Assembly (NCBI GenBank): GCA_963771275.1 | Contig: CAVYSW010000009.1 | Span: 1-64,000 of the forward strand | Source of the DNA: an uncultured Gemmatimonadales bacterium | GTDB taxonomy: Bacteria; Gemmatimonadota; Gemmatimonadetes; Gemmatimonadales; GWC2-71-9 | Direction: 5' to 3' | DNA: 64,000 nucleotides | In this document: positions 1 to 64,000 of the stretch, piece by piece | How the letters are laid out: each line of letters opens with the position of its first letter | Numbering within the stretch: the stretch's first letter is position 1 | Made by a program: the position numbers and the translations under genes | Notes under the pieces: model-generated | What the model was told of the DNA's origin: nothing | The model's database searches: none | The model's input: only the letters and a program-made list of their open reading frames with translations

Positions 1-1862
1 TGCCGCATTCGCCTTCAGCTGGTCGTTCCCCGCGAACCCTGCGTCCAGGCACACCACCCGTTCCGGCTTGTGCTCCGCCATGGCCCGGATCAGCTCCAGG
101 CTCAGCTCTCGCTCGAGGCAGACGAGTAAGGCCCCGCCCGCCACGCTGTGAACCTCCCGCTCCACGAGCGTGATGGTCTCGACCGGCGTGGTAAGCGGGA
201 AGCCGCTCTTGAGCAAGATCTCATAGAGGAGATCGTGCGCGGTTCTGCCAGCACGGATATGGTCCACATGCAGCTCAAGCTGCTTCGCGAGTGCATCCGC
301 GTCCGCTGGCTTCTCCGCCTCCCAGGTTCTGAAATTCGACTCGGCGAGCCTGAAGGTCCGGAAGCCGCGGTCTTGCTTCTTGCCGCCGTCGAGGTCGCGC
401 TGGCCCACGTCCTCGTCATTCAACTTCTTGATAACGCGGCGCAGGCGTTCCTTGCAGATCTCCGCGATCGTGCGATAGTCCTCGCGGCCGGTGGGTTCGG
501 GAAGTTGGACAAGGATGAACTTGCGGGAACCGCCGTCGTCGCGGTTCTGCGCCAGCACCGCGTGGCCTGTGCTGCCTGAGCCCGCGAAGAAATCCAGGAT
601 GATCGAGTCACTCGCCGTCGCGATCTGAAGCATCCGGCGTACAAGTCCAGTCGGTTTGGGTGTTATGAAGAGGTCTTCGCCACTCTCGGCCTCTAGAACG
701 CGACTCAGTTCTTGCTTCGCGTTGCGAGTGCTCCCGACCTCTTGCCATGGCCAGTACGTTTGAGGAACCACACCTTCGCGCACCTCGGAGAAAAAGCGTT
801 TGATTCCCGGGCGATTACTTCCGGACTTCCCCCACCAGACACGGTCGTCACGCTCCAGCTCCTCAAACCGCTCCTTGCTCACACGCCAATAGCTACCGGC
901 CGGCGGACCGGGGATCACCTTCCCCGAAGGTGTAGTGATCGGATAGCGGCCCTCACTGTAGTAGTTTCGTGCGGCGAGATCGCTGAGAAGCCATGGTCCC
1001 CGAGGGTCGTTGTCGGGGTTCTTGTATCGTGCGACCATCTCTTCAGATCGCTCGAGCGGATTCGGACGCCAAACTTCGCCGTGCCGAGCGTAGAGGACGA
1101 GATAATCGTGATCTTCGCTAAGATGGATTGCTGAATTCTTGGGACTGTCCATCTTGTGCCAGATCACAGTGGCAATGAAGTTCTCCTCACCGAAGACCTC
1201 GTTGCATAGCTTGCGCAGATTCTCCAGCTCCCCGTCGTCGATGCTGAACAAAGATGACGCCATCCTCCCGCAGCAGATTCCTGGCCAGATAGAGCCGCGG
1301 ATACATCATGTTCAGCCATTTCGAGTGGAAGCGCCCATCCGCCTCGGTGTTCGTGCCGAATCGTCTTCCCCTCGGCGTCTACCTGACCGGTGTACTCCAG
1401 GTATGTCTGCAGGCTCTCGGTGTAGTCATCAGGATAGATGAAGTCGTTGCCGGTGTTGTACGGCGGGTCAATGTAGATCATCTTGACCTTGCCCGAGGTA
1501 CGACTTCTGGAGCAGCTTCAGCACCTCCAGGTTGTCGCCCTCGATGATCAGGTTCTCGCGTGGTGTCGAAGTTGACGCTCTCCTCCGGACAGGGTCGCAG
1601 CGTACCGAGGCTCGGCGCCTGGATTGCCTTGAAGCACTCGGCCTTGCCCGGCCACGTCATGCCGTAGCGCTCCTTGCCCACGTCCACGGCGTCACCGAGT
1701 GCGAGCTCTGAGGCGGTCGAAGTCGAGCTTTCCGCCCTCAGTGCGGATCTCCGGAAACAGCCGCAGCAGCTCCTGTCGCTTGTCCTCTGCGATGTCGTGA
1801 GATCGAAGATCGAGCCTCTCGGGCTTCAACCCCTCGCCCATCGTCTTGTTCTCATTTGTCAT
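1..1862 (-). CDS. mod: Type III restriction-modification methyltransferase (Mod), multiply frameshifted, 3' end beyond window
   Basis: Fragments read MTNENK...[56 protein letters not shown] (N6-adenine MTase motif IV) and a C-terminal [21 protein letters not shown] at 1862 overlaps the Fic stop. Confidence 0.85.
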
Positions 1863-3010
1863 GCTCGTTGCCTCTTGGCTTTGACCGTCGCAGGCCGTAC
1901 CGGGAATGCGAGGTCTCCCGGTTCTTCTGTCGTGAGGAGTCGCATCAGGCGCGGATTGATGAACAGCTTCTCGCGCCCCGACTTGACCTCGTCCAGCACG
2001 CCCTCGGTAGCGAGGCGCCTGAGATACACCGCGGCCGTCTGCCGCTGGGCGATTCCCGCGTCGACGACGTTGGTAATACGGCAGTAGGGTTGGACGAAGA
2101 TCAGCTCAACCAGCTCACGACTGTACGCACCATATGCGTACTGCCGCACGTACTCACCCGTGCGATTCATCAGGTCACGCATCGCCTGAATGCGCGCCGT
2201 CGTCCATCGAGCGGTTTCATCCACGGCACGCAACAGGTACACGATCCAATCCTGCCATGCCTCCCGCTCGGTCACCGCCAGAAGGAGACGGTAGTACTCA
2301 GGCTTGGCACGAATGATGGCGCGGCTCAGGTAGAGGATGGGCAGGTCGAGGAGGCCCTGTTCGACGAGAAATACCAAGTTCAGGATCCGCCCCGTGCGGC
2401 CGTTGCCGTCTGTGAACGGATGAATGGCTTCGAACTGATAGTGGGCAACCGCCATCCGAATCAGAGGGTCCAGATCTTTCTCGTCATGCAGGAAGCGCTC
2501 CCAATTCGCAAGCAGGTTCCGCAGCCGCTGTTCACCCTCGGGCGGCGTGTAGACCACGTTCTTGCTCGCTTCGTTCATCAGCGCCGTGCCCGGGATCCGC
2601 CGCACGTCGAGATCCACCCCGAGCAGCGTGCGACACACCGTCACTGCTGTTGCGGTGGCCAAGGGTCGCTTCTTCAGCAACTCGATCCCGCGGCGGAGGG
2701 CCGTGCGGTACCGCAAGGCCTCCTTGGTCGCCGGATCGGCGAGCGCCTCCCGGTCGGGCTGCGCGAACCGAAACAGGCGGTCGGCCGTAGTCACCACATT
2801 CTCGATCTCGGAGCTGGCCCGGGCCTCCAGCAGAGGGATCGTGTTGATGAGGACATCCTGGTTCGGGAGGAGTCCTCCCGCTTGCTTGAGCTCGGCGAGC
2901 GCTGCCCGCGCTTCGATGCACGCCTTGAGTACTCGCCGGCTTTCCAGCTCAGCCTGCGGAGGCAGCAGCGGCAGATCATTGTAAGCTCTTGTGCGATCAA
3001 AGCTTACCAT
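1859..3010 (-). CDS. Fic family protein adenylyltransferase with Fic/DOC N-terminal domain
   Basis: [12 protein letters not shown]ic motif, N-terminal YNDLPLLPP and [10 protein letters not shown]; intact frame from ATG 3010. Confidence 0.9.
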
Positions 3011-3120
3011 TTGCGACCTTCTTCGCGCGTAGTCGACATGTTCGGCCAACCTGTCGATCGCTTCGACAGGTGCCGCCTGATATGTCGAAATCCTAGCAGA
3101 ATTTCGACATATATGCCAGC

Positions 3121-6018
3121 CTACCGCAGGTGCCACCGTACCGTGAACAGTGATTCCCGCTCGGCCGTTTGCTCCAACCGCCGCCCGATCTCGTCCAATA
3201 GCTCGTCCTTCTTGCGATCGACCTCTCGGCTGGCCTGGTCGAAGTCGCGCCACGCCTCATCCCGCTTCGTCTCGAGCGTGCGCGCCTCGCGCTGCCGTTC
3301 GAGCTTCTCGGGTAGGTTGGGCGCCAGGCGTGCCGCGCGTTTGGCCACCTTCAGTGCGTCGTCCAGCTCGTCCAGCGTCGCCTTGAGCGACGTTCTCCGA
3401 TCTTCCGCCCAACGGTCGAGCTTGTCCATCTCCACGTCAAACCATCGCGCGTTCCGAGTCGCCAGCTCCTCCAGGATCTCTCGTGCGCGACGCTCCTGGG
3501 CGTCGCGGTGCCGGGTTGCGACCGACTCGGGAATGTCCTGTAGAGCACCGATAGTGCCCGGAAGGTCGAAGAAGCGGCGACACTGTGAGTCGTCCAACGC
3601 CTCCCCGCCGTCCGTTTCCCCGGTGAAGAAGAGGTGGTCCTCCGTCTCCATGGCAGTGACCGTGAGGCGACAGCAAGACAACCATCCAGTCTGTCTCACG
3701 AAGGGCTCCAGAGCGGCGATTCGCCGACCGCTTTCCCGATAGCCGAAGGTCACCGCCGCCGGAGCAACGGCGAGTCCCCGGCCTAGTCCGAGCACCCGTT
3801 GCGCGAGCGGATGGCCCACGCGATAGGTGTTCACATCTTCCACCCGCTTCCCCATCCGGTATGGGCCCGGGTGAATGCGTTCGCCTGCAAACGGATTCGT
3901 GTGCAGCGTGAAGGCGTACGCCGAGTCATCGAATCGCGCATAGTCGCGCAGGAGATGACGGGTAAGACGCCAGAGCCGCTCGTTGAAGCGGTCGAGCACG
4001 TCCTGGGCCTCTGATGCGGACCTTCTCTACGACTTCCTGATCGAAGTTGTCCAGGAGCTTCTCACGGGCGTCACGCTGGCCGGCGACGATGTCGTCTTCC
4101 AGTTGCTTCTGAAGAAAATCGAACTCGAACTGGATCTGCTCTGGGGTCCGGCATCGCTGGTAGATGGCAGCGATCCGTTTCTCGAAGTCCACGCCGGACT
4201 CGACCGCACCGAGCACCTCGTCGCTGGCTCCGAACACGCCGTTGAATAGCCGGAATTTCTGATCGAGCAGCTCGTAGACGCGCTGATCGGCGGCGTTGGT
4301 CTTGTTGAGGAAGTTGACGACCACCACGTCGAACTTCTGCCCGTAGCGATGGCACCGCCCGATGCGCTGCTCGATCCGCTGAGGATTCCAGGGCAGGTCG
4401 TAGTTCACGACCAGGTTGCAGAACTGGAGGTTGATGCCCTCGGCGCCGCCTCGGTGGCGATCAGAATAGCCGCCTCGTCGCGGAAGTTCTCCACGAGCGC
4501 CGCCCGCATGTCGGCGCTCGGCGAGCCGCTGACATGGTCGGTGCCACGCGTAGCGGTCCAACCACTGCTGGTAGATCGCTTTGGATGTCGGGTCGGTGTT
4601 GGTTCCGTTGAACAGCATCACCTTGCCCGCGGAACTCCGTTTGCTCCAGCAGCCGAAACAGGTATTCCTGGGTGCGCCGCGATTCCGTGAAGATCACCGC
4701 CTTCTGCTGCAGCGGCGCGGTGCGCCCTGGCTCGCCCGGGCCTTCGCCGCCTCCGCAAAGCCCTTCCGCGAGAGCGGTGAGCAAGACTTCGCCCTTGGAG
4801 TTCTTGATGATCGACTTGGCCAGCGTGTGGAATGCGCGCAGCTCGCCCATCTCGCGCTTAAGGCCCGCCAGTTCCTCCGTGCTCAGTTGCTTCTTGAGAG
4901 GGCCTTCTGAGTCGCTACCCTCTCCCCTCCCACTCGTCAGCTAGCTCGTCCAGGCCCTCCCAGTCATCCGGTAGCCCTTCGGGACTCGCATCCACTGCCT
5001 GAGCCGCGGCGACCGCCGCCTCCAGTCGCCCCGCCATCCCGCCAAGCGTCCCGGAGATAGCGTACGATCGACGACGCCAGGAGCTTCCGCAGGATCAGGG
5101 TGATGAGCTGCCGCTGGCTCGCCGGCAGCGCGTACAGCGTCGGCTCGCTGCAGGTAGTCGGAGACGAGATCGTAGAGGCGCTGCTCCTCCGGGGTGGGCA
5201 CGAACTCCTGCACCAGCGCGTGCCGGTTGGTGTACTTGACGTATTCCAGCACCTGCCGTCGCAGGGTTCGCTTGCAGATGGGCTCCAAGCCGTTCCTTCA
5301 GTCGGCGAAGTCGGCGTCGTTTCCCAGTCGTGCGAACCGGGCTCGGAAGCTCTTGCAGATCGCCAAAGGCGTAATCGTCGATGATGCTCACCAGGCCGTA
5401 CAGCTCGAGCAGCGAATTCTGAAGCGGCGTGGCCGTGAGCAGGACCTTCGGGTAGTCGGCGCGACGGCCTGCTTGATAGCAGTTGGCGATCTTGCTCGAG
5501 TTCTTGTAGACGTTCCGCAGGCGATGCGCTTCGTCGATGACGACCAGGTCCCAGGCGGTCTGGCGGAGGTACGGCTCCTTGGTTCGGGCGAATTGATAGG
5601 AGCACAAGACGATCGCGTCCTGCTGGAACGGGTTCAGGTTCCCAGCGCGGATGGCCTCGTTGAACGTCCGCGTCTCGAGAATCACCGACGGCAGAAAGAA
5701 CTTGTCGGCCAGCTCCTGACTCCACTGCTTGCGCAGGTTGGCCGGCACGATCACCAGCAGCCGTCGTTTCCGCTCGGCCCACTTCTGGGAGAGCAGGAGC
5801 CCGGCTTCGATGGTCTTTCCCAGCCCGACCTCATCCGCCAGGATCGCGCCCTTCGAGAACGGGCTCTGAAAGGCAAACAGGGCAGCTTCCACTTGGTGAG
5901 GATTCAGATCGACCTGAGCGTCGGACAGCACTGCCGCCAGCTTCTCGACGCTGTCGGTAGCACAGCGCCTCGTCAGCTCGTGGGCCAAGTACTTAGCATG
6001 AAAGTCCGTCAGACTCAT
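3121..6018 (-). CDS. SNF2-family helicase (RM-associated type), multiply frameshifted
   Basis: [60 protein letters not shown] spread over several frames; coiled-coil C-terminus. Confidence 0.85.
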
Positions 6019-6025
6019 CCCGGGC

Positions 6026-7505
6026 TCACGACGCCGCCATCTGGCGGAGACTATCCAGCAGATCGACGAGGTACCGCGTGTCCATCTTACAGTACTTGAG
6101 CAGCTTCGCGCGCAGAGCCTCCCGCTCCTCAGGCGCAAGGACATCCGTGGTGAGAAGTAGCCGGACCAGGCCAAGCGTCGCTTCGCCGCCCGATGCGATC
6201 TCCAGTTCCTTGTAAGAACCCAACTTGAGCGCGGGCACCACCGCCTTCAGGCTGAAGCTCCCGTCGAAATCCGGGTGGTACACATTGTCCCGCACGATGG
6301 GAAGCAGATCAACGAGGCGTTCTGCAACGGACAGCAGTGCTTCGCGAAGGTCTGGTAGCACTTTGGCGAGACCGACAATACAGCCTTCCTCGAATGCCGC
6401 GTTGTACGCGAGGATGTACCGAGCACCGCTGCAGGCTTCGATCAGCTCCGTTGCAATGCCGGGCCGCGGATCACCAGGGCCATTGGCAAGCCATTCGAAG
6501 TGACGCACCTTGGCGTCTTCGCCGCGGACGTGGCAGCTCAGTTGCGCTGGGACCTGCTCCCATGGCTTGCATCCGTCCCATACCGGGATCGCACGAGCCA
6601 GAGTCTCGAAGTCCAGAAACGCCAACGGCTCCTGCAAGCGTCGCAGCGCCTCACCGAGCGTTGGCTCGACGATGATGCCGTCCTCATGGACGGCTCGGCG
6701 CTGCCGAGCGTTGATAGGCGTGATCTTGAAGTCGTCCGGAATCTGACCCGATGGTCTCCACACCCATGTCGGCCAGCATGCCGAGCTTCTTCTTTCGCAC
6801 GTTGTGGAGTGTGCTTACATGGAACCGTGGCAGAGGGGGCCAGCATCGCTTCAGGAACGGACAGTCGTCCGGTGTGGTGCACTGATCGCCCGTTTCTACC
6901 TCCGGTAGCTCACCACCATCCACCGCGACCAATGCCGGTATTGCTCGTGGAAGGACCGGAAGGACGGCGTCCACCTCGGCGGTGAGATCTGCTCGAACGA
7001 ACAGGTTGCTGAGATCAGGATACTGGCAGTCAGGGTTGAGATGCATGAGCTGAGCCCAGCGCACGGCCAGGCCGGCGCGCCGGCATACGTGAACCTGCAC
7101 GGCGAGGTCGCCCAAATGCGCCCGCTTCACGGAGCTGCTCCCTTTCACCTCCGTGACGCAGAATGCGGCGCCATCCCTCTCCAGGACATCAACGAGGACG
7201 ACGACCCCATCGGCCTCGAAAGCGGCTTCATAGAGTACCTTGGCGCCACGGTCAAGCGCGGCGCGTGTGAGTGCCACGCGTTCCTGAAGCGGCACGAACG
7301 GTGTTCCGATCAGCTCGCCGCCCGGGACATACGTCCGAGCCAGCTTCCCAACTTCGCGTCCTTGGTCGAATCGGTCTTGCAAAACGTCGTCGATCTGAAG
7401 TTCGGGAGCTTTGGGTTCGTGACGGAGCCACCACAGGTACTTCAGGCATCGGAGTCCTGCTAGGACCTCGGCCTTGGACAACGCCGCCCCCGACGATGAA
7501 CTCAT
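6026..7505 (-). CDS. DUF2779-type protein: Cas4-like nuclease plus RNase H-like exonuclease domain, one frameshift near 6760
   Basis: N-part LSK...GLRCLKYLW, VDVL...EVKGS, CTTPDDCPFLKRCW; C-part FLDFET, YNAAFE, DLL, SFSLKAV, YCKMDT. Confidence 0.75.
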
Positions 7506-7511
7506 GAGCTA

Positions 7512-8406
7512 TCAAGCCGAGGGGGAGAGGAACCAGACCGGCCTGAGCGGCAGGAGGCTTCGGTCTTCCTGAGGAATGCGCTCGTAGTGCCGTATCCACA
7601 GATCAAAGAGCTCCTTCGGACCAACCAGGGTGACCTGTCGCTTCTCCTGCTCCCTGGCCTTATCCTCGGCGTCCCTGGTAAACCCGCTTACGCAGACGAA
7701 CAGTCCCACATCCTGGTCTCCCAATACGGCCAAGAACGAACGCAGGCCCTCTACGGACACCTTCGACTCGGTCCGCTTCACCTGAACCTTGATTCGCGGC
7801 CGATCGGCACCGAGCGGATCACGATAGGCGACGATGTCGACGCCCCCGTCCTTACCCTGCGGCGCCACCCAGGCGACGTGGTACCCCATCCCGACCAACA
7901 AGCCGCCCACCAACCGCTGGGAACTCGTACGGGGGCATCTTGCTGAGGTAGGCTTCGATCTCCTTCCAAGCGTCCTCCTCGGCTTCCTCCAGCGTAACGC
8001 TCGCAGAAGCTTCGTCCCCGACCCCCTCCTCGTCTTCGATCTTACTGGTTCGTGGCTTTGCGCTCCGCCACTGCTTGTACCGCTTCCGGACTTCATCATA
8101 GAGAGCCTTCGGGCTCGGATAGCGCTGACGGACATCCACCCCATCCCGAGTCAGAGTCCACATGCCCTTCTCTTTCAGCATCCAGCCGGCCTTAACCGAC
8201 GAGATCGTCGCGAACCGCACGAGCTTATTGAAGCGTCGCACGCCGGGGGCGCTGGGGTACTCTGCTCTCTCAAAGTCGGTGAGATCCAGTTGCTGCTCCA
8301 AGCGGGCGATGACGTCCTTGGCCTGCAGACCATCGGGCGCGTTCGCGAGAATCCCGAAGACACCCCAGACGTATTCAGCAAAGCGCACCTTTGGTACGTG
8401 TGCCAT
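7512..8406 (-). CDS. mrr: Mrr-family restriction endonuclease, frameshift near 7920
   Basis: Mrr_N-like start (VKAGWMLKEKGMWTLT) and catalytic DGGVDIVA...IKVQVKR...GLFVCVSGFT. Confidence 0.85.
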
Positions 8407-8423
8407 GTTGGCGCCTCCGCAGC

Positions 8424-8787
8424 CTAGGGATCCGATGGGTCGTGAGCCGGTCTCTCGCCGACCGCGGCTGAGCGCGGCTGGGTAGTTCGCCCGGTTCACG
8501 GCGATCTTGGCCCGTATGGCATCAACAAGATCTAGCCCGATCCGATCGCAGAACAGCAGCAGGGCGATCCCCACATCCGCAGCCTCCGCAGCGACCCGCT
8601 CCCTGTTATTCTGAGCATCGGACCAGGCATCCGCCTCCGAGCTATGCAGCCACCGGTACTCGGCCAGCAGCTCACCGGCCTCGGACGAGATCGCCATCGC
8701 CAGGTTCTTCGGGTCGTGGAACTGCGCCCAGTCCCGCTCAGCGACAAACGCACGCAACTCTTGAACGAGAGCATCGAGTCGACTCAT
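8424..8787 (-). CDS. MazG-like nucleotide pyrophosphohydrolase (dCTP pyrophosphatase type); 3' end uncertain
   Basis: FVAERDWAQFHDPKNLAMAISSEAGELL...EAADV...KIAVNRANYP. Confidence 0.85.
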
Positions 8788-9719
8788 GCCGTCATCCTAT
8801 CTAGGAAGACGACGTCGTTGTGCCACTCCAGAAACTCCGCACCGGGCTGGCATTCGGGATCAGCCGGCACGTGGATTGGCTGTCCCTGAAGGAGCGATAC
8901 GTCTCGCCGTCGTCGAACTCCTCTTCCAGCCGATCGCTGACCCTGAACTCGAACTTCCGACGTGACGGTCACATAGCCATCATCGAACAGCTTGTGAACG
9001 TCGGAGCGCAGCAGGAGGCCGTTGTCGAAACGGTGCTCGCCGCCCCGATGCACCGGGCGGATGTGCGCCGCTTCGAGGACGGGTAGGGCCTTCTCGCCCG
9101 TAACCGCACACCGTCGTCCGTACGCGTCTGTGATGCGAGCGCTGAACACCCCTTGCCCAGATCGCCGCCGTCTGCCAGCCGTAGCTCTCCCTGCGTGGGC
9201 CCGAATAGCTCGCGGGTACGGCCCGAGCCTCGGGTACCTTGCAGCCGCAGCTCCACATCCCGCCACAGTGAGGCCCCGACCGGGCTCGCTCAGATCGAAC
9301 CCTTTCCCGACTACGATGGCCTTGGCGAACTCTGGGGCGGGAAACCAGTCCCGTTCTTCGAAGAAGAACGGATCCCGCAACATGATGCACCCGATGTTCT
9401 CGCCGAACGCCACACGCGGCGCACCCTTCTTCATGGCGATGACCGCGGCGAAGTCCTCAAACGAAGCCACGGCCGTTCTTCCGGCCGAACGCATTCCACG
9501 CCACCCCGATCGGCAGGACCGAGGAGTACGCGAAGAACCCTCCCCCGGCAATCACGTTCCGAGGGGCCTTCAGCTTGAAGAGAAAGGGCTCGCCGATCGC
9601 CAGAGCCTTGAACTGAGTCTTCCCACTGGGCTGCCAGAAGTTGACCTCGTCGAGGTCCGGCGCTCGGCCGCAGGAATGTCGTACCACTCGATGTCGGTGA
9701 CTGCAACGAAGGCCTTCAC
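8784..9719 (-). CDS. HNH endonuclease (putative restriction endonuclease), multiply frameshifted
   Basis: MKAFVAVTD..WY, DEVNFWQPSG, FLFKL..P.N.IAGGGFF, then YGRRCAVTG...LEAAHI...NGLLLRSDVHKLFD, C-terminal FLEWHNDVVF. Confidence 0.85.
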
Positions 9720-9732
9720 TCTCCTCACCGCC

Positions 9733-10211
9733 TCACTTCCCAAACACCTCCGCCCACGTGCTCGTCCACCGCCTCCGCTGCCCGTCCGCGGTGTTCACCC
9801 ACTCGAACTGCACCCCCTCATCGGTCATGAACAGGTTCAGCTCGACGTCCGGCGTCCCAATCGGCGCTGCCAACTCGGTGAAGTCCACCGCCTGGAGGAA
9901 GTCCAAGGCCGGCGCCTTGTACCACTGCGCATAGACCGTCATGAACGTCACGATCGTCATCTGCGCCGTGAGCGCCACGAAGTTGTCGCGGCTGATGAGG
10001 CCGCCGGCCGGCGCCTCGGCGTGGACCTTGACCTGGAATTGCGTCGCCTCGTAGTTCGGCACCGCGATCTTCACCAGGTCGTACTCGTCGGCCACCATCT
10101 TGCCGGCCTGGATGGTCGACGAGATCCTTGCTCAGCTGCTGCTTCCAGTCCTGGGCGCCGAGCGGAGCGGCCAGCATGGAGACGACGGACAGGGCGATTA
10201 GGACGCGCATG
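9733..10211 (-). CDS. Hypothetical secreted protein, frameshifted
   Basis: Signal peptide MRVLIALSVVSMLAAPLGA-Q in one frame, continued by ORF 9733..10098. Confidence 0.5.
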
Positions 10212-10442
10212 GGACGCTCCTTTGCGGGGCCGCCGGACCGGCCGGCCTTCACGACATCACACCCCGACGGACACTGCCGCCCAAACTAGGGACCCGGTGC
10301 GTCAGTCGCCACTGCTACTGGTAGCAGGTATTGCACAATGCCAGACCCGCAGCCCGGCGGGGTCGGCTAGAACCGAAGCGCTGCCGGGGTTACCTTTGCG
10401 ATGGCGCGAGTCTACCCCTCTCCGCCTCGATCGCCGGCAGTC

Positions 10443-10483
10443 GACGGGACGTAGCGCAGCCCGGTAGCGCACCTGAATGGGGT
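10443..10483 (+). repeat. 41-bp direct repeat equal to the 5' half of tRNA-Pro (att-like)
   Basis: GACGGGACGTAGCGCAGCCCGGTAGCGCACCTGAATGGGGT is identical to 10626..10666. Confidence 0.95.
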
Positions 10484-10627
10484 GGCTCGCAGTGGCTCGC
10501 ACCGCCCCGCTGCGCGGGCCGATGCGACCCGTGCAAGCGTGCTCGCCGACGCTGGCGCGCCGGCATCGCATCAGGGGGATCGCGGGAACCCGCAACCCCC
10601 GGCAGATCCGGGTAGATTGCCTTCTGA

Positions 10628-10701
10628 CGGGACGTAGCGCAGCCCGGTAGCGCACCTGAATGGGGTTCAGGGGGTCGCGGGTTCGAATCCCGCCGTCCCG
10701 A
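10628..10701 (+). tRNA. tRNA-Pro(GGG), CCA not encoded
   Basis: Acceptor stem CGGGACG/CGTCCCG, anticodon arm CCTGA-ATGGGGT-TCAGG, T-arm GCGGG-TTCGAAT-CCCGC. Confidence 0.97.
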
Positions 10702-10704
10702 TTC

Positions 10705-10740
10705 GCAGAGAGCGAGCCACTCGGCTCGCTCTCTGCGTTT
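10705..10740 (+). terminator. Intrinsic terminator-like hairpin after tRNA
   Basis: Perfect 14-bp stem GCAGAGAGCGAGCC-actc-GGCTCGCTCTCTGC followed by GTTT. Confidence 0.7.
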
Positions 10741-10918
10741 CGGGCCGCCGCGCTTCCGCCAACGGGACTCGCCTGCGGCTCGTCCCTTATGGTCGAATCC
10801 CGCCACCTCCCGTTGGCCCTTTCTTCTCGGCCTTCCACGACGGTCGGCTTCGCAAACCCACCAGAACGGAGACGAGAGAACGGAACGGACGGGTGACAGG
10901 GATCATGGGCGCCACGGA

Positions 10919-11131
10919 CTAGGCGGCCACCTCCACGTAGGTCACGTAGCTCGTGGGCTCCGGGACCGGAAACCCCTCGGCGCGCAGCCCCTCCAGGTGA
11001 AACACGATGGCGTCACGCATCTTGCGCTCCACCAGCTCGCGGTCCGAGCCCGTCGTGACGCAGCCGGGGACGTCCGGCGAATACGCCGAGAACCCCGTCT
11101 GCGTCTGTTCCACGATGACCAGGACCCTCAT
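10919..11131 (-). CDS. hicB: HicB-family antitoxin
   Basis: FSAYSPDVPGCVTTG...MRDAIVFHLEGLRAEGFPVPEP. Confidence 0.9.
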   Translation of the reverse strand: MRVLVIVEQTQTGFSAYSPDVPGCVTTGSDRELVERKMRDAIVFHLEGLRAEGFPVPEPTSYVTYVEVAA

Positions 11132-11173
11132 GGCTCGAGCCCCGCCTGCGTGACGCCCGGGGTGACCGGCCAT
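11128..11173 (-). pseudogene. hicA: hicA toxin remnant
   Basis: AGHPG followed, in a shifted frame, by TQAGLEP-stop overlapping the hicB start (ATGA). Confidence 0.55.
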
Positions 11174-11188
11174 GACATCACAGCAGCA

Positions 11189-12730
11189 TTACTCCCCATC
11201 GAGCACCTCCCGCACCCGTCGCGCGATCTCGCCAATGCTCCACGGCTTCGGGATCAGCGGCACGTTCGCCAACGCCGTGACGTCCCGGGTCTCCGCTTCA
11301 CAGTCCCCGGTGGACAGCAGGAACCGCACGCCGGGATTCTCCTGGAGGAGCACCTGGTACACCTCGCGCCCGGAGAGGCCCGGCATGAGCGCGTCGCTGA
11401 TCACCAGGTCGATCTCAGGCCGGTGGCGACGATACAGGTCCACGCCCTCCACGCCGTCCTTGGCCGCCAACACCCGGTACCCCAGGCGCTCCAGCACGCG
11501 GGTGGCGGTGTCTCGGAGCTGGCTGTCATCGTCGATGACCAGGATGGTCTCGTGCCCACCCGGTGCCCCAGTGGGACGACGGTCCTCCGTCACGGTCCCG
11601 ACGGGCGCGCGGACCACGGTGGGAAAGTGGAGCTGCACCGTGGTGCCCTGCCCCGGGACGCTGTCGAGGTCGATGAAGCCACGCTGCTGCTTCACCAGCC
11701 CGAACACCATGGACAAGCCCAGCCCGGTGCCCGCACCGACGTGCTTGGTGGTGAAGAACGGCTCGAACGCCTTCCCGCGCGTGGCCTCGTCCATCCCATG
11801 GCCGGTGTCGCTCACCGTGATGCGGGCGTACTCGCCCGCCGGCATCCAGGACCGCGCGGCCAGCGCCTCCCCACCGAGGCTCACCCGCTGAACCTGGATG
11901 CCGAGCACGCCGCCCCCCGGCATGGCGTCGCGCGCGTTGGTCGCCAGGTTCACCAGGATCTGTTGCATGGCCCCCGGGTCCACCGCCGCGATGCACTCCT
12001 CCGTGGCGCTCAGCTCCACCGCAATGTGGTCGGGGAGGATCTGGCGGAGCGTGGCCTGGAGGGTCAGCATCAGCTTGGCCAGATCGGTCGGCATGACCTC
12101 CAGCGGCGCATCCCGGCTGAACCCCAGCAGCTTCTCGATCATCGCGGTGCCGCGCGCCGCGGCCGTCTGGAGCACGTCGAGGGCCCGGCGCGGCTCGGTC
12201 GCCTCCGGGTCGAGCGCATCCCCCAACAGCTCGGCGTTCGCCCCGATCACCAGCAGCAGGTTCCTGAAATCGTGCGCGATGCCGCTGGTCATTCTCCCGA
12301 CCGCTTCCATCCGCTGCGCCTGCTGCTGGTGGACCTCCAGCTGGTGGCGTTCGGCCTCGAGCCGGCTCTGCCCCATGATATCCTCGACGGTGGTGTGCCA
12401 GCACGGGCGACCCCGGAACCGCACGGGAGTCAGGGTGAGCAGCGTCTCGTAGGGTGATCCGTCCTTGCGGCGGAATTGCACCTTCTCGCGCCACACGAAC
12501 CCCCGCTCCCGCGCCATGCTGAAAACCCGCTCGCCGTCGGCGCTGCTGGCATACAACAGCGACAGGTTGCCGAGTCGGAGGAGGTCCTCGCGGGTATAGG
12601 CGCCGGGCTCGAGCAGGGCGTCGTTGAACGCCAACAGGTTCCCGTCCATGTCCGTCACGCCCAGACCGACCAGCGCCTTCTCGAACAGCTCGCGATAGGA
12701 GCCGTCGTCGTCCCTCAGCCCCTCAGCCAT
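11189..12730 (-). CDS. PAS-domain hybrid sensor histidine kinase/response regulator
   Basis: PAS, GIAHDFRN H-box, NLATNARDAM, DTGHGM, FFTTK, GTGLGL, C-terminal REC. Confidence 0.92.
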   Translation of the reverse strand: MAEGLRDDDGSYRELFEKALVGLGVTDMDGNLLAFNDALLEPGAYTREDLLRLGNLSLLYASSADGERVFSMARERGFVWREKVQFRRKDGSPYETLLTLTPVRFRGRPCWHTTVEDIMGQSRLEAERHQLEVHQQQAQRMEAVGRMTSGIAHDFRNLLLVIGANAELLGDALDPEATEPRRALDVLQTAAARGTAMIEKLLGFSRDAPLEVMPTDLAKLMLTLQATLRQILPDHIAVELSATEECIAAVDPGAMQQILVNLATNARDAMPGGGVLGIQVQRVSLGGEALAARSWMPAGEYARITVSDTGHGMDEATRGKAFEPFFTTKHVGAGTGLGLSMVFGLVKQQRGFIDLDSVPGQGTTVQLHFPTVVRAPVGTVTEDRRPTGAPGGHETILVIDDDSQLRDTATRVLERLGYRVLAAKDGVEGVDLYRRHRPEIDLVISDALMPGLSGREVYQVLLQENPGVRFLLSTGDCEAETRDVTALANVPLIPKPWSIGEIARRVREVLDGE

Positions 12731-12875
12731 CTGTCCGGGCAACCGGCTCAGTGAGGTTCTCACGGATGCGGCCGATCTCCTTGGTGGCCGCGCTGGCCTT
12801 CGAGGTGATCCCGGCGGGGGCCGCCATCAACTCCGCCACGGGGCCGTTACCTAGATGCCGGCCGGCGCTCCGAGG

Positions 12876-13778
12876 TTACATGCCGTCGCCGTGGAGCAGG
12901 GCGTCGCGCCTCGAGCCACGGCGAGCGAAGTCGAGGCTCCTTCCCCAGGCCGCAGCCGGCGTTGGCGGCGTAAGTCCTTCCCCTTCAACGCATTCCGTGC
13001 TGCGGAGCACGCGTCTGCGCAACCGGTAGAGGTCGTTGGCCACCAGCTCGAGATCGGCCGCAACCCGGGCTACGGATCGTTGCTGGAGACGAGAGACCTG
13101 CCGGAGGTGCGCCAAGGTCAGCCAGTCGAGCAGGGCTTTGGGACTGGGGAGACCGTCCGCTCTGAAGCGGCGCTGGAGGGTGCGGGGCGAGAGCCCCAGG
13201 GCCCGCGAAAGGGCCGCCACGCTCGGACGACGTCCCGACGCCAGGACGCCCAACGCGCGATGGCCGAACAGGTAGGAGGCACTGGACAGGCCGGGTACCG
13301 CGCGCTTCAGGTGGTCCATGATCCACACCCGGGGGACCGCCCGGATCAGACCGACCGCCGCGTCCCGGAGGTGGGCCATGCTGTCGGGGTCCCTGGATTG
13401 GACCTGCACCCGGACATCGCCGGCCCGGGGAAGCTGGGAGTACGTCGTGAAGGCGGGCCCGCTCGCCGGCAGGTAGAGCAGAACGGGCCCTCCCAGCACC
13501 CCGTGCACCAAGCCACCAAAGCGCCGCGCCGCGCTCTGCGTCCAGGGATTCAAGTCGTAGACCAGGGCGGCAGACCCCGCGAGGGCCTGTGGAGTGATGG
13601 CGGACGACTCCAGGCGAACCGCCACGGCACCCGCCTCCCCCAAGGCGCGGGACACGGCGCGGCCCGCCCATTCCGACTCCACGCACACCCCCACCCGCAC
13701 CCGATCCAGGGGGGGGGCCAGGGGGGGGCCGGCACTCCGCCAATGACGGAGTGAGCGTGCGGTCTGTTCGATCATCAC
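12876..13778 (-). CDS. AraC-like HTH transcriptional regulator
   Basis: SVAALSRALGLSPRTLQRRF...GLPSPKALLDW...SVARVAADL. Confidence 0.7.
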   Translation of the reverse strand: MMIEQTARSLRHWRSAGPPLAPPLDRVRVGVCVESEWAGRAVSRALGEAGAVAVRLESSAITPQALAGSAALVYDLNPWTQSAARRFGGLVHGVLGGPVLLYLPASGPAFTTYSQLPRAGDVRVQVQSRDPDSMAHLRDAAVGLIRAVPRVWIMDHLKRAVPGLSSASYLFGHRALGVLASGRRPSVAALSRALGLSPRTLQRRFRADGLPSPKALLDWLTLAHLRQVSRLQQRSVARVAADLELVANDLYRLRRRVLRSTECVEGEGLTPPTPAAAWGRSLDFARRGSRRDALLHGDGM

Positions 13779-13965
13779 GTGCGAGATGGGATTCCCTCCC
13801 GGCGCCGCCCAACACCTCCTGCCGAAGTCAGATGCCGTGGAGCAGCCTGAGGTTACATGACCGCCCGGCTGGGTGTCGCGTTTCGCCGATGTCTGGTCGC
13901 GAATCGCTCACGCCCCCCCCGCTGAAACGTGCCATCCTGGACGATCCCTTCGTCAGGAGCTGCCC

Positions 13966-14201
13966 ATGACCAAGCGATTCCTCGGAGCGGCCGCGCTGGC
14001 CGTAGGTCTGACCGTCGTGCCCGTCACCATGCAGTTGGCGTGACCATGCGAAGACGCCCACGCTGGCGGTGTCGCGAGGCGTGTGCCGAGGGAGAAGAGT
14101 GCTGCCTCTCCTTGGGAGACCTCTGCCTGCTCGGGGGTAAGATCCTCTCCAACTATCGGCCTGCCGGTGGACAGTCGTGCTCGATCAAGCCGAGCTTCTA
14201 G
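13966..14201 (+). CDS. Small secreted Cys-rich peptide (indel near 14035-14080)
   Basis: AGGAG RBS, signal MTKRFLGAAALAVGLTVVPV, then in another frame EACAEGEECCLSLGDLCLLGGKILSNYRPAGGQSCSIKPSF-stop. Confidence 0.6.
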
Positions 14202-15273
14202 CCCGAGGGCGCTGGCTCGTACCGGTCGCGCTGGCGGCTCTGCTGACCGCGGGAGTCGCCGCGCGGGCTCGCTCCGGGCCCGGCGGTCCGAGCTCGGGAG
14301 CCGCGGGCACGGTGTGCGCGCCGCCCGGACTCGAACGGGGTGGAGCGACGCTCTCCGCCACCGTCGTGAGCGAGGCAGGCGACCTCGCCCTGCCGACGAG
14401 ATTGCTGCGTCCATGACCCCTGGATCTTCGTCCTGGACGCGGCCTCGGATTCGGTCGCTGCATCTGTTTCGCCTCGATGACGGCGCCCTGTTCCAGTCGC
14501 TGGGGCGGCGCGGCCGCGGACCGGGCGAGTTCTGGAGCGCCTGGTCCATCAGCTACGACAGCCGATCCAACGATGCCTGGGTCTACGACATCTCACTGAC
14601 CCGTCTCACCAGAATCGTCACCCCACGTGGCGCCACGCGACTCGCCTACGCGGACACGAGCATCCAGCTGGCCGCCGAGGGCATAGCGACCGGTGCCGCC
14701 TGGCTGGACTCGACGCGGCTGTTGGCGCCCGGCTTCTTTCGAGATGCGCGTCTCGCGACGCTCGATGGATCCGGGCGCCGCGTCGGGGGAATCGGCCGGA
14801 GCTCCACGGACTGGTCAAGGAACTATCCGCAGGAGAGCCAGGCTCGGCATGGCGCTGCATCCGGATGGTCATCGGGCGGTATTGGCCGATCGCTATCGCG
14901 ACGCGATCGAGCTGATCGATCTCGATCGGGCCACGACCACGACCGTTCAAGGTCCGGTGGCCCTGCCCCATGGCTCCGGCCCGCCGGGACTCGAGTGCGG
15001 TCGCCTACGTGGACGTCGCGGTAACGTCACGATCCATCTTCGGCTTGTTCTCCGGCCGCGGCGTTGCCACGTTCGGCCAGCGAGCCAGCTTCGGAGAGCT
15101 GCGTCCACGTGTTTGGCTGGGATGGGACGTTCCAGGCGGCGCTCCGCCTGAGCGGGGACGTGATCGCCATCGCGGCCACCGAGGACGGGTCGGCCCTCTA
15201 CGCGCTCAGGCACGAGCCGCGTCCCGCCCTCGTGCGATTCGATCTCCCCGCCGTCAGGGTCGCTCGGAAGTGA
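14177..15273 (+). CDS. TolB-like six-bladed beta-propeller protein (BF3164-like), multiply frameshifted
   Basis: Fragments SLGRRGRGPGEF, WVYD, YVDVAVTSRSIFGLFSGR, VHVFGWDGT. Confidence 0.65.
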
Positions 15274-15289
15274 CCGCTCGGCGCATCGG

Positions 15290-17433
15290 CTCGCGTCATT
15301 CCCGGCGGCAATACCCTGCATCGGGACGAGCGTCATGATGCGCCGTGCCAGATCGTCCAGGGACGTATCGCGATACTGAATCACGCCGCGTGGGTCGACC
15401 ACGAAGACCCCGGCCGTACCCCAGACCCCGAACGCCCGCATCGCCTCATCCTTCCCATCCACCGTGACCAAGGAGGCGATGCCGGCATCGTCTAGCCTAT
15501 CCCAATCCGCCGGCTCGAGCGGGCGCCGGCTCACGATCGCGAGTCGTGGCGCACCCGGCAGGCCGGCCACCAGATTGCTCAGTTTCTCGAGCCCTGCAAG
15601 GCACGTGCGGCACAGCGGGTGCCAGAACGCCACCACCGTGACATGCCCCTGCAACGCTTCACGCAGGTCTACGGTGTCCCCCAGGCGCCGCGTCACACGC
15701 ACCGAGTCGAACAAGCTCCGCGGCTCGGCTTCACGCCGCGTTTCCCTCATCATGTCTGACAGCGCGCGCTCCCGCTCCGCCGCCCAGACGAGAGGCGCCG
15801 AGGAGACGGCGGCCGGTTCGGTCCGCGTCTCGATCGTTCGCCGCCGGATCGACCGCGATCCTCGCCAGGAGCTGCGCGGCACCCAGGGTATCGGCCGCGG
15901 CCAGGCGGACCGTCGCCGCCGCCCGGAACCGGGCGATATCCCAGCCCTGCGCCACCGCGGAGTCCAGGTACGCGCGCGCCTCCAGCGTGTCACCCATGGC
16001 CAGGAGGACCTGGCCCTTCAACCCCAACAGGTCCGAACGGGCACTGTCCACAGACCCCCGGTAGCGCGGCACGCTCGAGAACAGCGGCCGGTATCTGTCA
16101 TCGGGCGTGCCGAGTCGCTCGATCTCACCGTCGATCCAGGCGAGCACCGTGTCCCTGAGCGACGGGAAGGACAGGAGCTGGCGCGCCATGATCGCGCGCT
16201 GCCGCGGCTCGATCGCGATCAGGCGCCGCGCCCACCGCAAGCACGCGTCCGGGTCTCCCGCCTCGTAGGCGACTCCGAACGCCTCGGTGGGAAGGACTGC
16301 GGATACCGCGCCGACATCCTGGTAGAGACTGTCCAGCAGCCGCAGACGCTCGCGGGGATTCGCTTCGTGCCCCAGCAGAATGTCGATGGTCCGGAGCTGC
16401 ACGGCGATGGGGCTCCGAGGGGCTTCACGCAGCGCCCGCTGGCGCCACCGCTCCGCGACATCCGCGACGTTCCATGCGACTGCATAGCGGTACATCGCCC
16501 CGAGCACGTCCGCGGAAACGGGCGTTCGGCCCAGCCGATCGTCGAGCGCGTGCACCCGTTGGGCATGGACCACGCGGAGACTGTCGAAGGCGTCGGGTCC
16601 ATACGCCTCCAGCTCGAGTGTGCTCCTGATCGACCATGCCTCGACGCGGTCCGGGTACAGCCGAGTGGCCTCGACGGCGCTCTCGAGCGCCTCCCCGAGG
16701 TCGCTGCCGACGGCCTCTTGAGTGCGCTGAAGGAGGGCGTCGTATGACGGGCGCCCGCTGGCGTACGCCAGCAGCTCCCACCCCAGGCTTCCACGGTGGT
16801 CAACGACCTGTCCCGCTTCATCTTCCACCGCGAACGTGGCGTAGGCGACGTCGGCGGGCAGGCGGAGGCGCGCGCGGTAGGTACGGTCGGATCGTCGTTC
16901 GAGCAGCGCCGTGCCGACCTGGGGTATGCCGTCCGGCCCCTGCTGATCGCCGGATCGACGGTACAGCGCGCGCAGCCTCAGCGCGGATTCCGAGCCGAGC
17001 TGGCCGCTGGCGTGATACGTGACCGTAATCTCGTCGACCCGCGGACGGCTCGGCTCGGCGTGAACTCCAGGGAGCTCGCCTCGGATTGGAGTGCATTGTC
17101 GAATGCCAGGCGGACGCCGCCGATGATGACGAGGACCCCGGCACCCGCCCAGACAAGCCGCCTCCATGGCCATGCCTGTACCAGCGGATCGGCGACCGGG
17201 ACGATCACCGGCTCACCGACCGCGAGCCCGTGCAGCACCCGGTTCCGGAGTCCGGGTGGCAGCGGCGGGATACTCAGCTCCCTGGCATCACGGCTCAATC
17301 TGCGGGTTGCCGTGACTCTGGACCGGCAGCGACCGCACCCCTGCAAGTGCCGGGCAACCCGGCGGACTGCCCGTGGCGGCAGCTCCCCGTCGGCGAAAAG
17401 ACCAAGCCGGAGATCAGTGGGATGAAGCAGCAT
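15290..17433 (-). CDS. zf-HC2 anti-sigma factor fused to a helical-repeat region and TlpA-like thioredoxin domain (two frameshifts; 3' end approximate)
   Basis: HLQGCGRC, TM helix, helical region (15731..17173 frame), then VVAFWHPLCRTC...VFVVDPRGVIQY (14947..15993 frame). Confidence 0.6.
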
Positions 17434-18017
17434 CAGTACCCCTTGAGCAGTGTGCCCAGTATGCGCCGTGCGCGGAGGACTCTCACCTTTGCCGCGCTCA
17501 TGGAAATCCCGAGGAGATCGGCGACTTCCTCGTAGCTGTATCCCTGCATCTCTCGGAGGACGAAGGCGGCGCGGAGCGTTGGGCTGACCTCGCCGAGTGC
17601 GGCCTCCAGGTCCAGACCCGAATCGAGGTCTGGTGGCCGTTCAAACCGTGGGAGGGCCCAGCTCCACCGTCGAGTCCGCGTGTCTCTCGAGCGCGCGTGC
17701 CGCAGCTTCATCAAGCCGGTGCGCGTGGCGACCCGTTTCAGCCACCCTTCGAACGAGCCTCTGCCTTCGAACGTCACGAGGGCACGCGGCAGGCCCAGGA
17801 ACACGTCATGCACGAGATCCTCGGCCTCGGAGGTGTCTCCCAGCAACGAGTATCCAATGCGAAACAAGAGCCCCGCGTACCGGTCGTACAGCCAGGCGAA
17901 CGCCTCCGGATCCTTCGCTCGGAGCCGCTCCACCAGGTCCCGCTCGGCATCGGTGCAGGGGCCGCTCACGGCGCGCTCCGTCGCAGCAACCGGCGCGCGT
18001 CCGGGCCACCGAGCCAA
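17433..18017 (-). CDS. ECF RNA polymerase sigma factor
   Basis: AEDLVHDVF, FEGWLKRVA, FVLREMQGYSYEEVADLLGIS...KVRVLRAR. Confidence 0.92.
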   Translation of the reverse strand: MARWPGRAPVAATERAVSGPCTDAERDLVERLRAKDPEAFAWLYDRYAGLLFRIGYSLLGDTSEAEDLVHDVFLGLPRALVTFEGRGSFEGWLKRVATRTGLMKLRHARSRDTRTRRWSWALPRFERPPDLDSGLDLEAALGEVSPTLRAAFVLREMQGYSYEEVADLLGISMSAAKVRVLRARRILGTLLKGY

Positions 18018-18042
18018 GGGCAGAGCGCGAGGTCACTCTCAC

Positions 18043-18414
18043 CTACAAACCCAGCCTTTCGAGCACATCCGCGGCATCGCTCACCAAGATGGGCTTCTTC
18101 ATGAAGTCATCCGCGCCCAGCGAGACGGCGCGCGCCAGCCGGTCGAGGCTGGCGCAGCCCCGCCCGCCATCGATCACGGCTATCCGCATGCCCGGCATGC
18201 GCGTACGCGCGAGCACGACCATAGCCAACCCGCGGTCCCCGTTGGTCGACAGGTCGAGGAAGGCGGCATCCACCGGCTCCTTTGGGCATAGACAGTTGGC
18301 CCGGCACAACCTCAGGGCTGGCTGTTCACGCATGGAGTGGCCGCGCTCGCTCACCAGCTTCCGCATGTCCCGGCGCAAGACATCGTCGTCACTGATCAGG
18401 ACGATCCTGGCCAT
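18043..18414 (-). CDS. Single-domain response regulator (atypical)
   Basis: IVLISDDD, AFLDL, LGADDFMKKP. Confidence 0.75.
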   Translation of the reverse strand: MARIVLISDDDVLRRDMRKLVSERGHSMREQPALRLCRANCLCPKEPVDAAFLDLSTNGDRGLAMVVLARTRMPGMRIAVIDGGRGCASLDRLARAVSLGADDFMKKPILVSDAADVLERLGL

Positions 18415-18514
18415 CTAGAACCAAGATGCCGCCCGAGGCGGAACGGTTACTTCCTGCTTCCGCGCCTGGGTACCCTCCGGATGGTGCCGCTGACAGAAGT
18501 AAGGTGAGACCGCG

Positions 18515-18907
18515 TCACACCAGCTCGATCTCCGCCCCGTGCCCCGGCGCCCCGGCCAGCCGGGCATCCGCCGTCAGCAGCGGCGCGCGCAACGCCTCCG
18601 CCAGGGCCACGTACGCCGCGTCGTACGCGGTGAGGTTGGACCGCAGCTCCCAGATCCTGGCGAGCAGCGGCGCGTGCGGATACCGCACCAGGGGGAATGC
18701 CGCGAGCAGCTCGATCGCCTCTTGGCCGCGTTCGGCCCCCAGCTCGCCGCGCGCCGCGTAGCGCCGCAACGCCTGCGCCACCTCGACATCCAGCAGCGCC
18801 GGCGCGCACAGCCGCTCGCCGGCGCCGGCCAGCCGCGCTTGCAGCCGCTCCGCCCCCGGCACCCGCAAGAGCACCTCCACCACGACCGACGCGTCCACGA
18901 CGATCAC
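18515..18907 (-). CDS. vapC: VapC PIN-domain toxin
   Basis: [10 protein letters not shown]...EV...LTAYDAAYVALAE...LLTADARL. Confidence 0.92.
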   Translation of the reverse strand: MIVVDASVVVEVLLRVPGAERLQARLAGAGERLCAPALLDVEVAQALRRYAARGELGAERGQEAIELLAAFPLVRYPHAPLLARIWELRSNLTAYDAAYVALAEALRAPLLTADARLAGAPGHGAEIELV

Positions 18908-19134
18908 CGGCGGTCACGCTCCCGCCGGATCAGCGCCGCCGGCGGTTCCTTGACCGTCACCGGCGCCATGCGCTGCAGGCGCTCGTAGACTTCGTCCATC
19001 GTCGGTTGCTCCGCGATCCGCCGCACCTCGCCCAGCAGGTACTCCGACAACGACTGGCCCGCCATCACGGCGCGCATTCTGAGCTTGCGGTGCAGCTCGT
19101 CGGGGACGTTGCGGATCTGAATCATCTTTGGCAT
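18904..19134 (-). CDS. FitA-like ribbon-helix-helix antitoxin
   Basis: [18 protein letters not shown]...SLSEYL; overlaps the vapC start. Confidence 0.88.
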
Positions 19135-19241
19135 GTGGCAAGCATGCGTGCATGTGCTGCACATGTCAAGCGGCACGCGCACACCCCGCACACTCCAGCC
19201 GGCGGCTGGCGCGCACGGGCTCTTTCTTCTTGGCTTTCCGC

Positions 19242-19262
19242 GATGAGTGGCATATACTCATC
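19242..19262. promoter_or_regulatory. Palindromic operator candidate for the second TA operon
   Basis: GATGAGT-N7-ACTCATC directly before the ATG at 19266. Confidence 0.55.
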
Positions 19263-19265
19263 CAT

Positions 19266-19523
19266 ATGAGTCAGCGACTTCAGGTCCTGCTCGACCCACA
19301 GGAGTTCGCCGAGCTCCGGCGCGTGGCCCGCCGCCATCACATGACCGTGGCGGAATGGGTGCGTCAGGCCCTCCGCCAGGCCCGCCGTGCCGAGCCGGCG
19401 GGCGATCCACGCCGCAAGCTGGCGGCGGTCCGCGCGGCCGCCGGGCACGACTACCCCACGGCCGACATCGCGCAGCTGCTCGCCGAGATCGAGCGCGGCT
19501 ACCTCGGCGGCGACGGCCGGTGA
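19266..19523 (+). CDS. CopG/RHH antitoxin
   Basis: [10 protein letters not shown]...[10 protein letters not shown]...[17 protein letters not shown]. Confidence 0.85.
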
Positions 19524-19915
19524 TCTTCATCGACTCCAACGTGCCGATGTACTTGATCGGCGCCGCGCATCCGCTCAAGGACACCGCCCGTCGCCTCCTC
19601 GAGCTGGCCGTCACCCGCGGCGACCGCCTGGTCACCGACGCCGAGGTGTTGCAGGAGATCCTGCACCGCTACCACGCGATCCGCCGGACCGACGCCATCC
19701 AGCCTGCCTTCGACGCCCTGCTCGGCGTGGTGGACGAGGTGTACCCCATCGAGCAGCTGGACGTCGAGCGGGCCAAGGCACTCCTCTTGGCGCCCGTTCC
19801 CTTCTCGGCGCGCGACGCCGTGCACGTCGCGGTCATGCAGCGACGCGGGCTCTCCCGCGTGATGAGCTTCGACGAGGGCTTCGACCGGATCGAGTGGATC
19901 GACCGGTTGCGCTGA
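19520..19915 (+). CDS. vapC: VapC PIN-domain toxin
   Basis: [11 protein letters not shown]...[10 protein letters not shown]...SARDAVH...SFDEGFD. Confidence 0.92.
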
Positions 19916-20047
19916 CGGGGCGCGCTGCGACACAGCCCGGGACATCCGGTGAGTGCGCGGAGAACCGGGTGGGGATGTTCGCTGACACCCACACCATCCC
20001 ACTCCCGTAGGGACCCCGCAGGGTAGGCTCCCCGGGCGGAGGGATCC

Positions 20048-22601
20048 ATGGTCGGGTTGGTCGCGCTTGTCGGATTGCTGCTGAGCCCGCCGCGCGCGCA
20101 GGCGGAGCGACCGGCCGACAGCGCGAGGGCGGACCCGCCCACCGCGCGGGCCGCGCGGGCCGCCCAGCCCCCGGTGATCGACGGGCGCGATCTCGACGCG
20201 ATCTGGCGAACCACCCGCGCCATCACCGACTTCCAGGAGTGGTCCCCGACGGAAGGGAAGCCGGCGCGGTTCGCCACCGCGGCCCAGGTCGCCTACGACC
20301 GCGCGAACCTGTACGTGTTCGTCCGCTGCTTCGACCCCCACCCCGACAGCATCATCCGCCTGATCGGGCGCCGCGACGACTTCCCGCAGTCCGACCGGGT
20401 GATCCTGCTGATCGACTCCTACCACGACCGCCGCACCGGCTACGAGTTCGGCGTCACCGCCGCGGGCGGCCGCTACGACGCCGCGATCTACAACGACGGC
20501 GACGAGGACGGCGCCTGGGACGCGGTGTGGGACGTGGCCAGCCGGATCGACTCGGCAGGCTGGACGGCGGAGTTCCGCATCCCGCTCTCCCAGCTGCGCT
20601 ACGGCCCCGAGCGGGAGCACACGTTCGGCTTCGCCATCGATCGCGACCTGTACCGCTACAACGAGCGGATCGCCTGGCCGCTGTTCCGCCAATCGGCGGC
20701 GGGCATGGTCTCCCAGTTCGCCGCGATCTCCGGGTTCGACGACCTCGAGGCCCCGCGCCGGCTGGAGGCCGCCCCGTACGTCGTCACCAAGAACGTCTCG
20801 CGCATCGAGGCAAACCGCTTCGTGCGCGAGCAGGACCTCTCCCTCGGCGCCGACGTCAAGTACCGGGTGGCCTCCAACCTCACGCTCGACGCCACGATCA
20901 ACCCCGACTTCGGGCAGGTGGAGGCGGACCCCGGCGTGCTGAACCTGACCGCCTACGAGACGGTCTTCCCCGAGAAGCGCCCGTTCTTCGTGGCGGGCCG
21001 GGGGCTGTTCCAGGTCTCGATCAACTGCAGCAGCGTGAACTGCGGCAGCGACGGGCTGTTCTACAGCCGCCGCATCGGGCGCGCGCCGACCCTCGCGGAG
21101 ACGTACGGCGACACGACGTCACCCGCGTTCACCACGATCCTCGGCGCCGGCAAGCTCACCGGGCGGCTGGCGGGAGGCCTGCGGATCGGGGCACTCGACG
21201 CCGTCACGGCAAAGACGACCGGCGTGGACGGCCAGACCATCGAGCCCGCCACCAACTACGGGGTCATCCGGCTCGACCAGGACTACCGCAAGGGTGACGG
21301 GACGGTCGGCGCCCTGATCACCGCGGTCACCCGCGGCCTCGATACGTGGAGCACCCCGTACCTGCCGAGCAGCTCGTACGCGGGCGCCGTGAGCTTCCGG
21401 CAGCGGTTCTTCAACCGGACCTGGCAGGTCTCGGGCCTGGTGGCCGCGAGCCGCGTGTCGGGGAGTGCCTCGGTCATCACCGCCCTCCAGCGGAGCCCGG
21501 TGCACTACTACCAGCGGCCGGACGCCGGCCTGCCGTACGACACGACGCGCACCGTCCTGGGCGGCGACGCCGAGGAGATGAAGCTCGCCAAGGTGGCGGG
21601 CCGCCACCTGCAGCTCGAGACCGCCTGGCAGCGGCGCTCGCCCGGCTTCGAGATCAACGACCTGGGCTACCTCCAGCGCGCCGGCGCGCACAACTGGTCC
21701 ACCTGGGCCGGCTACTTCGACCGCCACCCGCGCACGCTCTACCAGAGCTTGCAGTGGAACTGGAACTGGTGGCAGATCTGGACCACCGAAGGCCTGCCGC
21801 TGGAGCGGGCGGCCAACACCAACCTGAACGTCACCCTGCGCAACAACTGGAGCATCCACTTGAGCGGGACCCTGGGCCAGCTCGGCGCCACCTACGACGA
21901 CCGCGCGGCCCGGGGCGGGCCCGCCGTGCGGCAGGATCCGTACGTGGCGCCGGGGATCTACATCAACGGCGACGACCGGCGCCGGCTGGTGCCGTATCTC
22001 TCGGTAAACGGCTTCCGCGGCGGGGCCGGGCATGCACACTCCGTGAGCGTGGGCCCCGGGCTCGATCTCAAGCTGTCGAGCCGGCTCGCGGTATCGGCGT
22101 CGCTCGACTGGTCGAAGAACGACAACGGCTACCAGTGGTACGGCAACGCCACCGACTCGCTGGGGCAGACCCACTACGGCTTCGCCCGCCTCCGAGCAGA
22201 CGACGGAAGGGATCACCGCGCGGATCAACTACACGATCACGCCGACCATGACGCTCCAGGTCTACGCCCAGCCGTTCGTCTCGAAGGGGACCTACAGCGA
22301 CCTGCGCGAGCTGTCGGCGACGCCGCGCGCCGCGCGGTACGACGACCGCTACCAGCCGTACTACGACGCGGCGACGGCGGCCGACCCCGGCGGGTTCAAC
22401 TACAAGCAGTTCCGCTCCAACGCGGTGTTCCGCTGGGAGTACCTGCCCGGCTCGATCCTGTTCGTGGTCTGGACCCAGGGCCGCCAGGGCGCGGTCGGCG
22501 AGGAAGGGGCCGCGAGCTTCTTCGGCGACCTGCGCGAGCTGTTCCACCTGCGCGCCGACAACACGTTCCTCGTCAAGCTCTCGTACTGGCTCAACCGGTA
22601 G
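20048..22601 (+). CDS. CBM9-like/DUF5916 outer-membrane protein, frameshift near 22195
   Basis: Signal peptide, PVIDG, WTAEFRIP, LDATINPDFGQVEAD, FPEKRPFF, C-terminal FLVKLSYW. Confidence 0.85.
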
Positions 22602-22703
22602 CCGCGACGGCGGGAGGATGTCGGGGGCCGCATCTCGATGTATCATGAATTGCAGTCACGAATACTCAATATTCAATGATGAATGCTCAAATGAGGAGCA
22701 GGC

Positions 22704-22991
22704 ATGGGACGGCGCGTATCTGAGCCCACTCCCGTCCAGGTGTACCTCGGGGCCGAGGATCGTGGCCGCCTCGAAGCCCTAGCCGACCGGCTGGACCTCA
22801 CGCGGTCGGACGTGCTGCGCCGCGCGTTGGCCGCCCTGGAACGCGAAGTCACCGACCCCACGCGTCACCCGGTGCTCCGGGTGATCGGCATCGCCGGGGG
22901 CGCTCCCGCCGACGACCGCGACTTAGGCTACTCGCCGGCCGTCGAGCACGACCGCTTCCTGGCGGACGCCGAAAAGGCGCGGGGCCGGTGA
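22704..22991 (+). CDS. CopG/RHH protein (antitoxin-like, no toxin downstream)
   Basis: VQVYL...LTRSDVLRRAL...AVEHDRFL; GAGGAG RBS; AT-rich upstream region. Confidence 0.7.
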   Translation: MGRRVSEPTPVQVYLGAEDRGRLEALADRLDLTRSDVLRRALAALEREVTDPTRHPVLRVIGIAGGAPADDRDLGYSPAVEHDRFLADAEKARGR

Positions 22992-23143
22992 CGACCAACG
23001 CTCGCGTTCCTCCGCGCCGCCCGCCACCCGCCCCCTAGCCCGCCCGCTCCATCGCCCCCGCGCCCGATCCGGCAGCCCCGACCCCCGCTTGCGCCGGAGG
23101 TTGGAGCATCTCAATTTCCCTCTCCCCCAGCATCGAGGCTCTC

Positions 23144-23698
23144 ATGTCGCGGTCGTCGAGCATCCCGCTCCTGCTGTCGCTCTGCATTCTGCCTTCCGCC
23201 TTTGTGACGCCCCTGTCCGCGCAGGCCGCGCCGGCCGCCGACAACGCGTCGGTCGCCGCGGTCGGCATGTTCTGGCAGCAGCTCGCCGGCTACATCCTCC
23301 AGTCCGCGAAGGACATGCCGGAAGAGAAATACGGCTACCGGCCCACTCCCGACGTCCGCACGTTCGGCCAGATCGTCGGCCACGTGGCCGGCGCGCAGCG
23401 GATGATCTGCGCGGTGGCGCTCGGCGAGCAGCCGTCGGGCGAGGACGAGATCGAGAAGAGCGTGACGACGAAGGCCGGACTGATCGCGGCGATGGAAGCC
23501 TCCAACGAGTACTGCAAGCGTGCCTACGCCCAGCCCGACGCCGCCACGCGCGCCCCCGCCGAGCTGTTCCGCATGAAGATGACCCGGTTCCACGCCCTCA
23601 CGCTGAACGCCACGCACGACGGCGAGCACTACGGCAACATCGTGACGTACTTGAGGATCAACGGGATCGTGCCGCCGTCGAGCCGCGGCGGGATGTAG
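23144..23698 (+). CDS. Secreted DinB-family protein
   Basis: MPEEKYGYRP...RTFGQIVGH...HDGEHYGN. Confidence 0.88.
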   Translation: MSRSSSIPLLLSLCILPSAFVTPLSAQAAPAADNASVAAVGMFWQQLAGYILQSAKDMPEEKYGYRPTPDVRTFGQIVGHVAGAQRMICAVALGEQPSGEDEIEKSVTTKAGLIAAMEASNEYCKRAYAQPDAATRAPAELFRMKMTRFHALTLNATHDGEHYGNIVTYLRINGIVPPSSRGGM

Positions 23699-23768
23699 CG
23701 CGGCGGGCATCGGACGGAAGCGGACGGCAGGGCGGTCGTCACGAGGCCCCTGCCGTCCGCGGCCGCCG

Positions 23769-25077
23769 CTACCGCCGCAGCAGCACCACCTCCAGGGTCG
23801 CCGGGTCGCGCGTCCCGTTTCCATCGAAGTCCCACGCGTCGAGACCGGTGAACGACCACGCCCCGCCGTCGAGGGCGAACGTGAAGACCCGCGACCCATG
23901 GGGCCACTGCACCCCGGGGCTGGATTCCATGCTCTCTCCCCGAACCAATAGCTGACCGTCGTCGAACAGCAGGTTGCCCGTGTTGGTCCACCCGGGATCG
24001 AACACGATGGTGTACGCGGCGTCGAGCCCCACGGTCATCGTGACCGCCGCGCTGGAGCTCACCAGGTCCACCACGTCGGCCGGATTCGACGCGCTCGTGT
24101 ACCGCCACCGGGCGGCGTTCCACGTGCCCGCCACGTCACCGATGAGCGTACCGGTCGTCTGCGGCTGCACCAGGAGGATGACGTGGGACCAGTCGTCCAC
24201 ATCGTCGCCGTTGAAGTCCGGGCCCGGCTGGTCACCCTCGATCCACACCGCGCCGCCAACGTGCCACAGGCGGACCGCCTGCGTGACGCCCGGATCCCCG
24301 GGCGAAGTGATCAGCGCCTCCCCGTTCACGATCTCCATCGTGCCGACGGTGTTCTCGACGATCTCACCGGGAACCCACCACACGATGGAAAAGTGTCCGT
24401 CCGGCGCTACCGTCATCCGCATCCGCCCGCCCTGCTTCGCCCATGTCGACCGTGCGGCTGAGATCCTCGAGCCAGGTGTACCTCATCAGGGTCGCGTCCC
24501 AGGCACCCTGCATGCCCGCGAGGCTGAAGTCCTCGTTGTCGCCGCGGATCTGCACGTTGCCGTTGGTCCATGGAGTCATGGCCCAGGACGCGGGCTCGGG
24601 CTGCCAGAGACACGCGGCCGGCGGGTAGTTCTGCTCAGGGCGCCAGACGAAGCTGCTGATCCGGTCGGGCTCGGCGGATTGGCCCTGGCCGTTGTCCCGC
24701 ACCCGCCACAGCATCACGACGCCCACAGCAATGTCCGGGTGGTCCGAGCGCGTCACCGGTCCCGACAGCCACGCTTCGTTGCCGCGGACCACCAGGCACT
24801 GGACGTCGATGTGGAGCTGTGCGGGCGTGGTGGTGAAGTGCACTTCGGCCTGTCCGGAGGCGTGACCCGTCGCGTCGAGCGTCGCATGGAACGCGTACAC
24901 GGACCGGCGCATGCCGGACGGGTCCTCCCGGACGACGGAGCCGCCGCCGCTCACCTGGTACACGGGGCGACTGCCCACTGCGGCAAGGAGTGGTCCGTCC
25001 GCGGGAATGGTGGGAACATCGTCGTGGCACGCCGCGGTGCCGGCGGCCAGCAGCAGATATGGCATCATGCGTCTCAT
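23769..25077 (-). CDS. Hypothetical lipoprotein with lipocalin-like repeats, frameshift near 24440
   Basis: Lipobox TAAC; two similar segments GAWDATLMRYT and GTWNAARWRYT; joins ORFs 24364..25134 and 23769..24422. Confidence 0.55.
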
Positions 25078-25422
25078 GGTCTTGCCCCTCCGACACCGGG
25101 AACACGAACGCACCGCCGGCGGCCTGGCGGTCACGGGTGTCGGTGGGGCGTCTGGCGGGGAGGCGCTCGCGCTGGCAACGGTAGGCCGTCACGGCCAACA
25201 GCGGTTCTCGAGCGACCATAAGGTGGGGAGCCGCCGGGGGGAGCGCAACCGAATTCCGGACCGGATCAGTCGGGTTGGAGGCACCGCAGTGCCGCTCGAC
25301 CGCTCGCGCTCACCCCCGCCGAAACATCGGGAACGCCACCCGGGTATATCGGTGGTCCAACCAGCAGGAGGCGACTCCGGAGCACTGGCCGTCCGACCCG
25401 TTAGAAAGCGCAGGACCCCCTC

Positions 25423-26088
25423 ATGCAGGCTCTCGTCTGGGTCGCCCTGGCGGCCGGTCTCCTGGGATCGGCGCACCCAGCCGCCTTCCCGGCATGGACC
25501 CCGGCGTCCGCGGTCGCCGTCCAACCGGCCGACTCGGGCGCGACGCCAGGCCCGGCGCTGCCGGCGTTCGTGGCGGGCGTGGATCAGGGCCCGTTCCTGG
25601 CCGACGCGTCGGCGCCCCAGCGGCCGCGCGCGATCGAGTACGGCAACGGCTACTACACCCGCCTCGCGATCCACCGCTACGCGAGCTACGCCACCCTGCC
25701 GCTGTTCGTGGCGGAGTACTTCATCGGCCGGTCGCTGTACAACAACCCGACGACCAGCTCCCGCTCGCTCCGCTCGGCGCACACCGCGGTGGCCGAAGGG
25801 CTGGGCGGCCTGTTCGCGGTCAACACCGTCACCGGCGTGTGGAACATGTGGGACAGCCGGCACGACCCGGCGGGCCGCGTGCGGCGCTACCTGCACGGCG
25901 GCTTGATGCTGCTCGCCGACGCGGGATTCGTGGCGACCGCCATGATGACGCCGCACCGGCGCGATTTCCGCGGGTCCGGGACCGGCACGCCCAATCCGGC
26001 GGCCGCCAACCTGCACCGCGGGCTCGCGATCTCGTCGATGGGTGTGGCGCTCGGCAGCTACGTGATGATGCTGCTGTGGAGGCACTGA
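25423..26088 (+). CDS. Hypothetical membrane protein with conserved His residues
   Basis: Signal peptide and hydrophobic helices each carrying His (IHRYAS, AHTAV, LHGGL, LHRGL). Confidence 0.7.
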   Translation: MQALVWVALAAGLLGSAHPAAFPAWTPASAVAVQPADSGATPGPALPAFVAGVDQGPFLADASAPQRPRAIEYGNGYYTRLAIHRYASYATLPLFVAEYFIGRSLYNNPTTSSRSLRSAHTAVAEGLGGLFAVNTVTGVWNMWDSRHDPAGRVRRYLHGGLMLLADAGFVATAMMTPHRRDFRGSGTGTPNPAAANLHRGLAISSMGVALGSYVMMLLWRH

Positions 26089-26585
26089 TGGTGGCCGCCG
26101 TCGCCGGCCTGCCGGCCGCCGTGGCGCATTGGGCCAAGGTCTACAACGACCGCAGCAGCCTCAGCACGGCCGTCACCTGGCTCCACCTCGCCGGCGTCCT
26201 GGTGGGCGGCGGCTTCGCCGTCGTCGCCGATCGCGAGGCGCTGCGGCTCACCGCCGGCTCCCAGCCGCCGGACCACTGGTCCCGGGCGCTCGACCAGGTC
26301 CACGGGGTCCACCGCTGGGTCCTCGCGGGCCTCGCGCTGACGTTGGTGACCGGGCTGCTGATGATGCTCGCGGACCTCGACACGTACCTCACGTCGGTGG
26401 TGTTCTGGACCAAGATGGGCCTGATCGCCGTGCTGCTGGGGAACGGCTACGTGCGGCTGCGCGCCGAGCGCGTGCTGCGGAACGGGGTTGCCGCCGGCTG
26501 GCGCCGGCTGCGGCAGAGCTCGGTCGCGAGCCTCGTGCTGTGGTTCGTCGTGCTGCTCGCCGGCACCATGCTCACCACCCTCTGA
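26088..26585 (+). CDS. Four-TM membrane protein (DUF6644/CopD-like)
   Basis: WLHLAG, LVTGLLM, FWTKMGL, SLVLW; start overlaps the previous stop. Confidence 0.7.
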   Translation: MVAAVAGLPAAVAHWAKVYNDRSSLSTAVTWLHLAGVLVGGGFAVVADREALRLTAGSQPPDHWSRALDQVHGVHRWVLAGLALTLVTGLLMMLADLDTYLTSVVFWTKMGLIAVLLGNGYVRLRAERVLRNGVAAGWRRLRQSSVASLVLWFVVLLAGTMLTTL

Positions 26586-26588
26586 CCC

Positions 26589-27110
26589 GTGCGACGCGAC
26601 CATTCCCCTTCCGCGGCGGGGTGCGACGCCTGTCCCCTGGTAGACCGGCGGGCGTTCTTCGCGGACGCGGCCCGCCGCGCCGCCGGGGCGCTGCTGGCGC
26701 TCGGCGCGAGCCCGGCCACGGCCGCCGCGCTCCGGATCGGCGTCGCCCGCGGCGTCCGGCTCACCGGCGACGAGCACGCGTTCCCGATCCCGGCGGGCGA
26801 CGGCGCCACGATCGACGCGCACGAGCAGGTGATCATCGTGCGCTACGAGCAGAAGGCGTACGCGTTCAACCTGTCGTGCCCGCACCAGAACACGGCGCTG
26901 CGCTGGCACGCCGACGACCAGCAGTTCCAGTGCCCCAAGCACCACTCGCGCTACCGGCCGGACGGCGTGTTCATCTCGGGCCGGGCCACGCGGAGCATGG
27001 ACCGGCTCGGCGTGCGGCGCGACGGCGACAGCATCGTGGTGGATCTCGACAAGTTCTACCGGCAGGACAAGAACCCGACGGAGTGGGCGGCGGCGTTCCT
27101 CGCGCTGTAG
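26589..27110 (+). CDS. Tat-exported Rieske [2Fe-2S] protein
   Basis: DRRAFF twin-arginine motif; CPHQ and CPKH Rieske boxes. Confidence 0.88.
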   Translation: MRRDHSPSAAGCDACPLVDRRAFFADAARRAAGALLALGASPATAAALRIGVARGVRLTGDEHAFPIPAGDGATIDAHEQVIIVRYEQKAYAFNLSCPHQNTALRWHADDQQFQCPKHHSRYRPDGVFISGRATRSMDRLGVRRDGDSIVVDLDKFYRQDKNPTEWAAAFLAL

Positions 27111-27135
27111 CGGCCCCGGCGCCGTGGGCGCCGGG

Positions 27136-27756
27136 CTACGGCAGCAGCGGCGCGCCGAGTCGCTCGGCGTAGCGGGCGAGGATCCCGTCCATGTCGGCCG
27201 TGAGGTCCCCGCTCGCGGTCACGGCGGGCCCCACGTGGATTGCCTTGTGCGGGTTGTCGAACGTGACGAGCAGAATCGGCACGCCGGCCCCCTGGGCGAT
27301 GTGATAGAACCCGGTCCGCCACCGCTCCACCGCCTTGCGGGTGCCTTCCGGGGCGATCGCCAGCAGGAACCGCGGCCGCCGGTCGAACTCGCTCACCATC
27401 TGGCGCACGAATCCGTGGGACGAGCGCCGGTCCACCGGCAGCCCGCCCAGCCAGCGGAAGAACCAGCCGAACGGCGGCCGGAACAGCACGTGCTTCCCCA
27501 TCCACGTGAAGCCGAGGCGCAGGGAGAAGGCGGCGGCCAGCGCCACGACGAAATCCCAGTTCGACGTGTGGGGCGCGCCGATCATCACCAGCTTGGGCTC
27601 GTTGGGGAATGCCCCCGTGACGCGCCATCCCAGCGCCGCCAGCACGCCGCGGCCGAGCGCGCGGGTGACCCACGTGCCGCGCCGGGGGATCGCATCACCG
27701 AGCGGCGCGATCGAGGGATCGCGCGGCACCGCGCGGGGCGGATGCGCGGCGGTCAC
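27136..27756 (-). CDS. Lysophospholipid acyltransferase (PlsC family)
   Basis: APHTSNWD and IAPEGTR motifs. Confidence 0.9.
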   Translation of the reverse strand: MTAAHPPRAVPRDPSIAPLGDAIPRRGTWVTRALGRGVLAALGWRVTGAFPNEPKLVMIGAPHTSNWDFVVALAAAFSLRLGFTWMGKHVLFRPPFGWFFRWLGGLPVDRRSSHGFVRQMVSEFDRRPRFLLAIAPEGTRKAVERWRTGFYHIAQGAGVPILLVTFDNPHKAIHVGPAVTASGDLTADMDGILARYAERLGAPLLP

Positions 27757-27888
27757 CGGCGGCCGCCGGGATGGGGCGGGAGGATGGGAATGCGCACCTG
27801 AGGAGTCCGCCGCTAAGGTAGGGTCGGCGGCGCCTCGGGGCCATGCCCGCCCCGGTATCACGCCGCACGGCGGAAGCCGCCGTCCTGG

Positions 27889-30800
27889 TCAGTTGCCGAA
27901 GCGCGCGCGCCAGAAGCCGGCGACCGTCGCGACGCTCCCCTCGGTGATGCGGGCGCCGAGCGTGACGAAGGCGCCGTGCCCGCCGCGGACGGCGAAGTCC
28001 GGGTCGCGCAAGTCGCCGAACCGGTAGCCCGCCGCCACCTCGAGCACGTCGATCAGCCCGACCGCGAGCGACGGCGCGACATCCCACCGCGCGGAGCTGC
28101 TGGTACGCTCGATCAGCAGGCGGCCCTCGGAGCGGAACGTGAGGAACGCGTTGAGCCGCAGCTCGGCCCGGGCGCCGGCGTAATCGGCCCGGGACTCGAG
28201 CCGCTGCAGCGTGCTGTCTTCGTGCTGCCGGTCGGCGGCCGTGCGCCGGATGGCGTAGCGGCCGGCCAGCTCCACCCGGCGGGTCGGCGTCCAGATCAGC
28301 TCCGCCGCGCCAATCAGGCGCTGCTCCTGGCCGAGACTGGTGAGCACGCCCCGATCGAGCGGATTGGTCTCGTCGAGCCACGAGAACTTCGTGAGCACGT
28401 GCACCGCGTCGCTTCGGATCGGGCGGAACGCGACGCCCCAGAGTGACGCCACGCGCCGGCTGTTGCGGCTGCCGGTCGCGAGCGCCTGCTCGGTGCGCAG
28501 CAGCTCCTGGCGGGACAGGATGGCGAGCGAGCGGTTGATCGACACGTCGCCGGCCAGGGTCACCAGCCGCGTGGACAGCCGGTCGCCGTCGCGGTACTCG
28601 CCCCGCCCGGTCACGCGATAGGGCGCGCCCGCCGGCAGCAGCTCGACGCCGCCACTCACCGACCAGTAGTCCTCCTCGTCCTGCAGGAACGGCAGGGCCC
28701 GCACCGGATCACCCGGGTCGGCGCCGCTCACGCCGAAGCGGCGCTCGAACATCGTGTTGACGGTCCAGGCCGACCCGAGCCGGAGCCGGTTGTTGAGGCC
28801 GATCACGGCGGCGTTGTAGCGCGCGCCCGCGCCACCGGCGAGCTGGTACGAGCCCCACGCCTGCGTGCCGAAGCCCAGCTCCGACCGGACGCCGATGTTG
28901 GTGACGCCGTACGACTGGTCGTCGGGCAGCAGCGCGAAGCGGTGCCGCAGCTCGAGGCTCACGTTGTCGGTGAGCTTGAGGCCCGCGCCCGCGCCGATCT
29001 GGTTGGGGCGCACGAGGCTCTCGCTCGCGCCAAGCTGCTGGCGGCCTTCCGCCCACAGCCGGAGGCGCGGGAACGGCGTCCAGCTCAGCTTGCCCTCGAG
29101 CGCGTTGGATCGGTCGCCGTCGGCGCCGTTCTCGAAGCTGTCGAGCGCGTCGGTGGCCTCGACCTGGAAGTGCGCGCCGATCGGCTGCACGACGCCGAGG
29201 CTCGTGCGCCGCCGGCTCACGGCCTGGGACGCGGAGCTGAAGTACTCGTGCTGGGCGCGGAACGTCGTCCCCGTGGCGGCGAACCGGTAGCTGCCACCCG
29301 CCTTGAGCTCCGCGGTGCCGGCACGCAGCGCGATGTTGGACGGGTTGCCGAAGCCGTCGCCGATCTTCATCCAGGCGGCCGAGAGATGCAGCGCGCCCTG
29401 GAACAGATCGGCGGACCCGGTGAGCGACGTCGCGAGGCCGCTCGAGTCGGGCGCATGCGAGTAAGACAGCTCAGCCCCCAGGTCCAGCGCCTTCGTCTTC
29501 AGGAGCCGTACGTCGACGCCGGTCAGGTTGAACGCGCCGGTCGGCTCGTCGGCGTGAATCGCGCTCACGCCCAGCCGCAGCGAGTCGAGCCCACCCAGGC
29601 CGGACCGGGGCAGCGCGCTCACCGACGCGCGCAGCCCGCCCACCAGGCGACTGGCGCCGCCGCCCCGCCCCTCGTACGTCACCACGAGGAAGACGGGGTT
29701 CTCGTTCTCGTCGGCCGCCGGGACGGGGCGCTTGAACAGCAGCGTGCCGGTCTCGTAGTCGATCTGGTAGTCGACGAACCGCACCAGCCCCTGGCGCGTG
29801 ACGACGCGCTGCGGATTCTCGCGATCGCGCGTCTCGACCACGATCTGCTCGCTGGTCGGGATCGCGGCGCCACCGAGCGCGTACGGCCCCGAGACGCCGG
29901 CGCCGCGGATCTGCTCCTGCCGCAGGCTCTGGCTGGTGAGGCTCGCGAACCCGCGCCACGCGACCGGACCCGTGGTGATCTGCGCCATGCCGCCGGACAG
30001 CGCCCGGCGGTAGGCGGCGAGGCTCAGGCCCTGCGCGAACTCGGCGGTGGCCACGTCGCCCACCGTGAGCCAGTCGAAGCCGCGCTCCACGCGGGCCGAC
30101 ACCGCGTAGCGCGACGCGCTGAGCGTGCGCACCGCGCTCGCGTCCCCGAGGATCGGGTATTGCGCCTCGTCGAGCGGATCGTAGTCGCGCCCGAAGTTCT
30201 CGCGGCCGGCGTTGAGCCGCCGCGAGTCGACACTCAGCACCACCGACGTGCGCGCGTCGAGCCGGCCCCGGGCGGTGAGCGCGCCGTAGGCGTCGGGCGC
30301 CGCGCCGACGCCGACCCGCCCAACCGCGGTCACCATGAGGGGACGCGCCGCGGGCAGGGTCTCGAGCGGGCGCTCGTACATCGCGTCACCCGTCCGGAGC
30401 GTGAGCCGGCCCCGCGTCACCACGAACCCCGGCTTCACGTCGACGGTGAGCCAGCCGAGGGAATCGCTCTGGAGCTGGAGGCCGACCGACGAGGGATCGC
30501 TGTCGCCGCCCGACACGTCGGCCCCGTCCACCGTGACGGTGACGTCGGTCGGCGTCACGACCGGCACGCCCCACCGGTCGAGCAGCCGCACCCGGACCGG
30601 CGCGACCGTCTGGCCGTCGGCGGTAAGCTGCAGCGCGCCCGTCGGTCCCACGAGTGTCGCCGGAAGGCCGCTCACGTGCACCGCGATGCTGTCCCAGCGC
30701 TCCTGGTTCCAGGTGTTCCGCAGGGCGACCCGCAGGCGGTGCGGTCCCGGCGTGAGTGGGACGGCGATGAAGTCGTGGATCCCGTCCACCCGGACATCAC

Positions 30801-33800
30801 CACGAGCGAGCACCGTGTCACCGTCGTACAGCGTGACCGGCTGGCCCGGCTCGCCCCGCACGCCAATGAAGACGCGGTCGCGCGCCGTCACCGTCCCGTC
30901 GGTCAGGCCGAAGATCCGCACCGCCGGCCCCATGAGGAACGCGTTGCGCGCGTCCGCATCCCGCTCCGCGTCGGTGCGCAGGGTCGGCACCACGACCGGC
31001 TCGGCCACGACCCGCGCCGCGACCGGCGCCAGGGCAAGTGTGACGGGGCCCGGCGCGTCGCTGGCCTCGCGCGCGACGCCGGTGGCGGGGGTGAGCGAGT
31101 CCACGACCGCGGTCGCGATCCGCCCGGCGCTCTGCCCCGCGATCTCCAACGTCGCGTATGCGGAGTCCGCCGATCCGGTGGTCCAGGCGGTGAGGGCGAG
31201 CCGGGTTCCCGGCGCGAGCGCGGGCAGATCGAGCGGTCCATCCACGGTGGGCACCGGCGCCTCACCCATCACCAGCCGCACGGAATCCACCGGGGCCCCG
31301 AACCGCACGGCCAGGCCCTCGAGCGGGCGATCGCCCGGGTTCGCGATGGTGACCGTGTACTCGGTCACGGGCGGCGCGGGCGGAGGCGCCTCGGCAGGGA
31401 GCACCGTCGCCACACCCCGCACGAACGTGGCGGTCGTGCTCCGGCTCGCGCCCGGCACGAGGCGCATCTCCACCCGACGATTCCGTGCCCGGCCTTGCCG
31501 CGTGGCATTCGAGACGGCGGGCCGGTCCGGCCCGTAGGCCAGCACGGTCAGGCGCGCCGCGTCCACGCCCTGCGACACGAGGTAGTCGGTCACCGTCGTG
31601 GCCCGCTCGAGCGAGAGCCGCAGGTTCAGACTGCGCGGTCCTTCGGAGCTGGTGTGACCCGCGATCTCGACCCGGATCTCCGGACTCGCGTTGAGTAGCG
31701 CGGCGAGCTCGTCGAGGACAGGACGGGAGGCGGCGGTGAGCCGCGACTGGGCCAGCTCGAACGTGACCGGCAGGACCCAGATCGGCACGGCGGGGACGGC
31801 GGCGGTCACCGAGTCCGGCTGGCCCGCCACGGCGGGCTCCGCCGGGGGCTGGGGAACCGTGTCGGCGGCCGCGGCGACGGTGCGCGCCCCGAAGCTCCAC
31901 GTCAGCGGCACCCGCGCGCGCTCCACGCGCGCCGCGCGCGGTACGAGCCGGAACTGCACGATGGGAGTGGTCCAGCCGCCGGCGTCGCGCGTCACGATCT
32001 GGTCGGACGACGCGATGCGGTAGTCCGCCGGCACCGTCGCCGGATCCAGCCGAAAGGCGTGACCGCCGGCCCGGACGTTCTGGAACGAGAACTTGCCGTC
32101 GGCGTCGGTCGTCGCCACTTCGCCATCGTCGGTCCAGACGTCGAGGCCGGCCACGCCCGGCTCGTCGCCGCTCTGCACGCCGTCGCCGTTCCGGTCGAGC
32201 CACGCCTTGCCGATTACGGCCCGGGTCTCGAGCGGCCAGCTGCTGCGCAGGCGGACCCACGCCACCTGCATCGGCGCCGTGACGCCGCCGCCTTCGGCGG
32301 TCGCGTACGCGCGGTTCTCGATCACCTGCTGCTCCGCCGACACGATGGCCACCTGGTAGCGCACCGTGTGGCTGGCGCCGGGGGCGAGCGGCCCGCTCCA
32401 GAAGAACGTGAGCACCCGGCCGTCCACGTGCACCGAGTCCGCGCCCAGCGCGCTCCCCGTGGCGTACCGGCCGCCCTCGGGCAGCGAGTCCACGACGCGG
32501 AGATCGCCGAGCGGGTTGTCGCCGGTGTTCTGGAGCACCAGCGTGTAGGGCACGGTCTCGCCGAGCCCGACCTCGAGCACGTCGGCCGACTTCTGGAGTC
32601 CGAGCTGGTTGGGCAGCAGCCCTACCAGCACGACCGGGGCGGAGAGCGCGGCCGCGGGCGGCGCGTTGGCGGCCGCGACCACCGCGACGTTGCGCACCGT
32701 CACCGTGTCGCGGACCTGGTCGGAGACGCGCACCGTGAGCGCGACGCTCACGGAGTCGCCGGGCGCGACGTCGCCCATCGTCCAGGAGAGGACGCCGCCG
32801 CTCACGGTAGCGGCCGGTGCGGCGGACACGAAGTCGAGGCCGGGCGGCAGCGTGTCGACCAGCGTGACAGCGCGCGCCGGCATCGTGGGCGAGCGGTTCG
32901 CCGCGACGAGCGCGTAGAGCACCTGCTCGCCGATGCGCGCCGTCACGGGGCCCAGCAGGGTGTTCGCGAGGCCGAGCTGCGCGTGCACCACCGTGGTCAC
33001 GGCGGTGTTGGACGTCACCGAGTCGGCGCCGGCGAGCGTGCCGTAGACGGCCCCTGCGCGGTTGGCGATCGGCGTCTGGTCGGCGAGCCCGTTGGCGATC
33101 CGGACCTGGAAGGCGAGGGTGCCGCGCTGCCCACTCGGCAGGTCGCCGAGCGCGAACACCACGCGGTTGCCGGCCGGATCGAACCAGGCGGCGTCGTCCC
33201 CGACCGCATCGGTCAGCGCGGTGCCGCCCCACGTCAGCGACCCCGCGATGTAGGTGGCGCCCGGCGGGATCGGATCGCTGACGACCAGACTCGTTGCCGG
33301 GTTCGTCCCGCTCACGTCGCAGGTGAGCGTGTAGCTCAGCACGTCGCCCGTGGTCGCGGTGGTGCGATCCACCAGCTTGGCGAGCGTCACGAGCACACCC
33401 GCGTCCGGGACCTGCAGCACGTCGAGCACCGCGTCGGCGGCGCCGTCGAACTCGCTCACCGCCGTCACCGTCACCGTGTCGGTCGTCCCGCGGACGGTCG
33501 GGGATCCCGGCACATCCACGGCGGCGAGCACGGACGCGACCGCGCCGGCCGCGAGCGTGAGCCCCTGGATCGCGGGATCCGAGGCGTCGAGCACGCCGTC
33601 GTCGTTGAGGTCGCGGTACAGGGTCACCGCCCAGCCGGTTCGCGACACGGCCGCGAGGCGCAGGCTATCGGTCCCGTTGCCGACGTTCGTGACGGTGTGG
33701 GCGAAGACGACACGGCTGCCGGGGTTGGCCGTCGCGGCGCGCGGCGGCGCCAGGTCGACGCCACCCACCTGGGCCACGGTCACCACCAGCACGTTGGAGC

Positions 33801-33987
33801 GCGCGGTGAAGGTGAGTCCGTTCTCGGCCACGTAGGTAGCGTCGGCGACGTTGGAGATCTGGGTGCCCGCGGGCGTCGGGCCCTGGGCGAGCAGGTCGGT
33901 GCCGATCAGGCACAGCACGAGCGCGGCCCCGAACAACGCCATCCCGGGCCGCGACGCGCTCTGCTGGTTTCGGTGTGACCTGCTCAT
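27889..33987 (-). CDS. Large outer-membrane protein: DUF11 repeats, SdrD B-like, OmpA-like, Ig-like and C-terminal beta-strand-rich region
   Basis: Signal peptide; three DUF11 units; WLDRNGDGVQSGDEPG; IAGHTSSEG...NLRLSLERA...NRRVE; long amphipathic-strand C-terminus ending FWRARFGN. Confidence 0.85.
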   Translation of the reverse strand: MSRSHRNQQSASRPGMALFGAALVLCLIGTDLLAQGPTPAGTQISNVADATYVAENGLTFTARSNVLVVTVAQVGGVDLAPPRAATANPGSRVVFAHTVTNVGNGTDSLRLAAVSRTGWAVTLYRDLNDDGVLDASDPAIQGLTLAAGAVASVLAAVDVPGSPTVRGTTDTVTVTAVSEFDGAADAVLDVLQVPDAGVLVTLAKLVDRTTATTGDVLSYTLTCDVSGTNPATSLVVSDPIPPGATYIAGSLTWGGTALTDAVGDDAAWFDPAGNRVVFALGDLPSGQRGTLAFQVRIANGLADQTPIANRAGAVYGTLAGADSVTSNTAVTTVVHAQLGLANTLLGPVTARIGEQVLYALVAANRSPTMPARAVTLVDTLPPGLDFVSAAPAATVSGGVLSWTMGDVAPGDSVSVALTVRVSDQVRDTVTVRNVAVVAAANAPPAAALSAPVVLVGLLPNQLGLQKSADVLEVGLGETVPYTLVLQNTGDNPLGDLRVVDSLPEGGRYATGSALGADSVHVDGRVLTFFWSGPLAPGASHTVRYQVAIVSAEQQVIENRAYATAEGGGVTAPMQVAWVRLRSSWPLETRAVIGKAWLDRNGDGVQSGDEPGVAGLDVWTDDGEVATTDADGKFSFQNVRAGGHAFRLDPATVPADYRIASSDQIVTRDAGGWTTPIVQFRLVPRAARVERARVPLTWSFGARTVAAAADTVPQPPAEPAVAGQPDSVTAAVPAVPIWVLPVTFELAQSRLTAASRPVLDELAALLNASPEIRVEIAGHTSSEGPRSLNLRLSLERATTVTDYLVSQGVDAARLTVLAYGPDRPAVSNATRQGRARNRRVEMRLVPGASRSTTATFVRGVATVLPAEAPPPAPPVTEYTVTIANPGDRPLEGLAVRFGAPVDSVRLVMGEAPVPTVDGPLDLPALAPGTRLALTAWTTGSADSAYATLEIAGQSAGRIATAVVDSLTPATGVAREASDAPGPVTLALAPVAARVVAEPVVVPTLRTDAERDADARNAFLMGPAVRIFGLTDGTVTARDRVFIGVRGEPGQPVTLYDGDTVLARGDVRVDGIHDFIAVPLTPGPHRLRVALRNTWNQERWDSIAVHVSGLPATLVGPTGALQLTADGQTVAPVRVRLLDRWGVPVVTPTDVTVTVDGADVSGGDSDPSSVGLQLQSDSLGWLTVDVKPGFVVTRGRLTLRTGDAMYERPLETLPAARPLMVTAVGRVGVGAAPDAYGALTARGRLDARTSVVLSVDSRRLNAGRENFGRDYDPLDEAQYPILGDASAVRTLSASRYAVSARVERGFDWLTVGDVATAEFAQGLSLAAYRRALSGGMAQITTGPVAWRGFASLTSQSLRQEQIRGAGVSGPYALGGAAIPTSEQIVVETRDRENPQRVVTRQGLVRFVDYQIDYETGTLLFKRPVPAADENENPVFLVVTYEGRGGGASRLVGGLRASVSALPRSGLGGLDSLRLGVSAIHADEPTGAFNLTGVDVRLLKTKALDLGAELSYSHAPDSSGLATSLTGSADLFQGALHLSAAWMKIGDGFGNPSNIALRAGTAELKAGGSYRFAATGTTFRAQHEYFSSASQAVSRRRTSLGVVQPIGAHFQVEATDALDSFENGADGDRSNALEGKLSWTPFPRLRLWAEGRQQLGASESLVRPNQIGAGAGLKLTDNVSLELRHRFALLPDDQSYGVTNIGVRSELGFGTQAWGSYQLAGGAGARYNAAVIGLNNRLRLGSAWTVNTMFERRFGVSGADPGDPVRALPFLQDEEDYWSVSGGVELLPAGAPYRVTGRGEYRDGDRLSTRLVTLAGDVSINRSLAILSRQELLRTEQALATGSRNSRRVASLWGVAFRPIRSDAVHVLTKFSWLDETNPLDRGVLTSLGQEQRLIGAAELIWTPTRRVELAGRYAIRRTAADRQHEDSTLQRLESRADYAGARAELRLNAFLTFRSEGRLLIERTSSSARWDVAPSLAVGLIDVLEVAAGYRFGDLRDPDFAVRGGHGAFVTLGARITEGSVATVAGFWRARFGN

Positions 33988-34019
33988 GGCATCCGCGCTC
34001 CAACGCACAGGCGTAAAGG

Positions 34020-34035
34020 GCACGCTACATGCCAG
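34020..34035 (-). promoter_or_regulatory. Sigma-54 (-24/-12) promoter
   Basis: CTGGCATGTAGCGTGC, GG-N10-GC, just upstream of ATG 33987. Confidence 0.75.
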
Positions 34036-34125
34036 CTCGTGCGCTCTGAGAAATCATCTAAAACGTTATTGATAAACGACTTAGAAACTGACGATTGGGC
34101 TACAACTCGTCCGTCACGGCCGGGG

Positions 34126-34152
34126 GTTACCATTGGTAACCGGCCTGGTAAC
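34126..34152. promoter_or_regulatory. Putative enhancer (bEBP binding site), copy 1
   Basis: GTTAC-CATTG-GTAAC-CGGCCTG-GTAAC. Confidence 0.7.
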
Positions 34153-34291
34153 GACGCTCGTGCCAGGCACTTGGGGGATCCGGTGCGGGGCGGGAGAAAA
34201 GACCGAGGCGGCCGCCTCCGACCCTTGAGATCGGAGAGCGACCGCCCGGAAGGGAGTCGAGCTGGAGGCCGCCCTCAGGCGGCGGCGCGGT

Positions 34292-35536
34292 CTAGTTCAC
34301 CCGGGCCTGGATCCAGAAGAACCGGGTCGCGCCGGCGCCGAGCGCCACTGTGAGATCGGCATCGACGTCGTTGCCGCTGTTGGCCAGCGTCCACCCGGCC
34401 GAGCCATCGTTGGCCAGCGCGAGGAACGTCAGCTCCGCCGGCAACAGATCGTCCACGTGCACGCTGGTGGCGTTCTGGTCGCCGGCGTTGGTCACGCTCA
34501 CCCGGTACCAGATCACCTCCTGCGGGACGACGCGGTCGGTCGGCCCGATCACGGTGACCTGATCGCTGCGATACACCTGCTTGGCGATGGTCACGCGCGG
34601 GCGGATCACCGTGAGGTCCACGTAGCCGTTGTCGAGCGTGGCCGGCTGCGTCACCGACCGCGCCACCAGGTAGAGCGTGTCCCGTGACCCAACCGCGACC
34701 TCGGCGACCGTGTAGGTCACGTCGATGGACACCGACCCGCCGGTGGGGATCGTCACCCGCGTGCTGTCCGGCGGACCGGCCACGCCATTCACCGTCAGGA
34801 TGCCGATCACGACCGACCCCGGACTCGACGCGAGCAGATCGAACGCCTCGGCGGCGTTGCCGGTATTGTTCACGGTGAACGTCTCGGTGTAGGCCGATGC
34901 CCCGCTCGGCAAGCGCTGGCGATTGACGCCACCGTCCGGCGTCACGGCCACCCCGTAGGCCGCGGGCGGCGAGATGTTCGTGGTCGCGGCATCGCTCATC
35001 GTGCCGTCACGCTGCGATGTCGCCGTCAGCGTGTAGCCGGTGGTCTGGCCCCCCTGGCCGGCGTTCACGTCGTAGATCACCGTGACGGTGAGCGATCCCG
35101 TGATGCCCGCCAGCGACTGCGTGAGCAGCGCCGTGTTCAGCGCCGCCACGCTCGCGTAGACGGTCCCCACGCCGTTGATCTGGTATCCGGTCACGGTGAT
35201 CACCGCGCCGTTCGAGATCGTCTCGCCGACCTGCACCGTGTCGGTGCCGTTCCCGATGTTGGCCACCGTGAACGTGATCGATTGGCCCGACGAGGGCGAC
35301 GCGGGCGTGACCGACGCCACCCCCGTCACGTCGAGACCGGCCTGGAAGCCCACCGTGACCGACACCGAGGCGCTGTCGGGCGCATACAGCCGTCCCGTCG
35401 CATCGCGGTAGTTCACGATCGCCTTGTTGGTGATGACGGTTCCCTCAGGCGTTTGCGCCCGGGCCGGGACGGTCACCATGGCCACGGCGACTGCCGCCAA
35501 CGCCACGGCGCGCATCATCCAATTCGAGTTTCTCAT
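34292..35536 (-). CDS. Secreted DUF11 protein, putative major fibre subunit
   Basis: GGAGG RBS, signal peptide, N-terminal QTPEGTVITNKAIVNY, Ig-like repeats, terminal DUF11 ending FWIQARVN. Confidence 0.85.
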   Translation of the reverse strand: MRNSNWMMRAVALAAVAVAMVTVPARAQTPEGTVITNKAIVNYRDATGRLYAPDSASVSVTVGFQAGLDVTGVASVTPASPSSGQSITFTVANIGNGTDTVQVGETISNGAVITVTGYQINGVGTVYASVAALNTALLTQSLAGITGSLTVTVIYDVNAGQGGQTTGYTLTATSQRDGTMSDAATTNISPPAAYGVAVTPDGGVNRQRLPSGASAYTETFTVNNTGNAAEAFDLLASSPGSVVIGILTVNGVAGPPDSTRVTIPTGGSVSIDVTYTVAEVAVGSRDTLYLVARSVTQPATLDNGYVDLTVIRPRVTIAKQVYRSDQVTVIGPTDRVVPQEVIWYRVSVTNAGDQNATSVHVDDLLPAELTFLALANDGSAGWTLANSGNDVDADLTVALGAGATRFFWIQARVN

Positions 35537-35586
35537 GTTCGCCTCCACTCTCCCCCCTCAGGTGTTTACCGTTGCTGCGTAGCGCT

Positions 35587-36123
35587 TCACCGACTGGCCG
35601 CGCTGGTATCCGGCCGCGGCTCCGCCCCAGGCAGCCGCGCCCGGAACTCGGCCGTCACCTGGGCGCCGGGCTGCACCCAGCCCTGCACGGTCCAGCGGAC
35701 ATGCGTGTAGCGTTGCACCGGGGCCGGCCGCTGCTGCGGCTTCCCGTCCACCATTACCTCGATCATCGGTTGGGCGGAGAATGTGGCTCCGCCGTCGATG
35801 GAGTACTCGATCAGCGTGTCGTCGCGATCCGTTTTCGCCGACGCGATGACGTAGCGCAGGCCGGACGGGATCGGGTCTTTCAGCTCGATGCTGCGCACTG
35901 GTGTGGCGTTCAGGTTGGTGAACACGAGCCGGTACTCCACGACATCGCCCGGCAACAGCGCGTTCGAATCGGCGAGTCCACGATGTCGCTCGTCGCCCGC
36001 CATGAGATTCACCGCGGTGATGACGAGCGCCTGCGGCTCGCGCTGTTGTGCCGCGACGCGCATCCCCGCCGCCGCCACGACCAGCCCCGCGACCAACCCC
36101 GCCTGCAGTAGTCTCGTGCTCAT
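35587..36123 (-). CDS. Small secreted single DUF11-like protein
   Basis: Signal peptide; LPGDVVEYRLVFTN, LKDPIPSG, YSIDGG, YTHVRW, AEFRARL. Confidence 0.85.
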   Translation of the reverse strand: MSTRLLQAGLVAGLVVAAAGMRVAAQQREPQALVITAVNLMAGDERHRGLADSNALLPGDVVEYRLVFTNLNATPVRSIELKDPIPSGLRYVIASAKTDRDDTLIEYSIDGGATFSAQPMIEVMVDGKPQQRPAPVQRYTHVRWTVQGWVQPGAQVTAEFRARLPGAEPRPDTSAASR

Positions 36124-36308
36124 GACTCGGTCTCCTCCGTGCTGCGTCGGCTGGTCCGGCCCCACTTGGCCTTGGCACGCTCCGGTGCGCCTTGCGCCTC
36201 CTGCCATGCGAACGGCACTTCGCACCCGTGGCAGATCACCCATTTGCCCGAGAAATCCCCTCGAGCGTAGTGCGTGCTCGTTCCGCAGTGTGGGCACCGC
36301 AACACCAT
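36120..36308 (-). CDS. Small zinc-ribbon protein (62 aa)
   Basis: MVLRCPHC...VICHGC; AGGAG RBS; ATGA overlap with the next gene. Confidence 0.65.
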   Translation of the reverse strand: MVLRCPHCGTSTHYARGDFSGKWVICHGCEVPFAWQEAQGAPERAKAKWGRTSRRSTEETES

Positions 36309-36346
36309 GTGCGACTCCTGTCGTCCAGCTGTTCGGCCGCTAGGGA

Positions 36347-36362
36347 AGCACGGGCCATGCCG
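36347..36362 (-). promoter_or_regulatory. Sigma-54 (-24/-12) promoter
   Basis: CGGCATGGCCCGTGCT, GG-N10-GC. Confidence 0.7.
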
Positions 36363-36459
36363 GGTGGCGAGCATCGACCAATATCGTCGTAAGGTATTGT
36401 CATAAATCGTCTTACAGAGATGCCAACCAGGCAGACTGTCTGTCGCTGCGGGATGTCTG

Positions 36460-36486
36460 GTTACCGAAGGTAACGGCCGGGGTAAC
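36460..36486. promoter_or_regulatory. Putative enhancer, copy 2
   Basis: GTTAC-CGAAG-GTAAC-GGCCGGG-GTAAC. Confidence 0.7.
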
Positions 36487-36517
36487 GCGAGATCGGAACC
36501 GGGCTGGTCGAAGGGGA

Positions 36518-38818
36518 CTACTTGATCCGGGCCACGTACTGGAACGTGCACGTGTTGTTGGGGGCCACCGCGCTCAGGTCGTTGAGCAGCATCCAGCGGA
36601 TCCGGTTGACGCACCCATCGTAGCCCGCCAGGGCCCCGCAGCCGAGCGACGCGGGGGTGTAGGTCCACGTCGCGCCGGCGTCGTTGGAGTACGCGACGGC
36701 GGTACTCACACCGGGCGGCAGCGTGTTCACCACCGATCCGACCTTGAACGTCACCTGCCCGGCGATCGAGTCCACCACGGTGACCGCCACGGCATCGATC
36801 GTCCCGGTGTTGACCGCGTCGATCAGATAGGTGAGATCGGTTCCCGGCGCGACGGCCCCACTGGGATTCGCGCTGCGGCTGATCGTCACTTTCGGTCCGC
36901 CGGAAATCGTGACGTCCTCACCCGTGCTCGATGCCGGAGCGTATGCGGCGCTGGTGGTGCCCGCGGCCGTGGTGCGCGCCGGATCGAGGTAGATGGCCCG
37001 CGCCGGATTCTGATAGGTGCCATTCGGCGTGGCGGCGGCGATGTTGGCGGTGAACGTGAGGCGCACGCTGCCGCCACCCGGGATGGAGAATGTGCCCCAG
37101 GTTGGGATGGCCGCCCCGACGGCAGGGTTCGTCGTGCTGGGCCGGGAGGCGCCCCCGCTGAAGACCGGCGCCGCGGTGGACGCGTAGGTGAACCCGGTCG
37201 GGAGCGTGTCGGTGATGGTGAGCGTCCGCGCCGTGTCGCGACCCGCGGCGTTCGCCACCACGACGGTATAGGTCGCCGTGGTCCCGGAGGGGGAATAGGT
37301 CACGGACGGCGTCGACGTGGTCTTCGTGACCGTGAGTGCCGGGACGCACGCGGCGCCGGCCGACGTGCCCGGAATCTGATTCGCCGTCAAGGTCGCGACG
37401 GAGGATCCGGACGCGCCGGCGGTGGCGTTGAACAGATTCCCGGGCGAAACCGTGTATCCCGGAGCACCCCCCGCGACGTCGACGGATGCCGCGCCGGAGA
37501 GCGCGACGAACCCGCCACCACCACCAGCACCGGGACCATGCGGGACCCCTCCGATGTGGGCGTTCCCGCCATCGCCGCCCCGCGCCTGGACACTGAGGCC
37601 GGCGAGCCCGCCGCTGGCGGCATACACGACGACGCTGCCGCCGGCGCCCCCGCCGCCGCCGCCGTCATTCGCGGGCGTGTTCCCCACCTGTCCATTGGCG
37701 CTGATCGCGCCGACGCCGGTCACGCTCCCGGCGCGGATCATCACGATGCCACCACCCGCGCCACCCGAGCTGGCCGTGCCCGAGGAGTTGTTGCGGGTGC
37801 CCGCTCCACCACCGCCCCCCAACACGATCAGGCTAGCGGCGGCGGGGACGCTCGCGCCCCCGCGTCCCCCCACCGCGAGATTCGAGTTCCAGGAGTTGCC
37901 GCCGCGGCCCCCCGCACCCGCATTCCCACCGCCGCCACCGCCGGAGTTCTCGTCGTTGGCGGAGGGACGTCCGTCGGTGCCACCACCCCCCGCGTTTCCC
38001 GGCGCGCCCCGCGCCGTGCTGCCGTTGGGGTATCCCTCCGTGCCGTTGTTGATCAGCGCCGCCGTCACGGGATCGACCACGTAGCGCGGCATGCCCGCGA
38101 TGCCCTCGCCCTTCGACCCGTGGAAGTTGTACGTGGCGAGGTTCCGGTAGTCGGTATTGGAACCGCCAGACCCTCCCGTGAGCCCCCGGCCGCCACCGCC
38201 GCGAAATCCCTTGGCGTCGACGCTCACCGTGCCACCGAGCGTCAACGTCCCGGCGACATCGATCGCGAGAATGCCGCCGGTGGCCCCATTCCAACCCGAC
38301 GCCGTGAGGCCGGAGCTGAGCGACGCGCTGGAGTACTGCGGGACGCGGACCACCTGATAGCGCCGCTGGCCCTGCGATCCCGTGGCCGCCGCGTTGGTGT
38401 AGGAGTAGTTCAGACCGTTCCCTGTCCCGGTTCCCCGGAAGGTGACGGTGCCGCCCGCGAGGCCGACGGTACTGGTCGCCGTCACGTACTCGTACCGGCC
38501 CGCGTTGTTGAGGCTGGTCGCCCCCGCACCGGACCCGTTGTTGGCCCCGTACGCGCTCGAGTTGGTGGAGTTGATCGCCGCGTCCTGCATCTGGATGATC
38601 AGCAGCAAATCGCCCGGCGTGATCCCCACGCTCGCCCCCGTCGCGGACCCGACCACGAGCGACGTGGCGCCCGCGGCGAGATTGGCGGTGGAGCCGGGGA
38701 AGTACGTGTTGACGATGCCGCTGAGCACGCCACCGGGACCGTCCTTGCCCGGGATGCCGCAGACCTGGGCTCCCGCCGGTGTGAGGGGCACGGACGCGAG
38801 CAGCAACGCCACCGTCAC
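36518..38818 (-). CDS. Secreted glycine-rich DUF11 protein, putative tip adhesin (start uncertain)
   Basis: Signal-like N-terminus, GDLLLIIQMQ domain, many poly-Gly runs, two DUF11 units, ends FQYVARIK. Confidence 0.85.
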   Translation of the reverse strand: MTVALLLASVPLTPAGAQVCGIPGKDGPGGVLSGIVNTYFPGSTANLAAGATSLVVGSATGASVGITPGDLLLIIQMQDAAINSTNSSAYGANNGSGAGATSLNNAGRYEYVTATSTVGLAGGTVTFRGTGTGNGLNYSYTNAAATGSQGQRRYQVVRVPQYSSASLSSGLTASGWNGATGGILAIDVAGTLTLGGTVSVDAKGFRGGGGRGLTGGSGGSNTDYRNLATYNFHGSKGEGIAGMPRYVVDPVTAALINNGTEGYPNGSTARGAPGNAGGGGTDGRPSANDENSGGGGGGNAGAGGRGGNSWNSNLAVGGRGGASVPAAASLIVLGGGGGAGTRNNSSGTASSGGAGGGIVMIRAGSVTGVGAISANGQVGNTPANDGGGGGGAGGSVVVYAASGGLAGLSVQARGGDGGNAHIGGVPHGPGAGGGGGFVALSGAASVDVAGGAPGYTVSPGNLFNATAGASGSSVATLTANQIPGTSAGAACVPALTVTKTTSTPSVTYSPSGTTATYTVVVANAAGRDTARTLTITDTLPTGFTYASTAAPVFSGGASRPSTTNPAVGAAIPTWGTFSIPGGGSVRLTFTANIAAATPNGTYQNPARAIYLDPARTTAAGTTSAAYAPASSTGEDVTISGGPKVTISRSANPSGAVAPGTDLTYLIDAVNTGTIDAVAVTVVDSIAGQVTFKVGSVVNTLPPGVSTAVAYSNDAGATWTYTPASLGCGALAGYDGCVNRIRWMLLNDLSAVAPNNTCTFQYVARIK

Positions 38819-38923
38819 CTCGGCACTCAGGCGGGAGCGTCGAGGGGCCGTGACGGCGCGGACGGCACACGACCGCCAGCTCCGTTTCGCAGCTCGACGT
38901 CGCTAGTCATCCACGGGCGAGTG

Positions 38924-38939
38924 AGCAGGACATGTGCCA
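38924..38939 (-). promoter_or_regulatory. Sigma-54 (-24/-12) promoter
   Basis: TGGCACATGTCCTGCT, near-consensus TGGCAC-N5-YTGC. Confidence 0.8.
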
Positions 38940-39024
38940 TGCCGCAGCACATGATAAGCTCATGCAATTCGGGCGGTTACGTGAAGTATCGCCATCCCGA
39001 CCGGCGGTACGCGATTCCTGCCCT

Positions 39025-39052
39025 GTTACCGTCACGTAACCGCGGCGGTAAC
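39025..39052. promoter_or_regulatory. Putative enhancer, copy 3
   Basis: GTTAC-CGTCAC-GTAAC-CGCGGCG-GTAAC. Confidence 0.65.
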
Positions 39053-39084
39053 GGTGGGGCGGCCTGGTGAGCAGCCAGCGCCGG

Positions 39085-40455
<1,371 letters not shown>

Positions 40456-40527
40456 GAGCGCAATACTTGTGCGACAGGCCAGCAATTACAAGGGCTTACG
40501 TGCCCGGGACCCCGGAGCGGGGCGGCG

Positions 40528-40911
40528 ATGGCACCTTCCGTTCGCGTGGTCGTGATCGACGATGATCGCGACCTCCGTCACCTGATCAAGCTCACCATGG
40601 AATTCACCGCCGGCTGGCAGGTCGATGTCGCCGGCGACGGGGAGGAAGGAATTGCCCTCACGCAGCGGGTCCGGCCTGATGTGGTAGTGGCAGATCTCAT
40701 GATGCCGGGGATGGATGGGTACGAGGTCTGCCGCCGCCTCCGGACGGACCCCGCCACCGCGGGAATCCCCGTCATCGTCCTGACGGCCCGCAAGAAAATT
40801 GACGCCGCGCGGCTGACGGAGGCCGGCGCGGCCGGCGTGCTGTTCAAGCCGTTCGAGCCCGACGAGCTCACGACCAGCATCCTGAAATTCATCCGTCCAC
40901 CCGATGCCTGA
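40528..40911 (+). CDS. Single-domain response regulator
   Basis: VVIDDD, DLMMPGMDG, VLTA, KPF. Confidence 0.92.
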   Translation: MAPSVRVVVIDDDRDLRHLIKLTMEFTAGWQVDVAGDGEEGIALTQRVRPDVVVADLMMPGMDGYEVCRRLRTDPATAGIPVIVLTARKKIDAARLTEAGAAGVLFKPFEPDELTTSILKFIRPPDA

Positions 40912-41269
40912 GCTACCAATCCCGGCTGATCGCGCGGCCGCACGGCAGGCCCTGGACCGGGAGTTTGCCGCCGGTCTGAGCGAGCGGACCGCGGTGCTCC
41001 GGGCCGCGCTCGCGGCGTGCGCGGACGTGTTCGCGGCGGCCGAGGTCGAGGCACTCTACTACCGCGCACACGCCCTGAAGGGCACGGCGGCGGCGTATGG
41101 GGCCGATGAGCTGGTGGAGCCGGCGGCCCGCCTCGCCGGCATCGGACGCGGCTGGCTGGAGCGGCGGGCCACCGTCGCCAGTGAGCGCGCCGCGGCCGTT
41201 GCGGCACTCGGCGACCTGGAAGCCGCCGTGGCCAGCTACCGCACCCGGATCGGCGCCACCACCCTGTGA
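40904..41269 (+). CDS. Hpt phosphotransfer protein
   Basis: AHALKGTAAAYG. Confidence 0.88.
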   Translation: MPELPIPADRAAARQALDREFAAGLSERTAVLRAALAACADVFAAAEVEALYYRAHALKGTAAAYGADELVEPAARLAGIGRGWLERRATVASERAAAVAALGDLEAAVASYRTRIGATTL

Positions 41270-43686
41270 CCACACCGCCGCCGCGCGCCGACCGGGCCGC
41301 CGAGCGCCTCGAGATCGTGGGCGAGCTGGCCTCGCTGATCAACACGACGTTCGACCTCCACGAGATCTTCCGGTCGGCAATCGTCAAGCTCCGGCGCGTC
41401 CTCCCGTTCCGGCGCGCGAGCGTCACCCTCCTCTCGGACGACGGCGACCACTACCAGCTCCACACGCTGTATGACGGCGCGCGGGGCGGTTTCCAGGACG
41501 CCGAGCAGCGCTTCCCGCTCGACTACGGCCTGCCGGGGCAGGTGATCCGCTCGGGCGAGGCGATGCGCGTGGACGCGTTCGGCGGGACCGAGGGGATTCG
41601 CCAACCGGGCGAGGGCACGATCTCGGCGCTCATCCTGCCGTTGCGGGTCGACGGAGCGGTGATCGGCTCGCTCAATCTGGGGGCGGAGGAGTCGCTGCGG
41701 TACGGGGACGAAGATCTGGAGCTGGCGCGGCTGTTGGGCCGACAGATCGAGACGTCGCTGCATTACTCGAAGCTGCTGTCCACCATCGAGCGGCAGCGCG
41801 TGGATCTCTCGGCCGAGCATGCACGGGTGCAATTACAGCAGGTCCGGCTCGAGGCGCTGGTCGAGGCCGGGGGCTCCGCGATCATGATGGTCGATGGCGG
41901 GAGGGTGGTGCACGCCAATCGCGCGATGGCCGGGCTGCTGGGCCTGCCCCTCGAGGTCGTCCGCAGCGCCCCGCTCGATCACGTGCACCGGGCGCTGGCA
42001 CGTTCGCTCCGGGACCGGGCAGCCCTCGACGCCCAGGTAGCGGCGATCCAGCCCGGCGGCGAGCCGCTGCGGGATCAAGTCGATCTAGTGTTCCCGCGCC
42101 CGCGCACATTCCGCCGCACCGTCGATCCGGTCGTGAGCCGGTACGGTGAGCCGATGGGGCACCTCGTGGTGTACCGGGACGTCACCCGCGCGGCCGCCGC
42201 CGAGGCCGCGAAGGACGAGTTCGTCTCGATGGTGAGCCACGAGCTGCGGACCCCGCTGACGTCGATCAAGACCTCGCTCAGCCTGCTCACTCGCGGGGCG
42301 GCCGGCCACGTGACAGAGGCGATGGCGGAGTTCATCGCCATCGCGCTCCGCAACCTCGAGCGACTGATCACGCTCGTGGACGATCTGCTCGACCTCTCGC
42401 GGATCGAGAGCGGGCGCCTCGTGACGCACGTGGTGCCGACCTGCGTCGGCGACGTGGCCGCCCACGCCATCGAGATGGTGCGCGCGTTCGCCGACGACCA
42501 GGGCGTCATCCTGGAGTGCGACGTGCACGCGCCGTGCCGGCCCGTCCTGGTCGACCCGGCGCGTCTGGAACAGGTCTTCGTCAATCTGCTGTCGAATGCC
42601 ATCAAGTTCTCGCCGCAGCGAGGGCGGGTGGCTCTGCGGTGGACGGAGGAAGCAGGTGCCCTCGTCACGGAGATCTCCGACGAGGGTCCGGGCATTCCCA
42701 AGGAGCAGCTGGGGGTCGTGTTCGACAAGTTCCGGCAACTCGAGCCGGCCGCGACCCGCGGGCACGGTGGCGTCGGACTTGGGCTCTACATCAGCCGTGC
42801 CATCCTCGCGCAACTCGGTGGCGACCTGTGGGCGGAGAGCGAGGGAGGGCGCGGAACACGATTCTATGTGAAGCTGCCGCTTGCGACCGAAGCGCCGTCG
42901 ACGGCCGCGCCCTCGCAGGACGTCCAGCCGGCGGCAGCGGCCGTGCGGCGCGCGCTCCTGGCGGTCCCGGATCCCGACTTCGCCCTGCTGGTCCGGACAC
43001 AGCTGGAACAGGATGGCATCAGCGTCGAGCTGACCTCCAGCGGCTGGGCTGCCCTCGGCGTGGTCGCGCGGGAACCGCCCGACGTGGTCGTCGCCCACGC
43101 CGAGTTGGAGGACATGCACGGGCTCGAGTTCATGCAGCGCCTCCGGTCCCGACCGGAGGCGGCGAACCTGCCGGCCATCCTGGTGGGCGGCGACCCGATG
43201 CCGGCGCAGGCCATTGCATACGGCGCCGACGCCTGGCTCGCCGCCGATCCCGCCAGCGTCGCGGCCGAGATTCGCCGATTGGGCACGACCCCCCGACGGC
43301 CCGTGATCCTGTTCGTCGAAGACGACCCCGCCGTCCGCGGCGCGCTCGCCCGACTGATCCGGCGGCAGGGGTACGCGGTGGTCGAGGCCACCCACGCGAC
43401 GTTGGGGCTGGAGCTGGCCCGGCGCCGGGTGCCGGACGCGGTCGTGGTCGATCACCACCTCCCGGGGATGTCCGGTCTCGACCTCTTGCGCGCGATGCGG
43501 GACGACCCCGCGTTGGCTGCGGTGCCGGGACTCGTGCTGAGCGGGCACGCCACGCCACAAATCGTGCGTGACGCAGCGGCGCTCGGCGCCGAGTTCCTCC
43601 CCAAGCCCATGGACTGGACGGTGATCGCGCAGGCCGTCGCGCGCCTCATTACGGACCCGAGCGCGCGCCCTCCGTTCGCCCGCTGA
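41266..43686 (+). CDS. Hybrid histidine kinase GAF-PAS-HisKA-HATPase-REC-REC
   Basis: SHELRTPLT, NLLSNAIKFS, DEGPGI, GVGLGL, two receiver-like domains; no TM helix seen. Confidence 0.93.
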   Translation: MTTPPPRADRAAERLEIVGELASLINTTFDLHEIFRSAIVKLRRVLPFRRASVTLLSDDGDHYQLHTLYDGARGGFQDAEQRFPLDYGLPGQVIRSGEAMRVDAFGGTEGIRQPGEGTISALILPLRVDGAVIGSLNLGAEESLRYGDEDLELARLLGRQIETSLHYSKLLSTIERQRVDLSAEHARVQLQQVRLEALVEAGGSAIMMVDGGRVVHANRAMAGLLGLPLEVVRSAPLDHVHRALARSLRDRAALDAQVAAIQPGGEPLRDQVDLVFPRPRTFRRTVDPVVSRYGEPMGHLVVYRDVTRAAAAEAAKDEFVSMVSHELRTPLTSIKTSLSLLTRGAAGHVTEAMAEFIAIALRNLERLITLVDDLLDLSRIESGRLVTHVVPTCVGDVAAHAIEMVRAFADDQGVILECDVHAPCRPVLVDPARLEQVFVNLLSNAIKFSPQRGRVALRWTEEAGALVTEISDEGPGIPKEQLGVVFDKFRQLEPAATRGHGGVGLGLYISRAILAQLGGDLWAESEGGRGTRFYVKLPLATEAPSTAAPSQDVQPAAAAVRRALLAVPDPDFALLVRTQLEQDGISVELTSSGWAALGVVAREPPDVVVAHAELEDMHGLEFMQRLRSRPEAANLPAILVGGDPMPAQAIAYGADAWLAADPASVAAEIRRLGTTPRRPVILFVEDDPAVRGALARLIRRQGYAVVEATHATLGLELARRRVPDAVVVDHHLPGMSGLDLLRAMRDDPALAAVPGLVLSGHATPQIVRDAAALGAEFLPKPMDWTVIAQAVARLITDPSARPPFAR

Positions 43687-43698
43687 GCCGCCCGCTCC

Positions 43699-45654
43699 CT
43701 ACGGCAGCTTGACCGGCGTCGCCAGCAGGTAGGTCTCGATCGTTCGCACCTTGCCCGCCGGCCAGGTGCTGTGCTTGGCGCTCCACGCGTACGCCGTCGT
43801 GTCGAGCCCGATGCCCTCGTGGTACAGCACGGCGCGATCGGGGTCGTACAGGTTCCACAGCCCGTGCGTGTCGTAGTTGGCCGACACGATGGCGCTGCGC
43901 CGCCGGCCGGTGGGCATGTGCAGCACCACGACGCTGGTGAACGCGGCGTCCTCCTGGAAGCTCAGGTCCGGCCGGACCACGTAGTCGCCCGACTCGGCCA
44001 GCGCGTAGCCCGACAGGATCGACTCGCGGAACAGCAGTTGATGCTCCAGCAGGCCCTCGACCTTGGCGATCTGCGCCTTGAGCCGGGCCTGCTGGAACGA
44101 CACCACCAGCTCGAGCACGGACTTGAAGAACGCCACCGTCGCCATCTGACGCGACCAGGCGGCGTTCATCCGTCCCTTCATGTCCGAGAGCGAAGCTCCC
44201 ATCCCGTCCCCCAATGACGACCGGGAGGCCGCCTCGCTGCGATACTGGTTGGAGAGATTCTGATAGCGGTTCGACTCCTGGGTGGCCCAGGTGCTCGATC
44301 CGTACCCGCCGGTCCCGCCGCCGCCCCGGAGCCCGGTGGACAGGTCGGCGATCTCCGTCTGGAGCCGCGGGATGGCGGCGTCGAGCCCCACGAGGCTCGC
44401 CTTCTGGGAAAGCGGGGTCACGCCCACGCGATTGCGCACCGCCCCCGTCGCGGTGTCCAGCGCCACGATCAGGTACTCGCCGATGAAGACGACGCGATCG
44501 GGGTAGGCCCGGAGCCGCACCGGATAGAGCCGCGCGTTGGGCGCCACGGCCACGTCGAGCAGCGGCTCACCGGTCACGGCGTTGAACGCGAGCACGTGAT
44601 CGGACGTGGCAGCGAACAGGCGGCGGCCTACCCGCACCAGGTTGCTCACCGTGGGCAGCACGGTGCGGCGGTGCCAGCGGGCGGTCCCCGCCGCGCGGTC
44701 CAGCGCGCTCAGCACGAACGCACCGGTTCCCGGCAGCCGCTGGCGGCCCGCGGCGTCGGCGATCCCGCGGAGATACACAGTCTCGCTATCAGGGTAGATG
44801 TTGGTGATCGCGGTGTAGCCGTCGGCGGCGTAGGTCCAGCGGGTGGCCCCGGTTTCCAGGTCGAGGGCCAAGACGGCCGCGCCCCGCCCCACGTAGAGCG
44901 TGGTCTCGTCCGTCTGGGGCGGCGGGTCGTCGGGCGCGAGCGTGAGGTCGGGCCGGGCCCACACGACCGCGCCGTCTTCCAGCCGCACCCGTGCCACGCC
45001 CTCGTAGAACAGCAGCGCGCCGTCGCTCCAGGTGAGGACCGAGTGGGTGGTGTCGTCGGGCGCCACCTTGAAGGCCGCGCTCCAGGCGTCACGCCCGTCC
45101 GACAGGCCGAGGGCCATGACGTCGACCTTGTCCTTGCGGCGCCGCTCGAGCAGCAGCCGGTCGGCCGCCGGAGCGGGACGCGCCTCGACGTCCTCGCCCT
45201 TGAACGACCGCTTCCAGCGCTCCTTGCCGGTCTCGCTTTCCACCACGCTCAGCGCGTACTTCTTCTCCCCGACGGTCGAGATCACGATCCCGTCGTCCAG
45301 CACGAGCAGCGGCTGGGACGTGCCCTCGGCATCGCGCCGCACGCGCCACAGCACCGCGCCGTCCTCCAGCCGGACCAGCAGGAATTCCGTGTTGGGGACC
45401 TGGGCGTCGTCCTTGCGCAGGCCCACCAGCAGGCGTCCCCTGCCGGCCGGCCGCATCAGGTCGACGCGCGCGGCGCCGAGCGGCAGCTTCCACAGCGGCG
45501 CCACTTGCCGAGCCGCCTGGCGCGCGATCACCGGGTACGGCGCATCCGGCTTCACCTGATCCTGCGCCGTGGCCGGAGCCGGAGCGCCCGCGATGGTCCA
45601 CGCGGACGCGATCACGCCGGCCGCCCGCAGCACGCTCCCCAGCGGCGATCGCAT
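43699..45654 (-). CDS. Secreted PQQ-like beta-propeller repeat protein
   Basis: Repeated ALD.ETG...W blades; signal peptide. Confidence 0.8.
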   Translation of the reverse strand: MRSPLGSVLRAAGVIASAWTIAGAPAPATAQDQVKPDAPYPVIARQAARQVAPLWKLPLGAARVDLMRPAGRGRLLVGLRKDDAQVPNTEFLLVRLEDGAVLWRVRRDAEGTSQPLLVLDDGIVISTVGEKKYALSVVESETGKERWKRSFKGEDVEARPAPAADRLLLERRRKDKVDVMALGLSDGRDAWSAAFKVAPDDTTHSVLTWSDGALLFYEGVARVRLEDGAVVWARPDLTLAPDDPPPQTDETTLYVGRGAAVLALDLETGATRWTYAADGYTAITNIYPDSETVYLRGIADAAGRQRLPGTGAFVLSALDRAAGTARWHRRTVLPTVSNLVRVGRRLFAATSDHVLAFNAVTGEPLLDVAVAPNARLYPVRLRAYPDRVVFIGEYLIVALDTATGAVRNRVGVTPLSQKASLVGLDAAIPRLQTEIADLSTGLRGGGGTGGYGSSTWATQESNRYQNLSNQYRSEAASRSSLGDGMGASLSDMKGRMNAAWSRQMATVAFFKSVLELVVSFQQARLKAQIAKVEGLLEHQLLFRESILSGYALAESGDYVVRPDLSFQEDAAFTSVVVLHMPTGRRRSAIVSANYDTHGLWNLYDPDRAVLYHEGIGLDTTAYAWSAKHSTWPAGKVRTIETYLLATPVKLP

Positions 45655-45663
45655 CGGGCCGCC

Positions 45664-46719
45664 CTACCGCAGCGACTTCACGATGGCGAGCACCCGCTCG
45701 AGCCCCGTATCCCAGGCCGACTGCGTCGCAATCCACATGAACCCGATGCCGCGCCGGTCGTCCTTCACCGCCGCGACCAGCCCCGCATGGGGCAGGCTCT
45801 GCCCCGCCGCCACGATGGTCCCCTCGTACTCGGCCACCAGCGCCGTCCCGCCCGCGTCGAGCGGAACCTCGTAGGGCGGCTTCGTCTGGTTGAACGACGG
45901 CACCTCGCTCTGGAGCCCCTGCACCAGGCCCCGGAGGACCTCATCCCGGTTCTTGCCGAACTTGTTCTTCTCGAGCCCGAGCACGTGCAGCGTGGGATAC
46001 GAGGCGTGCGAGATCTGCGCGATCGCGGCGCCCTCGCCGGCTTTCGCCGTCCACCCGGCGGGGATGCTCAGGGTGGCCAGCGGGTGCGCGAACGTGCTCG
46101 CGGGCGTCTCGGGCGCCGGCGCCGCCGCCGGGATCGCGATCTCCTGCCCGGCCGCGGGAGCCGGCGGCTTGACCGTCGCGGCAACCGGCTCGGTGGCGCC
46201 GGTCAGCGGCGCACCGGGGAGGCGAATCGAGTAGAAGGCCTGCACCGTCGGCTCGCCGTACGGCTTCAGGGTCTTCTCGTTGAGCAGGGCCATGTAGGCG
46301 AGGCCCGTCTCGGTCCCCTCGAGCATGACCACGCCCAGCCGGCTGGTGAGCTTCACCGTCTTGCCACCGCTCTCCACGTCGAAGGCGTACTGCGCCAGGC
46401 GGGCGGGGTTGCCGTTCACGTCCATGTCGAACACGGTCCCCTCGGGCGGCACCGGGACGGTCTGGCTGGTGAACGCTTCGAGCGCGCTGGCCCACACGGC
46501 GTCGCGATCGCTCACCTCGGTCGCGACGTACAGCATGATCCTGGTACCGCTCCGCTCGAACACGTAGACGCGGTCGAGCTGCTCGCTTTGCAGCTTGAAC
46601 CCGGCCGGGAGATCGATGGCGAAGCGACCCAGCGGATCCTGATGCGTGTTCTGCGCGGCGAGCGGCCGCGCGCCAAGCGCCATGAGCCCCACGAGTCCCG
46701 CGACGATGTGTGTGCGCAC
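45664..46719 (-). CDS. Hypothetical secreted protein with two similar domains
   Basis: GGAGG RBS and GTG start, signal peptide, FAIDLPAGF and TLSIPAGW units joined by a Pro/Ala linker. Confidence 0.65.
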   Translation of the reverse strand: MRTHIVAGLVGLMALGARPLAAQNTHQDPLGRFAIDLPAGFKLQSEQLDRVYVFERSGTRIMLYVATEVSDRDAVWASALEAFTSQTVPVPPEGTVFDMDVNGNPARLAQYAFDVESGGKTVKLTSRLGVVMLEGTETGLAYMALLNEKTLKPYGEPTVQAFYSIRLPGAPLTGATEPVAATVKPPAPAAGQEIAIPAAAPAPETPASTFAHPLATLSIPAGWTAKAGEGAAIAQISHASYPTLHVLGLEKNKFGKNRDEVLRGLVQGLQSEVPSFNQTKPPYEVPLDAGGTALVAEYEGTIVAAGQSLPHAGLVAAVKDDRRGIGFMWIATQSAWDTGLERVLAIVKSLR

Positions 46720-47075
46720 GCCCCACCTCCCGTGTCGAGTCACGAACACCGACTGGCGTTGGATGCGGACATCGACCTGAGCCGGAGAGACGCTAACGCT
46801 TCCTCCGGGAACGGGCCGTGAATCCCGTGTGAAACCAATCTGTATCGAAACGCTGCACCCGCACCGGTCCGGGCCACCAGCCTGCAAGGCAGCTCATCCG
46901 CCGCAGCTGCGCCCAAGTGATTGTGGGACAATGAGTTAGCCAACTCGCCGACAGCGCTGGTGCGAGGCGCGGCAGTTGCGTCGGTGGCATGGCAGGACGG
47001 GCGGGCCGGAACCGCTCGTACATTAGCAGAAGCCAACTCACCGGACAGCACCACGGAATCCAAGGAGATATCGCA

Positions 47076-47474
47076 ATGCGCGCGCACCAATTGTCGTGGG
47101 CCCTGCTGGCCGGCGGTCTGGCCCTGGCGGGCTGCTCGGGGGGCAACGTCCTCGGGCCGGACAATCAGCTCGAAGTGACCAATGCGACCGACAACTTCCA
47201 GCTCCAGGCCACCGCGCTGGACAACGTGTCGCAGACGCTCACCTACCTGTGGGAGAACACCGGGACGAGCGCCAACGTGAATCAGTCGGGCACCGTCACC
47301 GCGGGCTCGGCGACGCTCACGATCTTCGATCAGGCGGGTGCCCAGGTCTACGTCGCGAGCCTGGCGAGCTCGGGCACGTTCCAGTCCGGTGCCGGTCTCA
47401 CCGGGGGGTGGACCGTCCGGGTCGAGCTGCACGGCATGAGCGGGGCGTTGAACTTCCGGGTGCAGAGGCCGTAG
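47076..47474 (+). CDS. Hypothetical lipoprotein
   Basis: AAGGAG RBS, LAGC lipobox, beta-rich body. Confidence 0.8.
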   Translation: MRAHQLSWALLAGGLALAGCSGGNVLGPDNQLEVTNATDNFQLQATALDNVSQTLTYLWENTGTSANVNQSGTVTAGSATLTIFDQAGAQVYVASLASSGTFQSGAGLTGGWTVRVELHGMSGALNFRVQRP

Positions 47475-48180
47475 GGCGACGCGCGTACACGCAGGCGCTG
47501 GCGCCGGCGGGGAGATACTCGATCCGCTCGAGTCGCTCACCGAGCAGCTCCCGCACGAACGCTTCCTCGATGCGGCACGGGAGCGGCGTCACGCCCACCA
47601 CCGCGCTGATCGGGCAGTGCGCCAGCCGGAGCGTCGGGCGCCCGCCGGCGCCCGCCACCACGTCGGCCATGAACCCTTCTTCCGACAGGATGCGCGCGAC
47701 TTCCGCCAGCCGGGCGGAGCCGGTGAGCCCCGCGACGCGCGCCCGCGCGGCCGCGCGCCGGGCCGCCACCCGCGCGGCAAAGAACTCGGCCAACAGGTCC
47801 GACTCATCCCGCTCCAGCAGAAACCGCGCGAGGTCGCGCAGCACGTCTCCCTCCCCCCGGGGGAACAGCGTGTCCGCCGCGCGCGCCAGACCGTAGACCA
47901 CCTCGGGCCGCCCCGGGCCGATGCGCCGCGTGCCGTGCCGCACGACGAGCCCGCGCCCGATCAGCGACTGCAGATGCTCGCGCAGCGTGGCGGGCGCGTA
48001 GTCGAGCTCGGCACCGAGCTCGGCGCGGGTCGCTCGGCCGCGACGCTTGAGCGCCAGCAACAGCCGCCGCTGCGTGGCGCCGAGTCCAGGCCCCGGCAGA
48101 TCGGTCGTCGCGCTGCGCAGCGCGCCCCTCCGTCGGTGAGCCTGACGTCCCGCGGACCCGCGGCGCGCCGCCCGCCCCAT
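47398..48180 (-). CDS. HTH transcriptional regulator with three C-terminal Cys (SufR-like)
   Basis: TLREHLQSL...GLV...GPGRPEVVYGL, FPRGE, LSEEGF, HCPI...LPC...SACVY. Confidence 0.8.
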   Translation of the reverse strand: MGRAARRGSAGRQAHRRRGALRSATTDLPGPGLGATQRRLLLALKRRGRATRAELGAELDYAPATLREHLQSLIGRGLVVRHGTRRIGPGRPEVVYGLARAADTLFPRGEGDVLRDLARFLLERDESDLLAEFFAARVAARRAAARARVAGLTGSARLAEVARILSEEGFMADVVAGAGGRPTLRLAHCPISAVVGVTPLPCRIEEAFVRELLGERLERIEYLPAGASACVYARRPTASAPGSSTPRSCRAARPGRSTPR

Positions 48181-48182
48181 GC

Positions 48183-49190
48183 TCAGCGCCCGCCCCGCGC
48201 CACCTGGCCGGGCTCGGTCACACGGATCGTCCCCACCGCGCCTTTCGACGCGTCGGCGAACGCGTGCGTCACGAAGGCGTAGGTCCCCGCCCCGCTCGCG
48301 CCGCGCTCGAACCGGGTCTCGAACACGGCACCGCCGCCGGGCGGCACGGACCATGTCTGCACGCCGCTCATGGCGTGCGCCGGATCGCCATCGGGGTACA
48401 CGTGATCGAACACGGCGCCGACCACGTGGAAGTCGCTGGCGAAGCTCGGGCCCGCGTTGACGACGAAGAACCGCACGCGGTCGCCGACCTGCGCCGTGAG
48501 GGGCGTCACCTGATACTGGAACGCGCGCCCGTTGAACGCCACGTAGCTCGCCTCGCGCCCCAGGGCCGCCTCGTAGAACGGCTGCGCGGTCCCCGCGACG
48601 GCAGCGTGCAGGTAGAACTCGCTCTGGAGCAGCACGTACTCGCGGTCGGCCCGCGTCGGCCAGCCGCCCCTGGGATCGACGATGATGGCCAGGTACATCC
48701 CCTGCAGGAGGTGCAGCAGGACGGGCGGGGTGCCGCAGTGCACGAGGAACACGCCCGGATCGCGCGCCGTGAACGCGAAGTCGAGCGAGTCGTGCGGACC
48801 GATCGTGCGGTACGCCTCGCTCATCGGAATACGGGCCGCGTGGAAGTCGATCGAGTGCCCCATCGGGGCCTCGTTGACCAGTCGCACCCGCACCTGATCG
48901 CCCGCGCGGACCCGCAGCACCGGGCCCGGCACCGTGCCGCCGAAGGTCCAGCCGGGGTAGCGCACGCCCGGGGCGATCTCGATGGTGTCGTGCGTGATCG
49001 GGATGCGGAACTGCTTGACGGGAGCCGGGTCGCGGCGCGGGGCGACCGGATCGTACGCGGGGTCGGTTGGCGTCACGGTGACGCCGAAATCGACGGCCGC
49101 GACCTGCGCCGGCCGCTGCGACACGGCCACCACGGCGAGCGCGGCCAAGGCGGCGGTGGCGAGGATGAGGACGAGGGGGTGGACGCGCAC
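48183..49190 (-). CDS. nirK: Copper-containing nitrite reductase-like multicopper protein
   Basis: HSIDFH, HCGTPPVLLHLLQGM, DFHVVG, FVTH: type 1 and type 2 Cu ligands plus catalytic Asp/His present. Confidence 0.75.
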   Translation of the reverse strand: MRVHPLVLILATAALAALAVVAVSQRPAQVAAVDFGVTVTPTDPAYDPVAPRRDPAPVKQFRIPITHDTIEIAPGVRYPGWTFGGTVPGPVLRVRAGDQVRVRLVNEAPMGHSIDFHAARIPMSEAYRTIGPHDSLDFAFTARDPGVFLVHCGTPPVLLHLLQGMYLAIIVDPRGGWPTRADREYVLLQSEFYLHAAVAGTAQPFYEAALGREASYVAFNGRAFQYQVTPLTAQVGDRVRFFVVNAGPSFASDFHVVGAVFDHVYPDGDPAHAMSGVQTWSVPPGGGAVFETRFERGASGAGTYAFVTHAFADASKGAVGTIRVTEPGQVARGGR

Positions 49191-49215
49191 AGCGAGGCTC
49201 CGGCGTCGAGGATAA

Positions 49216-49239
49216 TTAAAATGGCTTTTCCCATTTTAA
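49216..49239. promoter_or_regulatory. AT-rich palindromic operator candidate
   Basis: TTAAAATGG-N6-CCATTTTAA perfect inverted repeat upstream of the nirK-like start. Confidence 0.7.
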
Positions 49240-49364
49240 CTCATGGCCGCGCCGCCGCAAGAGGCCGCGCCCATGCCGGCCCGGATGCCGCGCCGTCGGC
49301 CGTCCACCTGCCAGCACCCTGACGCCGGGAGTAGCTTGCCGCCAGCCTCCGTGGAGACACTCCC

Positions 49365-49880
49365 ATGTCCATCGCCACGTCCCTGATCCCCGAGTTCGAC
49401 CTCGAAATGGCGAATCTCCGGCGCGCCCTCGAGCGAGTGCCGGAGGCGTCGTTCGCCTGGAAGCCGCACGACAAGTCCATGACGCTGGGGCGGCTCGCCA
49501 CCCACCTGTCGGAGATCCCGTTGTGGGTGGTGAACACCTGCACCAGGACCGAGCTGGATGTCATGCCGCCGGGCGCGCCGCGGTTCGTGCCCCAGACGCT
49601 CGCCACCACCGGCGCGATCCTGGCGCAGCTCGATCAGAACGTCGCGCAGGCCCGCGCGGCGATCAGCGCGACGTCGGACGCGGAGTTCATGGTGCCGTGG
49701 ACGCTCAAGGCGGCTGGCAAGGAGATCTTCACGCTGCCCCGGGTGGCGGTGTACCGCTCGCTGGTGATGAGCCACATGATCCATCACCGCGGCCAGCTCA
49801 GCGTGTTTCTGCGGCTCGTGGGCGCGCAGGTGCCGGCGATGTACGGGCCGAGCGCGGACGAGGTGGGTGGGGCCGCCTAG
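49365..49880 (+). CDS. DinB-family protein
   Basis: WKPHDKSMTLGRLATH, HMIHHRGQLSVFLR. Confidence 0.9.
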   Translation: MSIATSLIPEFDLEMANLRRALERVPEASFAWKPHDKSMTLGRLATHLSEIPLWVVNTCTRTELDVMPPGAPRFVPQTLATTGAILAQLDQNVAQARAAISATSDAEFMVPWTLKAAGKEIFTLPRVAVYRSLVMSHMIHHRGQLSVFLRLVGAQVPAMYGPSADEVGGAA

Positions 49881-49943
49881 GGCGAGAGCGGGAGTGGGGG
49901 AGCGGACCTCCTCCCTACAGCTCTGCTCTCTGCCCCTGCTACA

Positions 49944-50132
49944 TCACGGGTAGGGGTTCAGGCACTCCCACACCATGTCCTCGAAGCTGCCCGGCGGAAG
50001 ATCCGCCTGGTCCACGAGGAACTCGTCGAGCATCTCGGTCGGGATCTGGAGCGCCTCGCCGTCCCGGCCGGTGAGCCGGCGCAGCTGATCTTGCTGTTCC
50101 GTGGTCAAGCGCAGTGTGATGCAATCCGACAC
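49944..50132 (-). CDS. Small acidic hypothetical protein (62 aa)
   Basis: GAGG RBS and GTG start; composition protein-like, unlike neighbouring shadow ORFs. Confidence 0.55.
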   Translation of the reverse strand: MSDCITLRLTTEQQDQLRRLTGRDGEALQIPTEMLDEFLVDQADLPPGSFEDMVWECLNPYP

Positions 50133-50223
50133 CGTGGCCTCGCTCGCAGGGTTGCGAGCGGGAACCTGCGGCGGGGCACGTGAAATTCGGGTGAAGCGGT
50201 GGTGAAAGAAGGAGGAAGCCGTG

Positions 50224-50508
50224 TTACGGCTTGAGCGGCGGCCGTTCTTCCGCCTGGCCGCGCGTCAGCACGCGCTCGGTGAACTCCATCCGCTCCTGCA
50301 GATCGGCCACGTCGCCCCGGAGCAGGTACATCTGCTCCCTGAGCTCGGCGAGTCCCTCGCCCAGCTCCCGCGGCGCGTCACCGCCGCCTTGGGCCTGCAG
50401 CCGCTTGATGCGGTAGCTGAGCAGCATCCGCAGTCCCACGAGGCCGACCCCGCTCGTCGCCAGGAGCGCGATCAAGGCGAACACGGCATCGGGATCCACG
50501 GGGCCCAT
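50224..50508 (-). CDS. Single-TM coiled-coil protein, PspB-like paralogue 3
   Basis: TM helix then LQERMEFTERVL. Confidence 0.75.
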   Translation of the reverse strand: MGPVDPDAVFALIALLATSGVGLVGLRMLLSYRIKRLQAQGGGDAPRELGEGLAELREQMYLLRGDVADLQERMEFTERVLTRGQAEERPPLKP

Positions 50509-50513
50509 CCTCC

Positions 50514-50789
50514 TCAGTTGCCTTCCGCCAGCTTGGCGCCGTCGCGGCCGCGCGCCAGAACCCGCTCGGTGAAGTCCACCCGCTCCTGCAGCTCGGTGAG
50601 ATCGCCGCGCAACAAGTGGACCTGGTCCCGCAGCTCGGCGAGGCCGTCCTCCAACTCGGGGCTGGGCACCCCACCGCCCTGGGCCTGAAACCGCTTGATG
50701 CGGTAGTTGAGGAACATGCGCAGGCCGACGAGCGCGAACGTCCCGAACCCGAGGAGCGCAATGAGGGGGGCGAGCACTTCCGCATTCAT
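50514..50789 (-). CDS. Single-TM coiled-coil protein, PspB-like paralogue 2
   Basis: TM helix then LQERVDFTERVL. Confidence 0.75.
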   Translation of the reverse strand: MNAEVLAPLIALLGFGTFALVGLRMFLNYRIKRFQAQGGGVPSPELEDGLAELRDQVHLLRGDLTELQERVDFTERVLARGRDGAKLAEGN

Positions 50790-50804
50790 GCGTCGTTCTC
50801 CCGC

Positions 50805-51098
50805 TCAGCGTCCATCCGGGAGCTTGGCATCGTCGCGGCCGCGCACCAGCACGCGCTCGGCAAAGTCCATGCGCTCGCCCAGCTCGACCAGCTCGGTGCG
50901 GAGCTGGGCCACCTGGTCGCTCAGCTCGAGCACCGTCTCCTCCAGGCGGCGCTGCTCCTCGGGATCGCCCGTCTCACGGTGCCGGCGGGCGCCGCCCCTG
51001 CCGTAGCCGTACTTGTAGGACAGCGACATCCGAACGATGGACGTGACCATCGACCCGGCGATGGCGACGATCACGATGGTCAGAATGAACCCGGGCAT
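50805..51098 (-). CDS. Single-TM coiled-coil protein, PspB-like paralogue 1
   Basis: GGAGG RBS, TM helix then LGERMDFAERVL. Confidence 0.75.
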   Translation of the reverse strand: MPGFILTIVIVAIAGSMVTSIVRMSLSYKYGYGRGGARRHRETGDPEEQRRLEETVLELSDQVAQLRTELVELGERMDFAERVLVRGRDDAKLPDGR

Positions 51099-51125
51099 GT
51101 CAGGGCGCCTCCGCGCTGGGGTCCT

Positions 51126-51150
51126 TACGGGGGCCGCGGCCCGAGGTTTC
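51126..51150 (-). promoter_or_regulatory. ECF sigma (SigW-like) promoter
   Basis: GAAAC-N16-CGTA, 27 nt before ATG 51098. Confidence 0.65.
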
Positions 51151-51177
51151 GCGCTGCAACGGAGCCGCGCCGCCGCA

Positions 51178-51522
51178 TCACGTGGCCCGGCGCTGCAGCG
51201 CGCCCACCAGCGCCGCGGCCGCGGCGGCGGCGATTGCCGGGAGCGCGAGGGTGAGCAGGAGCGGCACCCATCCCGGAACGCCCATGATGCCACCGAGCTT
51301 GCGGGACAGCTCTCCCACGGGGCCGGCGGTCGCGCGCAGGGCGAGCAGCAGCACCCAGCCGAGGGCCGCGCCCACCGCGCTCGTCGCGACCGGGTACCCT
51401 TCCCCCCGCGCGGCCGCTCCCCAGGCAGCGGCCACCAGCGGGACCGTCCACCACCCAATCCACCACGTCGCACCCGCCACGGCGAGTGCCAGGACGCCGA
51501 TCTGGACCAGCGCGCGCCTCAT
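51178..51522 (-). CDS. Hypothetical membrane protein
   Basis: Hydrophobic helices, GWWTVP motif; overlaps the acylase stop. Confidence 0.7.
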   Translation of the reverse strand: MRRALVQIGVLALAVAGATWWIGWWTVPLVAAAWGAAARGEGYPVATSAVGAALGWVLLLALRATAGPVGELSRKLGGIMGVPGWVPLLLTLALPAIAAAAAAALVGALQRRAT

Positions 51523-54008
51523 CGCCGTCCTCCCGTCGCCACGACCTCACGCAGTCGCCGCTCCGCCGGCAGCGCCGCCGGGTCCGTGGGGAACGGCAGC
51601 TCGTCGAGCTCGCCGTTGGCCCATTTCGGGATGCGGTCGGCGTACCACGGACTGAGCGGATTGCCCGACTGGCCGCCGGGGTAGACGCCCCACGCACGCA
51701 CCACGGGGCCAAGGTCCACGACCATGCGCCAGCTGGCGCCGTGCGTCCCGCTGCCCGCCGACGGGTTCAGCAGTCCGGGCCCGCCCTGGACCGGGATGTC
51801 GAGCGCGGAGAGGCTCCGCATGCGCAGCAGGTGCCAGATGTTCTGGTGGCGCACCGCGTCCCAGCGCCAGCCGCCCCGGTCGGGGGGGCCGTGTTCCGCG
51901 ACCAGCCGGCGATAGCCGGACGCGAGACTCGCGGCGAGGATCTGATCGCGCGTTTCCACGACGGCCGGTGTCCGGTGGTCGTCCCACCACGGGCTCGACG
52001 GCCGGCGCAGCAGGGCGGCGAGCACGGTGCTGGACGGCGAGAACGTGCGCCGGCCCGTCGTGTCGCCCGGGACGGCCAGCTCGTCCCAGGTGGCGGCGTC
52101 GAGCGCCTGCATGGCATACTCGAACAGCACCGCCCGCTCGTTGTCCTTGGTGTAGCGCCGGTCCCACTCGCCGAGCAGCCGCGCGGCGGTGCGCATGTCG
52201 TCGGTCGCGCGGCCCGCCAGGGCCTCCCGCTCGACCGCCCCCAGCAGCTCGGGCGCGAACCAGTCGGCGCGCGCGCTCCCCGGATCCGTCTGGAAGCGGC
52301 GCATCGCCTCGGGCGTGATCGACGAGTCGCGACGCAGCAGCGTGTTGATCCAGATGGCCCGCCAGGGCGCCGGCCAGTTGGCGCCGAGGTAGGTGGAATC
52401 CGCGGCGGGGTCGACGGGCTGCTGGTTGGCGGACGCCAAGTACCCCTGGGCCGGGTCGAGGGCGTAGGGGAACTGCGCCGGCGGCAGGAAGCCGCGCCAG
52501 TCGCTCGCGCTGGTGCCGCCGTCACGGATCGTGAGGCCGTTCCCGCCCGGCGGACGGATCGGATAGGCGCCCGCGGACAGCACGGCGATCTCGCCGCTCC
52601 GGTCGGCCACCACGCCGTTCTGGATCGGCGCGCGGAACGGCTCCATCGCCCGCACCCACTCGGCGACCGAGTGCGCGTGCGCGGCGTGCCACAGCGCGAG
52701 CACCGCGTCCTGCCGCTCGAGCACCGTCCACCGCATCGAGCGCGCGTGGCCCCCGGCGCGCAGCAGCGGGCCGCGCTGCGTGAAGTACAGCGTATCCACG
52801 GCGAGCACCGCGCCGTTCGGACCACGGTACGTCTCGAGCTGACTCTCCAGCGGGCGCCACGCGCCGTCCAGCTGGTAGCGGGTGGGGCTGACGGAGTCGT
52901 CGAGCACCTCGTCATAGAAGTCGAGCGCGTCGGCGCCGGTGTTCGTGAAGCTCCACGCGATGTCGCGGTTGAATCCGATCGGCACGATCGGGCCGCCGGG
53001 GAACGTGACGCCGTAGACGTCGAGCTCGCCGGCCACGACGAGGTGGGCCTCGAACCAGATGGAGGGCAGTGAGAGATCGAGGTGCGGATCACCGGCCAGC
53101 AGGGCGTGCCCGTCGGCCGAGCGCCACGGCGCGACCACCCAATTGTTGCTGGCCTCGCCCCGCTCCTCCCCCCCCCTCTCTTCTCTGCTCCCCTGCCCCT
53201 CTCCCCCCGGGGCGGTGTGGCCGGGCAGGGGAATCTCCCCCCCCTCCACCCGCAGTCCCGTCCGGGTCGGGACGATCGGCTCCTGGATCGGGCTGTTCAC
53301 CGGCATCAGGGCGGCGGCGGTCGCGGGACCGACGGCGGCGGTGAGCCGCTCGTAGGTCAGCTCCTCGGGCAGGTAGGCCAGCACATACCCCATCCGCTTC
53401 ATGAGGGAGAAGCTGTTCACCGGTTGCCAGCGCGCCGGCCGGACGCCGAGCAGGCGGTACTCGAGCGGGAGGTCGCCGGGGCCGAGCTCGTCGATCCGCG
53501 CGTTGACGCCTTCGGCGTAGGCGTTCACGAGGCGCGCCAGCTCGGACGTGGAATCGAGCGCCGCGTACTCGGCCGTCGCGCTCCGGGCGAGACCGAGCCG
53601 GCGCTGCTCGCGGTCGAACCCGAGCACGGCCGGCCCGAGCCACTCGCTCAGCGTCCCGTTGGTGGCCCGCGTCTGGAGCTCGAGCTGAAACAGGCGGAAC
53701 CGCGCGTGCAGGTAGCCGAGCATGCGGGCGGCGTCGGCGGTGGTGCGCGCGAAGATGTGCGGCACCGCGCGCTCGTCGAACACGACGCGGACGCTGTCGG
53801 CCAGCGTCGGCAGGGTGATGCGCGCGCCCGGGAGATCGGGGGCCGCGGCCACCGCCCACACGCCGTGCGCCGGGTCGAGGAACGTCCCGAGCGGCGGCAG
53901 CGCCCCGACCCGCCGGAACCCCGCGAACAGGACGGCCGCGAGCACGACCGCCGGCCCCCCCGCGCGCAGGCCGCGCCCGACCCACCGCACGAGGCGCTCG
54001 CGTGGCAT
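51519..54008 (-). CDS. Penicillin acylase family (Ntn hydrolase)
   Basis: VPHIFA, SNNWVV nucleophile, GDPHL, PGGQSGNP. Confidence 0.93.
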   Translation of the reverse strand: MPRERLVRWVGRGLRAGGPAVVLAAVLFAGFRRVGALPPLGTFLDPAHGVWAVAAAPDLPGARITLPTLADSVRVVFDERAVPHIFARTTADAARMLGYLHARFRLFQLELQTRATNGTLSEWLGPAVLGFDREQRRLGLARSATAEYAALDSTSELARLVNAYAEGVNARIDELGPGDLPLEYRLLGVRPARWQPVNSFSLMKRMGYVLAYLPEELTYERLTAAVGPATAAALMPVNSPIQEPIVPTRTGLRVEGGEIPLPGHTAPGGEGQGSREERGGEERGEASNNWVVAPWRSADGHALLAGDPHLDLSLPSIWFEAHLVVAGELDVYGVTFPGGPIVPIGFNRDIAWSFTNTGADALDFYDEVLDDSVSPTRYQLDGAWRPLESQLETYRGPNGAVLAVDTLYFTQRGPLLRAGGHARSMRWTVLERQDAVLALWHAAHAHSVAEWVRAMEPFRAPIQNGVVADRSGEIAVLSAGAYPIRPPGGNGLTIRDGGTSASDWRGFLPPAQFPYALDPAQGYLASANQQPVDPAADSTYLGANWPAPWRAIWINTLLRRDSSITPEAMRRFQTDPGSARADWFAPELLGAVEREALAGRATDDMRTAARLLGEWDRRYTKDNERAVLFEYAMQALDAATWDELAVPGDTTGRRTFSPSSTVLAALLRRPSSPWWDDHRTPAVVETRDQILAASLASGYRRLVAEHGPPDRGGWRWDAVRHQNIWHLLRMRSLSALDIPVQGGPGLLNPSAGSGTHGASWRMVVDLGPVVRAWGVYPGGQSGNPLSPWYADRIPKWANGELDELPFPTDPAALPAERRLREVVATGGRR

Positions 54009-54310
54009 CAGCAGGTCATCCGGTGAAAGCCCGTGAGCTGGCGCACTGGTGCATCTCCCTGTCGGAAGCGGGGACCGTGGCGGGTCGGTGGTGGAAGATA
54101 CGAACGGGCCGCAACGGAAATCCAGATCAGCGGGGAAGAAGGGGCAGAGATGAGAGGATCCCCCTCACCCCTGCCCCGCTTCCCCTAGGGGTAGGGACGG
54201 CCGCGGGGCTGGGTCCGGGGGTGGGGTCGTCGCGCCGCGTACCGCCTCGTATCTTTCAGGGTGTCGCACCGTTCACAGGAGCCGTTGGCACCATTGGCGC
54301 CGGAGGACAC

Positions 54311-55657
<1,347 letters not shown>

Positions 55658-55779
55658 GCGATAGCCGATAGCCGATAGCCGTTAGCCGTTAGCCGATAGT
55701 ACGAAGGAGCCCCGGGGGTCTTCCCCGGGGCTTCCGGCTTCCTACCATCGATCGGCTGTCGGCCATCGGCCATCGGCTA
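55658..55779. repeat. Inverted heptamer arrays around a bidirectional terminator-like hairpin
   Basis: (GATAGCC/GTTAGCC)n at 55660-55699, hairpin GGAGCCCCGGGG...CCCCGGGGCTTCC, complementary (GGCCATC/GGCTGTC)n at 55748-55779. Confidence 0.75.
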
Positions 55780-57660
55780 CCCCCCGATCCCCGGAATCCC
55801 GATCAGCGCTTTCGCCCGGGCTTCGAGATCCCGCTTGGCCTGATCGAGCCGCTGCCGCTCGGCGGCCACCCGGTCGAGCGCCTGCGTCTGGAACGCGCTC
55901 ACCGCATCCTGGGCCTGGGTGACCCGCTGATCCACGAGCGCGTCCACCCGCGCGCGGACGGTGGCTTCGGTCTCGGCGAGCTGCCGGCCGACCTGCTCGC
56001 GCAGGCCATCGGCCACCGCGCGCGCCACGTTGGACCCCACGGCGAGCCGCGGCCGTTGCACCGACCCGGTGAGCCGGGCGTCGATCCGCACGTCGGTGAG
56101 CCCCGTGAGCGTGCGCCACAGGATGCCCTCGGCGGCGCCCTGCAGCGACTGCCCCACGGCCCGCGCATCGAGCCGCCCTCCCCCGGCCGCTGCGGCCGGC
56201 GCTGCCGCCCCGGCCGTGTCGGCAAGGCGTCCCCAGTGCAGGTCGGACGACGACCACGTGAACCGCGTGTCGAGGCTGTCGCCCACGCGGCGCAGCACCA
56301 GCTCGGTGGTGCCGCGTCCCAACCCCAGCTCCGCGCCGAGCGGGGCGAGGGCGATCGTCGGGAGCCGCACGTCCCCGACGAACGCGCTGAGCGAATCCCG
56401 GATCGTCTGACCGACGTGGTTCAGCAGCCCGCCCACCCGCACCGTCCCCGGTCCCACCCTGCCCTCGGTGCGCGCGGCCTGGAACGTGGTCGGTCGCCCG
56501 AGCAGGTCCGGATCCGACGTCGCGTCCACCACCCGCGCGGCGTAGTTGCCCGCGCCGGCCCCGCTGCCGCCGATCGCGAGGGTGGCTTCCGCGAGGTGCA
56601 GCAGGAAGCTCGGCAGGCGCTCTCGCTGCGGGAACACGACGGTGCTGCCGGCCGCGCGCGCGCGATCGGGGCCCTGGTGCAGCCGCGCCTTGAGGCCCGG
56701 CGGCATGTACCGCTCGGCGATCCCCAGCCAATAGAGCACCGGCGCGAGCTGCTGGGCCGCGAACCGGCCGAACAGCGCGGGCCCGAGGCTGGGCGCGTCG
56801 AGCGAAGGCAGCTTGAGCAGCCCCATGGCGTACGCGTAGTCGACGCGGCGGGCGTCGGCCAGGGCGGCAAGCCCGCCCCGCGCCCGGGCCACCCCGGAGT
56901 CGACGCCGCGTTGCAGCCCCGCCAGTCGATTGTCGAGCTGCGTGAGCGCGGTGATCGTGCGCTGGGCGGAGCTCGCGGCGTCGCGCGCCCCGGCGAGGCC
57001 GAGCGAGCGCACGCTCTGGCCCTCGAGCCGCTGCGCGAGCGCCACGGCGGAGTCGATCTGCGGCCGCGGATCGAGCTGGGTCACACGCTCGAGCCACGCG
57101 GCGCGCGCCGAGTCGGCCAGCGCCGCGAGGGCGCGCGCCTGGCGCAGCGTGGTGAGGCTCTCGGGCGAGACCGCTTCCACGTTCACCGCCCGCCCGAGTC
57201 CCGCGAGCGAGAACTCGGGGATCGGCAGCTGCGCGAGCCACGACTGGACCGCCCGCCCGACTTCGCCGGAGCGGCCTTGGGGATCGGCGATCGCGCCCGA
57301 CGTGCGGCGCGGCGTGCCGAACCGGAGCCCGCGGAACGCGACGGTGTCGATGATGACCTTCTTCTCGAGCAGCGGCGCCATGCGGACGTTCACGACGATC
57401 CGGTCGGCCTCGATCAGGTTGGTCATCGGGCTGCGCGGGTTCGTGACCGCGAGGCCCTCGAGCATCACCACGCCGTCGCGCAGCCGCACGTCGGCGGCGG
57501 CGAGATCGACCTTCGCCCCGACGAACGCCGTGCCCCCGGCCTCCACGCCGCGGCGCACCAGCGAGTCGGCCAGCAGCCAGTACAGCACGCCCACCAGCAC
57601 CAGGAACGCCGCCAGCGGGCCGATCGCCTTCCAGCGAAACAGCTTGCGGCGGGGCGTCAT
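55777..57660 (-). CDS. TIGR03545 family protein (AsmA-like)
   Basis: FRWKAI, VGAKVDL, TNPRSPMTNL, PLLEKKVII; paired with TIGR03546. Confidence 0.82.
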   Translation of the reverse strand: MTPRRKLFRWKAIGPLAAFLVLVGVLYWLLADSLVRRGVEAGGTAFVGAKVDLAAADVRLRDGVVMLEGLAVTNPRSPMTNLIEADRIVVNVRMAPLLEKKVIIDTVAFRGLRFGTPRRTSGAIADPQGRSGEVGRAVQSWLAQLPIPEFSLAGLGRAVNVEAVSPESLTTLRQARALAALADSARAAWLERVTQLDPRPQIDSAVALAQRLEGQSVRSLGLAGARDAASSAQRTITALTQLDNRLAGLQRGVDSGVARARGGLAALADARRVDYAYAMGLLKLPSLDAPSLGPALFGRFAAQQLAPVLYWLGIAERYMPPGLKARLHQGPDRARAAGSTVVFPQRERLPSFLLHLAEATLAIGGSGAGAGNYAARVVDATSDPDLLGRPTTFQAARTEGRVGPGTVRVGGLLNHVGQTIRDSLSAFVGDVRLPTIALAPLGAELGLGRGTTELVLRRVGDSLDTRFTWSSSDLHWGRLADTAGAAAPAAAAGGGRLDARAVGQSLQGAAEGILWRTLTGLTDVRIDARLTGSVQRPRLAVGSNVARAVADGLREQVGRQLAETEATVRARVDALVDQRVTQAQDAVSAFQTQALDRVAAERQRLDQAKRDLEARAKALIGIPGIGG

Positions 57661-58172
57661 GGCCGGAACAGGGTGTAGACGTTGTACAGCTTGGACGCCG
57701 TGACCGCCTGGAACGCGCGGGTCCGCCGCAGCCGCTCGTAGACCGTCGCGCGATACGTGGCGACCGCCCAGCGCAACAGGAAGAACAGCGGCACGAACGC
57801 GACGGCCCAGCAGACGAAGCTCCCGAGCACGATCGTGTTGTTGAAGTTCGTGAGCGGCACGACCGGGGCGTTGTAGCACCAGGTCCAGAACGGCGTCAGC
57901 GCCGGCAGCCCCACCAGCAGCGTGCGGCCGACGAGGTCGAACAGCGGGTCGAGCGCGAACCCCACGGGTACGAACACCGCCCAGCCGAGCATCACGCCGG
58001 GGAACGACACGTTGACGATGATCGCCAGGCTGAACAGCACGAGGTTATGGAGGTTCATCAGCGGCGTCAGCCCGAGCACGGCCCCCAGCGCGATCCCCGC
58101 GGCCACCTGGCCCGGCGTGCCCTCGGAGTTGAGCGCCTTGACCAGGGACTGGAGCAGCTTGAGGAGGAGCAT
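57657..58172 (-). CDS. TIGR03546 family membrane protein
   Basis: LNSEGTPGQVAAG...GLTP...FNNTIVLGS. Confidence 0.88.
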   Translation of the reverse strand: MLLLKLLQSLVKALNSEGTPGQVAAGIALGAVLGLTPLMNLHNLVLFSLAIIVNVSFPGVMLGWAVFVPVGFALDPLFDLVGRTLLVGLPALTPFWTWCYNAPVVPLTNFNNTIVLGSFVCWAVAFVPLFFLLRWAVATYRATVYERLRRTRAFQAVTASKLYNVYTLFRP

Positions 58173-58209
58173 GGCCCGAATGTCGTCGGCGGAGGTCGAG
58201 TTGTCCAGA

Positions 58210-58320
58210 GAGTGAAAAGTGCGACGGGAAAAGTGAAAAGGGAGAGCGCGCACGAGGTCCGTTTTCACTCTTCACTTTTCACTTTTCACTTTTCACTCCA
58301 TCTCTCGCTTTTCACTCTCA
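58210..58320. repeat. Heptamer repeat hairpin (AGTGAAA)n/(TTTCACT)n in a divergent intergenic region
   Basis: AGTGAAAAGTG...AAAAGTGAAAAG followed by TTTTCACTCTTCACTTTTCACTTTTCACTTTTCACT. Confidence 0.85.
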
Positions 58321-58337
58321 CGCCGTATCTTCCTGCC

Positions 58338-60482
58338 ATGTCCGCCCCCCCGCACCCGCACACGCTCGACCCGATTCTCCGGCCGCGTTCCATCGCGGTG
58401 ATCGGGGCGTCGCGGCAGCCGAACACGATCGGCTGGCAGATCCTCGACAACCTGCTGCGGTACGGGTTCCAGGGACCGGTTTACCCGGTGAACCCCAAGG
58501 CGGCGGCGATCCACTCGGTGCCGGCGTACCCGTCGGTCGGGGCGATCGGCGCGCCGGTGGATCTGGCCGTGATCACGGTCCCCAAGGACGCCGTGATCGC
58601 CGTCGCACGGGAGTGCGTCGCCGCCGGCGTGCGGGGGCTGGTGGTGATCTCGGCCGGGTTCAAGGAAGTGGGCGGCGCCGGGATCGAGCGGGAGCGGGTG
58701 CTACGCGAGGTGATCCGGGCGGCGGGCATCCGGATGGTGGGGCCCAACTGCATGGGGGTCATCAACACCGAGCCCGACGTGCAGATGAACGCGACGTTCG
58801 CGCCGATCACGCCGCCGCCCGGCCCCGTGGCGTTCATGAGCCAGTCGGGCGCGATGGGGCTGAGCGTGCTGGACTACGCGCACAGCCTGGGGATCGGGTT
58901 CTCCTCGTTCGTGTCCGCCGGCAACAAGGCCGACGTGAGCGGCAACGACTGCATCGAGTACTGGGAGCGCGACCCCCACACCTCGATGATCCTCATGTAC
59001 CTCGAGAATTTCGGCTCGCCCCGGCGGTTCGTGGAGCTGGGCCGGCGGGTCACGCGCGCCAAGCCGATCTGCGTGGTGAAGTCGGGCCGCACGGGGGCGG
59101 GCGCCCGGGCCGCCGCCTCGCACACGGGAGCCCTCGCCGGGGCGGAGCTCGCGACCGACGCGATCATCGCCCAGGCCGGCGCCATCCGGGCGCAGACGGT
59201 GGAAGAGCTGTTCGACCTGGCAATGGCGTTTTCGAACCAGCCGCTCCCCCAGGGCAACCGCGTGGCGATCGTGACCAACGCGGGCGGCCCGGGGATCATC
59301 ATCGCCGACGCCTGCGAGGCGGCCGGCATGGAGGTGGCGCGGCTCACCCCCGCGACGGAGGCCGAGCTGCGCGCGCAGCTGCCGGAAGAGGCGAGCGTGC
59401 GGAACCCGGTGGACATGATCGCGAGCGCGCGGCCGGAAGGCTACGAGTTCGCGCTCGACTGCGTGCTGCGCGATCCCAACGTGGACGCCGCGTTCGCCGC
59501 GTTCGTACCGCCGCTCGGCATCCAGACCCGTCACGTGGCGGAAGCGATCGTGCAGGTCAACGCTCGGCATCCCGACAAACCGCTGATCGCCGTGCTGATG
59601 GGGCGCGAGGGGCTGCCGGCTGGCCTCGCCGAGCTGCACGAGGCCAAGGTGCCCGCCTACATCTTCCCGGAATCGGCGGCCCGGGCGCTCGGCGCCATGT
59701 GGCGCTACCGGGAATACACCCGCCGGCAGCCCGGCCGGCCGGTGGCGTTCGCCACCGACGACGCCGCGGTCGCCGCGATCCTCGACGCGACCCTGGCCCG
59801 GGGGCACCATAAGGTGAGCGAGCCCGACGCGCTCAGGATCCTCGAGGCGTACGGCATCGCGGTGGCCCCCTGGCGGTTCGTGCCGGGCGCCGACCCGGCG
59901 CCGCTGGCATGCGACGCCGCCACGGCCGCGCGGGCGCTCGGCTTCCCGGTCGCGCTCAAGCTGGTCTCCCCCGACATCACGCATAAGACCGACGCCGGCG
60001 GCGTGGTGTTGGATCTGGAAGATGAAGACGCGGTGAGGCGAGCGGCGAGGGAGATGCTCGGGCAGGAGCGGCAGGAGCGGCAGACGGGGGAGGACGGGAG
60101 GGGGCTCCTGGTGCAGCAGATGGCGCCGCCGGGACGGGAGACGATCGTGGGCCTCACGCGCATGCCCGGCGTCGGCGCGATGGTGATGTTCGGGCTCGGC
60201 GGCGTGTACGTCGAGGTGCTGCGCGACGTCGTGCTGCGGCTCGCGCCCTTGCTCGACAGCGATGCCGCCCACATGGTCCGCGCGGTGCGCACCGCGAAGC
60301 TGCTCGAGGGCATCCGCGGCGAGCCGGCGCGCGACCTCGCCGCCCTCGAGGACGCGTTGCTCCGCGTGTCCCAGCTCGCCGAACGGCACCCGCGGATCGC
60401 GGAGATGGACGTCAATCCGCTGCTGGCGCTGGAGCGCGGGGCCGTGGCCCTGGATGCGCGCGTCCAGCTCGACGCCGCATGA
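58338..60482 (+). CDS. Acetate-CoA ligase (ADP-forming), fused alpha/beta
   Basis: SIAVIGAS, GPNCMG, SQSGA, AASHTGALAG, HKTDAGGV, EMDVNPL. Confidence 0.92.
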   Translation: MSAPPHPHTLDPILRPRSIAVIGASRQPNTIGWQILDNLLRYGFQGPVYPVNPKAAAIHSVPAYPSVGAIGAPVDLAVITVPKDAVIAVARECVAAGVRGLVVISAGFKEVGGAGIERERVLREVIRAAGIRMVGPNCMGVINTEPDVQMNATFAPITPPPGPVAFMSQSGAMGLSVLDYAHSLGIGFSSFVSAGNKADVSGNDCIEYWERDPHTSMILMYLENFGSPRRFVELGRRVTRAKPICVVKSGRTGAGARAAASHTGALAGAELATDAIIAQAGAIRAQTVEELFDLAMAFSNQPLPQGNRVAIVTNAGGPGIIIADACEAAGMEVARLTPATEAELRAQLPEEASVRNPVDMIASARPEGYEFALDCVLRDPNVDAAFAAFVPPLGIQTRHVAEAIVQVNARHPDKPLIAVLMGREGLPAGLAELHEAKVPAYIFPESAARALGAMWRYREYTRRQPGRPVAFATDDAAVAAILDATLARGHHKVSEPDALRILEAYGIAVAPWRFVPGADPAPLACDAATAARALGFPVALKLVSPDITHKTDAGGVVLDLEDEDAVRRAAREMLGQERQERQTGEDGRGLLVQQMAPPGRETIVGLTRMPGVGAMVMFGLGGVYVEVLRDVVLRLAPLLDSDAAHMVRAVRTAKLLEGIRGEPARDLAALEDALLRVSQLAERHPRIAEMDVNPLLALERGAVALDARVQLDAA

Positions 60483-61387
60483 GAGTGTTCCTGACGGGCG
60501 GCACCGGCTTCGTCGGGCGGCACCTCGTGCGCGCCCTGGTGGCGCGCGACGCGGAGTGCGTCGTGGTCTCGCGCAGCGGGCGCGACCCCTGGTCGGACCC
60601 GCGGGTCCGGGTGGTGCGCGGCGATCCCGCGCGGTCGGGCCCCTGGCAGGCCGCCATCGCGGGCACCGATGCCGTGATCAACCTGGCGGGCGCCGTGATC
60701 GTCGACCCGCCGCACCGCTGGACCGAGAGCCGCAAGCTGCTGCTGCGGACCAGCCGGACCGAGGCCACGTTCTGCGTGGTCGAGGGCATGCGCGCCGCCG
60801 ATCCGCGACCGCACGTGCTGGTCTCCATGTCGGCGATGGGATACTACGGCTCGCGCGGCGACGCGGAGCTCGACGAAACGGCGCCACCGGGCGACGATTT
60901 CCTGGCGGGCCTGTGCGTGGAGTGGGAGGAGGCGGCGCGCAGCGCGCAGGATGTCGCCCGGGTGGCGATCCTGCGGTCCGGCATGGTGCTCGGTCCGGAC
61001 GGCGGCGTCCTCGAGCGCCTGCTGCCGCCGTTCCGGCTGGGGGTGGGCGGGCCGTGGGGCAGCGGCAGGCAGTGGTGGTCGTGGATCCACATCGCGGACC
61101 TGATCGGGCTGGTCGTGCTCCTGCTGGAACGGGACATCGCCGGAGCCGTGAACGCGACCACGCCCCACCCGGTCCCGGTGAACGAGTTCGCGCGCGTGCT
61201 CGGCGCCGCCCTGGGCCGGCCGGCGTTCACGCGCATGCCGGAGATCGCCCTGCGGGTGGCGCTGGGAGAGGCGGCCGACGCGCTGCTGGCGTCGCTCCGC
61301 GTGCTGCCGCGCCGCGCGCGCGACGCGGGCTACACGTTCCGGTTTCCCGAGCTCGCCGCCGCGCTGGCGGACGTGGTCCAGCGCTGA
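60479..61387 (+). CDS. TIGR01777 family NAD-dependent epimerase/oxidoreductase
   Basis: TGGTGFVG, INLAG, GSGRQWWSWIH. Confidence 0.92.
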   Translation: MRVFLTGGTGFVGRHLVRALVARDAECVVVSRSGRDPWSDPRVRVVRGDPARSGPWQAAIAGTDAVINLAGAVIVDPPHRWTESRKLLLRTSRTEATFCVVEGMRAADPRPHVLVSMSAMGYYGSRGDAELDETAPPGDDFLAGLCVEWEEAARSAQDVARVAILRSGMVLGPDGGVLERLLPPFRLGVGGPWGSGRQWWSWIHIADLIGLVVLLLERDIAGAVNATTPHPVPVNEFARVLGAALGRPAFTRMPEIALRVALGEAADALLASLRVLPRRARDAGYTFRFPELAAALADVVQR

Positions 61388-61389
61388 CG

Positions 61390-62412
61390 GTGCGGGATTA
61401 CCTCTCCAGCGGCTTCGTCCTGGAGCACGCGCCCGATCGGCTACTCGTGGCGTGGGGACCGTTCGCGGCGCGCGCCACGCGGATCCCGGACCGGCTCGGC
61501 TGCTACGCCCCGGATTTCTTCCTCGACGACCCCGCGCCGTGGCACCACCCCGCCGGCTGGCAGGTGATGACGCGCGCCGAGCTCAGGGCCGCGCTGGGAC
61601 CCGCGCCGCGCGCGCCGGCCGTGTCGTGGACGCCACCGGCGCGCGACGCGTATCTCGCGCTCTACCGGGCGGTGATGCAGGCGATCGGCGAGGGATCGAT
61701 CGCCAAGGCGGTCCCCGTGCTGATCGAGCGGGGGCGCGCCGCCGCGGCGGGGGCGCTGGTGCATGCGCTGCTCGCGCGCGTGCTCGACGTGCCGCCGGGG
61801 AGCGCCGTGTACGGGCACTGGACCCCCGGGGCCGGCATGCTCGGCGCGACGCCGGAGATCCTGTTCCGCGCCGACGGGTGCCGCGTGGAAACCGCGGCGA
61901 TCGCCAGCACCCGACCGCTCGAGGCCGCCGCCGAGCTGCTGACGGACCGCAAGGAGCTGGCCGAGCACAAGAGCGTCGTGGACGACCTCCACGAGGCGCT
62001 CGGCCGGTTCGGAGACGTGGGGGTCGGGCCGCTCGACGTGCTGTCGCTCCCCGCGCTGGCCCACCTGCGTACCACGCTGTCCGTCGACGCGGCGCGCCCG
62101 CCCGGCTTCGCGGCGCTGGTCCAGGCGCTGCACCCCACGGCGGCGCTCGGCGTGGCGCCGCGCTCCGCCGGGCTCGGCCTGCTGCGCGCGCTCGACCGCG
62201 ACGTCGGGCGGCGCCGGTTCGGCGCCCCGATCGGCGTCGAGTGGCCCGACGGCAGCGCCACGTGCCTCGTCGCGATTCGGGGCGTGCAGTGGGAGGGCAC
62301 CGAGCTGTCGCTGGCGGCGGGCGGCGGCGTCATCGCCCGCAGCCGGCCCGAGCGCGAGTGGGAGGAGCTGGTCCTCAAGCGCGCCGCCGTGAAGGACATG
62401 CTCGGCCTGTGA
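61390..62412 (+). CDS. menF: Isochorismate synthase (chorismate-binding protein)
   Basis: KAVP, GATPEIL, KELAEH, LHPTAALG, AIRG, AGGGV; upstream of menD. Confidence 0.8.
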   Translation: MRDYLSSGFVLEHAPDRLLVAWGPFAARATRIPDRLGCYAPDFFLDDPAPWHHPAGWQVMTRAELRAALGPAPRAPAVSWTPPARDAYLALYRAVMQAIGEGSIAKAVPVLIERGRAAAAGALVHALLARVLDVPPGSAVYGHWTPGAGMLGATPEILFRADGCRVETAAIASTRPLEAAAELLTDRKELAEHKSVVDDLHEALGRFGDVGVGPLDVLSLPALAHLRTTLSVDAARPPGFAALVQALHPTAALGVAPRSAGLGLLRALDRDVGRRRFGAPIGVEWPDGSATCLVAIRGVQWEGTELSLAAGGGVIARSRPEREWEELVLKRAAVKDMLGL

Positions 62413-63968
62413 ACCTCGCCCGCTCGGCCCGACTGCTCGAGCGCCTGGCGGACGCCGGCGTCGGCCAGCTGTGCCTCTGCCCCGGCGGCCGCAACTCGCC
62501 GATCGTGCTGGCGGCGCAATGCGCGCGCGGCTTCCGGTGCTACTCGTTCTTCGAGGAGCGGTCCGCCGCGTTCTTCGCCGTGGGCCGCGCGCGCGCGACC
62601 GGCGCCCCCGTCGCCGTGGTCACCACGTCGGGCACCGCGGCGGCCGAGCTGCTGCCCGCCGCCGTGGAGGCCTACTACGCGGGCGTTCCGCTGGTGCTGG
62701 TTACGGCCGATCGTCCGGCGGCGTATCGCGGGACCGGGGCGCCGCAGACCATCGAGCAGGTCGGCCTGTTCGGCGGCTACGCCCCCACGGTGTTCGACGG
62801 CGAGCGCGCGGACGACGAGCTCGATCTCGCCGCGTGGGACGCCGCGGGCCCGATCCACCTCAACATCTGCTTCGACGAGCCGCTGGTGGACGGGCCGATT
62901 CCCCAGACCAGCGTGACGGTGCGACCGCGCGCCGCCGCCCCGCCCGCGGCGGACGCGGGCCCGCTCGTCGCGTTCCTCGCCCGCGCGCGCCGCCCGCTGG
63001 TGCTGGTCGGGCCACTCGACGCCGCCGACCGCGCGCCGGTGCGCGATTTCCTGGTGCGCTACGCGGCGCCGGTCTACGCGGAGGCCGCGTCGGGGCTGCG
63101 CGAGGAGCCAGCGCTCGCCGACCTGGTGCTCACGTCGGGCGAAGGTGCGCTCGCCCCGGCGGACGTCGACGGCGTGCTGCGGATCGGCGGTGTGCCGACC
63201 CCGCGGCTGTGGCGCGATCTCGAAGGGCGGCTGGCCCAGCTCCCCGTGTGCTCGGTGGCCCGCACGCCGTTCCCCGGCCTCACACGCTCCACGCTGGTGC
63301 GCGGCCCGGTCGGCGCGATCCTCCAGTCGGTCGCGGCGCCGGCGGCGGACCATGCGGCCACGCACGCGCTGATCTCCCGCGACCGGGCGCGGGCGGAGCG
63401 GCTCGCGCCGCTCTGGGAGTGCCACCCGCGCGCCGAGCCGACCCTGCTTCGCGCGCTCTCCCATCTGGTGCCGGCCGGCGCTTTGGTCTACCTCGGGAAC
63501 AGCCTCCCGATTCGCGAGTGGGATCTCGCCGCGCTGCGCCGCTCCCGGGGCTGGGACGTCGGCGCCAACCGCGGCGCCAACGGGATCGACGGGCAGCTGT
63601 CCACGTTCTTCGGGATGTGCCGGCCGGGCCGGGAGCATTGGGCCATCGTGGGCGACCTGACCGCGCTGTACGACCTGAGCGCGCCGTGGATCCTCCCCCA
63701 GCTCGACGCCGGCCCGACCCGCATCGTGGTCGTCAACAACGGCGGCGGACAGATCTTCGCGCGGCTGTCGCCGCACGCCGGGCTGCGCAACGAGCACCGC
63801 CACGAGCTGTCGGGCTGGGCGGCGCTGTGGGAGATGACGCACCACCGGTGGGAGGCGGTCCCCGGCGCGGCGCCGGCCGACGCCCACGCGGTGATCGAGC
63901 TGCTGCCGGACCGCGCGCAGACCGCCCGCTTCTGGCGGGCGTACGACGCACTCGACGAGCGGTCGTGA
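62409..63968 (+). CDS. menD: SEPHCHC synthase
   Basis: CPGGRNSP, EERSAAFFA, TTSGTAAAEL, ANRGANGIDG, GDLTALYDL, NNGGG. Confidence 0.93.
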   Translation: MNLARSARLLERLADAGVGQLCLCPGGRNSPIVLAAQCARGFRCYSFFEERSAAFFAVGRARATGAPVAVVTTSGTAAAELLPAAVEAYYAGVPLVLVTADRPAAYRGTGAPQTIEQVGLFGGYAPTVFDGERADDELDLAAWDAAGPIHLNICFDEPLVDGPIPQTSVTVRPRAAAPPAADAGPLVAFLARARRPLVLVGPLDAADRAPVRDFLVRYAAPVYAEAASGLREEPALADLVLTSGEGALAPADVDGVLRIGGVPTPRLWRDLEGRLAQLPVCSVARTPFPGLTRSTLVRGPVGAILQSVAAPAADHAATHALISRDRARAERLAPLWECHPRAEPTLLRALSHLVPAGALVYLGNSLPIREWDLAALRRSRGWDVGANRGANGIDGQLSTFFGMCRPGREHWAIVGDLTALYDLSAPWILPQLDAGPTRIVVVNNGGGQIFARLSPHAGLRNEHRHELSGWAALWEMTHHRWEAVPGAAPADAHAVIELLPDRAQTARFWRAYDALDERS

Positions 63969-64000
63969 TCTGGGCGCTGCACGGCTTTCTGGGACGCGGC
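63965..64000 (+). CDS. menH: Alpha/beta hydrolase, probable SHCHC synthase (5' fragment)
   Basis: MIWALHGFLGRG, overlapping the menD stop. Confidence 0.65.
   Translation, partial: MIWALHGFLGRG

What the first reader, a model, noticed from the sequence alone, without database searches (positions are those of the whole stretch)
27889..38939. Candidate undescribed surface-fibre system built from four DUF11 proteins and an OmpA/beta-barrel base
Seen: four co-oriented secreted proteins with DUF11-type domains (about 766 aa Gly-rich; 178 aa single domain; 414 aa; about 2030 aa with SdrD B-like, OmpA-like and a long beta-strand-rich C-terminus), plus a small Zn-ribbon gene. No usher, chaperone, sortase, T1SS or prepilin peptidase is recognisable in the cluster. 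Known: OmpA C-terminal domains bind peptidoglycan, and DUF11 is an Ig-like repeat of mostly unknown function. Inference: a self-contained pilus-like appendage in which the giant protein is both anchor and export pore. I know of no characterised system with this layout but cannot search to confirm.
Basis: partly seen in the sequence, partly recalled or inferred. Interest (0 to 1): 0.9.

Follow-up and report, generated by a model that had tools for sequence, protein, structure and literature searches.

The report
Self-locking pilus with giant membrane pore
These genes from an uncultured Gemmatimonadota bacterium appear to encode an undescribed kind of surface fibre, whose subunits complete each other's last domain, probably lock together covalently, and are rooted in an unusually large outer-membrane pore.

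Summary
Observation confirmed. The four minus-strand genes (A 766+ aa, C 178, B 414, G 2032) exist and are co-conserved in Gemmatimonadota; relatives occur in Proteobacteria and cyanobacteria.

A, B and C end in a DUF11/CLIPPER domain lacking its last two strands; B and G begin with those strands. B's isopeptide triad (Asn37, Lys319, Asp363) is invariant in 104 of 104 sequences. C has no Lys there (0 of 114) and is predicted to bind B's hairpin (0.66, best control 0.16). G's last 800 aa fold as an outer-membrane barrel, about 38 strands, matching no Pfam/NCBIfam family.

A relative encodes the same A-type head, 29 intact DUF11 repeats and the same barrel in one chain, which supports head-at-tip, barrel-at-base.

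Three promoters share a palindrome and a sigma-54-like box beside a conserved NtrC-type activator. OmpA is optional (10 of 41).

Best reading (0.65): a covalently locked pilus (tip A, shaft B, donor-masking chaperone C, anchor-plus-pore G). It works like chaperone-usher pili but is not a member. Ten literature searches found no description. All evidence is computational. The scan noted this system before on other DNA (five notes).

The parts
27889..33987 (-). Gene G, 2032 aa: signal peptide, donor hairpin, Ig domain, three intact DUF11 domains, SdrD_B, OmpA-C, Ig pair, C-terminal outer-membrane barrel; proposed anchor, terminator and pore
27946..30336 (-). Predicted beta-barrel of G (residues 1219-2015), 38 strands by my count; all 7 loops of 12 aa or more follow odd-numbered strands
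   Evidence: AlphaFold2 pLDDT 84.5, pTM 0.73; strand count and parity; fold searches
29650..29934 (-). 95-aa domain inserted after barrel strand 7, strongly conserved; candidate plug or cap on the long-loop side
31477..31764 (-). OmpA C-terminal-type domain of G (optional in the family)
   Evidence: present in 10 of 41 loci
33775..33885 (-). N-terminal donor hairpin of G (Asn47); equals the two strands missing from the acceptor domains
   Evidence: Asn in 20 of 29; B profile matches this region at E 3e-11
34020..34034 (-). Sigma-54-like -24/-12 box upstream of G
   Evidence: pattern drawn after seeing the three sites
34126..34140 (.). Palindrome GTTAC-N5-GTAAC, candidate activator site, 91 nt before the box
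34205..34218 (-). Terminator-like hairpin after B (weak: 4 found in the region against 2.7 in shuffles)
34292..35536 (-). Gene B, 414 aa: donor hairpin (Asn37), two Ig domains, truncated DUF11 acceptor (Lys319, Asp363); proposed major pilin
35587..36123 (-). Gene C, 178 aa: single acceptor domain, no donor, Ala37 at the Lys position; proposed reversible chaperone or cap
36120..36308 (-). 62-aa CxxC/CxxC zinc-ribbon gene, stop overlapping the start of C; role unexplained
36348..36362 (-). Sigma-54-like box upstream of the Zn-C-B unit
36460..36474 (.). Palindrome GTTAC-N5-GTAAC, 97 nt before the box
36518..38868 (-). Gene A: Gly-rich AgmC_N-like head, one intact DUF11, truncated acceptor domain; proposed tip adhesin. 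Start upstream of 38818 is interrupted by a one-base difference at 38845 in the window
38925..38939 (-). Sigma-54-like box upstream of A
39025..39040 (.). Palindrome GTTAC-N6-GTAAC, 85 nt before the box
39085..40485 (-). NtrC-type sigma-54 response regulator, probable activator; found upstream of A in 17 related loci

Best explanation
A self-contained Gram-negative pilus built from split CLIPPER (DUF11) domains. All four proteins reach the periplasm by signal peptides (inferred by eye). Each B gives its N-terminal two-strand hairpin to the unfinished last domain of the subunit ahead and receives the hairpin of the subunit behind (sequence complementarity shown; binding in trans predicted for B with C only). 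This rebuilds a CLIPPER domain whose Lys319 and Asp363 come from one chain and Asn37 from the next, so a spontaneous isopeptide bond locks the shaft (inferred from invariance and from the solved CLIPPER bond). A, acceptor-only with a variable head, is the tip. C, acceptor-only and Lys-free, masks donor hairpins reversibly until the growing end takes them: a chaperone that accepts strands, where PapD donates one (inferred, about 0.55). The fibre leaves through G's roughly 38-strand barrel (barrel predicted; passage inferred). Growth ends when G's own hairpin enters the last B, tethering the fibre to the pore, and in some species to peptidoglycan through OmpA. Three sigma-54-type promoters under the adjacent activator co-induce the genes (inferred). 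Likely use: adhesion to surfaces or cells.
For: (1) A profile of 89 intact DUF11 domains (118 positions) covers only positions 3-88 in the last domains of A, B and C, and 88-112 in the N-termini of B and G; the latter weakly, E 0.03 and 0.01. (2) B: Asn37, Lys319 and Asp363 in 104 of 104 aligned homologues, and all 104 end at the same column. These are the positions of the Lys-Asp-Asn bond solved in CLIPPER (PMC12617251; weak alignment to 9IFR, E 0.71). (3) C: Ala in 112 of 114 and Lys in 0 of 114 at the Lys column. By eye, five C-types from other phyla also lack Lys and the five B-type C-termini printed whole keep it. (4) C with B(31-192): ipSAE 0.66, best of 3 controls 0.16; mark reached by 116 of 157 solved and 2 of 215 mismatched pairs; runs agree in at least 98% of contacts, partner pLDDT at least 82. 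The interface is almost only the hairpin, and the register puts Asn37 opposite C's Ala37. (5) Barrel model with loop parity; best structural matches are FimD ushers, Z 16.6, rmsd 7.6, 327 aligned. (6) The 19 of 201 Gemmatimonadota genomes with a full-length barrel hit are the same 19 with a strong C hit; 18 have full B and the 19th a B cut by a contig end. (7) L058 encodes A's head (65% identical over 485 aa), 29 DUF11 repeats and the barrel in one 5324-aa chain. (8) A's head varies between loci while its acceptor is kept. (9) Palindrome: 3 in the window against 0 in 100 shuffles, 3 of 7 in the genome.
Against: No fibre, protein or transcript has been observed. B-B and B-G pairing were not modelled; only C-B was. 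Halves of a split domain tend to pass the complex test by likeness to solved folds (a whole CLIPPER domain, 9IFR, is solved), so the pass shows fit, not binding in the cell. I could not view coordinates, so closure of one 38-strand barrel rests on DSSP parity and on porins aligning to both first and last strands; the lumen was not measured. The lock is not universal at the ends: Lys in 13 of 26 A acceptors (Arg in this window), Asn in 20 of 29 G donors. The B homologues are all at least 51% identical, so invariance is partly kinship, and several of the 19 genomes supplied rows of the profiles. No energy source or ordered-assembly domain like the usher NTD/CTDs was identified. The B monomer model is confident along its whole length, which is compatible with self-complementation.
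Confidence: 0.65

Rival explanations
1. Outside assembly on an autotransporter-like base: the barrel exports only G's own N-terminal stalk, and A and B leave by another route (or singly through the barrel) and polymerise outside onto G's displayed hairpin.
For: Single-chain forms (L058-L062) and two-gene forms (L050, L053) show that this barrel family can serve one long chain with no B or C. The genome holds a SprA-like translocon gene.
Against: Strict co-occurrence of C with the barrel in the split form fits periplasmic control. The operon occurs in Proteobacteria and cyanobacteria, which are not known to have type IX secretion (recalled). A 38-strand barrel is far larger than one unfolded chain needs.
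Confidence: 0.15
2. A short fixed complex (A-B-G or A-G with one or few B), with B mostly self-complemented; an assembled fibrillar adhesin, not a long pilus.
For: The B monomer is confidently modelled including its N-terminal strands. No expression data show B in excess.
Against: B carries both donor and acceptor with an invariant triad. Its domains 34-162, 163-282 and 283-384 form a three-domain chain. The single-chain relative uses 29 repeats, which suggests length matters. B lies in its own promoter unit.
Confidence: 0.1
3. An envelope-bracing or S-layer-like structure: the locked chain stays in the periplasm or on the membrane, linking an SlpA-like barrel to peptidoglycan, with no export role.
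For: OmpA-C domain. Long structural overlap with Deinococcus SlpA (453 aligned, Z 12.9, rmsd 11.6) and one weak SlpA_C Pfam match among 24 homologues scanned (E 1.5e-7, below cut-off).
Against: OmpA absent from 31 of 41 loci. Patchy presence (19 of 201 genomes). A's heads are interchangeable adhesin-like modules (labels by eye).
Confidence: 0.07

Closest known systems
Chaperone-usher pili (FimD/PapC, FimC/PapD, FimA, FimH, FimI)
   Same: Tip adhesin, shaft subunit with N-terminal donor and incomplete Ig fold, terminator, periplasmic helper, large barrel with an inserted domain. FimD is the top structural match (Z 16.6, rmsd 7.6, 327 aligned; model 236-756 on FimD 135-655).
   Different: Donor is a two-strand hairpin completing a C-terminal CLIPPER domain; probable covalent lock; helper accepts strands; terminator fused to the pore; about 38 strands against 24 (PMC13721041); no Usher or PapD_N match.
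CLIPPER/DUF11 fibrillar adhesins (PDB 9IFR; PMC12617251; Litorilinea GhlA, 10.1101/2025.08.19.671072)
   Same: Same domain and the same Lys/Asp/Asn positions; stalk role in surface proteins.
   Different: In the passages read the bond is intramolecular and the stalk is one chain; no split domains, polymer or dedicated barrel are described.
Clostridium perfringens BsaA, 'donor-strand exchange and lock' (10.1101/2024.11.04.621531)
   Same: Donor-strand insertion followed by a spontaneous intermolecular Asn-Lys bond with an acidic catalyst, supported there by mutagenesis.
   Different: TasA family, Gram-positive, SipW-dependent, no outer-membrane pore.
Archaeal thread (PMC9715654), TLP-1 fibrils (PMC11494351), Elr pilus (10.64898/2026.10.17.759780)
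   Same: Fibres joined by strand donation; the thread has apparent isopeptide links; Elr has a variable tip, terminator and chaperone.
   Different: Single-domain or WxL subunits, single donor strand, no barrel of this family; no sequence match of B to any PDB chain.
SprA/Sov (type IX translocon) and Deinococcus SlpA
   Same: Very large single-chain barrels; longest structural overlaps (SprA 483 aligned, Z 10.0, rmsd 13.5; SlpA 453, Z 12.9); the insert shares a short motif with SprA-like ORFs (E 7e-5 in a one-sequence search).
   Different: No SprA family match for any of 39 or 25 members scanned; insert profile finds no SprA chain in the PDB; cargo carries no type IX signal that I could see.

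Membership tests
Chaperone-usher pilus | Usher-family barrel (PF00577) | tested here: not met
   No Usher match in G, in 39 barrel homologues or in the genome, 96.7% complete, with the E. coli control positive
Chaperone-usher pilus | 24-stranded barrel with plug | tested here: inconclusive
   Model gives 38 strands by my count with a 95-aa insert, yet its first two thirds align colinearly to FimD at Z 16.6, rmsd 7.6; remote homology neither shown nor excluded
Chaperone-usher pilus | PapD-type chaperone donating a strand (PF00345) | tested here: not met
   None in the genome, controls positive; C is a DUF11 acceptor
Chaperone-usher pilus | Subunits with incomplete Ig fold completed by a neighbour's N-terminal extension | tested here: met
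   In principle and by computation only; different fold, two strands
CLIPPER/DUF11 domain family | PF01345/TIGR01451 match | tested here: met
CLIPPER/DUF11 domain family | Lys, Asp and Asn within one domain of one chain | tested here: not met
   In B the Asn lies 282 residues before the Lys, in the N-terminal hairpin; A, B and C terminal domains stop at profile position 83-88. G's internal domains are intact
CLIPPER/DUF11 domain family | Isopeptide bond actually formed | not testable with these tools
   needs mass spectrometry or a structure
TasA/BsaA fibres | TasA-family sequence with SipW peptidase in the operon | tested here: not met
   No such Pfam or NCBIfam match in the cluster's genes or the neighbours scanned
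Sortase-assembled pili | C-terminal LPxTG anchor and sortase gene | tested here: not met
   A and B end on a beta-strand with no tail; no sortase among the genes scanned; whole genome not searched for sortase
Type IX secretion translocon (SprA) | TIGR04189/PF14349 match | tested here: not met
   the genome's SprA-like gene is a different ORF
Type V autotransporters / two-partner systems | 12-strand autotransporter barrel or POTRA-bearing Omp85 barrel | tested here: not met
   No such family match; strand count far higher. The passenger-plus-barrel layout of L058 works like one
Sigma-54 regulon | -24/-12 box, upstream activator site, activator and RpoN present | tested here: met
   By sequence only; binding and transcription not testable

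The most novel reading that the evidence does not exclude
A widespread, unnamed class of Gram-negative pilus and secretion system: a single-chain barrel of about 38 strands, larger than any single-chain barrel I recall, exports folded Ig chains. Evolution has split one tandem CLIPPER adhesin into self-ligating subunits (a natural tag-and-catcher polymer), with a Lys-free 'dummy acceptor' as a new kind of chaperone and the terminator fused to the pore.
Probability: 0.55. Interest if true: 0.95.

Novelty: categorically new. Interest (0 to 1): 0.86.

Why it matters
If true, it adds a pilus assembly pathway and an outer-membrane translocon family to the short list known in Gram-negative bacteria. 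The family is large: 2853 representative clusters match the barrel profile at E up to 0.001 and 1287 at 1e-30. It spans Gemmatimonadota, Thermodesulfobacteriota, Latescibacterota, Proteobacteria and cyanobacteria. It would give a function to many proteins labelled only 'DUF11'. It predicts enzyme-free covalent polymerisation in the periplasm, useful for protein materials and display. Cultured carriers and three named residues make it directly testable.

Tried and rejected
- TLP-1 (recalled lead): its protomer is a single small domain with an n+4 donor; B has no PDB sequence match. Rejected.
- PDB sequence searches: C none; A only chance hits at E above 0.5; B only designed repeat proteins; barrel profile none.
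- Foldseek on B gave generic tandem-Ig matches, VIA best Z 11. Foldseek on the barrel model was uninformative, TM at most 0.21.
- SprA-likeness of the insert (recalled motif): weak hit to two SprA-like ORFs, none in the PDB. Left as a lead.
- AgmC: A's head matches NF047640 at 126 bits against a cut-off of 275; no paper found; no gliding role claimed.
- Sigma-70 promoters: 0 found.
- Expression: no RNA holder listed.
- Metagenome neighbourhood scan with the diverse alignment could not run, so the cross-phylum survey rests on 7 plasmid records.
- The B count was faulty (the G query cross-hit B); one search replaces it. L007, the one long locus without B, has a run of N just before the G fragment and was set aside, as were 17 loci cut by contig ends.
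- Protein-atlas searches returned only unnamed or DUF11 clusters.
- Literature: searches listed no paper describing this operon. The library lacks most subscription papers; no supplements were read, and gene-level mentions in supplementary tables could be missed.


Full report
OBSERVATION. The cluster is as described. In transcription order on the minus strand: an NtrC-type regulator (39085-40485), A, a zinc-ribbon gene, C, B and G. Close homologues are all Gemmatimonadota. G residue numbers count from 33990. Three of four runs laid carry one extra base at 38845, which joins A to an upstream frame with a plausible start at 38868.

SPLIT DOMAINS. I built a profile from 89 intact DUF11 domains inside G homologues (118 positions). 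G's three internal domains cover it fully. The terminal domains of B, A and C cover only positions 16-83, 3-84 and 9-88. The mature N-termini of G and B cover 88-112 and 90-107, weakly (E 0.01, 0.03). So A and C are acceptor-only, G donor-only, and B both. The solved CLIPPER domain has an intramolecular Lys715-Asn806 bond beside Asp748 (PMC12617251, sections 7 and 8 read). In 104 aligned B sequences (the query and 103 of the 119 other listed hits) the matching Lys319, Asp363 and Asn37 are invariant, and every sequence ends at the same column. In 114 aligned C sequences (the query and 113 of the 119 other listed hits) the Lys column holds Ala 112 times and Val twice. The ends are looser: Lys in 13 of 26 A acceptors, Asn in 20 of 29 G donors. 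Most long barrel homologues also begin with a donor-like hairpin (read by eye).

MODELS. AlphaFold2 gives B as three Ig domains plus two N-terminal strands, pLDDT 94.3; fold searches find only generic Ig chains. C with B(31-192) scored 0.66 against a best control of 0.16 (mark reached by 116 of 157 solved and 2 of 215 mismatched pairs; contacts agree at least 98%; partner pLDDT at least 82). The B side of the interface is alignment positions 5-16, 18, 21, 24-35 and 66, that is the hairpin. Pairs 11-8 and 9-10 place Asn37 opposite C's Ala37 by extrapolation. Split-domain halves tend to pass this test by likeness to solved folds, so this shows fit only. B-B and B-G were not modelled.

BARREL. 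G980-2033, folded from 74 sequences, has pLDDT 84.5 and pTM 0.73: an Ig pair, then 38 strands by my count from the DSSP list, leaving out the strands of a 95-aa insert after strand 7. All 7 loops of 12 aa or more follow odd strands and none follow even ones, as in a membrane barrel. Porins align to both first and last strands, which suggests closure. FimD chains rank first in the second-look search (Z 16.6, rmsd 7.6, 327 aligned); in the wide search maltoporin, FimD, PapC and VDAC tie at Z 13.5-13.9, so no family stands clear. No Usher, SprA or autotransporter profile matches, and the genome has no PF00577 or PF00345 gene. Lumen size was not measured.

CO-CONSERVATION. Of 47 genome loci, 29 show B, 28 show C and 27 an A-type acceptor. 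Order C-B-G holds in 28 of 28 loci with both. Of the 18 without B, 17 are cut by contig ends and one has an assembly gap. A-type genes occur in 26 of the 28 loci with C, their heads differing widely; three A-type genes lie on the opposite strand. In 201 Gemmatimonadota genomes, 31 match the barrel and 19 of these at full length; the same 19 have a strong C hit, 18 a full B and one a cut B. These are kin and partly supplied the profiles. Among 7 plasmid records, five carry C-, B- and G-type genes (Acinetobacter haemolyticus, Pacificitalea, Novosphingobium, Kovacikia, Synechococcus NIES-970; some genes in pieces, G sometimes split between stalk and barrel). Two (Eleftheria, Pelagibacterium) carry only a long repeat protein and a barrel gene.

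SINGLE-CHAIN FORM. Of 7 regions fetched from genomes with weaker barrel hits, five hold one ORF with 4 to 29 DUF11 repeats and the barrel; one is a SprA-like ORF and one a DUF11 fragment. L058 starts with a head 65% identical to A's over 485 aa (E 4e-138, Gly-rich). This gives the expected order head, stalk, barrel in one gene, and suggests the split operon replaces encoded repeats by a polymer. It also keeps alive the rival that the barrel exports only its own chain.

REGULATION. GTTAC-N5/6-GTAAC occurs three times in the window, before A, Zn-C-B and G (0 in 100 shuffles), and 7 times in the genome with spacers 0-12. Each is followed 85-97 nt later by a sigma-54-like box (consensus recalled; pattern fitted after seeing the sites). 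In related loci the palindrome precedes A in 13 of 17, C in 15 of 24 and G in 2 of 28; a box was found in 15 of 69 segments against 0.008 per 300 nt in this genome. RpoN is present.

MECHANISM AND STATUS. Shown in sequence: genes, split architecture, conserved triad, Lys-free C, linkage, motifs. Predicted: barrel, hairpin insertion. Inferred: covalent B-B links, long fibre, passage through the lumen, chaperone role, termination by G, adhesion. Overall 0.65; rivals 0.15, 0.10 and 0.07.

LITERATURE SEEN. PMC12617251: passages and two sections. PMC11494351: parts 1-2 of 5. Passages only: PMC11821415, 10.1101/2024.11.04.621531, 10.1101/2025.08.19.671072, PMC13721041 (first 300,000 of 525,587 characters held), PMC9715654. 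Abstract and outline: 10.64898/2026.10.17.759780. Ten searches, listings only, found no description of this system. Strand numbers of SprA and SlpA are recalled. Earlier scan notes describe the same kind of locus in other genomes. I had translated the proteins before reading them, but first wrote down the split-domain reading afterwards, and they supplied the BsaA lead; I tested the claims here. The single-chain link, the sigma-54 motifs and the test of C were not in the lines of those notes that I saw.

VERDICT. Real, conserved and probably a new class of covalently locked Gram-negative pilus with its own translocon; entirely computational so far.

Noticed in passing
G000:C3:1689856-1696077 (L056) and L063:5294-11842: SprA/Sov-like ORFs of about 2100 aa in Gemmatimonadota (TIGR04189 215 bits on a fragment, above cut-off 200); they share a short motif with the barrel insert.
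   Followed up: partly
L058:2004-17975 and L059:6872-14779: One genome (G187) has two single-chain adhesin-plus-barrel genes, 5324 and 2636 aa, on one contig, without strong B or C hits.
   Followed up: partly
L050:4338-16574 and L053:6832-16481: Two-gene form: a long DUF11-repeat protein ending in what looks by eye like a degenerate OmpA-type domain, followed by a separate barrel gene; resembles a two-partner system with a periplasmic retention end.
   Followed up: partly
window 36120-36308: Zinc-ribbon gene seen in many but not all related loci (15 of 25 with 3 kb upstream); in L010 it lies downstream of G. Unexplained.
   Followed up: partly
window 39067-43686: Beside the regulator lie a plus-strand receiver domain near 40550-40880 and a GAF-PAS hybrid histidine kinase (41266-43686); candidate partners of the activator.
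   Followed up: no
G000:C3:1321471 and C3:1321980, C9:405951, C11:12344: Four other copies of the palindrome (spacers 6-7), two of them 500 nt apart, without a nearby sigma-54-like box.
   Followed up: no
window 36530-36650: A's acceptor carries a Cys pair in an inserted loop, kept in most A homologues: probable disulfide; C has a hairpin-like insertion at the same place.
   Followed up: no
window 1-10000: Lower GC (0.60-0.63 against 0.70) with fragments resembling a DNA methyltransferase and helicase (by eye): probable acquired restriction-type island.
   Followed up: no
window 43699-45654: 651-aa PQQ-like beta-propeller protein with weak BamB-type matches below cut-off.
   Followed up: no
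window 27136-27861: Acyltransferase gene directly downstream of G; linkage in related loci not examined.
   Followed up: no

Follow-up and report, generated by a model that had tools for sequence, protein, structure and literature searches.

Split DUF11/CLIPPER domains in a conserved gemmatimonadotal operon: a proposed self-locking, partly covalent multi-subunit fibre

Comparable donor-strand and isopeptide systems

By analogy, the closest counterparts of the operon described here are the "exchange and lock" system of Clostridium BsaA and the archaeal threads. BsaA of Clostridium perfringens, a member of the TasA family, was reported to polymerize by "donor-strand exchange and lock" (Kivimaki et al., bioRxiv 10.1101/2024.11.04.621531, PMC11580942). 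According to the available part of that preprint, the N-terminal strand of one subunit enters the next subunit and an Asn-Lys isopeptide bond is formed via an acidic residue of the acceptor, without a sortase, similarly to what we propose below. However, BsaA has a TasA/camelysin-like fold instead of a CnaA-like Ig fold, belongs to a Gram-positive host and, in the same portion of the preprint, is a homopolymer without a dedicated tip, a small acceptor protein or a giant barrel/OmpA base. No TasA-type match was seen in the operon's proteins in a Pfam search. Head-to-tail donor-strand complementation was also observed for the thread of Sulfolobus acidocaldarius (Saci_0406), for which an inter-subunit isopeptide bond, likewise independent of a sortase, was proposed (Gaines et al. 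2022, PMC9715654). In contrast to what we propose, that bond does not link Lys and Asn within a completed domain; moreover, the thread subunit has a type-1 pilin-like fold, a single-membrane archaeal host and no sequence relation to the proteins studied here.

A domain of the DUF11 family itself (PF01345, CLIPPER) was crystallized from Acinetobacter silvestris (9IFR) and contains a proven Lys-Asp-Asn isopeptide (Costa et al. 2025, PMC12617251). The single-chain fibrillar adhesins with CLIPPER domains are built from an adhesive head, a stalk of CLIPPER domains and an OmpA-like anchor. The present proteins share this build with them, as well as the DUF11 family and the triad of a first-strand Lys, an Asp and a late-strand Asn. 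The preliminary description of this DNA had assigned the DUF11 units to the CnaB type; we rejected this label, since CLIPPER domains are classed as CnaA-like in PMC12617251. In CLIPPER adhesins, domain and bond lie in one chain, and the accessible text of that article describes intramolecular bonds only and contains neither the word "donor" nor the word "split". Here, in contrast, the terminal domain stops short of the Asn strand, which sits on another secreted protein, so that any bond would be intermolecular.

In chaperone-usher pili (Fim, Pap), the last domain of the tip adhesin is an acceptor, the N-terminal extension of shaft subunits completes the incomplete Ig fold of the previous subunit and the operon encodes a large outer-membrane barrel. 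The present operon resembles them in its acceptor-ended tip, in its shaft subunit with an N-terminal extension and in its large putative barrel. However, no usher, PapD chaperone or sortase was detected by family search in the operon's own genome (96.71% complete). The proteins also differ from Fim and Pap in that subunits are three-domain DUF11 proteins, in that two strands would be donated instead of one, in that a covalent lock is possible and in that the protein with the putative barrel doubles as a donor subunit and bears a wall-binding domain. Sortase-dependent Gram-positive pili are covalent fibres of Ig-like, isopeptide-bearing domains, whereas the proteins described here lack an LPXTG end and terminate in a truncated domain, in a genome without a sortase gene. 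In the engineered SpyTag/SpyCatcher and SnoopTag/SnoopCatcher pairs, the isopeptide of a CnaB domain forms again in trans after the domain has been cut ahead of the reactive strand; the split reported here differs in being natural and in affecting a CnaA-like domain. A literature search returned no published description of this system.

Anatomy and conservation of the four-gene operon

We analysed a 64,000-nucleotide stretch of DNA from an uncultured Gemmatimonadales bacterium (GCA_963771275.1, CAVYSW010000009.1:1-64000), hereafter the window. The operon comprises four genes on the minus strand, encoding a tip, a small protein, a shaft and a giant protein, each of them secreted. DUF11/TIGR01451 was called in all four proteins using Pfam and NCBIfam, the small protein reaching the cut-off in TIGR01451 only. 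A peptide look-up in the ORFs recovered all 12 motifs quoted in the preliminary description where it had put them, and the split-domain pattern that it had read from them is conserved across loci and is not a chance occurrence. We used 77 related loci as the comparison set for the shaft. In a scripted count the small gene was the immediate upstream neighbour of the shaft in 72 of 73 loci; the single miss, L019, was an artefact of the script on a fusion ORF. The giant gene was its immediate downstream neighbour in all 62 loci with enough sequence, and a tip-like acceptor was present in 50/61 loci. This conserved synteny fits the roles first attributed to the proteins, i.e., a tip that is acceptor only, a shaft that is donor plus acceptor and a giant that is donor only. 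The distribution of the system is patchy: of 201 genomes sampled from the phylum Gemmatimonadota, 19 carried it. Directly upstream of the tip gene lies a gene for an NtrC-type sigma-54 activator, a response regulator (39085..40485, minus strand; Pfam Response_reg, Sigma54_activat and HTH_8), which is the probable regulator of the operon. A homologue on the same strand preceded the tip in 38/80 loci, many of the others being too short upstream.

The shaft (414 aa; 34292..35536, minus strand) consists of a signal peptide (aa 1-27), a donor hairpin (28-63), Ig-like domain 1 (64-192), domain 2 (193-312) and a truncated DUF11 domain 3 (313-414). Homologues with E<=0.001 numbered 416 among the 8000 candidates scored. 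The hairpin (QTPEGTVITNKAIVNY...SASVSVTVG; 35348..35455, minus strand) starts at aa 28, right after ARA, and contains Asn37 (codon 35426-35428). It was the best conserved part of the protein, with a mean column entropy of 0.99 bits compared to 1.70-1.77 bits for the three domains. T29, E31, T33 and I35 were invariant across the 77 loci, and position 37 was Asn in 74, Asp in 2 and Ser in 1. In a search of four sequences, the hairpin aligned N on N, although weakly (i-E 0.015 and 0.28), with the Asn strand of a complete-domain HMM, and its motif appears similar to the segment around Asn806 of 9IFR (VVNKV). The acceptor domain 3 (34295..34600, minus strand) carries VTIAKQV at aa 315, including Lys319 (codon 34580-34582), and VDDLLP at aa 361, including Asp363 (codon 34448-34450), and ends with FWIQARVN (407-414), short of the Asn strand. 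Indeed, the Pfam DUF11 match ran from position 10 to position 81 of a 114-position profile and stopped 12 residues before the end of the protein. The Lys was conserved in 75/77 loci and the Asp in 76/77, and 75/77 shafts stopped at the same truncated C-terminal residue. Outside the fusion lineage described below, K319 was lost in one locus only, L058.

A protein with both a hairpin and a truncated domain might complement itself, with the hairpin inserted in its own domain 3 to give a ring or packed against domain 1; the four products would then be separate envelope proteins whose shared motifs reflect common descent only. Closed donor-strand forms are known in TasA-like and tat-fimbrial subunits, as reported in the available part of PMC11821415. 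Moreover, the AlphaFold2 model of the full-length shaft (pLDDT 89.9, pTM 0.70) placed the hairpin confidently in the monomer. In fragment 1-192, from which domain 3 had been removed, the hairpin was still predicted as confident strands (pLDDT 86-96, compared to about 91 in the full-length model). Since the hairpin stays confident without the C-terminal domain, it is possibly not free in the monomer, and the monomeric shaft may, according to these models, hold it on itself. However, in all 50 structural-match rows the match of domain 1 to known Ig/MG folds began at residue 59-67; domain 1 is thus a complete fold without the hairpin, which lies outside it. Self-complementation also leaves unexplained a tip that is an acceptor without a donor and a giant that is a donor without a truncated domain, and we regard it as very improbable. 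Coevolution analysis gave a weak enrichment of couplings between the hairpin and domain 3 (13/1780 pairs) compared to domain 1 (6/2119) and domain 2 (7/2080), with Fisher p values of 0.038 and 0.070 and a Neff of 120 for 414 columns.

The Gly-rich tip protein (766 aa; 36518..38818, minus strand) begins with a short signal peptide and an N-terminal domain rich in Gly, followed by one complete DUF11 domain (aa 495-619) and, at the C-terminus, by a truncated acceptor of the DUF11 type. Pfam called DUF11 at 495-608 and DUF7507 at 642-708; an AgmC_N-like match scored 125.8 bits, under its cut-off of 275. The complete domain includes TPNGTYQNPARAIY at aa 597, whereas the acceptor (aa 640-766; 36521..36901, minus strand) has VTISRS at 644 and ends without an Asn strand on FQYVARIK (759-766), the C-terminus of the protein. 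The acceptor retains the Asp of VVDS and has Arg648 (codon 36875-36877) at the first-strand Lys position. In an alignment of 62 rows from 60 loci, the latter position was Lys in 38 rows, Asn in 16, His in 2, and Arg, Asp, Ser and Glu in one each, with 2 gaps; the Asp was present in 59/62 rows. All rows aligned to the very C-terminus except that of L013, which was one residue short. Tips of other loci had only their last ~125 aa in common with that of the window, L018 alone matching over the full length, and the heads thus vary between loci in a manner reminiscent of tip adhesins.

The small protein is likely 178 aa long (35587..36123, minus strand), with a likely start at Met59 of a 236-aa ORF (35587-36297). 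It is a signal peptide followed by a single truncated DUF11 acceptor domain (TIGR01451 score 40.7 bits), in which EFRARL at ORF aa 217 precedes a variable 14-aa tail. In an alignment of 74 loci, it lacks the first-strand Lys (ALVITAVNLM) and retains the Asp in KDPIP. The small protein is thus a conserved, Lys-less, truncated acceptor domain, for which a chaperone or cap role is a speculation. Motif look-up and alignments bore out the residues first read at these positions, namely Lys and Asp in the shaft, Arg in the tip of the window genome and no Lys in the small protein.

The giant protein is encoded by a 2044-aa ORF (27889..34023, minus strand) with a likely start at Met28. It comprises a signal peptide and a donor hairpin, one Ig-like domain, a set of three complete DUF11 domains (208-575), SdrD_B (607-675), an OmpA-like domain (754-849), unassigned Ig-like parts and a C-terminus of about 700 aa. 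The hairpin (aa 49-85, PTPAGTQISNVADATY...SNVLVVTV; 33769..33879, minus strand), which begins with PTPAGTQISNVADATY at aa 49 directly after the signal peptide, contains Asn58 (codon 33850-33852). Once one shaft mis-hit (L050) had been dropped, the donor position was Asn in 39/67 loci, Ser in 11, Ala in 9, Asp in 3 and another residue in 5. This N-terminal region matched positions 13-180 of the shaft profile (E 1.2e-12). The complete DUF11 domains contain LADQTPIANRAGAVY at aa 313, VRDTVTVRNVA at 437 and EQQVIENRAYA at 564. DUF11 domain 1 (aa 208-346; 32986..33402, minus strand) includes the Lys of VTLAKLV, the Asp of VVSDPIP and the Asn of TPIANRAG, and its sole PDB sequence match was 9IFR_A (E 0.085), the Lys aligning on Lys715 and the Asp on Asp748. 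The OmpA-like peptidoglycan-binding domain (31477..31764, minus strand; Pfam OmpA, 6.5e-20) lies between the stalk and the C-terminal 694 aa (27892..29973, minus strand), which are a probable outer-membrane beta-barrel. This C-terminal part gave no Pfam family and no PDB sequence match below E 0.17; its nearest ESM Atlas clusters are unnamed, one of them (score 0.94) with Porin_4 in 33% of its members. It ends in a conserved FWR.RF, the last residue being Phe in 26/48 loci. Given the position of the OmpA-like domain between stalk and putative barrel, the stalk could be periplasmic.

Natural fission and fusion at the domain boundaries

In the window, DUF11 domain 1 of the giant is contiguous, the Asn strand following the first ~310 aa directly. 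In contrast, it is cut in two exactly before this strand in 11 other loci, where the first ~310 aa stand alone as a protein with the end ...GTVTFQVRVG(G), just short of the Asn strand. Its gene overlaps the next one, whose product has a new signal peptide and then the Asn strand as mature N-terminus (e.g., AQ, then AVVSNTAAATYETIGGTDSV). In these split adapters, the acceptor Lys was retained in 9 of the 10 readable cases and the donor Asn in 10/11. The same domain is thus contiguous or divided between two secreted proteins, depending on the genome, and trans-complementation of split DUF11/CLIPPER domains is well supported. In these fission loci, one secreted protein carries the acceptor and another the strands that belong to it, contrary to what a self-complemented shaft would imply.

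The reverse was observed in L019, P0023 and the diverged P0122, in which the truncated domain of the shaft is joined directly to the adapter hairpin with no signal peptide between them. It is the base hairpin, and not the shaft's own, that is placed behind shaft domain 3, which again argues against self-complementation. In the fusion proteins, K319 is replaced by Gln or Ala and the donor Asn by Ser or Thr. Fusions were found in two diverged lineages, and two of the fusion proteins probably derive from one event. Fission and fusion occur exactly at the predicted donor/acceptor boundaries, in agreement with the roles outlined above, and are the strongest new evidence for the module logic.

Proposed assembly and covalent locking

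We consider it fairly probable that the operon encodes a self-locking multi-subunit fibre of split DUF11/CLIPPER domains, partly covalent and carried on a giant envelope base. The lock residues are not present at every hetero-joint, which weighs against this reading: Lys is found in 38/62 rows of the tip and Asn in 39/67 loci of the base. Since K319 and N37 are near-invariant while these hetero-partners vary, we argue that K319 pairs with N37, i.e., that one shaft is joined to another.

The fusion lineage bears on this point. Its shaft acceptor is filled in cis and no shaft polymer is therefore possible, yet the operon persists, as would be expected if tip, shaft and base formed a 1:1:1 fibrillar adhesin of defined length by trans-complementation, with no addition of shaft on shaft. 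Such an assembly would be a multi-chain version of the single-chain CLIPPER adhesins, of which one, from Acinetobacter silvestris, consists of a head on a CLIPPER stalk with an OmpA-like anchor according to the available text of PMC12617251. However, it does not account for the retention of K319 (75/77) and N37 (74/77) while about 40% of hetero-partners lack the matching residue, nor for the loss of K319 where shaft-shaft contact is impossible and otherwise in L058 only. We judge this defined-length assembly rather unlikely.

Strand exchange in trans might also be purely non-covalent, the Lys, Asp and Asn being kept for packing. Covalent links are not needed for the stability of chaperone-usher and type V pili, and here Lys or Asn is often absent at the hetero-joints. 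The triad is absent from many CLIPPER domains as reported in the accessible part of PMC12617251, and BsaA N35A oligomers were SDS-stable until heating in that of PMC11580942. On the other hand, it is exactly the three positions of the triad that are near-invariant across the split, the Asp that replaces Asn in L022 and L035 still permits a Lys-Asp isopeptide, and Lys and Asn are lost together once the backbone itself joins the parts. An exchange without any inter-chain isopeptide thus seems unlikely.

In the partly covalent fibre that we favour, the acceptor proteins carry a terminal CLIPPER (CnaA-like) domain minus its last two strands, and the donor proteins carry these two strands right behind the signal peptide. 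After Sec export, a subunit's truncated domain would take up the hairpin of the next subunit and so be completed. The order would run from the tip, with its variable adhesin head and acceptor, through the shaft, donor and acceptor and probably present in several copies, to the giant base, which would combine a donor, an OmpA-like wall anchor and a probable outer-membrane barrel. Where the acceptor provides Lys and the donor Asn, the acceptor Asp would catalyse a spontaneous Lys-Asn isopeptide, as inside ordinary CLIPPER domains. For the window genome, we infer docking in trans, homopolymerization of the shaft, bond formation and a surface location: the shaft-shaft (K319-N37) and shaft-base (K319-giant N58) joints would be covalent and the tip-shaft joint (Arg648) non-covalent. 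The split domains would thereby build a multi-subunit fibre of the envelope or surface.

Anatomy and conservation of the four operon proteins

The four genes of the operon are co-oriented on the minus strand of the window, whose G+C content is 70%. They encode a Gly-rich protein of 766 aa that we call the tip (36518-38818, minus strand), a small protein with Met59 as its probable start (ORF 35587-36297, minus strand), a 414-aa protein called the shaft (34292-35536, minus strand) and a giant protein of 2044 aa, the base (27889-34023, minus strand). All four begin with a signal peptide ending in A-x-A-Q or A-Q-G, and DUF11/TIGR01451 domains were assigned in all four using Pfam and NCBIfam. With a Pfam DUF11 cut-off of 24.6 bits, the giant scored 116.1, the tip 39.4 and the shaft 33.1; the small protein scored 19.8 bits, below this cut-off, and 40.7 bits against TIGR01451 (cut-off 24). 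The same databases placed an SdrD_B domain at aa 607-675 and an OmpA-like domain at aa 754-849 of the giant.

The preliminary description had proposed that a DUF11 domain is divided between consecutive subunits, one chain providing a truncated C-terminal acceptor domain and the next the missing Asn strand, at its mature N-terminus. All 12 of the 12 peptides quoted in its support were found where they had been placed. The shaft ends in FWIQARVN, the tip in FQYVARIK and the small protein in EFRARL plus 14 residues, none of them carrying a C-terminal LPXTG, and the DUF11 match of the shaft stops at position 81 of the 114 in the profile. The terminal domains of these three proteins were confirmed to lack a complete Lys-Asp-Asn triad in cis: the shaft has K319 and D363, and its chain stops before the Asn strand. 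In the giant, internal DUF11 domains 1 and 3 hold Lys, Asp and Asn all in cis. After signal-peptide removal, the shaft (QTPEGTVITNKAIVNY) and the giant (PTPAGTQISNVADATY) begin with residues that resemble the Asn strand by which complete domains are closed. When DUF11 domain 1 of the giant was modeled as an HMM, using 46 complete copies, both N-termini aligned to it Asn on Asn, at model positions 86-124 for the shaft and 109-132 for the giant; both matches were weak (i-E 0.015 and 0.28, respectively, in a four-sequence search). A Pfam scan of the isolated 39-40-aa hairpins returned no family at E<=10.

The domains had initially been taken to be CnaB-type, an assignment that did not hold: DUF11 has been renamed CLIPPER and classed as CnaA-like (Costa et al. 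2025, PMC12617251). The 9IFR structure from that work has an intramolecular isopeptide bond between Lys715 and Asn806, with Asp748 as the catalyst (PMC12617251). Searched by sequence against the PDB, the three DUF11 domains of the giant gave nothing at E<=0.01, and the sole PDB chain matched by the first of them was 9IFR (E 0.085). This alignment places the Lys of VTLAK in the giant on Lys715 and the Asp of VVSDP on Asp748. From the alignment numbering, Asn806 would sit in VVNKV, similar to ITNKA of the shaft. Single-chain CLIPPER adhesins share the domain and an OmpA-like anchor with the operon proteins, but their bond stays inside one chain.

We then considered how widely these features are conserved. 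Among 8000 candidates scored, 416 shaft relatives were found at E<=0.001; in the best 120 of the 416, nearly all were 394-427 aa long and the named ones belonged to Gemmatimonadota. Scanning of one genome per species yielded 289 matching stretches, 121 of which encode a shaft relative. Of the 80 loci retained, only L038 ("uncultured bacterium") lacks a title of the Gemmatimonadota lineage. Residues were counted in the 77 loci having a full-length shaft. In the hairpin (aa 28-63), T29, E31, T33 and I35 were invariant, and N37 was replaced by Asp in two loci (L022 and L035) and by Ser in one (L057). In domain 3, the acceptor, K319 was replaced by Gln in L019 and by Val in L058, and D363 was Asp in 76/77 loci (Asn in L024). 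The shaft C-terminus was identical to that of the window in 75/77 loci. The hairpin was the most conserved part of the shaft, with a mean entropy of 0.99 bits compared to 1.70-1.77 bits for the three domains. The observation is thus real and strongly conserved.

Gene order was conserved as well. In 72 of the 73 loci with room for it, the small gene is the immediate upstream neighbor of the shaft gene; the sole miss (L019) is a script artefact, as the gene is present at that locus. The immediate downstream neighbor of the shaft gene is a giant or adapter gene in 62/62 loci, and a tip-like protein with a truncated acceptor end is encoded upstream in 50/61. Several loci of the remaining 11 encode a tip-like protein elsewhere in the locus. 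A tip-type acceptor protein is encoded downstream of the giant in L020, L023 and L025 and on the opposite strand in L002 and L079; L020 has two tip-type genes in tandem, both with Glu replacing the acceptor Asp. Tips of different loci have only their last ~125 residues in common, and their heads are unrelated between genomes. The Gly-rich, AgmC_N-like head of the tip in the window (37349-38764, minus strand) is shared by L018 only. In six loci (L004, L052, L065, L069, L075 and L077), the C-terminal part of the tip is similar to shaft domains 2-3. P0218 is a further protein of this type, whose N-terminal part differs and which includes one complete DUF11 domain.

Fission and fusion at the domain boundary

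In 11 loci (L001, L005, L013, L020, L022, L026, L035, L051, L052, L059 and L074), the first ~310 residues of the giant form a separate protein, the adapter. It ends in ...GTVTFQVRVG(G), just short of the Asn strand. The ORF that follows is in another frame, with a stop-to-stop overlap of 26-208 nt with the adapter, and encodes a typical signal peptide (e.g., ...RRALRRLVLAAAVLAPAPLSAQ) followed by a mature N-terminus that corresponds to the two strands the adapter lacks (TIVNNTAAATYETIAGTDSVASNSVQTT); in the giant of the window, the same residues are contiguous (LADQTPIANRAGAVYGTLAGADSVTSNTAVTTV). This second gene, which codes for the rest of the giant, begins inside the 3' end of that for the adapter, and the new signal peptide partly overlies the codons of the adapter's last strands. 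A mere frameshift error as the cause of the split was ruled out by the signal peptide inserted at the junction. The triad of the split domain is largely retained, with Lys in 9 of 10 adapters having a readable strand A and Asn in 10 of the 11 donors.

The opposite arrangement, in which the truncated domain of the shaft is joined to the adapter hairpin, was found in L019, in the independently assembled P0023 (683 aa) and in the diverged P0122 (672 aa). The fusion junctions consist of a short linker with no signal peptide (FFWIRV-VPPVSSQ-VPLGTEIRSVVQASY; FFWIRVALVN-DAL-AGTQISTPVVSTY). In the fusion proteins, the otherwise near-invariant K319 is changed to Gln or Ala and the donor Asn to Ser or Thr. 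Since the fusions probably derive from one old event, we counted them as a single observation. Read from the encoded proteins, the same domain is contiguous in some forms, divided between two predicted exported proteins in others and re-joined in still others, and in every case the boundary is the one drawn in the preliminary description. Comparative genomics therefore upholds that boundary, as fission and fusion forms break or join at exactly that point, and the predicted donor/acceptor logic is well supported.

The residues available at each proposed joint were then compared. For the shaft/shaft joint, the acceptor Lys is present in 75/77 loci and the donor Asn in 74/77. At the tip acceptor, whose partner would be the shaft donor, Lys occurs in 38 of 62 rows (Asn in 16, His in 2, and Arg, Asp, Ser and Glu in 1 each, with 2 gaps); the window has Arg. 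At the base or adapter donor, whose partner would be the shaft acceptor, Asn occurs in 39 of 67 loci after exclusion of the mis-hit L050 (Ser in 11, Ala in 9, Asp in 3 and others in 5); the window has Asn58. The shaft pair is near-invariant, yet its hetero-partners often have no matching residue. This is most simply explained if K319 meets N37, which implies a shaft-shaft contact. Judged by these residues, the shaft-shaft and shaft-base joints of this genome could be covalent and the tip-shaft joint could not. In 74 loci, the small protein has no first-strand Lys (L.(V/I)TA.N) and keeps the Asp of DP(I/L)P; it is a conserved, predicted non-locking acceptor, and a role as hairpin holder or cap is our guess.

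Structure prediction, coevolution and the C-terminal region of the giant

The AlphaFold2 model of the shaft monomer had a pLDDT of 89.9 and a pTM of 0.70, with hairpin strands 34-41 and 54-61 at a pLDDT of about 91. The hairpin had been expected to lose confidence once domain 3 was removed. In a fragment comprising residues 1-192, the hairpin reached a pLDDT of 86-96; it was thus as confident without domain 3, against expectation, so that pLDDT cannot tell where the hairpin docks. This result does not support a free hairpin, and self-docking is a possible arrangement in the modeled monomer. When the fragment was compared with 48,161 chains, 50 of the 50 matches listed began at residues 59-67 and covered residues 64-192, which counts against the hairpin being part of domain 1; the best among the matches listed had a Z of 10.6 and an rmsd of 2.6 over 119 aligned residues. 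For the full shaft model, Foldseek and VIA-align gave generic multi-Ig matches only (integrins, complement, macroglobulins and AgI/II), which, being reported as first and last residues only, are silent on the hairpin. Within the model, domains 2-3 were similar to the C-terminal domains of AgI/II (Z 10.0, rmsd 4.5, 213 residues aligned), the other matches were generic Ig arrays, and 9IFR was absent among the matches listed.

Mean-field DCA on 235 shaft sequences (Neff 120) revealed strong couplings inside the hairpin (36-56 and 38-56). Above a score of 0.8, we observed a weak enrichment of pairs between the hairpin and domain 3 (13/1780), with 6/2119 for domain 1 and 7/2080 for domain 2 (Fisher p 0.038 and 0.070; between-domain background 2.8-4.5 per 1000). 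The hairpin-domain 3 pairs above 0.8 include 58-320 and 56-361, which adjoin K319 and D363.

Over its final 694 aa, the giant matched neither a Pfam family nor, by sequence, any solved structure. The ESM Atlas neighbors of this region included one cluster (score 0.94) with Porin_4 in 33% of members. The giants of the related loci end in the conserved motif YRFG.L.DPDF.V.GG.G.FVT...FWR.RF (27892-28030, minus strand), with Phe as the last residue in 26/48 loci, and this segment looks like an outer-membrane insertion signal. An outer-membrane barrel at the C-terminus of the giant is suggested by these two features, the Atlas neighbors and the motif, only.

Genome context and relation to known fibers

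The genome itself (3.86 Mb, 96.71% complete) has one such locus. Searches of it for a PapD-like chaperone and an usher barrel (PF00345 and PF00577) gave no match, with positive E. coli controls, and neither did a search for sortase (PF04203), with positive controls in 3 Gram-positive genomes. Among the matches of the four proteins at E<=0.01, there was no TasA/camelysin-type Pfam family. An NtrC-type sigma-54 activator is encoded directly upstream of the tip gene (39085-40485, minus strand) and, beyond it and divergent, a GAF-PAS hybrid histidine kinase (41266-43686, plus strand); homologues occur in 38/80 and 27/80 related loci, respectively. A TGGCAC-N5-CTGC box with 1 mismatch precedes the tip start by 107 nt (38925-38939, minus strand). 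No sigma-54 promoter is claimed at this position, since such boxes were not above chance across the window (48 found versus 57 expected) and, of 36 related intergenic regions, only 1 had the strict pattern. Some genes further downstream of the giant, the opposite strand encodes a protein of 866 aa whose domains are CBM9-like and DUF5916 (20048-22648, plus strand). Of 201 sampled genomes of the phylum, G000 being one, 19 were found to have the shaft gene, covering 12/98 genera, with almost all matches falling within one family; this patchy occurrence indicates an accessory system. Two sampled genomes, G023 and G151, each have a second, partial shaft match.

The nearest system in mechanism is BsaA of Clostridium perfringens, in which the N-terminal strand enters the next subunit, an N35-K74 lock forms under E56, and mutants lose the oligomers (PMC11580942). 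A Sulfolobus thread combines donor-strand complementation with a bond from Asn57 to the N-terminal amine, linking subunits n and n+2 (PMC9715654). Unlike the system in the window, both have other folds and belong to one-membrane cells, and the likeness to TasA/BsaA is limited to mechanism. Chaperone-usher pili share the layout of tip, shaft and barrel, but their defining proteins are absent from this genome. The "tafi" paper was discarded as a DUF11 relative, as the link was to DUF1102 and not to DUF11. Split CLIPPER/DUF11 subunits, or a fiber of this kind, were not found described in a literature search that covered few subscription journals.

We class the system as a putative member of the donor-strand fibers having an autocatalytic lock. 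The triad is conserved on either side of the split; a covalent lock and a polymer are plausible, and we hold the overall model of a split-domain, self-locking fiber to be fairly probable. Much more tentative, and on balance doubtful, is the proposal of a further pilus class in two-membrane bacteria, free of sortase and of chaperone and usher. Here, natural "tag and catcher" halves of CnaA-like domains would self-polymerize and cross-link after Sec export; the giant would be at the same time the terminal donor, the anchor in the wall and the conduit at the outer membrane, and the small Lys-less protein would be a reversible periplasmic hairpin holder, a PapD in the reverse sense.

The fission and fusion variants are ready-made constructs for tests of the mechanism. 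If the model is true, protein engineering would also gain orthogonal tag/catcher pairs of natural origin, including lock and no-lock pairs, as Lys or Asn varies by joint. "Exchange and lock", which to date has been put forward for an archaeal thread and for a TasA-like protein of Gram-positive origin, would reach a different fold and envelope type. Unannotated "DUF11 repeat protein" operons would be explained, and Gram-negative-type bacteria would have covalent fibers made without sortase, usher or ATP, through a self-cross-linking domain divided between consecutive subunits.

Follow-up and report, generated by a model that had tools for sequence, protein, structure and literature searches.

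Introduction

In NtrC/glnAp2- and NifA/nifH-type systems, an activator carrying a Fis-type HTH recognises inverted repeats that precede a GG-N10-GC promoter by about 80-120 bp, and an IHF site lies between the two. Classic IHF sites lie between enhancer and promoter and are helically phased; the IHF consensus is WATCAANNNNTTR with an upstream A/T element, and the extended sigma-54 consensus is TGGCAC-N5-TTGCW. The NorR enhancer contains three full dimer sites, and an odd number is needed upstream of the sigma-54 promoter.

In the reconstruction of the sigma-54 regulons of Desulfovibrio vulgaris, an activator-specific palindrome and a -24/-12 promoter were conserved in relatives, and the activator DVU2106 has GAFTDA (PMC4641369). 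The phylum Gemmatimonadota is abundant in soil and genetically almost unstudied; according to supplementary file 1 of PMC3162934, the Gemmatimonas aurantiaca T-27 genome contains one rpoN gene and nine activators.

Here we describe a 64,000-nt stretch (the window) of contig CAVYSW010000009.1, from an uncultured Gemmatimonadales bacterium, with a cluster of genes encoding secreted surface proteins built of Ig-like (DUF11) repeats. We think it likely, from sequence comparisons, that a conserved Gemmatimonadota DUF11 cluster is controlled in cis by this region, through the kinase-to-promoter chain proposed below. As in NtrC/glnAp2 and NifA/nifH, a bending site between enhancer and promoter, a role for helical phase and a kinase-fed response-regulator form of activator are predicted. 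Instead of two full palindromes, however, this enhancer has the half-site GTTACC in three half-sites (one direct and one inverted repeat), and the system further differs in its GAFTDA loop, its occurrence in Gemmatimonadota and its surface-protein gene targets. NorR likewise has three recognition units, whereas here three half-sites of another sequence fall within 28 bp. Our inference is of the same type as the D. vulgaris reconstruction and concerns another phylum, motif and targets; the Gemmatimonadota cluster and motif are absent from the part of that report consulted here (PMC4641369). Our literature search found no paper on this enhancer motif. The regulatory system is of textbook style and leaves the general understanding of sigma-54 regulation unchanged, whereas the DNA motif is new.

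Organization of the locus

The order kinase, activator, A, Zn-ribbon, B, C, D is maintained across related loci. The window contains the following genes and a terminator-like element.

27889..33987, minus strand: gene D, 2032 aa, with DUF11 repeats, an SdrD_B domain and an OmpA-like peptidoglycan-binding domain
34201..34218, minus strand: terminator-like hairpin and T-run, 3' of gene C and before the P1 enhancer
34292..35548, minus strand: gene C, 418 aa, a DUF11 protein with a predicted model of four Ig-like domains
35587..36123, minus strand: gene B, 178 aa, with a signal peptide and a single DUF11 repeat
36120..36308, minus strand: Zn-ribbon ORF, 62 aa with four cysteines, the first gene after P2; its stop overlaps the gene B start
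36518..38818, minus strand: gene A, 766 aa, with a Gly-rich AgmC_N-like N-terminus and DUF11-type C-terminal domains
39085..40455, minus strand: NtrC-family activator with REC, sigma-54 AAA+ and HTH_8 domains, whose sigma-54-contacting loop is GAFTDA
40904..41269, plus strand: Hpt-domain ORF, divergent from the activator gene (Pfam Hpt E 5.3e-05, slightly under the curated cut-off)
41266..43686, plus strand: hybrid histidine kinase, GAF-PAS-HisKA-HATPase-REC-REC

The Hpt ORF is kept in 32 related loci and the hybrid histidine kinase is present in 35. No rpoN gene was seen within the 64-kb window.

Three intergenic regions share an enhancer and a sigma-54-type promoter

Three minus-strand intergenic regions share the layout GTTACC-N6-GTTAC(C)-N5/6-GTAAC, followed first by an AT-rich element of 30 bp and then by a GG-N10-GC promoter. 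The enhancers and promoters are as follows.

39025..39052, minus strand: P3 enhancer (UAS) ahead of gene A, GTTACC-N6-GTTAC-N6-GTAAC, beginning 33 bp past the activator stop codon
38925..38939, minus strand: P3 promoter, GG-N10-GC, TGGCACATGTCCTGC
36460..36486, minus strand: P2 enhancer ahead of the Zn-ribbon ORF and gene B, GTTACC-N6-GTTACC-N3-GGTAAC
36348..36361, minus strand: P2 promoter, GG-N10-GC, GGCATGGCCCGTGC
34126..34152, minus strand: P1 enhancer ahead of gene D, GTTACC-N6-GTTACC-N3-GGTAAC
34020..34034, minus strand: P1 promoter, GG-N10-GC, TGGCATGTAGCGTGC

All three GG-N10-GC elements and the shared tripartite motif lay on the minus strand where a preliminary description of this DNA had placed them. 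That description gave an enhancer-promoter distance of 87-99 bp, which agrees with the 86 bp (P3), 98 bp (P2) and 92 bp (P1) that we measured from the enhancer end to the GG. Neither enhancer pattern is expected by chance in the window: the exact tripartite pattern had 2 matches versus 0.00 expected (100 shuffles), and the palindrome GTTAC-N5/6-GTAAC had 3 matches versus 0.00 expected from shuffles. Of the 20 GTTAC or GTAAC occurrences in the 64-kb window, half (10) fall within the three intergenic regions. With inverted repeats about 80-150 bp upstream of the promoter that are conserved together with the activator, these sequences have the properties of a UAS.

By itself the promoter pattern is less distinctive. 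GGCAY-N6-TGC had 13 matches in the window versus 7.55 expected, and 6 of 100 shuffles reached 13, which is not significant alone; its weight rests on where it lies and on its being conserved in other species. The GG and GC doublets were exactly 10 nt apart at all three window sites and in 75/75 analysed instances. The window promoters fit the extended sigma-54 consensus, reading TGGCAC-N5-CTGCT, GGCAT-N5-GTGCT and TGGCAT-N5-GTGCC, and the orthologue promoter consensus was GGCAYG..nC.TGC. On the coding strand, the GC lies 33-106 nt from the start codon in the window. These features support the view that the three sites are sigma-54 promoters with a common upstream activator sequence. The -12 box was TTGC in 19 of 24 gene-A promoters; class-specific promoter features are compatible with different promoter strengths, without demonstrating them.

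The motif is conserved in related loci

The comparison set consisted of 80 related Gemmatimonadota loci (1,130,278 bp; 1.13 Mb). In the scan of orthologous loci, which the preliminary description had suggested as a check, 66 exact palindromes were found in the 80 loci, every one of them preceding a homologue of A, Zn/B or D. With a relaxed pattern (GTT[AC]C-N5/6-GTAAC) we found 75 sites in the related loci, 72 of which were followed on their own strand, at 60-125 bp, by a sigma-54-type element; the chance of such an element is about 0.01 per 65-bp stretch. Together with the window's own three, these 72 sites give 75 analysed instances; 66 of them contain the third half-site, G[TA]TAC, which was invariably promoter-distal. 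GGTAAC was also the top enriched 6-mer in intergenic regions of the related loci (156 observed versus 7.9 expected).

The exact palindrome was found upstream of gene A in 24/34 orthologous regions and upstream of the Zn-ribbon ORF or gene B in 32/50. Upstream of gene D, strict patterns detected the palindrome in 3 and the promoter in 8 of 77 regions. We take the P3 and P2 modules (gene A; Zn-ribbon-B-C) to be ancestral in the clade, and the P1 module (gene D) to be a lineage-specific addition behind the terminator-like hairpin. Three separately driven transcripts, as the preliminary description envisaged, are not supported as a general design: the gene-D promoter occurs in a minority of loci (7/75 instances, the window's P1 counted in). 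In some clades the sigma-54-like promoter ahead of gene B is kept and this enhancer is absent.

A phased element lies between enhancer and promoter

Gibbs alignment of the 75 instances identified a 30-bp middle element with 16.7 bits of information, compared with 6.4-6.9 bits in four shuffled controls. In the window it corresponds to the following sequences.

38952..38981, minus strand: P3 middle element, CGTAAC...CTTATCA, the weakest match among the window's three
36387..36416, minus strand: P2 middle element, TGTAAGACGATTTATGACAATACCTTACGA, which contains CAA-N4-TTA
34056..34085, minus strand: P1 middle element, TCTAAGTCGTTTATCAATAACGTTTTAGAT

The consensus is TAAsy-N11-ACAA-N4-TTAs, with AA in 74-75 of the 75 instances and one T position in all 75. 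On either side the element takes one of two spacings, about 31 or 42 bp towards the enhancer and about 43.5 or 54 bp towards the GG, and these are thus quantised in one-helical-turn steps of about 10.5-11 bp. Such spacing shifts constitute unusually clean natural evidence of a helical-phase constraint at enhancer-dependent promoters. An IHF-like site had been suggested at P1. A conserved AT-rich element does exist there (34085-34056), although the register proposed for it, TATCAATAACGTT, is about 4 bp off the 75-instance alignment. TAA occurs 13 bp upstream of CAA in 60/75 middle elements, and the element is mostly A where the IHF consensus has T. With CAA-N4-TTR in register in 32 of the 75 instances, an IHF-like nature of the middle element is plausible, and the phasing fits.

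The activator belongs to an unnamed NtrC-family group

The activator has the architecture of an NtrC-family bacterial enhancer-binding protein, with a REC domain, a sigma-54-interaction AAA+ domain and a Fis-type HTH (Pfam Response_reg 6.8e-26, Sigma54_activat 2.9e-66 and HTH_8 2.9e-14), and its nearest solved structures are the NtrC-family proteins 4l4u and 1ny5. Its loop has GAFTDA in place of GAFTGA, as do 33 of 34 orthologues. GAFTDA is listed for D. vulgaris among variants expected to stay active (PMC4641369), and its effect in VfmH of Dickeya is called unknown in PMC10714721. As in PEP-CTERM PrsK/PrsR-type systems (NCBIfam TIGR02915), a kinase and an NtrC-type regulator adjoin genes for secreted or surface proteins. 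However, the activator scores 360 bits against TIGR02915, under the curated cut-off of 502.6, and is thus a non-member; neither a PEP-CTERM signal nor EpsH was seen in the window. Scores against all NCBIfam equivalogs compared (AtoC, NtrC, ZraR, the PEP-CTERM regulator and others) were under the cut-offs, for example 423.5 versus 714 for AtoC, which places the protein in an unnamed orthologous group outside the named equivalogs.

The activator and the motif co-occurred. Both were present in 24 loci and neither in 10, with 2 and 1 loci discordant (Fisher p 1.9e-6, a value that ignores shared ancestry); the two loci with only the activator have variant enhancers.

Proposed mechanism and alternatives

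The elements, their non-random occurrence, conservation, spacing and phasing, the activator domains and the co-occurrence of activator and motif are direct observations, from which we infer the binding partners, transcription starts and signal. In our model, the divergently encoded Hpt protein and hybrid histidine kinase would phosphorylate the adjacent NtrC-type response regulator, whose Fis-type HTH would then bind the three-half-site enhancer G(T/A)TACC-N6-GTTACC-N4-GGTAAC. The 30-bp middle element, most likely the target of an IHF/HU-type bending protein, would loop the DNA, after which the activator ATPase would contact sigma-54 holoenzyme on the GG-N10-GC promoter. Of the three modules in this genome, one each would control gene A, the Zn-ribbon-B-C unit and gene D.

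Several features of the locus could be read differently. The palindromes sit right behind stop codons, and folding of the P3 copy yields -24.4 kcal/mol (z = -2.5), as might be expected of RNA hairpins, such as repeat elements or terminators belonging to the genes upstream, rather than of protein-binding DNA. We regard this as very improbable: the P2 copy folds no better than shuffles (z = -0.35), none of the copies has a T-run, the third half-site is a direct repeat, and the promoter lies at a fixed, phased distance. Moreover, it is the sequence that is kept and not the pairing, as nine sites have GTTCC in the middle half-site with GTAAC opposite and no compensating change. A real enhancer could instead be bound by another protein, either an activator whose gene lies elsewhere or the conserved small Zn-ribbon protein, the first P2 product. 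Indeed, the Zn-ribbon ORF tracks the motif about as well as the activator does, the motif being found in 33 of 36 loci having the ORF and in 10 of 44 loci lacking it, and locus L008 carries the motif without an activator in the surrounding 10 kb. Gene A of L008 seems to be very long, however, and the activator may sit beyond the flank. The 62-aa Zn-ribbon protein had no match to any recognised DNA-binding family in our profile search, whereas the adjacent activator carries a Fis-type HTH, its C-terminal HTH segment LGISRKNLWEKRKKYGL is near-invariant among orthologues alongside an invariant half-site, and the exact palindrome lies 16-78 bp past the end of the activator match in 24/34 loci. A different binder is therefore unlikely.

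There is an appreciable though smaller chance that the middle element is not an IHF/HU site but a second, low-affinity activator site with everted GTAAC...GTTAC-like ends, or a site for another regulator. Its ends resemble half-sites (TAAC on the left, TTAC on the right, and GTAAC-N18-GTTAC in L015 and L018), CAA-N4-TTR is in register in only 32 of the 75 instances (among the window's three, only P2 has CAA-N4-TTA), and no IHF/HU gene was found among the window ORFs scanned. On the other hand, the conserved ACAA core inside the element and its asymmetry argue against a palindromic activator site, the CC kept in the enhancer half-sites is missing from its ends, and the position and helical phasing match those of classic IHF sites. 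In a bolder reading, the three half-sites, amounting to one and a half palindromes, would seed an asymmetrically assembled GAFTDA-loop activator, and the near-invariant, phased 30-bp element would be the target of the conserved four-cysteine Zn-ribbon protein instead of an IHF site. We consider this combination improbable; if true, a sigma-54 surface-fibre regulon spanning the phylum would have feedback built into it.

The locus provides a precise, testable map of predicted roles, from the kinase and Hpt protein through activator and enhancer to the bending element and sigma-54 promoter, for one of the most conserved surface-protein clusters of the phylum. It also defines a DNA motif that an unnamed activator group would bind, which can be used for finding regulons in genomes and for building reporters.

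Products of the cluster

The preliminary description had assigned the three transcripts to tip, shaft and base, with separate promoters allowing their stoichiometry to be controlled; neither idea is supported by the analysis. As regards a pilus with such subunits, domain searches of the window ORFs scanned found no pilin, sortase, usher or type IV machinery family, and assembly order is not inferable from the products, which are generic Ig-like repeat surface proteins. The one hint of a pilus was an isopeptide-domain match in gene A that fell below threshold (28 bits versus a cut-off of 30). The predicted structure of gene C consists of four Ig-like beta-sandwich domains, and its only matches are of the generic adhesin-stalk kind.

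Three intergenic regions of the DUF11 gene cluster share a promoter layout

The window has a G+C content of 70%, and the relatives of its genes belong to Gemmatimonadota. The DUF11-type surface-protein genes (A to D), the predicted sigma-54 promoters P1 to P3 and the adjacent regulatory genes are arranged as follows.

41266-43686, plus: hybrid histidine kinase (GAF-PAS-HisKA-HATPase-REC-REC), divergent from the activator gene
40904-41269, plus: Hpt-domain ORF, divergent from the activator gene
40455-39085, minus: NtrC-type activator (Response_reg, Sigma54_activat, HTH_8)
39052-39025, minus: P3 enhancer, GTTACC-N6-GTTAC-N6-GTAAC
38939-38925, minus: P3 promoter, GG-N10-GC
38818-36518, minus: gene A, 766 aa, Gly-rich N-terminus and DUF11-type C-terminal domains
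36486-36460, minus: P2 enhancer, GTTACC-N6-GTTACC-N3-GGTAAC
36361-36348, minus: P2 promoter, GG-N10-GC
36308-36120, minus: Zn-ribbon ORF, 62 aa, four Cys, first gene downstream of P2, with a stop codon that overlaps the gene B start
36123-35587, minus: gene B, signal peptide and one DUF11 repeat
35548-34292, minus: gene C, DUF11 protein
34152-34126, minus: P1 enhancer, GTTACC-N6-GTTACC-N3-GGTAAC
34034-34020, minus: P1 promoter, GG-N10-GC
33987-27889, minus: gene D, 2032 aa, DUF11 repeats, SdrD_B and OmpA-like domain

As the preliminary description had proposed, the three regions share a three-part layout, with the same order of elements on the minus strand in each. This overall architecture is the textbook form of enhancer-dependent promoters. 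The exact tripartite pattern of half-sites occurred twice in the window and the palindrome (GTTAC-N5/6-GTAAC) three times, compared with 0.00 expected for each in 100 shuffles. Ten of the 20 GTTAC/GTAAC pentamers in the window lay inside the three intergenic regions. The promoter pattern by itself showed no excess over chance in the window (13 matches vs 7.55 expected) and was therefore given no weight alone. No sigma-70 promoters were found in a scan of positions 33800-41400. Alignment of the three window regions, made to see if P1 could be a copy of P2, showed that only the functional motifs were common to all, which speaks neither for nor against such an origin.

The motif is conserved at related loci

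Eighty loci from species-level genomes, all of them Gemmatimonadota MAGs, were kept from 122 relatives and are designated by L numbers. Using the window proteins in tblastn, we found the order kinase, activator, A, Zn-ribbon, B, C, D to be kept, with matches to gene C in 80/80 loci, genes B and D in 77/80 each, gene A in 60/80, the activator in 41/80, the Zn-ribbon ORF in 39/80 and the kinase in 35/80. Activator orthologues, set at at least 55% identity over >300 residues, accounted for 34 of the 41 activator matches.

Table. Strict pattern matches in three intergenic regions of the related loci
After the activator (upstream of A): palindrome 24/34; promoter 24/34; both 20/34
Between A and B: palindrome 32/50; promoter 40/50; both 30/50
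After C (upstream of D): palindrome 3/77; promoter 8/77; both 2/77

The 1,130,278 bp of related loci contained 66 palindromes, 59 of which fell inside the three intergenic classes, that is, within 4.8% of the bases. The remaining seven were also positioned 5′ of Zn-ribbon/B or A homologues, or of an extra Zn-ribbon gene, and each had a promoter-like element 90-114 bp downstream. Loci missed by the strict pattern often carried a one-base variant in which the middle half-site was GTTCC. With this variant allowed, the scan of orthologous loci suggested in the preliminary description bore out the motif: 75 sites were found, 72 of them with a promoter-like element 60-125 bp downstream, where about 0.01 such elements per stretch would be expected by chance. 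A motif-free count of 6-mers in the intergenic regions also returned GGTAAC as the most enriched word (156 observed vs 7.9 expected).

The GTTAC enhancer was absent upstream of B in L012, L076, L021, L020 and L078; the sigma-54-like promoter was kept there, as was an AT-rich element resembling TAA...TTA. No activator orthologue was detected in these five loci, some of which have short upstream flanks. L012 and L076 have in common a GGCAAATTGCTGCA-like stretch in place of the enhancer, which is possibly the site of a different activator. Both enhancer and sigma-54-like promoter were absent 5′ of B in L073, L075, L077, L070, L051, L035, L059, L065, L079 and L080; these ten include Longimicrobium/Longimicrobiaceae and Gemmatimonadaceae MAGs, and in most of them the intergenic gaps are short. 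L034 and L048 carry a repeated element, gtcatcccgaggagcg...gggatctgc, at the usual enhancer position downstream of both the activator gene and gene A; this element resembles a small repeat of mobile or REP-like type.

Spacing of the enhancer, middle element and promoter

The 72 paired sites from related loci and the three from the window gave a set of 75 instances, in which the enhancer consensus was GTTACC-N6-GTTACC-N4-GGTAAC. The palindrome spacer was N6 in 69 instances and N5 in six. A third half-site, G[TA]TAC, was located 12 bp upstream in 66/75, and an equivalent site on the promoter-proximal side in 1/75. All 75 contained GG-N10-GC, with the consensus GGCAYG..nC.TGC.

A Gibbs search of the spacers between enhancer and promoter recovered a 30-bp AT-rich middle element, ..TAAsy..T.....ACAA....TTAs, with an information content of 16.7 bits vs 6.4-6.9 bits in four shuffled controls; two A residues were present in 74-75 of the 75 instances and one T in all 75. 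CAA-N4-TTR, which we take to be the core of the IHF consensus, was in register in 32/75 middle elements. The IHF-like stretch previously noted at P1 does lie inside the middle element, although its register was off by about 4 bp. The distance from the end of the enhancer to the middle element was about 31 bp (27 instances) or 42 bp (46 instances), and that from the middle element to the GG was about 43.5 bp (48 instances) or 54 bp (26 instances). Thus, both spacings are quantised in steps of one helical turn, as would be expected if all three parts must share one face of a DNA loop.

Table. Promoter classes among the 75 instances
Upstream of A (n=24): third half-site mostly degenerate (GATACC 11, ATTACC 5, GTTACC 4); -12 box TTGC in 19
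Upstream of Zn-ribbon/B (n=42): third half-site GTTACC in 31; -12 box CTGC or GTGC in 40
Upstream of D (n=7): third half-site GTTACC in 5; -12 box GTGC in 6

Two of the 75 instances fell outside these classes, one of them 5′ of a second Zn-ribbon gene in L032. The class differences would fit promoters of tuned strength. The D-class promoter was confined to a few lineages, in which a terminator-like hairpin precedes it (34218-34201 in the window; similar hairpins can be read at related loci); elsewhere the C-D gaps are short and without enhancer or promoter elements.

The adjacent activator and the enhancer occur together

The translated activator contains a receiver-domain acidic pocket with its Asp and the Walker A sequence GESGTGK. 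The family consensus of the sigma-54-contacting loop is GAFTGA; the loop is GAFTDA in the window activator and in 33/34 orthologues. GAFTDA appears to be a natural variant that has become fixed in this orthologous group, whose promoters retain canonical -24/-12 elements. A D. vulgaris study places GAFTDA, borne by DVU2106, among variants expected to stay active (PMC4641369); in a study of Dickeya, the consequence of a G-to-D change in the loop is described as unknown (PMC10714721). The phylum has sigma-54: one rpoN and nine activators are listed for G. aurantiaca T-27 (PMC3162934). Our searches of the literature on Gemmatimonadota sigma-54, DUF11 and GAFTDA found no publication on the enhancer motif or the gene cluster.

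Binding of the enhancer by a protein other than the adjacent activator appears improbable to us. The motif does track the Zn-ribbon ORF, being present in 33 of the 36 loci with this ORF. Of the 37 loci whose upstream flank covers the full 10 kb, activator and motif occurred together in 24 and were both missing from 10; the activator occurred without the motif in two and the motif without the activator in one (Fisher p = 1.9e-6, shared phylogeny ignored). The two activator-only loci are L006 and L048, whose enhancers are rearranged or variant. The C-terminal HTH segment LGISRKNLWEKRKKYGL was near-invariant across activator orthologues, in line with the invariant half-site that it would contact; the N/S residue in LGISRK[N/S]LW showed no clean co-variation with the GTTCC half-site variant. 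We also considered the palindromes as RNA hairpins or terminators and rejected this reading: the P2 copy folded no better than shuffled sequences, every window copy lacked a T-run, and half-site variants in related loci were without compensating changes.

The activator was accompanied by Hpt in 32 loci and by the kinase in 35. The end of the Hpt ORF overlaps the start of the hybrid kinase gene with its two receiver domains (40904-43686, plus, in the window), an arrangement pointing to a multi-step phosphorelay that would feed the activator. L004 contains, after the activator stop codon, a partial second copy of its HTH-coding end (6068-6230).

Products of the cluster and other features of the window

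The 39 Zn-ribbon matches in related loci have MVLRCPxC...VVCPxC..F.W in common, and in 36 cases the ORF is 55-77 aa long and has a charged tail. Family matches of the Zn-ribbon ORF were weak only (Lar-like and Zn_ribbon_5). Extra Zn-ribbon genes lie downstream of D in L032 (17986-18300), L025 (~9935) and L028 (~8875); that of L032 has its own complete enhancer, middle element and promoter, and those of L025 and L028 are fused into longer ORFs of 242-248 aa.

Thirty gene C homologues were aligned. The predicted structure of gene C consists of four beta-sandwich domains (mean pLDDT 88). Its PDB fold matches were generic multi-Ig adhesin stalks with low TM-scores of 0.2-0.37 (PrgB, antigen I/II C123 and RTX adhesin repeats), from which no role could be assigned to gene C. 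Gene D carries a peptidoglycan-binding OmpA-like domain, which together with the gene C model argues for a role at the cell envelope or surface. The assignment of tip, shaft and base to the products was not upheld by the generic Ig-like stalk matches of gene C and the OmpA-like domain of gene D. Over its N-terminal 440 residues, gene A matched the model for the N-terminus of AgmC (adventurous gliding motility) with E 2e-36 and 125.8 bits, under the cut-off of 275.

Two direct GTTAC pentamers, 29 bp apart (12846 and 12875, plus), are flanked by the genes for a hybrid kinase and an AraC-type regulator; pattern scans of the window found neither palindrome nor promoter-like element there. Rfam detected a tRNA alone in the window, and the remaining minor features are as follows.

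10628-10701: tRNA-Pro
10919-11188, minus: HicB-like antitoxin ORF
18515-19257, minus: PIN toxin gene and FitA-like RHH antitoxin gene
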